Assembly: GCA_036276695.1 (NCBI GenBank) | Contig: DASUOI010000035.1 | Span: forward strand, 1-24,000 | Length of the DNA: 24,000 bases | Source of the DNA: Candidatus Saccharimonadales bacterium | Lineage (GTDB): Bacteria; Patescibacteriota; Saccharimonadia; Saccharimonadales; 2-12-FULL-41-12 | Reading direction: 5' to 3' | In this document: positions 1-24,000 of the stretch, piece by piece | Position numbering within the stretch: position 1 is the first letter of the stretch | How the letters are laid out: each line of letters opens with the position of its first letter | Program-made: the position numbers and the translations under genes | Notes under the pieces: model-generated | Database searches by the model: none | What the model saw: the letters and a program-made list of their open reading frames with translations, nothing else | What the model was told of the DNA's origin: nothing

Positions 1-156
1 ATCGTTACTGGACGGTGGGGGCGACCACGGCTTCCAAACTGCCAACATTGCAATAATAACCACTAGCAAGACTATTATTACGATACGCGTGTCTAGTTTT
101 ATATTTATTTTATTACTTTTAGGCTTATTGCCGTCACTTACCTGTTGAGGTTCCAT
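1..156 (-). CDS. Hypothetical membrane-anchored protein, N-terminal 52 codons only (gene runs off the window start)
   Basis: ATG at 156-154 opens a frame with no stop down to position 1. Translation is MEPQQVSDGNKPKSNKINIKLDTRIVIIVLLVVIIAMLAVWKPWSPPPSSND, a polar N-terminus followed by one hydrophobic helix. An AGGA lies about 12 nt upstream. It is absent from the ORF track because it is truncated. Confidence 0.35.
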   Translation of the reverse strand, partial: MEPQQVSDGNKPKSNKINIKLDTRIVIIVLLVVIIAMLAVWKPWSPPPSSND

Positions 157-263
157 AGTTTGGGAAATCCTGTTTATGTTTATAATCTGTCTTTATTCTG
201 CACTGAACTATAGATAATGTAAATATGAAGGAACTGCAAACTGTGCCCCTTTGGACTTGCTCA

Positions 264-272
264 TGCTAATAT
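264..272 (+). promoter_or_regulatory. Extended -10 promoter element TGcTAATAT, 6 nt upstream of ATG 279
   Basis: TGCTAATAT at 264-272 is followed by tatgca and then the ATG. There is no Shine-Dalgarno sequence in between. Confidence 0.4.
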
Positions 273-278
273 TATGCA

Positions 279-818
279 ATGATTAGTCCTGTAATAATAC
301 AGGGTGTCGGCGTTATAGCTTTGATAGCAAATTTGTCGGTATTCCAAACAAACAAACGGCAAAAAATGATCCTGTTCGGTCTGTGTGGGTGCCTGTTATG
401 GGCTACACATTTCTTTCTGCTCGGAGCACTGACCGGAATGGCTGTAAATTTAGTAGCAGCCTTCCGCTTTTACGTCTATTACCGTACTAAGCCTACTAAA
501 AGTAATATCTGGATAATGTGGTCTTTTCTGGGAATTACTGCACTTGCTACCGCGCTGACTTGGCAAGGCTGGATAAGCTTATTGCCATTCATCGGAACGG
601 CCAGCGGAGTGATAGCTTTTTGGCAAAACAAGACTAAATACATACGCCGTCTGGCTATGGCCTCTCCCCCGCCATGGCTTTTATATGCCATAATCGTCGG
701 CTCGTATCCTGGCATAGTAGTAGAAAGCCTGCTATTGGTTTCCAATTTGGTAGGTCAAGCGCGCTTCGATTTCAACAAGCTCCAGTACCGCAAGTTGCTG
801 CGTATCGGCCCAAGATAG
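279..818 (+). CDS. YgjV-family inner membrane protein (about 5 TM helices)
   Basis: 179-aa hydrophobic protein. The N-terminal 'IQGVGVIALIANLSVF' and the 'HFFLLG' segment resemble E. coli YgjV (Imp-YgjV family) as I recall it. Confidence 0.6.
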   Translation: MISPVIIQGVGVIALIANLSVFQTNKRQKMILFGLCGCLLWATHFFLLGALTGMAVNLVAAFRFYVYYRTKPTKSNIWIMWSFLGITALATALTWQGWISLLPFIGTASGVIAFWQNKTKYIRRLAMASPPPWLLYAIIVGSYPGIVVESLLLVSNLVGQARFDFNKLQYRKLLRIGPR

Positions 819-834
819 TTTAGGGTATGTTTAG

Positions 835-863
835 TTGAATATATTGATAAAAAATGTTATAGT
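835..863 (+). promoter_or_regulatory. Sigma70-like promoter TTGAAT-17-TATAGT, with the -10 ending 7 nt before ATG 871
   Basis: TTGAAT at 835-840, a 17-nt spacer, and TATAGT at 858-863, followed by ctattaa and ATG. There is no SD. Confidence 0.45.
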
Positions 864-870
864 CTATTAA

Positions 871-1317
871 ATGAACTCTCCCAGAAAAGGGCCTGAGATA
901 GTAAACAGCCGCCCTGAAACTAACGATAGTCCTACAGTAGCAGGAGGCTCTGATGCTGCCGGTATGGATACAACGGAACCTTATGACCCTGAACATCTAA
1001 AGGATGTAGTGGTCGGTCTTATAAAGAGCAGTCCCCGTAGCAGGATCGTTATGAAAGAGATAGTCTTTGCCCTGACACTCAGGGAAAGCGTTTCTGAAGA
1101 ACTATACTCAGAGATACGCGAGGAATTAAGTTCAATCCAAGAGAGTGGACATATAGTCCATATGAAAAGAGGCAGGTTTGAACTCCCCCAAGCAGAAACA
1201 CCTGCCGCTGAAAGCTCCGTTCTAGACGGAGATGAAGAACTGGAAGCAAAAATGAGAGGAGCTTTTAGCGATTCTTATCACAGCCAGCCACCACGAAAAA
1301 TACGTACTCAAAGGTAG
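871..1317 (+). CDS. Hypothetical protein (148 aa, acidic, no recognised domain)
   Basis: Clean ORF directly behind a promoter-like element. I recognise no motif. The central 'IVMKEIVFALTLRESVSEELYSEIREEL' segment could be a small helical or winged-helix-like domain, but that is speculative. Confidence 0.5.
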   Translation: MNSPRKGPEIVNSRPETNDSPTVAGGSDAAGMDTTEPYDPEHLKDVVVGLIKSSPRSRIVMKEIVFALTLRESVSEELYSEIREELSSIQESGHIVHMKRGRFELPQAETPAAESSVLDGDEELEAKMRGAFSDSYHSQPPRKIRTQR

Positions 1318-1337
1318 TAAACTTTTTTAGCAATAGA

Positions 1338-1697
1338 CTATTTGCGTTTTTTGCGGGCTGGCCTGTCATCTGCAGCTGAATCGCCTGTAACAGAGGCAAG
1401 GAACGAGGTAAGTAAAAAGCCTAAGACCGCGTATACTAGCACCGCAAACAAGGCTGAAACATCCAGCACATTTCCCGGCTCTATGGTGGCAGACGGGAAA
1501 ATGCCCCTGAACGGAGCCATGATTACATCGCTCGTATCATAAATCCAATCTACGAAACCTGCACTTGGATTTGCGCCAAATAGGCGGAATAAAATCCTAA
1601 GCCCAAGTATCAGCATTACTAAGCCGACGAAAAAATCGACCATCCTGGTTATTATGTAGCTTCTTTGCACGAACACCTCCTTAGTTTGTAATACCAT
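1338..1697 (-). CDS. YggT-family small integral membrane protein
   Basis: 119 aa with two TM segments flanking 'WIYDTSDVIMAPFRGIFPS', which resembles the YggT core (x-P-x-R-x-x-x-P). The C-terminus is basic. Confidence 0.55.
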   Translation of the reverse strand: MVLQTKEVFVQRSYIITRMVDFFVGLVMLILGLRILFRLFGANPSAGFVDWIYDTSDVIMAPFRGIFPSATIEPGNVLDVSALFAVLVYAVLGFLLTSFLASVTGDSAADDRPARKKRK

Positions 1698-1747
1698 AAC
1701 CTAACCAGTAAAAGACACGTGTTTCAGTTAAATTCTTAACACCTTAC

Positions 1748-2581
1748 TCATACCTGGCTGGATTCTTCTGGCAAGCGGTCAATAAGCAGCTGGTATATTT
1801 TTTTGTATGAAGGGCCGCTGATTCCTGGTTTTTGCATTCCGTTAATTTGGCTGATACCTATCAAATAACTTGCGCCTGTAGTTAGAAATATTTCGTCCGC
1901 TTCAAACAATTCCTCTTGTTGGGCTAACTTTTCTTCAATACCAAAATTATCCATCAGCCAGCCTCGCACTGTTCCAGCGAGAATCCCTAGGTTCAATGGA
2001 GGAGTATAAATTTTACCTGCCTTTGACCAAAAAATATTTGCGGTCAGTGCTTCTGCTACATACCCTGCCGGATTCAGCAAAATACCCTCAGAGGATTCAT
2101 CCTGCAATTCTTTTTTAGCCAAATATAGATACGAGTATTCTAAAGATTTTATTCGAAAACCTGTCGCACTGAAATATTCCGGTTGGTGACGGGTTATGGA
2201 CTTTAGTATTCGGGCTTTTTTTTCGATAGGTTTGAACTTGTCTATAAGGCTCAGATAAATGATTACATTCGGCTGTCCGTCGGGAATGCCGGAAGTCACG
2301 CAAAAGCGAATCCGCCCGTCTTTACCTGCCGGAATACTGCTTGATAAACCTTTAATCCATCCCAAGTGTTTGTCCTTGTCATAAGTCCAGCTGATATCAA
2401 GTGCTTTTAAGCTTTTATCGAGTCTTGCGAAATGCTCGTCGTGTAAAAATATATTATCTTCAGATACCCTAAAGGTTTCAAAAGCACCGTGCGCAAACAT
2501 AAGACCACGGTCTACTGCGCTGACCTCCGCCTCCGCCGGCGAAAATAATTTACCGTTTATTGATACCGCCTCTATGCTCAT
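1748..2581 (-). CDS. Class IV (fold type IV) PLP aminotransferase / aminodeoxychorismate-lyase-like enzyme
   Basis: 277 aa. The N-terminal 'DRGLMFAHGAFETFRV' and the overall length are typical of the IlvE/PabC/Dat family. Substrate cannot be assigned from sequence. Confidence 0.8.
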   Translation of the reverse strand: MSIEAVSINGKLFSPAEAEVSAVDRGLMFAHGAFETFRVSEDNIFLHDEHFARLDKSLKALDISWTYDKDKHLGWIKGLSSSIPAGKDGRIRFCVTSGIPDGQPNVIIYLSLIDKFKPIEKKARILKSITRHQPEYFSATGFRIKSLEYSYLYLAKKELQDESSEGILLNPAGYVAEALTANIFWSKAGKIYTPPLNLGILAGTVRGWLMDNFGIEEKLAQQEELFEADEIFLTTGASYLIGISQINGMQKPGISGPSYKKIYQLLIDRLPEESSQV

Positions 2582-2602
2582 CCTAGGAGAAATTATAGCC
2601 TA

Positions 2603-3376
2603 TCAGAACTTTTCAGACAGCCGATGCCAATCGCTAAGCGAAAGTTCCTGCGGGCGCTGGCTGGGAGAAATCCCAAGCTTTTCCAAGTTTTCTTTTACTG
2701 CTTGTTTGTCTACGTCTAAGCCGCCAGATAGTGAGTTAAGCAAAGTCTTGCGCCGAGAGGAAAAGCCAGCTTTTACTACCCTGAAAAAATCCTTCGTACT
2801 AATATCTGGGATTTCCTCCGGTTTCTTACGGATTAAATGGACTACTTGCGAATCCACTTTGGGCGGAGGAGTGAATTTGTCCTTAGTAACTTCCACCGAA
2901 AGACTGCAGGAATAATAAAGCTGAGCACTCACGCTAAGAAGCGACATATGTCCAGGCTTGGCGCAAATACGCTCGGCTACTTCTTTTTGGACTAAAAGAG
3001 TAATTGATTGAGGAGAATTCTTTGATTCAGTCAGGTTGCGTATCAAGTGGCTTGTCAGATAATACGGAATATTCGCGACTACCTTATAGCCCGCCGGCAA
3101 GCTTGTTAGGTCAAATTGCAAAATATCATTTATAAACAACTTAAAATTATCTTGTTTGAGGGTCTGCCTCAGCTTGTAAGCTAAGGCTTCGTCTTTCTCT
3201 ACAGAATAAATTTCAGCACCTGTTTCCAGAAGTTTTTCCGTTAAAGTGCCGAGTCCTGGGCCGACCTCCAATACATTATCGCCAGTTTTAACACCCGCAG
3301 TTTTTACTATAGAGTCTAGTATTACCTCGTCAAACAGCCAATGCTGGCCTAAAGATTTTTTGGGTTTTTCTTTCAT
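2603..3376 (-). CDS. rsmA: 16S rRNA (adenine1518/1519-N6)-dimethyltransferase
   Basis: 'KSLGQHWL', the SAM-binding 'VLEVGPGLGTLT' and 'VANIPYY' are classical KsgA/RsmA motifs. Length is 257 aa. Confidence 0.9.
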   Translation of the reverse strand: MKEKPKKSLGQHWLFDEVILDSIVKTAGVKTGDNVLEVGPGLGTLTEKLLETGAEIYSVEKDEALAYKLRQTLKQDNFKLFINDILQFDLTSLPAGYKVVANIPYYLTSHLIRNLTESKNSPQSITLLVQKEVAERICAKPGHMSLLSVSAQLYYSCSLSVEVTKDKFTPPPKVDSQVVHLIRKKPEEIPDISTKDFFRVVKAGFSSRRKTLLNSLSGGLDVDKQAVKENLEKLGISPSQRPQELSLSDWHRLSEKF

Positions 3377-3798
3377 AAATCTAGAAGAGGCAAGCCTATG
3401 GAATCGTCGTGCTTTCGCTCAATCCTACCAGCGCCAAACCAATCGTGAATGAACACTTCGCAAGTTACTGAGACCTTCAATGATTTGATGTGTCCCCCGA
3501 AGGCCTTTCCGTCCTCTCCGGCGAATGTACCATGCAGATGAATAGCTGGCATGTCTCCGTTCCAAGACAGATTGCCTTGAACGTTCAGAATTTCCAGATC
3601 TTGCTCATATTTTTTAAATTTATAATCTTTTGTTTTTAAATCATAATAGCCAGCTTCAAGTTCGTCGCACGCCCCGACAACAAAAATCCATGCGCCTTTG
3701 ATTTGTTCTTTTTTAGCGAAATCAGTCAGACTGCCGACAAGTTCGTCGCCTTTTTTTAAAACTCCAAACCAGTTATATCCGTCAAACTTATATCCCAT
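3373..3798 (-). CDS. PPC (DUF296) domain protein
   Basis: 'LEILNVQGNLS...IHLHGTFAGEDGKAFGGHI...VTCEVFI' matches the PPC/DUF296 pattern. It overlaps the rsmA start by 4 nt. The track start at 3801 is a GTG. I prefer ATG 3798, which lies 7 nt after a -10 box. Confidence 0.7.
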   Translation of the reverse strand: MGYKFDGYNWFGVLKKGDELVGSLTDFAKKEQIKGAWIFVVGACDELEAGYYDLKTKDYKFKKYEQDLEILNVQGNLSWNGDMPAIHLHGTFAGEDGKAFGGHIKSLKVSVTCEVFIHDWFGAGRIERKHDDSIGLPLLDL

Positions 3799-3805
3799 CA
3801 CTCAC

Positions 3806-3814
3806 ATTCTACCA
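3806..3814 (-). promoter_or_regulatory. Extended -10 element TGgTAGAAT, 7 nt upstream of ATG 3798
   Basis: The minus strand reads tggtagaat-gtgagtg-ATG. There is no SD. Confidence 0.4.
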
Positions 3815-3822
3815 CTTGGCTT

Positions 3823-3993
3823 CTAGGAGTTACACACTTGGTAGCCAGGTACGATTTCTCTTTGAGAAGCGGACTAAGCCGTACATCTGGTACGGTGCAG
3901 GAGCATCGGAAAAGAAAATCGTGCATGGCTTCAAGAAGCCGGCAGAGTTTCGAGCTTTGCTCGAAAGTAACCCGGCTGGTGTGTAGCTCCTAG
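3823..3993. other. 171-nt imperfect palindromic, multi-hairpin element (candidate structured RNA, terminator cluster or MITE-like element)
   Basis: A 15-bp closing helix pairs 3823-3837 (ctaggagttacacac) with 3979-3993 (gtgtgtagctcctag), with one G-T pair. Inside it are perfect hairpins at 3879-3895 (ccgtac/gtacgg), 3927-3940 (ggcttc/gaagcc) and 3948-3966 (tttcgagc/gctcgaaa). A longer-range pairing joins 3851-3857 to 3916-3922. Confidence 0.6.
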
Positions 3994-5189
3994 CGGTAGA
4001 TATCTTGGAGGCCGAGGCTGCGGGAGCAAGACGGCCACGGCTGCCACCCTCTAGCCTGATAAGTCTCCCAGGCTTTTTGATCCTGTACAGCCGGAGGGGC
4101 TTCCGCGGCGTTGGAATACCCTCCATAACCGCCCCAAGTACCTATATCAAATTGATAGGCCCCGTAGTAGCCGTTGCCTGTATTGCTAGAATAGCTTCCT
4201 TCACAGCTTCTAAGGCGGGCCAGCGCACCGTCAAAACTACCGTCAAATCCGGCAGTTTTAGTGCCTTCCACGACTATGCGAGGTTTTGGTTGTACGCTGA
4301 TAACGCTCTGAATCTCGCTTCGGCTGACAACTTTGCCTTTTTTGACCTCAATCTGGTAAGTGACTATGCGTATTCCCGGCTCACCTTCATCTATAACTTT
4401 AGTAACTCCGACATCAAGCGTAGCATCATAACGGACTTCCGTAGGCGGGACTATCTGCTCCTCTTCGTTTATTATCTTTTGGCCCGGACGCAGGATGAAT
4501 ATTCTTAGATCTTTCTTTATCTTAGTTCTCAGATTTGGAACGAATTTGTCTTCAGGGTTTATGGATATGTTTTTCTCATTCAGAAGACCTTCTACGTCTT
4601 TTGCCAGCGTCCTTGTCTTTATGTCTTTTCCGTATAAGTTAATCGTGACCGGAGTTGAGCGCTTTATCAAAACCAAATCGCCTACTACTCCATCTTCAAG
4701 CAGAGCGGAATCCGGAGCGGCAAAAGCGATGTTATCTTCCGGGTAAACCTTAAATCCGGCTTTTTTTGCCAGAGCATGGGGAGTTGTCTCAGCTATCTTT
4801 GCCGTTACCGTCTCGCCATTTTCATCAACCACAGTTACAGGACGAGCATGATAAACGCTAACCTTGAAATCATCATCTAGTATGGGGCTGTTAATCCCGG
4901 GTTCTACAACATCTTCTTTCTGCAAAGTAATGCCGATTCTTCCTAACAGCTCGCCTACCGTGGAAGCTCTTGTAGGAACAGTCTTTACCTGCCCGTCTAT
5001 ATATACCTCCACTCGCTTCACGTCAGCATCTTTAAGCGTTTGGCCACCGTACAGCAAAAACCAGAAACAAAAGGTTAGTATCATAAGTATTGTCACAGCC
5101 ACCGGCACGGCTATGGGGTGCTTGAAATGCTTGCCAGTCGGCGTCTGTTCAATTGCTTGCTTGCTTGATTCAAGGTGTTTTCTAATCAT
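3990..5189 (-). CDS. RpfB-type cell-wall hydrolase: N-terminal TM anchor, 3x DUF348, G5 domain, C-terminal Rpf-like transglycosylase domain
   Basis: Three DUF348-like repeats are present ('VEVYIDGQVKTV...', 'VTVVDENGETVTAKI...', 'VTINLYGKDIKTRT...'). A G5-like segment follows ('VRYDATLDVGVTKVIDEGEPGIRIVTYQIEV'). The C-terminal 'CEGSYSSNTGNGYYGAYQFDIGTW...QPWPSC' matches the Rpf catalytic domain pattern. Confidence 0.85.
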   Translation of the reverse strand: MIRKHLESSKQAIEQTPTGKHFKHPIAVPVAVTILMILTFCFWFLLYGGQTLKDADVKRVEVYIDGQVKTVPTRASTVGELLGRIGITLQKEDVVEPGINSPILDDDFKVSVYHARPVTVVDENGETVTAKIAETTPHALAKKAGFKVYPEDNIAFAAPDSALLEDGVVGDLVLIKRSTPVTINLYGKDIKTRTLAKDVEGLLNEKNISINPEDKFVPNLRTKIKKDLRIFILRPGQKIINEEEQIVPPTEVRYDATLDVGVTKVIDEGEPGIRIVTYQIEVKKGKVVSRSEIQSVISVQPKPRIVVEGTKTAGFDGSFDGALARLRSCEGSYSSNTGNGYYGAYQFDIGTWGGYGGYSNAAEAPPAVQDQKAWETYQARGWQPWPSCSRSLGLQDIYR

Positions 5190-5227
5190 ATAAAACAGGT
5201 AGTATTATACAGGATTCAAAGATTTAA

Positions 5228-7351
5228 TTAGCTCAACTTATCCAGCGTAGCAAAAGCGATGTTCAGTTTTTTCACGCCTTTGTGTTTGAAGTTAATCTTA
5301 GCTACTTCGCCGTCGAGGTGTGTCACTTCACCTTCACCGAAAATTTGATGTTTCACGCGATCGCCAATAGCCAATTCCGGCGCGTAATGTTGTTCCACGG
5401 TCTGGTCTACTTCGTAATCGACCTGTGAGCTGGAAGCCAGGCTGGGTTCGCGCGTAAAATCTTCGCTTATCTCAGATAAGAACCTGCTTGGAGGGTTATG
5501 CTGAACCGCTCCATATAAAACTCGCGAACTGCTATGGATTAAAACCAGCTCCTGCTTAGCCCTGGTCATCCCGACATAACAAAGACGGCGCTCTTCTTCC
5601 AGGTCATTGGTATCATAAAAAGCTCTGGAATGCGGAAGAATAGACTCTTCCATGCCAACCATAAAAACCACAGGAAATTCCAGCCCTTTGGCGCTGTGAA
5701 GCGTCATCATAGTTACCCGCTCGGTAGATTCCTGGGTATTATCCCTATCAGAAACTAAAGCTACTTCTTCCAGAAAATCTTCCAAACCGGAATCCTGATA
5801 AATCCGGGCGACACTGAGCAACTCCTTGACGTTTTCAACGCGGGATTCAGACTGAATAGTTCCATCGCTAAGATATTCAAAGTATTCAAGACGTCTGATT
5901 AGCGAGTCCATCAGGCCGGCGGCATTTGTATTGTCAATATTCTCGCGCATATCGGAAAGAATATTATTTAAGTCGTTAAGGCCTTTTTTGGCCTTTGGAG
6001 TAATTTCCGGACAGTCGCCACTTTGATTTAAGGCTTTAGCAAGCGTTAGGCCTGTTTTGTTTTTCCAGGTCAAGAAATTAGCCACGGATTTAGCACCGAC
6101 CGATCTCGCGGGAACATTCACTATCCGCTCAAAACTTACTTGGTCTTCAGGCTGATATATAAGGCGTAAATATGCTACGAGGTCTTTGATTTCTTTGCGG
6201 TCATAAAATCTGATACCGCCGACCATCCTATAAGGCACGCCGTGTCTATTGAATATTTCTTCAAGCGCACGGCTCTGGGCATTAGTGCGGTAAAGGACCG
6301 CAAAGTCTTCCAATGCTCTGCCGGATAGCTGAATCATTTTTATGATAGATTCTGCTTCGTCGCGCTCGTTAAATGCCGCATGCAGGCGTACCGGGACACC
6401 TTTCCCCAGACTCGTCCAAAGTTTTTTATCGGATCTGCTTTTATTATTGGCGATTACTTTATGCGCCGCATCTAAAATATGGCCGCTACTCCGATAATTT
6501 TGCTCAAGCTTTATGATTGCTGCATTCGGATAATCACGCTCAAAGTTCAATATATTACGAAAATTCGCGCCTCGCCAGGAGTAGATGCTCTGCCAATCAT
6601 CGCCGACCACAGCGATATTTTTGTTGTCGTTTACTAGTAGCTTTACTAGTTTATACTGGGCTGAGTTCGTGTCTTGGTATTCGTCGATCATGATGTATTT
6701 GAATGTGTCCTGCCATTTTTGTCTTATCTGGCGATTATTTTGAAGAAGCAAAACTGTCTTACCGATAAGATCGTCAAAATCCAAAGCTCCGGCTTGCTTC
6801 AACATGGATTCGTATTTGGGGAATACTTTAGACGCGGCTTGTTGTAGGGGGCCTTCAGCAAAATTAGTAAATTCCGCGTGGCTGATTAACTCGTTCTTGG
6901 CGCTGCTTATGGCGCTTGCTATAGCTCTGGGCGGAAAACTCTTTTCGTCAATGTTTAGCTCCTTGCAGACTGCTTTTACGAGAGAGAGCCTGTCAGTTTC
7001 GTCAAATATTACGAAGTTGGGAGGCACCTGAACATATTGTCCGTCCCGGCGAAGTATCTTGACGCAAATACTATGGAATGTACCCATGAAGGGGACAAAA
7101 CTGCGATCGTCCGGACTGTGGCCTACCAAGCCCGCTAAGCGCTCGCGCATTTCCCGCGCTGCCTTATTAGTAAAAGTCACAGCCAGGACTTGGTATGGTG
7201 TGGCCTTCTTGTTGGCTATAATGCAGGCAATCCTATGGGTTAAAGCCTTAGTCTTGCCGCTTCCAGCCCCAGCTTGTATTAGAAGCGGACCCTCGGTAGT
7301 TTCAACCGCCCGCTTCTGTTCCTCATTCAAACCCTCAAGTAAATCTTTCAC
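5228..7351 (-). CDS. pcrA: ATP-dependent DNA helicase PcrA/UvrD (SF1)
   Basis: Walker A 'AGAGSGKT', motif II 'DEYQDTN', 'TLHSAKGLEFPVVF' and 'YVGMTRAK'. 707 aa. The start codon at 7351 is GTG. Confidence 0.9.
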   Translation of the reverse strand: MKDLLEGLNEEQKRAVETTEGPLLIQAGAGSGKTKALTHRIACIIANKKATPYQVLAVTFTNKAAREMRERLAGLVGHSPDDRSFVPFMGTFHSICVKILRRDGQYVQVPPNFVIFDETDRLSLVKAVCKELNIDEKSFPPRAIASAISSAKNELISHAEFTNFAEGPLQQAASKVFPKYESMLKQAGALDFDDLIGKTVLLLQNNRQIRQKWQDTFKYIMIDEYQDTNSAQYKLVKLLVNDNKNIAVVGDDWQSIYSWRGANFRNILNFERDYPNAAIIKLEQNYRSSGHILDAAHKVIANNKSRSDKKLWTSLGKGVPVRLHAAFNERDEAESIIKMIQLSGRALEDFAVLYRTNAQSRALEEIFNRHGVPYRMVGGIRFYDRKEIKDLVAYLRLIYQPEDQVSFERIVNVPARSVGAKSVANFLTWKNKTGLTLAKALNQSGDCPEITPKAKKGLNDLNNILSDMRENIDNTNAAGLMDSLIRRLEYFEYLSDGTIQSESRVENVKELLSVARIYQDSGLEDFLEEVALVSDRDNTQESTERVTMMTLHSAKGLEFPVVFMVGMEESILPHSRAFYDTNDLEEERRLCYVGMTRAKQELVLIHSSSRVLYGAVQHNPPSRFLSEISEDFTREPSLASSSQVDYEVDQTVEQHYAPELAIGDRVKHQIFGEGEVTHLDGEVAKINFKHKGVKKLNIAFATLDKLS

Positions 7352-7358
7352 TACTACT

Positions 7359-7387
7359 ATTATATTAGACTGTTAGCACTTTTGTAA
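7359..7387 (-). promoter_or_regulatory. Sigma70-like promoter TTACAA-17-TATAAT, with the -10 ending 7 nt before the pcrA GTG
   Basis: The minus strand reads ttacaa (7387-7382), a 17-nt spacer, tataat (7364-7359), agtagta, then GTG 7351. Confidence 0.45.
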
Positions 7388-7401
7388 TTGGTTGCCAGAC
7401 G

Positions 7402-8040
7402 CTAGTTCTTAATAAACTCAAGCGGTAAATCAAAACCAATATCTATATACCCGGCATCGACCGCCAAGTAGGCAACTACCGACACAATTAACAGTAATAA
7501 GAAAAGCCAGGAAACTAACCTTTCAGCAGAACCTTTATGACCGCCCTCAATTATCGGCAATCTATATTTTCCGTCTTTGATTAGTCCGTCTATATATTCT
7601 TGGTGCTTTTTGTTTTCTTCCTCTTGCTTACTTTCAACTTTTTTGGCGTCCGCAGTCTGAGCTAGAGCGTCAATAGCCGCTGATTCTGAAGCTTCGGTAT
7701 CTGCTTGTTGTTTTGGGGCTTCATTTTCTTTATTGTCTTCCTTTTCAACATCTTCTTTCTGCTCAGTATCTTTTTCATCTTCTCCGTCTTCTTTACTTTT
7801 GAAGTCATCAGAAATCGGCACAATCTTTGCTTTGGATCTGCTGACATAAGAATTCTTGTCAGCTTTTTCTTCGGTATCTTTCTTAGATTCGTCATTGGAT
7901 GAAAAAGATACCATCGGGTCGTTTTTTACTGTTGGGTTATGTCCGGTAATAGTCGGACGGGCATTGGAAGAAGCTGGCGTCTCTCCGGGTTTGGAAACGT
8001 CATTAACTTTATCGGAAGATTTTTTACTTTTTCTTGCCAC
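7402..8040 (-). CDS. Hypothetical acidic low-complexity protein with a C-terminal TM anchor
   Basis: 212 aa. A long K/E/D-rich disordered region is followed by 'LVSWLFLLLLIVSVVAYLAV'. Its start overlaps the tpiA 3' end by 17 nt. Confidence 0.55.
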   Translation of the reverse strand: MARKSKKSSDKVNDVSKPGETPASSNARPTITGHNPTVKNDPMVSFSSNDESKKDTEEKADKNSYVSRSKAKIVPISDDFKSKEDGEDEKDTEQKEDVEKEDNKENEAPKQQADTEASESAAIDALAQTADAKKVESKQEEENKKHQEYIDGLIKDGKYRLPIIEGGHKGSAERLVSWLFLLLLIVSVVAYLAVDAGYIDIGFDLPLEFIKN

Positions 8041-8821
8041 CGCTTTCTTCTTTGCTAACCTTATATGCTGACTCGACTATACCGGAAAATTTCTTGTAGT
8101 TCAGGCTGGCTCCGCCAACCAAGACCCCATCGCAACCTTCTATTGATAAATAACCGCCGACAGTATTGTCATCTACGCTGCCTCCATAGAGAACCCTTAC
8201 TTTTTCAGCCGTTTTCTCGCCGTGTAAATGCTTTATTTGGTCTCTGATAAATTTAATGACTTTTTCGATATCGTCCGGTTTTGCCACGCCGCCGCCGAAA
8301 GTGCTGATTGCCCAAACTGGTTCGTAAGCAACCACGATATTTTCTACTTCTTCGGCCGTTAAATTATGGATGGCGCTAGTAAGCTGGTCATGGATAACCT
8401 GGTTGGTCTCGCCATCAACTCTTTCCGTGTGAGTTTCTCCAATACAAAGAATCGGTGTGATTTTATTGCGAATAGCCGCCGAGACTTTATCTCTTATCAA
8501 CTCCAGGCTTTCATTAAAATAAAGTCTTCGTTCCGAATGTCCGATTATGCAGTAATGCACTAAATCATGGAGCATAGTGAAAGAAACTTCCCCGGTATAA
8601 GCGCCTTCGTCTTTGAAATAGGCGTCCTGCGCAGCTAAACGGAATTTACGACGATTAATCTGGATGCTTATAGGTTGAAGAACCAGCATATTGGGCGCTA
8701 AAACAACCTCCACGCTTTTATGCGACTCTATGTGCTGGTCAAGACGATCCACTAGTAAGCTAGCCTGATGAACGTTATTGTTCATCTTCCAGTTGCCCAC
8801 TACTAAAAATTCTCTACTCAT
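8024..8821 (-). CDS. tpiA: Triose-phosphate isomerase
   Basis: 'VVGNWKMN', 'IIGHSERR', 'CIGE', 'VAYEPVWAI' and 'LYGGSV' motifs. There is a short Lys-rich C-terminal extension. Confidence 0.9.
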   Translation of the reverse strand: MSREFLVVGNWKMNNNVHQASLLVDRLDQHIESHKSVEVVLAPNMLVLQPISIQINRRKFRLAAQDAYFKDEGAYTGEVSFTMLHDLVHYCIIGHSERRLYFNESLELIRDKVSAAIRNKITPILCIGETHTERVDGETNQVIHDQLTSAIHNLTAEEVENIVVAYEPVWAISTFGGGVAKPDDIEKVIKFIRDQIKHLHGEKTAEKVRVLYGGSVDDNTVGGYLSIEGCDGVLVGGASLNYKKFSGIVESAYKVSKEESGGKKK

Positions 8822-8909
8822 AATCCTTATGGATAAGTATACCTAAATCTAAAATCAGAAGCCAGAAATCACCTAAGTAGCTCCCGTACTCTCAGGTGGC
8901 CTGCTATAG

Positions 8910-9094
8910 CACTAAGCCAAAGCTTCACCCAACTGCCAGACTGTCTTTACTGTCTCATTGTCAAAAAGCACAATGCTCGGGCAACTCTCTATCGTTCAAA
9001 CACTCCCTCGCTCCGCCTACCGGCGGATTATTGTGCTTTTGACACTCGCCAGTCAGGACAGTCAGCAATGTTGGCTAAGCTCTTTGGCTTGGTG
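8910..9094. other. 185-nt long imperfect hairpin in the tpiA-pgk spacer (candidate ncRNA or MITE-like palindrome)
   Basis: A 13-bp outer helix pairs 8910-8922 (cactaagccaaag) with 9082-9094 (ctttggcttggtg). An inner 15-bp helix pairs 8959-8974 (tgtcaaaaagcacaat) with 9030-9044 (attgtgcttttgaca). Between them gactgtc pairs with gacagtc and ccaac pairs with gttgg. Confidence 0.6.
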
Positions 9095-9125
9095 CCTCCC
9101 TGGAAGTCTGAACCAGCGCCGGAAG

Positions 9126-9275
9126 AAGCCAAAACACTACCGAACATTGTGAGCTATCCTGATAAGTGAAGTGTCAAACTGACAATTCAAGGCTTAAAAG
9201 CTGTTTTTTAAGCCATTGTCAGGCTTGACGACGAAGCTTATCAAGATAGTGAGCAGTTCCGGTAGTGTTTGGTTT
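9126..9275. other. 150-nt long imperfect hairpin in the tpiA-pgk spacer (second copy or relative of the element at 8910-9094)
   Basis: A basal helix of about 20 bp pairs 9129-9145 (ccaaaacactaccgaac) with 9256-9272 (gttccggtagtgtttgg). Further in, gataag pairs with cttatc and gtcaa...acaat pairs with attgt...ttgac. The apical stem pairs ggcttaaaa (9191-9199) with ttttaagcc (9206-9214). Confidence 0.6.
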
Positions 9276-9299
9276 GTTTCGCGGTGAGATAGTAAGTGG

Positions 9300-10592
9300 T
9301 TAGGCGTCAAGGAGGGCTTCGACGCCGGGCAGCTTCTTGCCGCTCAAAAGGTCCATACTGGCTCCGCCGCCGGTAGACACATGGTGGAAGCTTTCAGTCA
9401 GGCCATTAGCTTCTATGTACCCGACTGTGTCTCCGCCGCCCACGATAACTTGCGGCCGGTAGCCGTATTGCCCCATCATTGCGTCTACTAATAAGTTTGT
9501 CCCATGTTCGAACGGTCCTGATTTAGCGCCGTTTTTAGGCTCTATTTCAGTAACTCCTAATGAACCGTTCCATATGACCGTTTCCACCAGCTGAAGGGCG
9601 CCGGCAATAAACGAGCTGGAAAACGGGCCGATATCTAATATTTTTTCATCTTTTTGGACTTTTCTAGTTTCTTCTGCCGGGCGGTCTGGATAACTTTGGA
9701 TAGAGGCGATCTGGTTAGTGCCCCAACCAACAATCCGGGTTTTCGCTTGCGGGCTTATTTCTTTTGCCACCACTCCGTCCTCGGGTATATAAAAAACAAA
9801 GTTGCCTTTCCGAGCTTTTTCCTTGGCTTTAGCTATAATTTTCTTCGCTTCTTCGACTTCTTCGCCACGTTCAACCAAGCTGTCGCCAACATCTATACCC
9901 TCAGCCAGTAAGAAGGTATTGCTCATAGCACCACCTATGACTACGATTTCAGCAAGCTTTATAAACCTATTTAAAACGTCTATTTTGTCGCTGATCTTCG
10001 CACCGCCGATTACCGCCATAAGCGGCCGTCGGGGTTGGTGCATTGCTTGGGTAATTGTTATAGCTTCGTTCTCAACAAGCATCCCGGAAACACTTGGCAG
10101 CTCTTTGGTTATAGCCGCAGTGCTGGCATGTTTCCTGTGGACTACACCAAAACCATCTTGTACAAATACATCTATCCCTTTTGCCAGCTGCTTAGCAAAA
10201 TCTTTGTCATTAGCCTTTTCCTCTGGATAATAGCGAAGATTTTCCAGCAACAGGATTTCGCCATTATCCATGTTTTCTATAATTTTATCGCGCTCTTCGC
10301 CTACGCAATCCGGGAAAAATTCTACTTTATGTCTAAGTATCTGGCTCAGTCTTTCAGCTATGGGTTTGAGCGAAAACTCTCCCTGGCCTTTTTCTTTCGG
10401 GCGGCCAAGGTGGGAGCAAATGACAATCTTGCATTTTTTTCTGAGCAAATATTGTATGGTCGGCAAGGTCTGGGTAATTCTAAAGTCGGATTTAATCTCA
10501 CCGTCTTCTATAGGTATGCTGTAGTCAACCCTCAGTAAAACGGTTTTATTGCGCAAATTAATATCGCGAATAGTCTTTTTATGAAACTGCAT
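9300..10592 (-). CDS. pgk: Phosphoglycerate kinase
   Basis: 'LRVDYSIP...DFRI', 'HLGRPKEK', 'GGAKISDKI' and 'GGGDT...STGGGASMDLL'. At 430 aa it is longer than the usual length of about 395 aa. A GGAG lies 6 nt upstream of the ATG. Confidence 0.92.
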   Translation of the reverse strand: MQFHKKTIRDINLRNKTVLLRVDYSIPIEDGEIKSDFRITQTLPTIQYLLRKKCKIVICSHLGRPKEKGQGEFSLKPIAERLSQILRHKVEFFPDCVGEERDKIIENMDNGEILLLENLRYYPEEKANDKDFAKQLAKGIDVFVQDGFGVVHRKHASTAAITKELPSVSGMLVENEAITITQAMHQPRRPLMAVIGGAKISDKIDVLNRFIKLAEIVVIGGAMSNTFLLAEGIDVGDSLVERGEEVEEAKKIIAKAKEKARKGNFVFYIPEDGVVAKEISPQAKTRIVGWGTNQIASIQSYPDRPAEETRKVQKDEKILDIGPFSSSFIAGALQLVETVIWNGSLGVTEIEPKNGAKSGPFEHGTNLLVDAMMGQYGYRPQVIVGGGDTVGYIEANGLTESFHHVSTGGGASMDLLSGKKLPGVEALLDA

Positions 10593-10679
10593 TCATTCTC
10601 CGCTAAGTTTTTGCAATACCCACTAAGATTTATAGATTACCATAGGCAAGCTAAACTCACAATCTCGTATATAGGCTGT

Positions 10680-11258
10680 TCAAGGCCTAGGCCGTCCAGA
10701 GACAAAAGAGTTGCCTTCTATCCAGAACCGCCAAGGTTTTTCTTGGGCTTTAGATATGCCTATCCTAGGACCAAATGCTATCTTAACCCCCTTCGACTCA
10801 GCTTTGTTCAAATAAAGCTTGCCTTTATAGAGCGGTTTGCCGTAATCGGCTTTTGATATACCCATAGCTTGAACTAATTTTGCCGGCCCATTCGCGAGAT
10901 TCAGGACGTCTTGCTTATTGCGCCTCTTTTTCATTAGCTCAATCCCTTGGGTGGGTTCCAGGGCCCGGATTAGAACTCCGGCGCCTATGCCTTCTGGTTC
11001 CGCAACTATGTTGAAACACCAATGTATACCGTAAGTAAAATAAACATATACATGGCCGGACGGTCCGAACATTACTTCATTGCGCTTAGAACGGTACTTG
11101 TAGCTATGGCTGGCTTCATCCGTTTCGTGATAACTTTCGGTCTCTACGATTATTCCTGCCGTAGTGCCTTCCGAGCTTTCATGGACCAGCTCGCAACCTA
11201 ATAAGGTATTGGCTAGCTCTTCAACTTTTTTATTTTCAAAAAAAGATTTAAGCAACAT
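10680..11258 (-). CDS. mpg: DNA-3-methyladenine glycosylase (AAG/MPG family)
   Basis: 'IVETESYHETDEASHSY', 'GHVYVYFTYGIHWCFNIV' and 'VLIRALEP' are characteristic of the MPG/AAG family. 192 aa. Confidence 0.85.
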   Translation of the reverse strand: MLLKSFFENKKVEELANTLLGCELVHESSEGTTAGIIVETESYHETDEASHSYKYRSKRNEVMFGPSGHVYVYFTYGIHWCFNIVAEPEGIGAGVLIRALEPTQGIELMKKRRNKQDVLNLANGPAKLVQAMGISKADYGKPLYKGKLYLNKAESKGVKIAFGPRIGISKAQEKPWRFWIEGNSFVSGRPRP

Positions 11259-11276
11259 AGCTCTATTTTACAATTT

Positions 11277-11307
11277 AAAAAAGCCCAGCCGGAAGCTGGA
11301 CTTTTTT
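11277..11307 (-). terminator. Rho-independent-type hairpin downstream of the tRNA-Glu 3' fragment
   Basis: The stem pairs agcccagc (11282-11289) with gctggact (11295-11302), with one C-A mismatch, and is flanked by A and T runs. On the minus strand the stem is followed by tttttt. Confidence 0.5.
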
Positions 11308-11308
11308 A

Positions 11309-11329
11309 TGGTGACCCCAAGGGGAATCG
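11309..11329 (-). repeat. 21-nt exact duplicate of the 3' end of tRNA-Glu (T-loop half + acceptor 3' strand + CCA)
   Basis: tggtgaccccaaggggaatcg at 11309-11329 is identical to 11442-11462. The flanking sequence does not fold into a cloverleaf. Confidence 0.7.
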
Positions 11330-11408
11330 CTTTTGTCGATGAATCTCCAAAAGTGCCGGGGAATGCACCATATGGCATTCCCGTTCGATTCTCATAAAAT
11401 CATGCACG

Positions 11409-11434
11409 AAAAAAGCCTAGCAAAAAGCTAGACT
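11409..11434 (-). terminator. Rho-independent terminator of tRNA-Glu
   Basis: The stem pairs agcctagc (11414-11421) with gctagact (11427-11434). It has the same architecture and the same C-A mismatch as the hairpin at 11282-11302. On the minus strand it is followed by a U-run (plus-strand A-run at 11409-11413). Confidence 0.55.
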
Positions 11435-11441
11435 CTTTTCG

Positions 11442-11516
11442 TGGTGACCCCAAGGGGAATCGAACCCCTATTGCCAGGATGAAAACCTGGTGTCCTAGCC
11501 GTTAGACGATGGGGCC
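11442..11516 (-). tRNA. tRNA-Glu (anticodon UUC), 75 nt, CCA encoded
   Basis: Hand-folded cloverleaf: GGCCCCA UC GUCU AACGGCUA GGAC A CCAGG UUUUCAU CCUGG CAAU AGGGG UUCGAUU CCCCU UGGGGUC A CCA. All four stems pair, with G2-U71 and U13-G22 wobbles. The anticodon loop positions 34-36 read UUC. Confidence 0.9.
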
Positions 11517-11558
11517 GTGTAACGGATTTATTAACTTGTAAATTCTATCATAACAGAG

Positions 11559-11602
11559 GTAAAAAAACAAAATAACCCGCCTCCTCACGAGTGCGGGTTA
11601 TT
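11559..11602 (-). terminator. Rho-independent terminator ending the surface-protein transcription unit
   Basis: A 10-bp stem pairs aataacccgc (11571-11580) with gcgggttatt (11593-11602). An inner ctc/gag pairing extends it. On the minus strand it is followed by ttttgttttttt. Confidence 0.65.
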
Positions 11603-11712
11603 AGTTTACTTTTGTTTATTTTAGTTCTTGAGCGGTCAGTCAATGCTCTCTCTAAACTGTCTTAAATGTAGCACATTTTCGACATCTTGACCAGTGGTTA
11701 TCCACAGGTCTC

Positions 11713-12486
11713 TTAGGACTGACGTCGGGCGAATAAGCGGTGTAGTAACGCGCTTATAGAACTGACACCTAAGAAGGTTGTGAAGACTGCTGCTGGACCT
11801 GTGTTAGGTAGAGACTTAGGCTTCTGAGGGGGTTGTTCCTTAGGAGGTTGAGGGTTACATTCGTCTCCTGGAGTCTCAGGGTTATCTACGCATGGATTAC
11901 ATTCGTCTTCCGGAGTTTCTGGGTTATCTTCACAAGGTGGCTTTTGCGGACAATTTATCTTTGCTTTGAACTGTACGAAGCGCTTTTGGTTTATAGATAC
12001 ACCTATGTCGCCTATATGTACACCGGAACCTTCAGTAACGTCTGAAATGTTTTTAATGAAGTTACTGTTATGGTCAAGTAGTTCGCTACTTCCTGATATG
12101 TAGGTAAGTTTCTGAGGTGAAGAGATGTTAACTGTTGCCGTATCAGAAGTATTTGTAGGCTGAGCGTTAGACGCACGGACAGTTACTATAGATACGTTCT
12201 TTGCAACGGCTTCGGTCCCAAAAGTAGCCTGAACCGTTACATTTTTTAGGGTTTCGGTAGGGCCCGGGTTATGAATCCGTACCTTGTACAGAATTGTGTC
12301 GCAGGGCTCCGCGCTTATTGGGTCACCTAATGAAGTGTTCTTCGTTAGGTTCTTCCCGTAGTATATGTCTCCACCCTCGATTGACGGAGGTACCGTCGCT
12401 CCAGCTGAACCAACTAAACTTGTTAGGGCCAGGACCATCACAGCTGATGCTGTTACTAGGCTTGTTGCTATTTTTTTGATACTCAT
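11713..12486 (-). CDS. LPXTG (LPNTG) cell-wall-anchored surface protein with a DUF11/CARDB-like beta-sandwich region
   Basis: It has a signal peptide, 'MSIKKIATSLVTASAVMVLALTSLVGSAGA'. 'CDTILYKVRIHNPGPTETLKNVTVQATF' resembles DUF11-type repeats. The C-terminus 'LPNTGPAAVFTTFLGVSSISALLHRLFARRQS' is a sortase motif plus hydrophobic helix plus basic tail. Confidence 0.8.
   Translation of the reverse strand: MSIKKIATSLVTASAVMVLALTSLVGSAGATVPPSIEGGDIYYGKNLTKNTSLGDPISAEPCDTILYKVRIHNPGPTETLKNVTVQATFGTEAVAKNVSIVTVRASNAQPTNTSDTATVNISSPQKLTYISGSSELLDHNSNFIKNISDVTEGSGVHIGDIGVSINQKRFVQFKAKINCPQKPPCEDNPETPEDECNPCVDNPETPGDECNPQPPKEQPPQKPKSLPNTGPAAVFTTFLGVSSISALLHRLFARRQS
11851..11934 (-). repeat. Tandem 2 x 42-nt coding repeat (14-aa unit C-x-DNPETP-x-DECNP)
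   Basis: The units 11851-11892 and 11893-11934 are adjacent and near-identical. They encode 'CEDNPETPEDECNP' and 'CVDNPETPGDECNP' in the stalk preceding the LPNTG signal. Confidence 0.8.
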
Positions 12487-12511
12487 TTTAAATATTACCT
12501 TTCCCCGCCCT

Positions 12512-14053
12512 TTATAATTGATTCGGGATAACTGGGAAGTTATCCATTACTTGTGACTCGCCTCCGCGACCGTCAGATAGTTCAGCGCTTGCTGTTACCT
12601 GCATAGGTTCTGAAGGAGCTCTCCATCGTACACATTGAGTCTCACCGTTTGAACCAGGCATAGTGAATACACCGCCATTAGTATCGCTATTAAGGATTTG
12701 TCCTACGTCTTGACCGCTTGTGTTCTCGAAGTCAAAATTACGAGCTGTTACAGCGTCACCATCTGGGTCTGATATACCGTCTACACATACAGGGCCTTCT
12801 GAATTAGGATATCTGTGCTGAGGAGGAGTCATTACGCCTGTAGGAGGGTTGTTTTCAGGCTCAGGGTTAGGTCCAGGAGGTTTTTCGCCGGGGCCACAAT
12901 TTACACTTACTTGCTGGTCTACCTGGGTACTAGTACTTGTATTAGCAGCAGCTCCTACAAAAGCGTTAAATTTTCCTCTGAACGCAGCGCGAAGGTCGGT
13001 AACGGTTGCACCGTTTCCTCTTGTCAATTCAGACCTAGTGATTACAACGCCTCTTCCGCTGGCTTTAAGTCTAGCGGCAGCTGCGGCTAAGCCTTGAGCA
13101 TATGCACTTGAGTTTATATTAGCGCTGAAAGTAGAACCGTCAGGACATGTTACGGTAGTAGAAGATGTACTTTGTGACCTGGATTCAGATTCAGCTTCAG
13201 CTTTCAGTTTAGCTGCTATACCTGCAGTTACATCTATAGAAAAGTCTTTACTCTGAGGCTTACGAGGTGGTCGTTTTGGAGTTCGCTTAATAGTCTGCGC
13301 TCCACATTCACCACGAAGAGCAGCATCTTTAACTCTCCACATTCCTTTGTGCTTTCCTTTTTTGATAAGCGCAAATTTCTCTTTTAGATGTCCTGGGATT
13401 TTCTTCAGAGCGTAACGGAAACCAACAGACTTAGAATGTACGTTAGCTATATCGACTGATTCGCAGCCATTAGCACCTGTGCTAGTTTTCCATTGACCAT
13501 TACGGGCACGGAATCTAGATATGACTGTAACGTTTCCAGGAGTAAGATACCTATCCCTGGCACGATCTGACTTTAAGCCAAGGGCTTCAGCCATACCGTC
13601 TCGTACAGGGTCGCAATCGCCACCGTTCTTTAGACGGAAGTTAACGTATTTTTCCATGTCCTTAGTTTTAGTAATTTTCGGACCGAATAATCCAAGGCTT
13701 CCTTCTGCAGAAGCTGGTTTAACGAGCTCTTTAGCTCCCATAATAGTAAGGCTAGCGGCAAGTAGAGCTACGCCTGTGCGTATACCGTTGCCTTTGGTTT
13801 TAGTTTTAGCTTCGCTGCCTTCAGCTACTGTTGTAGCTTTAGCACCCTCTGCTTGCGCAGCGGCTACTTGAGGTTCTGCACCCTCAGCCTGGCCTTGAGC
13901 CATATCTACACCAGCGGCTTCAGCTGCCGGGTCAACCATAGCTTGTTCAGCGCCAGCGACTTCAGGCATTAAACCTGCGCCTAACTCTGGTCTTTTCTCT
14001 ATTTCTAAACCCGGATTCATTGCTCCAGGTGTAATAGTTGCTGTTCCACTCAT
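12512..14053 (-). CDS. Hypothetical signal-anchored extracellular protein (513 aa) sharing a Cys-framed module with the 15168-16112 product
   Basis: About 90 aa of A/E/G/Q-rich N-terminus are followed by a TM segment, 'GIRTGVALLAASLTIMGA'. The central part has 'W-x-VK...R-x-CG', 'CPDGS', 'AQGLA' and 'NCGP' landmarks, then a Pro/Glu linker. The C-terminal domain of about 95 aa contains 'DPDGD'. There is no LPXTG. Confidence 0.7.
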   Translation of the reverse strand: MSGTATITPGAMNPGLEIEKRPELGAGLMPEVAGAEQAMVDPAAEAAGVDMAQGQAEGAEPQVAAAQAEGAKATTVAEGSEAKTKTKGNGIRTGVALLAASLTIMGAKELVKPASAEGSLGLFGPKITKTKDMEKYVNFRLKNGGDCDPVRDGMAEALGLKSDRARDRYLTPGNVTVISRFRARNGQWKTSTGANGCESVDIANVHSKSVGFRYALKKIPGHLKEKFALIKKGKHKGMWRVKDAALRGECGAQTIKRTPKRPPRKPQSKDFSIDVTAGIAAKLKAEAESESRSQSTSSTTVTCPDGSTFSANINSSAYAQGLAAAAARLKASGRGVVITRSELTRGNGATVTDLRAAFRGKFNAFVGAAANTSTSTQVDQQVSVNCGPGEKPPGPNPEPENNPPTGVMTPPQHRYPNSEGPVCVDGISDPDGDAVTARNFDFENTSGQDVGQILNSDTNGGVFTMPGSNGETQCVRWRAPSEPMQVTASAELSDGRGGESQVMDNFPVIPNQL

Positions 14054-14119
14054 AATTATATTCTTCTCCCTATTAAACTTTCTCCCACCGTCTGCCTAAA
14101 AACAGAGATGTTACTATGC

Positions 14120-14148
14120 ATATTATCATAACCGTTCTCTTTTGTCAA
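14120..14148 (-). promoter_or_regulatory. Sigma70-like promoter TTGACA-17-TAATAT for the 12512-14053 / 11713-12486 unit
   Basis: On the minus strand ttgaca is at 14148-14143, followed by a 17-nt spacer and taatat at 14125-14120. An A/T-rich 'attataaaat' lies upstream. A leader of about 60 nt contains GGGAG before ATG 14053. Confidence 0.55.
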
Positions 14149-14196
14149 TAGTATTTTATAATAATACTTTTTATGCTTACCCAGTGTTTTTCTAGA

Positions 14197-15087
14197 TTAA
14201 TAAACACCCACGTGCCAGTGACCGTCATCTGCTCCGGTATGGGCAGCGTCATCTCCGGGTCCTCTAAGTTCTAGCCCTTTATTCTTCGGCGTAACCCTGC
14301 GTATTATCGGGAACATTGACTTATTTCGGGGAGCTTTGCCATTAAATCTCCTTAAGTCTGCGGCATCTCCGTCCCAGTGATGAGAAGTCGGCACATGAGG
14401 ACCACTGGTAAAATGCCATATATTAAACTTTTTAATCTTAGAAGCTTTGTATAGGACTTTTAATAAAGTCTTGTCCAGTTTAGGACAGGCGCTTGGTTTT
14501 TGTTCCGCCTTAGAACATTGCCCTTTTCTTGCCTGATAGAGGTCTTTCTTAGCCTGCGCCGTGGCACTAATCCGTCCTTTTTTCCCTCTTCTAAGCTCAT
14601 TAATAATTTTTGTTGCCCAGTGCCTTCTAGTTCTCTTTTCGGGAACTTCAAGCAGTCTTGGACCATTATGCCTGCTCCCTCTGTCGGGACGATTGGGTTG
14701 ACTCGTATTGTCATTGCCATTGTTATTTCTCCCTCCACGATCAGGATTTGTAGACCCAGGGTCTTCAGGTTGCGAGCCTGAACTAGGTTCGTCTGTGTTT
14801 GTAGCACAGGTAGTTTCGGTGGTGGTCGTACTACCATCAGGTGAAGTTGTGGTTGTAGTAGTACACTCCATAGCAGGTGCCCCATATGCTGTGTCTGGTG
14901 TAAACACAGCTTCCCTTGCAAAATTAGCTCCTGCTAACGCAAGAACGCTGCCTGTAAGAGCAAGAGCTTTATTCAGGTTGCCAGGCAATTTCAAGTGTCT
15001 GCCTGTTGATTCCTGCGGTACTACTACAGGACTTTCAGGCGGGTTACCTGCCCGCATTTCTGGCGAAACCATTATTTCTCCACTCAT
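14197..15087 (-). CDS. Secreted or membrane-anchored LAS-family (peptidase M15-like) zinc metallopeptidase, probable peptidoglycan hydrolase
   Basis: The C-terminal domain has 'SHHWDGDAAD' (nt about 14356-14385), an exact fit to the S-x-H-x-x-G-x-A-x-D motif. It also has a terminal 'HWH' (H-x-H, nt about 14212-14220). A TM/signal anchor 'ALALTGSVLALAGA' lies upstream, followed by a Thr-rich and a basic linker. An alternative start is ATG 15072, with GGAGA 5 nt upstream. Confidence 0.7.
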   Translation of the reverse strand: MSGEIMVSPEMRAGNPPESPVVVPQESTGRHLKLPGNLNKALALTGSVLALAGANFAREAVFTPDTAYGAPAMECTTTTTTSPDGSTTTTETTCATNTDEPSSGSQPEDPGSTNPDRGGRNNNGNDNTSQPNRPDRGSRHNGPRLLEVPEKRTRRHWATKIINELRRGKKGRISATAQAKKDLYQARKGQCSKAEQKPSACPKLDKTLLKVLYKASKIKKFNIWHFTSGPHVPTSHHWDGDAADLRRFNGKAPRNKSMFPIIRRVTPKNKGLELRGPGDDAAHTGADDGHWHVGVY

Positions 15088-15120
15088 GAAATAAGCACAC
15101 TTCCTTAATTAACTTCATAT

Positions 15121-15149
15121 AAAATAACATAAACATTATAAAATGTCAA
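15121..15149 (-). promoter_or_regulatory. Sigma70-like promoter TTGACA-17-TATTTT for the LAS peptidase gene
   Basis: On the minus strand ttgaca is at 15149-15144, followed by a 17-nt spacer and tatttt at 15126-15121. AAGGAAG lies 12 nt upstream of ATG 15087. Confidence 0.45.
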
Positions 15150-15167
15150 TATTCTTGTATGGCGTTG

Positions 15168-16112
15168 TTATAGGCCTAGGCGACGAGTGATTGCAGAGTA
15201 TGCAAAGCTGGCTAGAGAACTAACACCTATGAATGTGGCGACTACTGCACCAGGACCAGTGTTAGGAAGTTCTGCAGGCTTGGTTTCCACTACTACGGGC
15301 GCGGGCTGTTCAGGCTTCGGGGGTTTAGGCTGCTTATAAATTACAGTGGCTGGCATGAAGGCTGGCTTCTCGGGTTCTTCTTCAGGCTCCTCAGGTTCAG
15401 GTTCTGGCTCTTCAATCTGCGTGCTGCCGCATGTAGCTTCAATCTTACCCTTGGCCTGGGCAATTGCTTTGGCCTTGGCACTATCTTTTAGCTGTATCTC
15501 AAGGTTATTGGTATTGCCTTGGGCTGATACCAGCATTTGGCGGGTAATCTTAATCTTGGCCACGGCTAAACCGGCTGCCTGAGCGGTTAGTTTAGAGCCG
15601 TCAGGGCAGACTATTTCTTCTTTAAGGTTTACGGAAGCTCGGGCGGTTGCGGTCATGTTCATATTATTAAAATTCCGCACCATGACGACAGGACCGTTTA
15701 CTACCTCGCCGGGAGGGTTGCCATGAGGCTTATAGGGGTTGCCGCAATTACGTCCGGTCTGGCCGCCTTTTACTTTGATCCAGCCGGTTGGAGAATTAGC
15801 GCTCCGGCAAATTTTGGCATTTGCTGGGTCATGAAACCACTTCAGGCTTCCGTCTACGCTGCGACCAGAGTTATAGCCGCCTTGTACCCATTGGCATTTT
15901 TTGTACTTGACGCCGTTATACATCTTCACATCTTCCAAAATAGTGCCTTTGTAATTAAGGCCGGACACGCTTACATCTTCAGCTGTGACAGTGTAAGGCT
16001 CATTAGCCTTTGCCCCTTGGGAGCTGAGGCTTAAAGCTAGCGCAACGGCAAGCGCAACCAGGCCTATAATTAGCCTTTTATTCATTGCATATATTTTCTT
16101 TGCTAGCTCCAT
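15168..16112 (-). CDS. LPXTG (LPNTG) cell-wall-anchored surface protein, paralogous module to the 513-aa protein
   Basis: I prefer ATG 16112, preceded by AAGGAGG (16127-16121) at 8-nt spacing, over the track's GTG at 16145. The signal peptide reads '...MNKRLIIGLVALAVALALSLSSQGAKA'. The body carries 'WIKVK...RNCG', 'CPDGSKLTAQAAGLA' and 'ATCGS', then an (EP)n linker. The C-terminus is 'LPNTGPGAVVATFIGVSSLASFAYSAITRRLGL'. Confidence 0.8.
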   Translation of the reverse strand: MELAKKIYAMNKRLIIGLVALAVALALSLSSQGAKANEPYTVTAEDVSVSGLNYKGTILEDVKMYNGVKYKKCQWVQGGYNSGRSVDGSLKWFHDPANAKICRSANSPTGWIKVKGGQTGRNCGNPYKPHGNPPGEVVNGPVVMVRNFNNMNMTATARASVNLKEEIVCPDGSKLTAQAAGLAVAKIKITRQMLVSAQGNTNNLEIQLKDSAKAKAIAQAKGKIEATCGSTQIEEPEPEPEEPEEEPEKPAFMPATVIYKQPKPPKPEQPAPVVVETKPAELPNTGPGAVVATFIGVSSLASFAYSAITRRLGL

Positions 16113-16168
16113 CTCACTGCCCTCCTTGCGGCGCCTTGTCTCCACCCAAGGTTTATAAATGTATTATT

Positions 16169-16198
16169 AATATACCAATAAGTGTTATTTTCCGTCAA
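16169..16198 (-). promoter_or_regulatory. Sigma70-like promoter TTGACG-18-TATATT, homologous to the promoter at 14120-14148
   Basis: On the minus strand ttgacg is at 16198-16193 and tatatt is at 16174-16169. The upstream 'agcataa..attataaaat..tattgac' aligns with the 14149-14185 region. Confidence 0.5.
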
Positions 16199-16243
16199 TA
16201 TGATTTTATAATATGCTTATGCTAATAAAGCAAAAAGGCGTTT

Positions 16244-18430
16244 TTAGTGTTTTTTTGCAGCATGTTTCTTTTTGTCAAAACAAAAGCCGAAAGTGCTGCC
16301 TTTATTTTCCTGGCTTTCGAATAGGAGATGCCCTCCTTGAGCGTCTATAACTTTCTTAGCCATAAACAAGCCTAGCCCGGTGCCATCAGGCCTGGCTTTG
16401 CGGGCATTTGAGGCCCTATAAAACTTGGTGAACAGATGCGGGATGTCTTTTTTGGGTATACCTAAGCCGTTGTCTATTATTTTGAAGTATACGTTGCTTT
16501 TGTCTTCGGTCAGTTCCACCTTTATCGTGCCTCCGCTAGGAGTGTAATATATCGCGTTATCGGCAAAATTCATGATAACCTGGCGTATTTTTGTTTCATC
16601 CAGCGCTAAAGTCGGGAAATTCTTCGGCTTTTCATACTCAATCTCCACCTTCTTCGCTTTGGCGGTCTCTCTAAGCTGGCCGATTTCGCCTTCTATAACC
16701 TCTGCCAAATTAGTAGGAGTGGCTTCTATAATAAATTTTCCGGTCTTAAGCCTGGAAACATTTAGTAGGTCGGCGATAAGGTAAACCATCCTTTGCGAGC
16801 TAACGAAAGCCTGGTTAAGAAGTTCTCTCTGTTGTTTGCTGATTTTGCCTGCATCGCCCTCTAAAACCATGCTCATATATCCTTTCACGCTAGTTAGAGG
16901 TGTCCTTAACTGGTGCGAGGCCATGCTGATGAATTCATCTTTAGTCTCGTCAAGTTCACGGAGCTTTTTGTTGGTCCTCTGCAGTTTAGCTGTAGCGGTA
17001 TTTACTTCCGCTTGCAGTTTAGCGGCAAATCCTTGGATTTCTTCAAATCTTAAAGCGTTTTCAATAGCGATAAGAAGCTCGTCTGAAATAATGTCGATAG
17101 TATGCACGTCTTGCTTGCTGTATACATTCCCGCTTTTTTTGGTACCGATTATAAGGTGGGCTATAGGCTCGGTTGGCTGATCTTCGCTTGGTATCAGCCT
17201 GGATATTACACCTATATTCTTACTGGAAAGTAAGTTTTTCAGCTTACTGTCGCCAGAGCCAAGCTGATCTGTAATAAGGACTCTTTTGCTTGAATGGCTT
17301 AGACTATCTAATATATATTCCGTCTCTGTTTTATCCAGATCAATAAACCCCACCCCAATAATCTTGTGAGGGGTAGTGGGCGTAGAAAGTACCTCTATAA
17401 AGCAATGTTCGCTTTTTAAATTCTCCTGGATTACTTTAGTAGTGTGTCGAAGCAGAACGCCAAGCTCGATATTACCTACTATGGCCGAATTCAGCTCATC
17501 TAAAAACTCTTCCGGGTCATAAGCGTCCCTGTAGAATATGCGGTTAGTTAATTTGTCGAAGAATTTCTTAGTTGGAACATACAATAGAGCGCTTATAAGG
17601 GCGAGGATTATGTAGGAAGCTCTTTCTGCGCTGTCGATCTTGTTATCAGAAATAAAGACAGACGACAAAAGGAAGATAGCTCCCCCGTAAATTAAGCCAA
17701 TGGACCCGAGGGATAAGATGTATGCCACGCTTCTGGCTACCGCACGCTTTATGTCAAACAGATGGTGTTTCACTATCGCATAAGCTATCAACGTAGAAAA
17801 TGCCAGAGGATATATAGGCGCAAAAGGCACAAATACTTTTATATTTAGCAAAGCGGGGAGGAGAAAATTAGAAATAGGAGCTATGAATAGTAAGATTCCA
17901 CTAGCTGAAATAACGAATCGAAACTGGTCTCTTGTTAAGCCCCGGGAATGTTTGTGTTTATAAAGCAAAATACGAATGCCTATCATTATTGAAGTTATAG
18001 TATGGAGCATGAACAGTCCTATCAATGGGCTCGGATTCAGTACAATGGATGCATTCTCTTCCGTATAGCTAGTGAAATAACCCGGAAATATACCAGCCAG
18101 AAAGACTATCAAGCTAAAGAAAATATATCTATGGATTAGCTTATTAGATAAGTTCGGTCTATTGTCGGGAAATCTGTTAGCAAATAAGACGAAGAATGTA
18201 TGCTGTAATACGACAAATAATAATATAGACTCTACGGCTATAAACTCAGAATTTGGAGCAGATACTACTGTTGATAGAAAATTAGCAGTACTTAGCCCTA
18301 TTAAGGCAGTTATGAGCATAGCGAACGCCCTGTTCATAGCACTGCTCGGATTCTTAAGCAGTAATACAAGACCAATACCTATATTGGCCAAGCTAGCTGC
18401 AACTAGAATAAAAACATCAATTAAATTCAT
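16244..18430 (-). CDS. Sensor histidine kinase with a large N-terminal multi-TM (7TM-type) domain, a central GAF-like region, HisKA and HATPase_c
   Basis: About 8 hydrophobic helices occupy the first ~290 aa. The H-box is 'MASHQLRTPLTSVKGY', the N-box 'NFADNAIYYTP', G1 'IDNGLGIP' and G2 'GTGLGL'. No response regulator is present in the window. Confidence 0.9.
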   Translation of the reverse strand: MNLIDVFILVAASLANIGIGLVLLLKNPSSAMNRAFAMLITALIGLSTANFLSTVVSAPNSEFIAVESILLFVVLQHTFFVLFANRFPDNRPNLSNKLIHRYIFFSLIVFLAGIFPGYFTSYTEENASIVLNPSPLIGLFMLHTITSIMIGIRILLYKHKHSRGLTRDQFRFVISASGILLFIAPISNFLLPALLNIKVFVPFAPIYPLAFSTLIAYAIVKHHLFDIKRAVARSVAYILSLGSIGLIYGGAIFLLSSVFISDNKIDSAERASYIILALISALLYVPTKKFFDKLTNRIFYRDAYDPEEFLDELNSAIVGNIELGVLLRHTTKVIQENLKSEHCFIEVLSTPTTPHKIIGVGFIDLDKTETEYILDSLSHSSKRVLITDQLGSGDSKLKNLLSSKNIGVISRLIPSEDQPTEPIAHLIIGTKKSGNVYSKQDVHTIDIISDELLIAIENALRFEEIQGFAAKLQAEVNTATAKLQRTNKKLRELDETKDEFISMASHQLRTPLTSVKGYMSMVLEGDAGKISKQQRELLNQAFVSSQRMVYLIADLLNVSRLKTGKFIIEATPTNLAEVIEGEIGQLRETAKAKKVEIEYEKPKNFPTLALDETKIRQVIMNFADNAIYYTPSGGTIKVELTEDKSNVYFKIIDNGLGIPKKDIPHLFTKFYRASNARKARPDGTGLGLFMAKKVIDAQGGHLLFESQENKGSTFGFCFDKKKHAAKKH

Positions 18431-18481
18431 GTAAAATGTTTATGTTTTTAGCTTACACCAGTAAGGCTTAATATTGATAAT

Positions 18482-19528
18482 CTAAGATGTTAAAACTTTA
18501 CCTAACTTCTTACGTGCGCTATAAGGAAGTTTATCTTTAGGTTTGCCAATGCAAAAAAGCAGCTGCGGTATTGTATTTTTATTTTTGGGCGGGGTTAATT
18601 GTGATACTTTGTTTCTTAAATCCCCCATCTCAATCGCGGCGGCATAAATGCTTGAACTTATACCCAATCCGGTTAACTTAACCATCACTTCTTGCATCAG
18701 CATCCCGGCTTTTAGCCATCCTTCTTTAGTATCTACGGAATAAAGTATCGCTACGGTTGGGGCTGATATAAAACTCCTATAGTTGATAGCGCTCAAACGT
18801 TCGCCTATGTCTTTGCGCTTCATTACCTTTGGGATGACTACGGATTTGGGAAAATTCATACGCAGAGAATATCCATGAAGCCCGTGCTTTTTAATGCTCA
18901 AATTATGGTTAATGTATGAGCTTATTTCACGACGGAATTCTCGTGAAGCATAGGCCATACGGAGGCCTCTTGCCGTTAGCTTCGCGAGTTCTTGAATAGT
19001 AGTCTTGTCGGTGACAAGCTGAACATCAACGTCTGGACCGGAGGCGGCAATGATGTCCTTAACTTCTGAGGATTTATTTAGAATAGGCTGAAAATACCCT
19101 CTGTAATTTTGCCTGTCTTTAATATTATGAAGCAGCTTTTTATTTATCTTAGAATTTGGCTTTAAATCCTTATATATCACGGTAGATATAGGTAAGTTAT
19201 CGGTTATTTTGACTGCATGTTTTATTTGATAATCAATGCCATATGCCTGGCTGGCAAGCTCTATGTTTTTAATTAATGCTCCGAGGCTCATGTATAAGTC
19301 ACGGCCTGACGGATCAGCTTGGGGGATTTTTTTCGAGTGATCAGCAAAAATTTTTACTGTGTTGTCTTTAACTTCTATCTTCCATGGCTGGGTATTATGT
19401 GTGGATGGAGCAAGAACGCCATATTCTAGGATATGATGTATCTTCTTCTGGTCGTCCTGGTAGTGGTGTATTGACTTCTTAGATAACCTCTGGCGATGCC
19501 TCCTATGAGTGTGTTTAGGACCAATCAC
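18482..19528 (-). CDS. Tandem nitroreductase-fold (Acg / Rv1355c C-terminal type) FMN oxidoreductase-like protein
   Basis: 'GVLAPSTHNTQPW' is a nitroreductase signature. At 348 aa it is about twice a single nitroreductase domain. The GTG start at 19528 overlaps the upstream TGA stop (GTGA). The N-terminal linker 'HTHRRHRQR' is basic. Confidence 0.8.
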   Translation of the reverse strand: MIGPKHTHRRHRQRLSKKSIHHYQDDQKKIHHILEYGVLAPSTHNTQPWKIEVKDNTVKIFADHSKKIPQADPSGRDLYMSLGALIKNIELASQAYGIDYQIKHAVKITDNLPISTVIYKDLKPNSKINKKLLHNIKDRQNYRGYFQPILNKSSEVKDIIAASGPDVDVQLVTDKTTIQELAKLTARGLRMAYASREFRREISSYINHNLSIKKHGLHGYSLRMNFPKSVVIPKVMKRKDIGERLSAINYRSFISAPTVAILYSVDTKEGWLKAGMLMQEVMVKLTGLGISSSIYAAAIEMGDLRNKVSQLTPPKNKNTIPQLLFCIGKPKDKLPYSARKKLGKVLTS

Positions 19529-20637
19529 TGTTTTCCTTTCAGCAGTTCCTGGAGTATTTGTGTTCGTTCACTATTGTCAGAAAATTCGTCGGTGGCTATA
19601 TCAAATAATTTATCAAATTGTATAAAATATCGTCCTGCTTTAACAGGTTTGCCTAAAAGTATATTTTTAGCCAAATAAGCCGCGAAGCCTCCGTCTACGG
19701 CAACAGTACTATAAAGTTGCGGCCGGCCTACCAGACTTTTGCCGATTTGAGTCACCGAGCGAAGAGCGTTAGTCGGTATGTACTGAGACCCAACTAGCTG
19801 TACAGCGTACCGTTTTTCATCTTCTTTCGTAATATCTTTAGATAGAATTGTATGCTCCTGGTCACTGCTTAAAATACCGTTAAATATACGCTGGGATTCA
19901 TCTAAATCGTACCTTTCAATATCAACAAGCATATTGTCGCCAAGATTAGTAAACATGATAAGCGGTATTTTGTATTTTTTAGCATGCAGTCTTAGCTGTA
20001 CCTTCATTTTAAAATCATCTATTTCGTCAACGACTAGATCAAGATCGGGAGAAGTGAAAAAATCATCAATATTACCAGCGTCTACTCCCTCTTCAAAAAC
20101 ATGGACTTCAGCAAAAGGATCAAGTTCATATATATGACGAGCAGCCAGTTCGGCTTTAGACTTTCCGACATTAATTAGGGATTCCCTAAGCCTGTTAAGG
20201 TTGCTGGTGTCGACTTCATCGTGATCGGCTATTTTTATCTCTCTGGATATTCCGGAATAAGCCAACCCTAGAGCAATTCCCGAGCCGACCGACATGCCAG
20301 CTATGCCCACGATGCTGCCAGCAAGTTTCTGCTGTTCTTCATCTTCAATAAGCTGCTTGTTACGGTTGGTCCTGAGAGCCATCAATTCTTTGGGTCCTAA
20401 GCAATGCAGAAGTTGCTTTGACCAAGGATAGAAGACCCATGCCGTGTTTTGCGTGTCAAAGGAAGAAACAAATTGTTTTAGGGCTTGTGCATTTTCTTCG
20501 CCGGGGTTTTGGATTTTAAAGAGTTCTTTAAGCTGCTTCTCAACAATATCTACTGGTTCATTTTTCCCAAGTTTACGAAATTCATCTACATCTTCCGGTC
20601 TATAGCTGTTCGGGAAAAGAATTTTTGGCTTGTTCAT
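19525..20637 (-). CDS. ThiF/MoeB-type E1-like adenylyltransferase (Rv1355c N-terminal type)
   Basis: The glycine-rich nucleotide loop 'IVGIAGMSVGSGIALGLAYSG' and 'DHDEVDTSNLNR' are the ThiF family core. I prefer ATG 20637 (MNKPKILF...), 1 nt after the upstream TAA, over the track start at 20730, which would overlap the upstream gene by 92 nt. Confidence 0.8.
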   Translation of the reverse strand: MNKPKILFPNSYRPEDVDEFRKLGKNEPVDIVEKQLKELFKIQNPGEENAQALKQFVSSFDTQNTAWVFYPWSKQLLHCLGPKELMALRTNRNKQLIEDEEQQKLAGSIVGIAGMSVGSGIALGLAYSGISREIKIADHDEVDTSNLNRLRESLINVGKSKAELAARHIYELDPFAEVHVFEEGVDAGNIDDFFTSPDLDLVVDEIDDFKMKVQLRLHAKKYKIPLIMFTNLGDNMLVDIERYDLDESQRIFNGILSSDQEHTILSKDITKEDEKRYAVQLVGSQYIPTNALRSVTQIGKSLVGRPQLYSTVAVDGGFAAYLAKNILLGKPVKAGRYFIQFDKLFDIATDEFSDNSERTQILQELLKGKQ

Positions 20638-20638
20638 T

Positions 20639-22147
20639 TTATATAACCCACTTTTGTTTCGTCCCCGGCTTAAAGTAGTCAGGGTCTCCATTATCAAGTA
20701 AATATATGTGCGGTTGGAACTTTTCACCAATAATTTCTGCAGTTACTCTGTACTCTGAATTTTCTTCGCAAAGCTGTGTGTGAATATGCTTCTTTAGCTT
20801 GTCTTTTAGCGTTTTTTCCTCTTGGGTAGGCTTTTTTTCTATATAGATTTTAAATCTCTGGTTGCCGTTTTTATCATAGTCTACTTCCATGGTAAATTTA
20901 CCTGTTATATGTTTTTCAAATTCAACAGCCTGCAGTGCGCGGCGTACAGTATCCGGATAAATTAAAAATGCATAGTAGCTAACACTGAAGTCATCACGCT
21001 CATACACATAAACAAATGGTAAATTCCAAACAGTACTTTCTATTCCCTTTTCTTTTATAATCGCATCTATGTCATAGCCGCTTGCTCTGAGGCGCTTGTA
21101 CACCTCCTTTTTAGTAAGAACTCCTCCGTAATCTTTTAGGTCATAGCGGAACAGAGGAATCCCGCTATATGAGCTGCACAGAAGGTTCTTACCCTCTTGC
21201 TCAAAATAGAATAAACTTGGATCATATTGCGCTAAAGTCGGCTGACGTTTATCTTCCGGGAATAGAATACTCAATTTATCATCTTTTACTAATAATCTGC
21301 GGACTAAGATTGACAGAGGGGTCTCATGAGCCATGGTACCTAAATCAACTGTTCCGTAATGATTTAACGTAGAGCGCAAAGTGTTTTTGGCTCCTACTGT
21401 TTTTAGAATGTAATCCCTAAAAGTTTCACTGAAAGCCTCGGCAGAGAATATAAGACCGATATTATAATTTTTCCAATTCACTCCTTGTTCGCTACCTTGG
21501 TCTAGTATGTCTTTGAGATGAGGAGCATAGGCGGCGATGATTACTTGATCAAACTCATGACCAAGCTGCTTAACAGCATTTATTACTTCTTGCCTGTGTA
21601 TGCCCGGCGTAATTATGCTCAAAGGATATCCTTTTTCTGCGACCTGTCTGATAGATTCATAGGTGAAGACACCGCCAATCCACGCCCCCATTGGAAAAGC
21701 ATCTATATATAAAGTGGATTTATTTTGGATATTAAAATTTGCCCTAAGATAGAGTTCTGTTGTTATAGCAAGAAATTTATCCTGCGTATCCGTCCTTGGA
21801 AAATAATACGGCTCCCCTGTCGAGCCCGATGTGGTACTGACAACCCAGCTTTGTTCGGCAAACTTACCTTCCCAGCATAAATCAGGACGGGAATAAGCTC
21901 TTAAATAATTATTCTTGTCTAATGCCGGGACGGAAGAGAAGTCTTTAAAGCCCTTTATGTCAGCAGTGTTAATTCCTTGTTTTTTTAAGAATTTTTTATA
22001 GGCCGGAACATCGCGCGCCATAGAGTGAAACAGGCGAAGAGCCCTCTTTTGACCGCTCTTGATCCAGTGTTCTTCTTTTTTTGATTGCAGGTTATTGTGT
22101 AAAACTTCTGCATTCTTGTAGCCGCGCGGCAGTGATAATTGAGTCAT
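20639..22147 (-). CDS. PaaK / coenzyme-F390-synthetase-like adenylate-forming ligase (ANL superfamily)
   Basis: 'STTSGSTGEPYYF' is a P-loop-like AMP-binding motif. 'PLFRYDLKDYG' corresponds to the PaaK 'RYRTxD' hinge. 502 aa. Confidence 0.75.
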   Translation of the reverse strand: MTQLSLPRGYKNAEVLHNNLQSKKEEHWIKSGQKRALRLFHSMARDVPAYKKFLKKQGINTADIKGFKDFSSVPALDKNNYLRAYSRPDLCWEGKFAEQSWVVSTTSGSTGEPYYFPRTDTQDKFLAITTELYLRANFNIQNKSTLYIDAFPMGAWIGGVFTYESIRQVAEKGYPLSIITPGIHRQEVINAVKQLGHEFDQVIIAAYAPHLKDILDQGSEQGVNWKNYNIGLIFSAEAFSETFRDYILKTVGAKNTLRSTLNHYGTVDLGTMAHETPLSILVRRLLVKDDKLSILFPEDKRQPTLAQYDPSLFYFEQEGKNLLCSSYSGIPLFRYDLKDYGGVLTKKEVYKRLRASGYDIDAIIKEKGIESTVWNLPFVYVYERDDFSVSYYAFLIYPDTVRRALQAVEFEKHITGKFTMEVDYDKNGNQRFKIYIEKKPTQEEKTLKDKLKKHIHTQLCEENSEYRVTAEIIGEKFQPHIYLLDNGDPDYFKPGTKQKWVI

Positions 22148-22208
22148 GTTTTACCTTTTCTTATCAGTAATTTTATCATCTCGGCACATTGGACCTAATT
22201 AATGTTTA

Positions 22209-23438
22209 TTAAAACGACAATAGCTCTACTCCATCTGGTATGTCTGATTTCTCCATGGCCTTGTTAATGATTTGTCCCAGTACTGGTCCAATAGGACGCT
22301 TTTCAGGCCGCTCCGCCACTTCTTTATTTAGAAATTCACCGTGCTCATTAGCATAATCAAGCACAAGTTCAGCCAATGCGATTTTATACTTTTCATATCC
22401 TAAAAAGGCTTCTTGGATGTCTCCGTTACATCCGATTAGGAATCTTGCTAAGACATCTGCGCTATATATGGCAGTATTGGCTCCAAACCCAGCCCAAGGA
22501 GGCGATGCGCTGCCAGCATCCCCAACTACAATGCATTTATCGCCTAAAATATAATTGGTTATAGATTTATAGTGAAAATGCCCCAATTTTCTACCTACTA
22601 CCTGATTGGCAAGGTCTGGTTCAAGCGACAAAACTTCCGGGAAATCCTGTTTAAGCCGCTCAATTGCCTGATCGGGCATTGAAAATGGACTCTCGTCTAT
22701 TACGTCTTTGTACGGGGAAATCAGCAAAGTAGCTATGGTGCCGTCTTTATTAGGCATGCCTATGGCCACTGATTCACTTCCCGCTTTATGCCAAAAATGC
22801 ATATGGTGAGACGACAAACCCTTTGCGGCTTTTTGTCCCAGCATAACAGATATGTAGCTTAAAGGATCTTGCTTTTTACCCAGCGAGCCACCGGGCAGTG
22901 CAGTAATAAATACGTCCGATAAACTATGTATACCGTCAGCTAGTACGATAACGTCTGCCTTGAGCTCCTTTTTTATAGCATCTTTGTTTTCGCATACGAC
23001 TTTACCTAAATTCGGTTCAACTTCTACTACTTTAGTATGGAAATGAATTTTCACACCTTGGTCTTCAACTATATTGACCAAGTTCTGGCGAAGAACAGGT
23101 CGGGGGACACTAGTTAGTATTGATTTGTCTCCTTCTCCGTATTCAGTGTATTTTATAGCACCGGTGTTTTGAAAATTATGAATCGCACGACCAATTACAT
23201 CTGTACCGCCTTGCCAAGCACGCTCCTCCCCTAAGATTTTTCTGCCGACTTCATTTAAGGTTAAATTAAAAGATCTATCAGTATATCCGGGGTTTAGGCC
23301 ATGCGGACTACCAGCCCTCTCTATTACCATGACATCTGCTCCGTTTAGGCTGGCAGCTTTTGCGAAAGTTAGCCCTCCCGGCCCAGCCCCAACGACAATT
23401 ATCTTCAGGTCCTTAAGTAAATTACCCGAGCTATACAT
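22209..23438 (-). CDS. FAD-dependent aromatic-ring monooxygenase (UbiH / kynurenine-3-monooxygenase-like, group A flavoprotein)
   Basis: GxGxxG 'IIVVGAGPGGLTFA...VMVIER', the 'VLADGIHS' DG motif, and the 'VVGDAGSASPPWAGFGANTAIYSA' GD motif. Confidence 0.85.
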   Translation of the reverse strand: MYSSGNLLKDLKIIVVGAGPGGLTFAKAASLNGADVMVIERAGSPHGLNPGYTDRSFNLTLNEVGRKILGEERAWQGGTDVIGRAIHNFQNTGAIKYTEYGEGDKSILTSVPRPVLRQNLVNIVEDQGVKIHFHTKVVEVEPNLGKVVCENKDAIKKELKADVIVLADGIHSLSDVFITALPGGSLGKKQDPLSYISVMLGQKAAKGLSSHHMHFWHKAGSESVAIGMPNKDGTIATLLISPYKDVIDESPFSMPDQAIERLKQDFPEVLSLEPDLANQVVGRKLGHFHYKSITNYILGDKCIVVGDAGSASPPWAGFGANTAIYSADVLARFLIGCNGDIQEAFLGYEKYKIALAELVLDYANEHGEFLNKEVAERPEKRPIGPVLGQIINKAMEKSDIPDGVELLSF

Positions 23439-23483
23439 ATAAATTTTTGTTTTCTAGCATTCAGCTGTGTTAGTAATGCAATT

Positions 23484-23492
23484 ATTATATCA
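23484..23492 (-). promoter_or_regulatory. Possible extended -10 (TGaTATAAT) for the monooxygenase operon
   Basis: The minus strand reads tgatataat, about 45 nt upstream of ATG 23438. No convincing -35 or SD was seen. Confidence 0.3.
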
Positions 23493-23554
23493 AATGTGCA
23501 AAAAACCCAGTTATGCTTTACAATAACCTTTGTACATCCCGAAATAAAACAAAA

Positions 23555-24000
23555 ATGTCATTTATAGCGCAAAGATTAGATTATTTTGATAGTAGTGATT
23601 TCCGAAAGGCTGTTGAAAAACAGTCTCTTCTTGCTCATCCAATTGATTTAAGCATCGGCATACCTGAGGAGCTGACTGCCGAGCACGTAAAGGCTGCTGC
23701 TATACAGGCAATCAATGAAGATAAAACTATCTACACGCCATCAAACGGCATTCCAGAGCTTCGAAAAATCTTAGCTAAAAAGCTAAGGGAAGAAAACTAC
23801 ATCCCCTGCGATGAAAATACCGTAACCATAGTACCGGGCCTTACTACAGGACAATTGCTTGTTTATTTGGCCATTATAGACCCCGGGGACGAAGTTGTTG
23901 TATTTGACCCTTATTACCCACCTTACCCTCACCTGGCAACTACAGCGGGCGCTAGGGTCGTGTACGCATCCACTCTGCCAACATTCCAGCCGGATCTTGA
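23555..24000 (+). CDS. Class I/II PLP-dependent aminotransferase (AspC-like), 5' part (runs off the window end)
   Basis: ATG 23555 opens a frame to the window end. It reads 'MSFIAQRLDYFDSSDFRKAVEK...IDLSIGIPE...YTPSNGIPELRKILAKKL...TIVPGLTTGQLLVYLAIIDPGDEVVVFDPYYPPY', typical of the N-terminal third of fold-type I aminotransferases. It is absent from the ORF track because it is unterminated. Confidence 0.8.
   Translation, partial: MSFIAQRLDYFDSSDFRKAVEKQSLLAHPIDLSIGIPEELTAEHVKAAAIQAINEDKTIYTPSNGIPELRKILAKKLREENYIPCDENTVTIVPGLTTGQLLVYLAIIDPGDEVVVFDPYYPPYPHLATTAGARVVYASTLPTFQPDL

Follow-up and report, generated by a model that had tools for sequence, protein, structure and literature searches.

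What four adjacent genes for putative envelope proteins do, and whether they descended with the rest of the genome or were brought in beside a tRNA gene, is the question raised by a window of 24,000 nucleotides (the whole stretch of DNA analyzed) from the MAG of an uncultured Candidatus Saccharimonadales bacterium. The genes, named D, C, B and A, are co-directional, all on the minus strand, and were found at the positions originally predicted (Table 1). For the four proteins of the window, no Pfam or NCBIfam model scores above threshold. We nevertheless estimate from their sequences that all four are exported, as proposed in the original prediction, with N-terminal signals in A and D and hydrophobic segments in B and C.

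Table 1. Features of the cassette and its surroundings, by window position or, where marked, by residue of the protein.
Feature	Position	Strand	Description
7TM-receptor histidine kinase	16244-18430	minus	HisKA_7TM, HisKA, HATPase_c; immediately upstream of cassette
D promoter-like site	16169-16198	minus	TTGACG-18-TATATT with TG; ATTATAAAAT before it
Gene D, ORF	15168-16145	minus	GTG at 16145; best start ATG at 16112 behind AAGGAGG
D product	15168-16112	minus	314 aa from ATG at 16112; NCBI form 305 aa
C-slot promoter region	15103-15163	minus	TTGACA-17-TATTTT with TG
Gene C	14197-15087	minus	296 aa
C catalytic domain	residues ~145-296		LAS/M15A-like zinc peptidase, predicted from motifs and family profile
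B promoter and 5′ UTR	14050-14179	minus	TATTATAAAAT-TTGACA-17-TAATAT, then GGTGGGAG, SD GGGAGAA
Gene B	12512-14053	minus	513 aa
B variable part (leader and passenger)	12862-14049	minus	Without DNA homology to L001
B passenger	residues ~115-397		Lineage-specific; D-like module at 246-377
B C-terminal domain	residues 398-513		Predicted Ca-binding, PKD-like
B constant 3′ part	12512-12861	minus	PKD-like domain; DNA again homologous to L001 and L003
Gene A	11713-12486	minus	257 aa
Terminator-like hairpin and T-run	11575-11600	minus	Intrinsic type; closes block after A
tRNA-Glu(UUC)	11442-11516	minus	Downstream of A

D and A share a hydrophobic N-terminal signal and an end made of LPNTG, a hydrophobic stretch and RR. 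In D, a predicted Sec signal peptide (AKA↓NE) precedes a Cys-containing core of ~190 aa with two modules, a Pro/Glu-rich stalk, the LPNTG motif, the hydrophobic segment and RRLGL. Similarly, A has a predicted signal peptide (AGA↓TV), a beta-sandwich-like N-terminal domain with weak resemblance to DUF11 repeats (TIGR01451, E 0.11, below the cut-off), and a stalk of NPETPxDECNP repeats that leads to LPNTG, a hydrophobic segment and RRQS. Aligned with each other, the sorting signals have 18/34 identical residues (E 2e-9), in agreement with the proposal of two LPXTG-type substrates with a common signal, and the sortase is indeed missing from the window, where no ORF with a TLxTC motif was found. 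This layout is that of LPXTG sortase-anchored proteins such as the MSCRAMM-type adhesins (Sec signal, globular N-domain, Pro-rich wall-spanning stalk), and the LPxTG motif, hydrophobic segment and basic tail are those of LPXTG proteins of monoderm bacteria. Unlike in those systems, TIGR01167 scores below its cut-off and no sortase is linked, and the globular domains of A and D belong to no described adhesin family; the D core has no match in Pfam, NCBIfam or PDB. A and D are not pili, because neither a pilin motif nor a class C sortase is present.

The D family is rare, and the clade with the cassette is very narrow: among 5.8 billion proteins, 25 homologues were recovered, from Saccharimonadales or metagenomes only, and the carriers amount to 2 of ~185,000 GTDB species and 2 JGI metagenome contigs. 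The D orthologue in L001, the closest relative of the window, is 87.5% identical (dN/dS 0.053).

For C, a long hydrophilic N-terminus is followed by one moderately hydrophobic segment (38-57), AxA-like sites, a Thr-rich segment between two cysteines (C75...C94) and a linker that is basic and rich in proline. The motifs SHHWDGDAAD (H237-x6-D244) and H290-W-H292 supply the predicted zinc ligands (H237, D244, H292) and the predicted catalytic H290. An exhaustive profile search led to 33 relatives, and the invariant columns of the family are H231, S235, H237, G240, D244, H290 and H292. The 27-sequence family profile matched the Streptomyces albus DD-carboxypeptidase (PDB 1lbu) with E 4.3e-6 and hedgehog N-domains with E ~3e-5, the alignments falling on the C motifs SxHxxGxAxD and GPG...HxH. 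Distant relatives are fusions to PG_binding_1, PG_binding_3, SH3_3, or GH46 plus YkuD_2, and weak matches of relatives to M15_3, M15_4, HH_signal and Extensin-like_C were seen. The family profile and the zinc-site motifs point to a LAS/M15A-type zinc peptidase, as originally predicted, in a protein that none of the Pfam M15 models detects. The Streptomyces albus G zinc D-Ala-D-Ala carboxypeptidase (1LBU, MEROPS M15A) has the motifs in this order and similarly spaced, and its PG_binding_1 domain is also found on distant C relatives, but window C has no peptidoglycan-binding domain; a signal anchor and a Thr-rich, Pro/Lys-rich tether stand in its place.

The C slot differs between related loci, where one N-terminal leader is joined to differing C-terminal domains. 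The LAS type is found in the window, P0005 and P0006, and a second LAS-like type in P0043 and P0047. The cysteine peptidase domain Peptidase_C39_2 exceeds its gathering score of 24 in L009 (38 bits), L010 (27 bits) and P0041 (51 bits) and is also present in L015 and P0042, while P0049 carries an unassigned domain. The gene is missing in L003, and unrelated DNA fills the slot in L001. The promoter is 80-91% conserved before LAS-type and C39-type genes alike in other loci. The slot is polymorphic, with promoter and leader kept and the peptidase domain swapped or missing. In polymorphic toxin systems, reportedly described by Zhang, Aravind and colleagues in 2012, a conserved N-terminal trafficking region is combined with a variable C-terminal enzymatic domain. 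The C slot is similar in that promoter and N-terminal leader are kept and the C-terminal hydrolase domain varies by genome, but an adjacent immunity gene is missing, as are Rhs, LXG and other known trafficking domains and an array of orphan toxin cassettes, and its cargo consists so far of wall peptidases, except for the unassigned domain.

Replacement was also seen in B. This protein starts with a low-complexity, hydrophilic region of 90 aa, continues with a single moderately hydrophobic segment (90-111) and an AxA-like site (ASA↓EG), and has no sorting signal. A module of ~110 residues common to B and D was aligned by hhalign (94.5%, E 7.9e-8; B 246-377 on D 119-231), where BLASTP gave only E 0.009, which supports the earlier view of B as a non-anchored paralogue of D that shares a module. 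A beta-amphipathic pattern in the D/B core was not above shuffle controls. The profile of the B C-terminal domain matches the PKD-like domains of ColH and ColG (E 6e-4 to 0.02; PDB 4AQO, 4U7K, 9LQJ), with the same N-x-P-P start and DPDGD calcium-site loop, although none of the Pfam PKD models detects it. A conserved pair of Cys residues sets the domain apart from those of ColH and ColG, as does its position after an unrelated passenger instead of a collagenase.

Homology of B to L001 breaks at 14050 and is back at 12861, and the flanks of this variable part are 79-91% identical. On one side, the promoter and 5′ UTR are 91% identical to L001 and recognizable in 8/10 B-type genes; on the other, the C-terminal domain is 76-86% identical at the protein level, with dS 1.04 and dN/dS 0.077 against L001. 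Passenger types are not alignable with one another, two loci with a common type align at E 5e-61, and which type a locus carries does not follow the phylogeny of its flanks. In B, the promoter/5′ UTR and C-terminal domain were kept and the passenger was replaced. Pneumococcal PspA and PspC are examples of mosaic surface-protein genes in which the ends are conserved and the middle can be exchanged. B has a conserved 5′ regulatory sequence, a conserved 3′ domain and a replaceable center like these, but its passengers are non-alignable modules, not variants of one fold, and it carries neither a choline-binding nor an LPXTG anchor.

Each of the three intergenic regions before D, C and B contains a promoter-like site (score 10/12, with the TG of an extended -10), and the hairpin with its T-run follows A, so that the block has putative promoters and a terminator of its own, as had been claimed. 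The raw promoter count in the scan was not enriched over shuffles. The promoters of B and C recur in conserved form in related loci, and the D site, with a leader that contains GGTGGAG and the SD AAGGAGG, resembles the conserved B promoter.

The original prediction had set the block, next to a tRNA gene, apart from the neighboring core genes, which would imply an island. Neither the difference nor the island was upheld. In 9/9 related Saccharimonadales loci recovered, one and the same 7TM histidine kinase gene directly precedes the block, and A is followed by tRNA-Glu in the window, in L001 and in L005, an adjacency that is therefore ancestral. The synonymous codon choice of the block is within the range of the flanking genes, D and the B C-terminal domain show core-like dS and low dN/dS against L001 (purifying selection), and we found no integrase, phage genes or viral relatives. 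A horizontally acquired genomic island inserted beside tRNA-Glu is very improbable, and these comparisons largely exclude it, even though it would fit the tRNA gene adjoining the block, the GC3 of B (0.298, the lowest of the window) and the low dS of A. A 53-nt copy of the tRNA-Glu 3′ end and terminator, 132 nt further downstream, would also fit, but this repeat and the cassette are on opposite sides of the tRNA. A and its L001 orthologue are 97.7% identical, and their dS is 0.38, where the other genes have 1.0-2.4; because of this unusually low value, A looks recently exchanged between lineages. Judging from synteny, codon choice and substitution rates, the block as a whole is inherited vertically, not imported. 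A conserved, syntenic block of core composition, the case that was to count against the cassette proposal, describes its frame; its contents are variable, not by gain or loss of the whole cassette but by the replacement of domains in C and B.

Modular replacement of C and B inside a conserved operon frame is the new finding, and it is the pattern expected of proteins that contact a host or a competitor. With moderate confidence, we read the block as a cell-surface operon that is specific to a small clade of environmental Saccharimonadales, descends vertically and has its business ends replaced by recombination. D and A would be exported by Sec and then linked covalently at LPNTG to peptidoglycan by a sortase encoded elsewhere, and in each a proline-rich stalk would present the globular domain at the N-terminus. 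B would be an unanchored D paralogue with a calcium-binding PKD-like C-terminal domain in place of the anchor, and C a zinc peptidoglycan peptidase (LAS/M15A) that follows a signal anchor, cleaved late or not at all, and a tether rich in threonine, proline and lysine. The frame, made up of D, the sorting signals, the C-terminal domain of B, the promoters and the 5′ leaders, would be kept; as in polymorphic effectors, recombination would put other wall-hydrolase domains in place of the catalytic one of C, and it would exchange the B passenger among at least three or four unrelated types, and A would have been exchanged recently between lineages. Cultivated Saccharibacteria have actinobacterial hosts, and such a host would be the most likely partner of a module that may contact the wall of another cell and cleave it locally, with the adjacent 7TM kinase as candidate regulator. 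Beside what the comparisons show directly (the identity of the domains, the conserved gene order and the pattern of replacement), a role in host attachment or host-wall remodeling is plausible; whether host wall or own wall, the target is one that we infer.

The gaps in the C slot bear on a more ordinary role, housekeeping wall maintenance, in which C would be an autolysin or DD-carboxypeptidase that trims the cell's own peptidoglycan, e.g., to accommodate sortase-attached proteins or allow division, and D, B and A would be structural wall proteins that take no part in contact with other cells. An autolysin is unlikely to be missing in close relatives such as L003 and L001, and one would not expect the same leader to carry, in its stead, a cysteine peptidase with a different mechanism. 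We consider this role unlikely, since the replacement of the B passenger and the narrow clade distribution also fit it poorly, although it agrees with the vertical descent, core-like composition and purifying selection, with 1lbu, the closest solved relative of C, being a DD-carboxypeptidase, and with the kinase domain of the adjacent sensor, which resembles WalK/VicK-type wall kinases below curated cut-offs. Moreover, no immunity-like gene adjoins C, which is equally compatible with an own-wall autolysin and weakens an antagonistic-toxin reading. Under the latter, C and its allelic variants would be secreted bacteriolysins against competitors, e.g., rival Saccharibacteria on the same host, with self-protection through wall chemistry and not a cognate immunity protein. 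Such antagonism is quite improbable, as the locus has no recognizable dedicated secretion system, window C has no wall-targeting domain, and C is embedded among genes for anchored surface proteins, not in a toxin-immunity array. It would account for a conserved N-terminal leader with at least three kinds of interchangeable C-terminal hydrolase domains, and a LAS domain was also found on a B-type leader, in P0032 and P0034.

The source organism is an uncultured Candidatus Saccharimonadales bacterium of the phylum Saccharimonadota (formerly TM7), and the minus strand carries every gene from 1.3 kb to 23.4 kb of the window. Four consecutive genes for envelope proteins, here called A to D and transcribed in the order D-C-B-A, form the cassette under study. 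At 100% identity, B, C, and D match proteins deposited as 'MAG TPA ... Candidatus Saccharimonadales' (VFX79_02755, VFX79_02760, and VFX79_02765). Searches of all four window proteins against Pfam, NCBIfam, and PHROGs gave nothing above threshold.

Features of the cassette and its surroundings, in order of transcription
Feature	Coordinates	Strand	Remarks
7TM-receptor histidine kinase	16244-18430	-	first in transcription order, followed by D
D	15168-16112 (extended ORF to 16145)	-	
C	14197-15087	-	
B	12512-14053	-	
A	11713-12486	-	followed by a hairpin and T-run
tRNA-Glu	11442-11516	-	after A and its hairpin and T-run
Methylpurine glycosylase and phosphoglycerate kinase		-	after tRNA-Glu

Judged from its sequence, C is a LAS-type zinc peptidase, as had been read from its motifs in the original prediction. 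The zinc-site motifs occur in the expected order, with H237-x6-D244 (in SHHWDGDAAD) followed by H290-W-H292. C has two close relatives (P0005 and P0006), and an exhaustive HMMER search with the profile of these three sequences collected 33 proteins; in the 27 members that cover the C-terminal domain, the columns H231, S235, H237, G240, D244, H290, and H292 are invariant. The three-sequence profile alone had no match in the PDB. The 27-sequence profile matched the Streptomyces albus G zinc D-Ala-D-Ala carboxypeptidase (1lbu, the founding M15A enzyme; E 4.3e-6), as well as about 20 hedgehog N-domains (Sonic, Indian, and Desert; E about 3e-5 to 5e-3). In these alignments 'SxHxxGxAxD' and 'GPG...HxHV' line up exactly. 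Distant relatives are fused to PG_binding_1, PG_binding_3, or SH3_3 domains, or to a GH46 and an L,D-transpeptidase domain, and their aligned region gives sub-threshold matches to Peptidase_M15_3, M15_4, HH_signal, and Extensin-like_C. Because the window protein is matched by none of the Pfam clan models (Peptidase_M15, M15_2, M15_3, M15_4, and VanY), C would represent an unmodelled branch of the LAS superfamily.

By profile comparison, B and D are paralogues that differ in their C-termini. With BLASTP the only match is one centred on CPDGS (E 0.009), and comparison of the B-family with the D-family profile aligns B 246-377 with D 119-231 at 94.5% probability (E 7.9e-8). B has no sorting signal, so the original description of B as a non-anchored protein sharing a module with an anchored one is borne out. 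The last 116 residues of B are 76-86% identical in its two closest relatives, and a profile built from these residues hits calcium-binding domains of PKD-like type in the collagenases ColH and ColG, including the N-x-x-P and DPDG elements. The E-values are modest (ColH 9lqj, 6e-4; 4aqo, 0.004; 4u7k, 0.011; 4u6t, 0.024), yet several independent PDB entries agree; the Pfam PKD and PKD_4 models do not match this domain of the window protein. The string 'NNPPTG' at its start was considered as an internal sortase motif and rejected, since it aligns with the N-x-x-P start of the ColH domains and is followed by a globular domain rather than a hydrophobic tail.

B and C share an unusual N-terminus, in which 35-90 hydrophilic residues precede one moderately hydrophobic Ala/Gly/Leu segment and an AxA-like site. 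This could be a signal anchor or else a signal that is cleaved and has a long n-region. All of the proteins except A also contain a short 'PDGS' motif. B (303-307) and D (169-173) have it as CPDGS; in C (80-86) and its relatives it reads SPDGS and sits inside a Thr-rich segment. This recurrence may be a coincidence or may mark a shared modification or recognition site.

A and D begin with hydrophobic segments (5-32 and 9-34, respectively), each with an AxA site after it, and at their C-termini 20-23 mostly hydrophobic residues separate LPNTG from RR. Their near-identical sorting signals, predicted for the first and last genes of the block, were confirmed (53% identity over 34 residues, E 2e-9). 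The motif is kept in all orthologues of A and D as LP[NDKVEQ]TG, and among the ORFs of nine related loci LPxTG-type C-terminal signals are found in these two families only. The curated TIGR01167 (LPXTG_anchor) model scores D at 10.9 bits against a cut-off of 15.9 and does not match A, so assignment of both proteins to the LPXTG class rests on the pattern. In five of the seven genomes for which both proteins are available, the X residue is the same in D and A (N/N twice, D/D three times); in the other two it differs (N/K and D/V). This pattern is compatible with one shared sortase. Neither a sortase domain nor a TLxTC ORF was found in the window or in the related loci retrieved, which agrees with the proposal that a common dedicated sortase is encoded elsewhere.

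The 190-residue core of D contains five conserved cysteines and has no relative in Pfam, NCBIfam, PHROG, or the PDB by sequence and profile searches. Only 25 homologues of D were found in a collection of 5.8 billion proteins, all metagenomic or from Saccharimonadales MAGs, and contig scans with D recovered only two loci among genomes and two among metagenomes. The clade carrying the cassette is narrow and uncultured. The N-terminal domain of A resembles DUF11-type repeats weakly (TIGR01451, E 0.11, 12.5 bits against a cut-off of 24), and no PDB relative of A was found by sequence profile search. Its stalk consists of NPETPxDECNP repeats that vary in number among orthologues, and in the L003 locus a PKD domain takes the place of part of the stalk. 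A sortase-assembled pilus was rejected, since both a pilin motif and a class C sortase are missing; a thioester adhesin domain was rejected for lack of the Cys...TQxA(I/V)W pair, and a pore-forming or beta-amphipathic D/B core because its beta moments do not exceed those of shuffled sequences.

Relatives of the cassette were retrieved at nine loci (L001/L007, L003, L004, L005/L008, L009, L010, L013, L014, and L015), and in every one the same histidine kinase lies directly upstream. The tRNA-Glu gene follows A in the window, in L001 (the closest relative), and in L005. Backbone DNA identity to L001 is 79-85%. D (dS 1.35, dN/dS 0.053) and the C-terminal domain of B (dS 1.04, dN/dS 0.077) are under purifying selection, with synonymous divergence like that of the flanking core genes (dS 1.0-2.4). 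The block had been described as differing from the neighbouring core genes in its position beside a tRNA gene, its own promoters and leaders, and its terminator. The island character that this implies is not supported: synonymous codon choice in A to D is inside the range of the other 17 genes, the only exception being a slightly low GC3 in B (0.298). No integrase or phage gene was found by domain and profile searches of the window, and no viral relative by viral scans. Since the frame is inherited in all these respects, the block is not a recently acquired island. A purely compositional island was rejected on codon choice, and a tRNA-associated island on the same ground together with the absent integrase, the conserved synteny, and the position of the tRNA repeat. 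In that repeat, the last ~23 nt of tRNA-Glu and the terminator hairpin recur ~132 nt downstream (11277-11329 versus 11409-11462; 27 nt at 93% and 31 nt at 81% identity), on the far side of the tRNA from the cassette. Its appearance is that of an att-site remnant or of a tandem copy of the tRNA that has decayed.

Inside this conserved frame three things are replaced, namely the C slot between D and B, the exchangeable middle of B (its passenger), and A. Whether the cassette varies between strains was a check proposed with the original prediction; among relatives it is variable in its modules and not in its frame. In the C slot, homology to L001 ends exactly at the stop codon of D (15168) and returns at 14179. 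A LAS-type gene occupies the slot in the window, L004, and L005; a Peptidase_C39_2 domain is found there in L009 and L010, where it passes the Pfam gathering score, and in L015; L003 has no gene, and L001 has unrelated DNA. The C39_2-type genes keep the promoter (80-91% identity) and the leader, Thr-rich, Cys, and linker region of the LAS-type genes. In the exhaustive search, the C leader was also found joined to a second LAS-like domain (P0043 and P0047) and to a domain without family assignment (P0049), and a LAS domain was found on a B-type leader (P0032 and P0034). For B, the promoter and 5' UTR (14179-14050) are 91% identical to L001 and recognisable in 8/10 B-type genes, and between 14050 and 12861 the coding DNA shows no homology to that locus. 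There are at least three or four types of passenger. Those of L003 and L005 are of one type (E 5e-61) that cannot be aligned with the window type (E 0.17 and 1.6), and the distribution of types does not track the relatedness of the flanks. A is 97.7% identical to its L001 orthologue; because its dS of 0.38 is three- to six-fold under that of every other gene compared, the sequences indicate a probable recent exchange of A between the two lineages.

Other variation was seen at these loci. L010 carries a tandem second copy of the module (8828-15505), in the order D-B-A, methyltransferase, C39_2-type C gene, second B, and the start of another gene; in the second B a short Cys-containing tail replaces the PKD-like domain. 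The region between A/tRNA-Glu and the glycolysis genes varies as well. L003 has a response regulator, a CHASE/PAS kinase, and an Mrr-like gene there (12573-16896), with the tRNA inverted, and L001 has a type IV pilin-like gene (N_methyl) and pyruvate kinase (12641-14410). In the window, no pyruvate kinase gene lies between those for the glycosylase and phosphoglycerate kinase.

What these arrangements mean is suggested by where the exchanges fall. In a compact conserved frame, the parts likeliest to touch another cell, a wall peptidase domain and the passenger of a surface protein, are exchanged between close relatives. Specificity determinants usually leave such a pattern. The four proteins would act together at the cell surface, A and D covalently anchored and B and C tethered by their N-termini or released, and selection by a partner surface that varies would account for the diversification of peptidase domains and passengers. 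The C slot resembles polymorphic toxins and effectors in joining a conserved N-terminal region to alternative, unrelated C-terminal enzymatic domains across genomes. However, the absence of a cognate immunity gene immediately downstream of C argues against a classical toxin system: the 143-bp gap between C and B holds the conserved B promoter and no small ORF. Nor is there a known trafficking domain or dedicated secretion system, since the C leader has no match in Pfam, NCBIfam, or PHROG and no secretion genes lie within the window. C could also be a pure housekeeping autolysin, but the presence or absence of a gene in the slot and the replacement of its domain argue against this.

For a partner surface that varies, the host wall is the most economical candidate, because Saccharibacteria in cultivation live as epibionts on Actinobacteria (PMC10633639, PMC12206443); competitors or the bacterium's own wall are possible. 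Taken furthest, the host-wall reading would make the operon an undescribed host-interaction apparatus of soil Saccharimonadales. The epibiont would display a D/B core of new fold on its surface, and a tethered and allelically exchangeable peptidase would open host peptidoglycan where the two cells touch. Which hosts (wall chemotypes) can be exploited would depend on the alleles of passenger and peptidase, and contact would activate the system through the 7TM kinase. We consider this full scheme speculative and, as a whole, rather unlikely.

All the elements are of known kinds (LPXTG proteins, a LAS peptidase, a PKD-like domain, and N-constant/C-variable polymorphism). The variation in B has the reverse polarity, with a constant 3' domain and a variable 5' passenger. 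The literature searched contained no description of this combination, of the D/B core and C leader families, or of the reversed polarity of B, and none of sortase-anchored proteins or wall hydrolases of Saccharibacteria or Patescibacteria in host recognition, attachment, or breach. To our knowledge, beyond type IV pili little is known of the means by which Saccharibacteria, or Patescibacteria in general, recognise and hold their host cells and breach them. The locus gives concrete candidates for host-range or competition experiments, and at least two of its protein families (D/B core and C leader) are absent from current domain-database models.

As for transcription, sigma-70-like sites (score 10/12, with an extended -10 TG) are present in all three intergenic regions before D, C, and B, and A lies 25 nt after B without a promoter of its own. 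Promoter-like sites are not enriched in the window (5 found versus 7.9 expected by chance), so the promoter claim rests on position and on conservation across loci. The block had been said to have its own strong promoters and terminator; the placement of the sites, the retention of the B and C promoters in other loci, and the hairpin and T-run after A favour this, and the raw site count does not. An AT-rich element, TATTATAAAAT, is common to the D and B promoters directly 5' of the -35 hexamer (16169-16215 and 14120-14165), and both 5' leaders have a G-rich box before the SD (GGTGGGAG / GGTGGAG). The B version of these elements is kept across distant loci whose coding sequence is not. A regulator could bind there, or the sequence could act as an element of the RNA leader.

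The kinase that adjoins the cassette in all nine related loci is a HisKA_7TM sensor, and its fixed position suggests that the cassette may be regulated by it. A small orphan response regulator lies beside a Mur ligase a few genes further upstream in L003, L004, L005, L009, and L010; in the window it would fall beyond position 24000. Upstream of the kinase, the window has a conserved four-gene set (18482-23438). Its ThiF-like E1 and nitroreductase match the two halves of a mycobacterial Rv1355c-family protein and the Acg (Rv3131) FMN-oxidoreductase family, and the set is completed by a PaaK/GH3-like adenylate-forming enzyme and an FAD monooxygenase. The genes are of actinobacterial type, in an epibiont of Actinobacteria, and may form a small-molecule pathway. 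Finally, an RpfB-like protein with DUF348 repeats, a G5 domain, and a resuscitation-promoting-factor transglycosylase domain is encoded at 3990-5189; this architecture is typical of Actinobacteria, and the protein is a second wall-active enzyme in the window.

Follow-up and report, generated by a model that had tools for sequence, protein, structure and literature searches.

This locus raises the question of which chemistry is encoded by four closely packed genes, that is, a flavin monooxygenase (FMO), a PaaK-like ligase, a ThiF-like adenylyltransferase and a tandem nitroreductase of the flavin-dependent oxidase (FDO) kind, in a genome of Saccharibacteria (candidate phyla radiation). The window examined is the whole stretch of 24,000 nt from a contig of Candidatus Saccharimonadales bacterium.

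Gene Organization of the Locus

All four ORFs were confirmed on the minus strand, in the order given above. The features of the locus are as follows:

23438..22209, minus strand, FMO gene, 409 aa
22147..20639, minus strand, ligase gene, 502 aa
20637..19525, minus strand, ThiF gene, 370 aa from ATG
19528..18482, minus strand, tandem nitroreductase (FDO) gene, 348 aa, GTG start
16244..18430, minus strand, 7TM-receptor histidine kinase gene, 728 aa (PF16927 HisKA_7TM, PF00512 and PF02518)
23555..24000, plus strand, 5′ part of a class I/II PLP aminotransferase gene, 148 codons (PF00155, 6.8e-18)
23439..23554, no strand, divergent intergenic (promoter) region of 116 nt, separating the FMO-ligase-ThiF-FDO-kinase unit from the aminotransferase-receiver unit

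The gene order and tight coupling proposed in the earlier note were confirmed from the sequence. The FMO and ligase genes are 61 nt apart, with a Shine-Dalgarno-like AAAAGG in the gap, a single nucleotide separates the ligase from the ThiF gene (TAA-a-ATG), and the ThiF stop and nitroreductase start overlap as GTGA. In the case of ThiF, a TTG form of 401 aa appears in the mechanical ORF list, but the alignment of homologues favors the ATG. The same layout is found in three related loci (L006, L094 and L095) and its core in all 46 related loci, which shows that the arrangement is not due to chance; the four genes form a real operon. The four domain assignments of the note were also upheld by profile searches and, for the ligase, by an AlphaFold model.

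The divergent intergenic region is 88% identical to its counterpart in L006, carries TTGCA...TGATATAAT...TTGCA and contains no ORF of at least 20 aa fully inside it.

ThiF and the Nitroreductase as a Split Oxazolone Synthetase

The ThiF product matches PF00899 (1.7e-23) and, far more strongly, positions 12-354 of the 722 in the NCBIfam model of the Rv1355c family (NF005901; 5.8e-86, 289 bits), the next-best ThiF model reaching 2.9e-20 and 72 bits. It shows 36% identity over 277 aa (4e-56) to a PGAP-annotated member of this family. The alignment shows no variation in the glycine loop, D..SNLNR or E205-x-D207, and the translation holds only one Cys and thus no CxxC zinc site. Its solved relatives include TcdA, the nearest, and MccB.

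The FDO matches the Acg family model NF047509 (7e-54) with 183 bits, just under the cutoff of 199, positions 362-645 of NF005901 (1.5e-21) and the Acg structure PDB 2ymv (2.6e-11). It shares 27% identity, over 322 aa, with the FDO half of a ThiF-FDO fusion from Roizmanbacteria, and a basic stretch at its N-terminus lines up with the linker found in fused forms. Such fusions lie directly after the ligase in L016, L022, L042 and L089. The two products together (370 + 348 = 718 aa) are collinear with fused proteins of 708-761 aa. The split pair scores 289 + 76 bits against the Rv1355c equivalog, under its whole-protein cutoff of 476, and the FDO residues mutated in TrzS (R540 and Q651, Mycobacterium smegmatis numbering) have no confident counterpart in the alignment.

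Judged by homology, ThiF is an ATP-dependent cyclase-like enzyme, the predicted counterpart of the N-terminal half of oxazolone synthetases of the Rv1355c/TrzS type, and the tandem nitroreductase-fold FDO corresponds to their C-terminal half; the two are thus a putative split oxazolone synthetase of the TrzS/OxzB/TyzB-TyzC kind. The resemblance to a split Rv1355c-family protein, which had been noticed from the sequence, is borne out by the family HMM and the collinear alignment. The accompanying statement that the function of the family is unknown is outdated, as Rv1355c is TrzS, an N-acyl-tryptazolone synthetase requiring ATP and O2 (PMC12856293). The same chemistry is carried out by the split pair TyzB/TyzC (PMC10404671), by split pairs in Planctomycetota and others (PMC12479983) and by OxzB (bioRxiv 10.1101/2020.06.11.147165). 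In these ThiF and FDO pairs, split or fused, N-acyl amino acids are cyclized and then desaturated: ThiF adenylates the alpha-carboxylate, the amide oxygen closes the 5(4H)-oxazolone ring and the FMN oxidase uses O2 to install the C-alpha/C-beta double bond.

TrzS (Rv1355c) and TrzA (Rv1356c) of mycolic-acid bacteria (PMC12856293) offer the closest comparison. The domain order is the same, a ThiF-like cyclase followed by the FDO, the size is similar (718 aa here vs. a profile of 722 positions), and the ThiF half, besides its family HMM match, keeps the ATP-site motifs. Fused ThiF-FDO forms also occur in the Patescibacteria version of the module, and both systems adjoin signaling genes, those next to trzAS being c-di-GMP genes. 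In contrast, ThiF and FDO are here separate, identity over the FDO half reaches only 24%, another phylum is involved, and a TrzA-type acyltransferase is replaced by a PaaK-fold ligase, an aminotransferase or dehydrogenase, the FMO and a two-component pair.

Similarly to our locus, TyzA, TyzB and TyzC of M. tuberculosis (PMC10404671) come from a tightly packed operon with separate ThiF and nitroreductase-superfamily genes, and the NasY, ThiF and nitroreductase genes of Planctomycetota, Thalassotalea and Massilia are separate within one operon (PMC12479983); clusters of NAS, ThiF and nitroreductase were found there in three phyla. Their products are tyrazolones or ring-opened N-acyl dehydrotyrosines (PMC10404671, PMC12479983). 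However, all of them include an N-acyl amino acid synthase, none has an adenylate-forming ligase, and a kinase is not part of them. OxzB of Pseudoalteromonas rubra (de Rond, Asay and Moore; bioRxiv 10.1101/2020.06.11.147165) is likewise an ATP-dependent ThiF-nitroreductase pair whose substrate is a small molecule, an N-acyl amino acid, but it falls in a different sub-cluster (FDO-A8), receives its substrate from the acyl-CoA-dependent OxzA and is reported from Proteobacteria only. Every described oxazolone system has an acyl-CoA/ACP-dependent N-acyltransferase as neighbor. Compared with them, the PaaK-like ligase as predicted feeder and the placement inside a sensor-kinase module look new.

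A Divergent PaaK-Fold Ligase

No Pfam family was above threshold for the ligase in the profile search. PaaK and FlxY models match it at 2e-8 to 6e-8, far under their cutoffs, and the F390 match is also weak. The AlphaFold (AF2) model (pLDDT 80.8) has a clear PaaK-type fold, with BT_0428, PaaK1, HCL, ClxA and then GH3 as the best Foldseek matches. The two-domain fold is common to PaaK1, BT_0428, 2-hydroxyisobutyryl-CoA ligase, ClxA and, distantly, the GH3 acyl-acid amido synthetases (E 1e-17 to 1e-10; TM about 0.5-0.6). As in PaaK-type adenylate-forming (ANL) enzymes, there is a P-loop, a YGT(V)D motif and a C-terminal catalytic lysine, and 33 homologues keep STTSGSTGxP, YGTVD and the C-terminal GTK497QKW unchanged. 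Sequence likeness nevertheless does not extend beyond the N-terminal third (best profile E 1e-4), the protein exceeds PaaK by ~70 residues, no paa genes are near, and the family stands as a group of its own with about 669 clusters at 50% identity (E ≤ 1e-30).

The ligase is therefore a divergent PaaK-fold ANL enzyme and the most conserved gene of the module. With 48-60% identity across classes of Patescibacteria, it is conserved to a degree uncommon in secondary metabolism, which might indicate a housekeeping function. The fold is common to the CoA-independent ClxA and the GH3 amide synthetases. As modeled, it would suit a CoA acceptor or an amine acceptor alike, the best structural matches being CoA ligases.

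Conservation of the Module in Patescibacteria

Neighborhoods were counted in 46 nonredundant related loci with flanks, and recurrent families were surveyed in 77 loci. The ligase gene adjoins the ThiF gene in all 46. An FDO is adjacent or fused in 36 and absent nearby in the remaining 10, which makes ligase and ThiF the conserved core and means that the core product need not be a desaturated oxazolone. In 42 of the 46, a homologous histidine kinase is encoded no more than 3.5 kb from the ligase, directly downstream in most, and it is of the 7TM type in every locus checked with Pfam. An aminotransferase occurs in 20 loci and a Leu/Phe/Trp-type dehydrogenase, whose domain was confirmed, in another 20, never together. 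Natural fusions join ligase and ThiF in both orders (P0242, ligase-ThiF; P0335, ThiF-ligase), as well as dehydrogenase-ligase (P0270) and dehydrogenase-ligase-ThiF (P0300). The module ranges over Saccharimonadales, Roizmanbacteria, Doudnabacteria and Pacebacteria, and it is thus conserved across Patescibacteria and not a one-off cluster. This agrees with the linkage predicted beforehand for the PaaK-like ligase and the ThiF-nitroreductase pair; the group-A FMO, which the note proposed to include in the same survey, is restricted to the sub-clade of the window.

The FMO (PF01494, 1.4e-17) is a group-A, kynurenine-3-monooxygenase (KMO)-like enzyme, with KMO as best solved relative (4e-16). It belongs to a small family, of 37 proteins at E ≤ 1e-10, and homologues with at least 50% identity head the same module in L006, L094 and L095, making it an accessory gene of this sub-clade only. 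The aminotransferase gene runs off the window; on the source contig it encodes 387 aa and is followed by a 121-aa stand-alone receiver gene (Response_reg). Its best NCBIfam matches are archaeal AspAT and GntC, all under cutoff. Its attachment to the system, suggested earlier, is supported by the 20 of 46 loci in which it divergently adjoins the ligase operon.

Proposed Pathway and Alternative Explanations

The reading that we put forward, and hold at about even confidence, is an ATP-only, CoA-independent route to an oxazolone or dehydro-amino acid derived from an N-acyl amino acid, in which the ligase feeds the split oxazolone synthetase. From its context, the ligase would stand in for the acyl-CoA/ACP-dependent N-acyltransferase: like GH3 and other ANL enzymes that form amides, it would adenylate a carboxylic acid and use it to acylate an amino acid at its amino group. 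ThiF would then adenylate the alpha-carboxylate of the resulting N-acyl amino acid, with ring closure through the amide oxygen to the 5(4H)-oxazolone, and the FDO would introduce the C-alpha/C-beta double bond with O2. The aminotransferase may interconvert an amino acid and a 2-oxo acid building block, a role that the dehydrogenase, sometimes fused to the ligase, would take in other lineages. Most simply, it would turn an imported amino acid into a 2-oxo acid serving as acyl donor, in which case the whole route would need amino acids, ATP and O2 only. In the sub-clade of the window, the FMO might hydroxylate an aromatic ring of the substrate or product. We infer the chemistry of the ligase-ThiF-FDO route from homology and context, and the same holds for its link to signaling, for which acid and which amino acid are used, and for which way the aminotransferase or dehydrogenase runs. 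The general idea of the earlier note, activation and modification of an amino-acid-derived carboxylate, fits the homology of ThiF and FDO to oxazolone synthetases.

Alternatively, the ligase could be an ordinary acyl- or aryl-acetate-CoA ligase supplying acyl-CoA, from which an unlinked N-acyl amino acid synthase makes the substrate of ThiF and FDO. The solved CoA ligases closest in fold (BT_0428, PaaK1 and 2-hydroxyisobutyryl-CoA ligase) and the JGI and NCBI family name, "phenylacetate-CoA ligase family", speak for it. We consider it improbable, since PaaK equivalog models give the ligase 16-33 bits against cutoffs of 646-700, and the ligase always adjoins ThiF and is sometimes fused to it, whereas in all described systems the clustered gene is the acyltransferase. 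No acyltransferase was found in the window, no N-acyltransferase at the locus or in the 46 related loci, a TrzA-like query had no match, and the 77 loci contain no recurrent family beyond those named here, with no acyltransferase among them. Lipid and cofactor metabolism is, moreover, very reduced in these organisms. The acylating enzymes that accompany relatives of this ThiF clade in Actinomycetota vary (GNAT and KASIII), so the partner of ThiF appears exchangeable.

A different heterocycle seems unlikely as well. Here the ligase would couple an amino acid with either another amino acid or a 2-oxo acid, the C-terminal carboxylate activated by ThiF would be closed by a nucleophile other than the amide oxygen (e.g., to a diketopiperazine-, morpholinedione- or pyrazinone-type ring), and the FDO would work in the manner of AlbA, a cyclic-dipeptide oxidase. 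The ligase is linked to a 2-oxo acid/amino acid step both by the dehydrogenase-ligase-ThiF fusion and by the alternation of aminotransferase and dehydrogenase, and the 10 loci lacking a nearby FDO would also suit this reading. Against this, ThiF falls specifically in the oxazolone-forming clade, TcdA also cyclizes an N-carbamoyl amino acid through the carbonyl oxygen, and the FDO is of the Acg/TrzS type. We know of no precedent for a ThiF closing such a ring. As for AlbA, this nitroreductase-family enzyme desaturates amino-acid side chains in cyclodipeptides, as cited in bioRxiv 10.1101/2020.06.11.147165.

Modification of a macromolecule, be it a RiPP-like peptide, a protein C-terminus or a tRNA nucleoside, as by MccB, PaaA, E1 enzymes and TcdA, is very unlikely. 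Most characterized ThiF-like enzymes work on such substrates, TcdA and MccB are among the solved relatives, and the strong phylum-wide conservation would suit a housekeeping modification. However, the HMM preference of ThiF for the small-molecule clade is large, it has neither a CxxC nor a catalytic Cys, and no ThiS/MoaD-like partner or SagB-type model match was found. YcaO and a precursor peptide, whose absence the note had already remarked, were not found either: the intergenic gaps hold no ORF of at least 20 aa, and no small gene recurs in the 77 loci. The analogy to RiPP and azoline maturation, which the note had drawn, is unnecessary because Rv1355c-type ThiF and FDO pairs have a known oxazolone chemistry, and nothing at the locus supports it.

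Ordinary primary metabolism, with sulfur-carrier activation by MoeB/ThiF and phenylacetate catabolism by PaaK as chance neighbors, has only generic family names in its favor and is scarcely credible: within the limits of sequence evidence it is refuted by MoeB, ThiF and PaaK equivalog models far under cutoff, by the absence of paa, moa or thi partner genes from the window and related loci, and by a linkage kept in 46 of 46 loci and fixed by gene fusions.

Histidine Kinase and Possible Signaling

Not recognized in the note, a 7TM histidine kinase and a stand-alone receiver also belong to the conserved module. The FDO gene is followed on its own strand by the kinase gene, after 51 nt that contain no terminator-like site. 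The enzymes would be co-transcribed with the kinase, and the aminotransferase with the receiver-only response regulator, which suggests that the product may be a signal that the two-component pair senses or that is made under its control.

In agr/com-type cassettes, the genes for making a signal share a transcript with that of a polytopic histidine kinase. As a functional analogy, both have enzymes and a multi-pass membrane kinase in one operon with a cognate receiver near; the signal is a peptide there and a proposed small molecule here, and the receiver here has no DNA-binding domain. In a Roizmanbacteria locus, the kinase and the next receiver gene overlap by 4 nt, and the upstream enzyme genes overlap each other.

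The Operon and Its Neighborhood

The four genes of the operon lie on the minus strand, and their open reading frames and junctions, read in the sequence, agree with the description given in the earlier note. A sensor kinase gene follows on the same strand.

23438..22209, minus strand: flavin monooxygenase (FMO), 409 aa
22147..20639, minus strand: ligase, 502 aa
20637 (ATG)..19525, minus strand: ThiF-like protein, 370 aa
19528 (GTG)..18482, minus strand: tandem nitroreductase-fold protein (flavin-dependent oxidase, FDO), 348 aa
51 nt 3′ of the FDO gene, minus strand: 7TM histidine kinase, 728 aa

A gap of 61 nt containing a Shine-Dalgarno-like AAAAGG separates the FMO and ligase genes, the ligase/ThiF junction reads TAA-a-ATG, and the ThiF and FDO genes share a GTGA start/stop overlap. 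The terminator scan showed no terminator-like site between the operon genes or between FDO and the kinase; apart from this absence, the promoter and terminator scans of the window remained at background level. On the source contig, a divergent aminotransferase gene (387 aa) is followed by a receiver-only response regulator (121 aa). The divergent promoter region (23439-23554) is 88% identical to its counterpart in L006, a related locus whose flanking proteins are 79-92% identical, and contains TTGCA-N20-TTGCA around an extended -10-like TGATATAAT. This repeat may be a regulator site, though the linked receiver carries no DNA-binding domain.

The remaining genes of the window are housekeeping ones (KsgA, UvrD/PcrA, TIM, PGK, a DNA glycosylase, an Rpf-like transglycosylase, and tRNA-Glu), and the Rfam and tRNA scans returned the tRNA-Glu alone, distant from the operon locus. 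The Rpf-like gene (3990-5189, minus strand) encodes an RpfB-like protein with DUF348, G5, and transglycosylase-like domains in a Saccharibacteria genome. Two adjoining secreted or surface proteins, neither with a Pfam family, are encoded at 14197-16145 (minus strand); one has Thr/Ser-rich low-complexity runs and the other ends in LPNTG and a hydrophobic tail, that is, a sortase signal. The G+C content is 0.39-0.41 over the stretch from kinase to ligase (17001-22000) and 0.43-0.48 in most of the window.

ThiF and FDO as an Oxazolone-Synthetase-Type Pair

ThiF matches positions 12-354 of the 722-position NCBIfam model of the Rv1355c family (NF005901) with 289.3 bits (5.8e-86), compared with 72 bits for the second-best ThiF-type model, and FDO matches positions 362-645 with 76.4 bits (1.5e-21). 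The same PGAP-annotated Rv1355c-family protein of Rhodococcus shares 36% identity with ThiF (4e-56, BLASTP) and 24% with FDO (4e-11, pairwise). FDO also matches the Acg-family FMN-oxidoreductase model (7e-54, slightly below the family cutoff), with Acg (2ymv) as the best solved relative. Placed end to end, ThiF and FDO (718 aa) are collinear with PGAP-annotated Rv1355c-family proteins from Rhodococcus and Mycobacterium plasmids, as well as with the 718-761-aa ThiF-FDO fusions of related Patescibacteria; the basic N-terminal tail of the window FDO aligns with the interdomain linker of the fused proteins. The NF005901 matches and this collinearity bear out the earlier proposal that the two genes are a split counterpart of the Rv1355c family. 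Because the summed score of the split halves (289.3 + 76.4 bits) is below the equivalog cutoff of the model (476 bits), the pair is filed as a homologue and not as an Rv1355c equivalog.

The first reports of enzymatic oxazolone synthesis from N-acyl amino acids date from 2020-2021. In Pseudoalteromonas rubra, OxzB is a ThiF-nitroreductase di-domain protein acting as an ATP-dependent oxazolone synthetase on N-acyl tyrosine, which is made by the acyltransferase OxzA (bioRxiv 10.1101/2020.06.11.147165). A function is by now known for the Rv1355c family, which makes the statement in the earlier note outdated: Rv1355c is TrzS, which cyclizes and then desaturates the N-acyl tryptophan supplied by TrzA/Rv1356c; its FDO residues near FMN, which were mutated in TrzS, are R540 and Q651 (M. 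smegmatis numbering), and D217 is the ATP-site aspartate of its ThiF domain (PMC12856293). Split ThiF and nitroreductase genes are found beside N-acyl amino acid synthases in Planctomycetota, Thalassotalea, and Massilia, with N-acyl dehydrotyrosines as products (PMC12479983). TyzB and TyzC of M. tuberculosis, a separate ThiF and FDO, also count among the oxazolone synthetases (PMC10404671). Aligned with two annotated family members, the window ThiF shows three invariant ATP-site elements, namely the glycine loop, D..SNLNR, and E205-x-D207; D207 is likely the counterpart of TrzS D217. Homology thus places ThiF and FDO as an oxazolone-synthetase-type pair, whose activity is predicted.

Since the pair is a recognizable and recently characterized kind of enzyme, the analogy with RiPP and azoline maturation drawn in the earlier note becomes superfluous. 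TOMM/RiPP maturation is rejected in its own right: there is no YcaO, no SagB model match, and no such family recurring in 77 loci, and the gaps suggested to encode a small peptide were checked and hold no small ORF. A sulfur-carrier E1 of the MoeB/ThiF kind is rejected as well, as the MoeB and ThiF models score far under their cutoffs and the protein has a single Cys without a CxxC; no small ubiquitin-like gene (a ThiS/MoaD partner) recurs in the surveyed loci.

Identity of the Ligase

The ligase is 100% identical to a protein from an NCBI MAG, the organism being a Candidatus Saccharimonadales bacterium. No Pfam family exceeds its threshold for the ligase, which gives weak PaaK/FlxY/F390 matches. 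A profile built from the ligase alignment finds weak matches to PaaK-type ligases among the PDB sequences, in the N-terminal region only. Placement by sequence alone is therefore not achieved, and the PaaK-type assignment rests on the fold predicted by the AlphaFold model (pLDDT 80.8), an ANL fold of PaaK type that does not tell whether CoA or an amine is the acceptor. The best structural matches in Foldseek are BT_0428, PaaK1, 2-hydroxyisobutyryl-CoA ligase, and the CoA-independent ClxA (1.3e-17 to 4r1l and 7.6e-17 to 2y27). GH3 amido synthetases reach a TM-score similar to that of the best matches with a weaker E-value (GH3.5 and GH3.6: TM 0.51-0.54, E about 3e-6), and the Pfam GH3_C match stays below threshold (E 0.03; 15.5 bits, cutoff 23.6). 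According to the model, the likeness to GH3 is one of shared fold and not of family membership. The P-loop STTSGSTGxP, YGTVD, and the C-terminal GTK497QKW are invariant in 33 homologues.

A role as PaaK itself is rejected, since TIGR02155 gives 16 bits (cutoff 646) and NF041878 33 bits (cutoff 700), and paa genes are absent from the window and the related loci. A plain MoeB or PaaK role is thereby dismissed for the operon.

Conserved Context of the Ligase

Relatives of the ligase were surveyed in 1 locus from a genome scan, which was run with a single ligase protein and returned L006, and in 80 loci from a metagenome scan (ligase alignment; two peptide patterns), with several more added by exact-protein look-up. 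After removal of duplicates, 46 loci with at least 2.5 kb on each side of the ligase were kept. The metagenome contigs are one biased sample, and genes were called crudely as the longest non-overlapping ORFs.

Gene families within 3.5 kb of the ligase in 46 loci
ThiF gene of this type, on either side of the ligase: 46/46
Homologous histidine kinase: 42/46
FDO, separate (any orientation) or as a ThiF fusion: 36/46
Receiver: 25/46
Class I aminotransferase: 20/46
Dehydrogenase of the Glu/Leu/Phe/Val family, ~350 aa: 20/46
Aminotransferase and dehydrogenase in one locus: 0/46
Alpha/beta hydrolase, 3′ of the FDO or ThiF gene: 4/46

As FDO is missing nearby in 10 of the 46 loci, the invariant core is the ligase with ThiF; in those loci FDO may be encoded elsewhere in the genome. 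The dehydrogenase is confirmed by Pfam, its best NCBIfam model being the tryptophan dehydrogenase ScyB, below cutoff. No further gene family was found to recur near the ligase. In seven loci lacking FDO (L002, L004, L012, L013, L018, L026, and L031), ThiF is 31-41% identical to that of the window; identity is 50-57% in five FDO-bearing Saccharimonadales loci and 31-35% in two others. The comparison of ThiF sequences hints at two subtypes within the module.

Two lineages illustrate the arrangement. The gene order in a Roizmanbacteria locus is receiver / dehydrogenase > ligase > ThiF-FDO > hydrolase > 7TM kinase > receiver, with start and stop codons overlapping at four of the five junctions; in a Doudnabacteria locus the order is FDO > dehydrogenase > ligase > ThiF > 7TM kinase. 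Of the module genes the ligase is the best conserved, 48-60% identical between Patescibacteria lineages, which could reflect some housekeeping role.

Gene fusions are found for several members. ThiF and FDO are fused in L016, L022, L042, and L089, and the best matches of the ligase include a ligase-ThiF fusion (P0242, 863 aa), a ThiF-ligase fusion (P0335, 880 aa), a dehydrogenase-ligase fusion (P0270, 847 aa), and a dehydrogenase-ligase-ThiF fusion (P0300, 1242 aa). These natural fusions are independent evidence that dehydrogenase, ligase, and ThiF act in one pathway. An exhaustive profile search assigns 669 clusters (50% identity) to the ligase family at E<=1e-30. The family spans the Patescibacteria, the named sources being Saccharimonadales, Pacebacteria, Roizmanbacteria, and Doudnabacteria. 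One homologue, P0230 (52-53% identical), is attributed by NCBI to a MAG of Candidatus Jordarchaeaceae, an Asgard archaeon, either through a binning artefact or through transfer.

Several observations concern genes flanking the module. In L033, L042/L089, L053, and L079, the gene for the alpha/beta hydrolase (~290-304 aa, cluster c16) separates the kinase gene from the FDO, ThiF-FDO, or ThiF gene. Beyond the receiver, loci L095 (3847-6428), L008, L010, L011, and L061 carry a Mur ligase, accompanied in some by an epimerase of the MurL type (PF26299/PF26298) and in others by an Asp/Glu racemase of 215 aa; these look like two alternative supplies of D-Glu for peptidoglycan that alternate between close relatives. 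In L008, L010, L011, and L061, all related Saccharimonadales loci, cluster c12 adjoins the Mur ligase, and a Mur ligase is also the next gene on the window contig (L001:2-823).

The FMO as a Lineage-Specific Addition

The FMO is, by sequence, a group-A flavin monooxygenase. Its nearest solved relatives are kynurenine 3-monooxygenases, at only 62 bits (4e-16), and no NCBIfam model reaches its cutoff. In the metagenome sample it is seen solely in the contig of the window and in L006. This rarity is a sampling effect, since a search with the FMO as query, which returned a small family of 37 proteins at E<=1e-10, found further members linked to the module. Homologues at least 50% identical lead the module in L006, in L094 (FMO > ligase > ThiF > FDO > kinase), and in L095 (receiver < aminotransferase / FMO > ThiF > ligase, FDO convergent, kinase). 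Seven more matches are on contigs identical in size to those of the closest ligase homologues, and a homologue at 42% identity has an unrelated gene context.

The ligase accompanies ThiF in all 46 loci and FDO in most of them. The four-gene layout is thus kept in the sub-clade of the window, to which the FMO is restricted as a lineage-specific addition. A horizontally acquired, lineage-specific cluster is rejected because the core is phylum-wide and the FMO alone is lineage-specific.

Proposed Pathway and Comparison with Known Systems

In the described oxazolone systems an N-acyltransferase gene (TrzA, OxzA, TyzA, or NasY) is always the neighbor, whereas the window locus has no N-acyl amino acid synthase beside the pair. 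No acyltransferase was found in the window and no acyltransferase family recurs in the 77 loci. A TrzA-like query, namely a hypothetical gene beside a Rhodococcus Rv1355c-family gene, had no match in the six-frame translations of all surveyed loci, a negative of little weight because the query itself is without a Pfam family. The module differs from the described systems in being fed by a ligase, linked to an aminotransferase or dehydrogenase, and coupled to a kinase.

The ligase would take the place of the acyltransferase, adenylating an acid and passing it to an amino group to give an N-acyl amino acid, as its context implies; such amide formation would parallel GH3 and other amide-forming ANL enzymes. 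ThiF would then adenylate the alpha-carboxylate of the N-acylated amino acid in an ATP-dependent step leading to ring closure to a 5(4H)-oxazolone, and FDO would subsequently desaturate the C-alpha/C-beta bond with FMN and O2. The alternation of aminotransferase and dehydrogenase and the existence of a dehydrogenase-ligase fusion suggest that interconversion of a 2-oxo acid and an amino acid feeds the ligase. A 2-oxo acid is favored as the acyl donor, with the reverse direction as the alternative, because dehydrogenases of the Leu/Phe/Trp type mostly work toward the 2-oxo acid in vivo and amino acids are imported by these bacteria. The FMO would hydroxylate an aromatic ring, and, in loci that have it, the alpha/beta hydrolase could convert the oxazolone to a ring-opened N-acyl dehydro-amino acid.

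The kinase in the enzyme operon and the receiver in the transcription unit of the aminotransferase suggest a product that either serves as a signal or is made under sensory control; of all parts of the model, this link is the weakest. It is conceivable, though improbable, that ligase-ThiF-FDO and the 7TM kinase/receiver form a synthase-receptor cassette, through which Patescibacteria make and sense an oxazolone or a dehydro-N-acyl amino acid as a diffusible signal. This would amount to phylum-wide communication by a CoA-independent, all-adenylation route, with a possible use in the episymbiont-host relationship.

The interpretation in the earlier note is thus partly supported: the pathway is real and conserved and is predicted to activate an amino-acid-derived carboxylate, but half of it is a known kind of enzyme. 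The novelty lies in the assembly as a whole, with its ligase feed, its aminotransferase or dehydrogenase, its coupled kinase, and its phylum-wide spread in Patescibacteria; no description of it was found in the searchable literature. Members of the candidate phyla radiation have minimal genomes and retain few non-essential genes, and here homologues of oxazolone synthetases belong to a strongly conserved module. Its proposed substrate supply, an adenylating ligase with an amino-acid/2-oxo-acid enzyme, is fixed by gene fusions, and a sensor kinase is built in. If the proposed chemistry is correct, the module makes N-acyl amino acids and azlactones without CoA, gives a function to ~670 sequence clusters now labeled "phenylacetate-CoA ligase" or "hypothetical", and, with the gene of the partner kinase alongside, offers a testable handle on the purpose of oxazolones.

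Two further observations concern other gene neighborhoods. On one Saccharimonadales contig (L095:15418-17269), a gene of 2333 aa with an RHS repeat, PA14, and a Tox-REase-7 toxin domain is located directly 3′ of the module kinase. In Streptomyces and Kitasatospora plasmids (L092:5830-7628 and L093:5182-8066), with no nitroreductase annotated within the 13-kb stretch, ThiF genes of the Rv1355c-type N-terminal half overlap a GNAT or KASIII gene. As these Actinomycetota relatives adjoin GNAT and KASIII, the acylating partner of this ThiF clade appears exchangeable.
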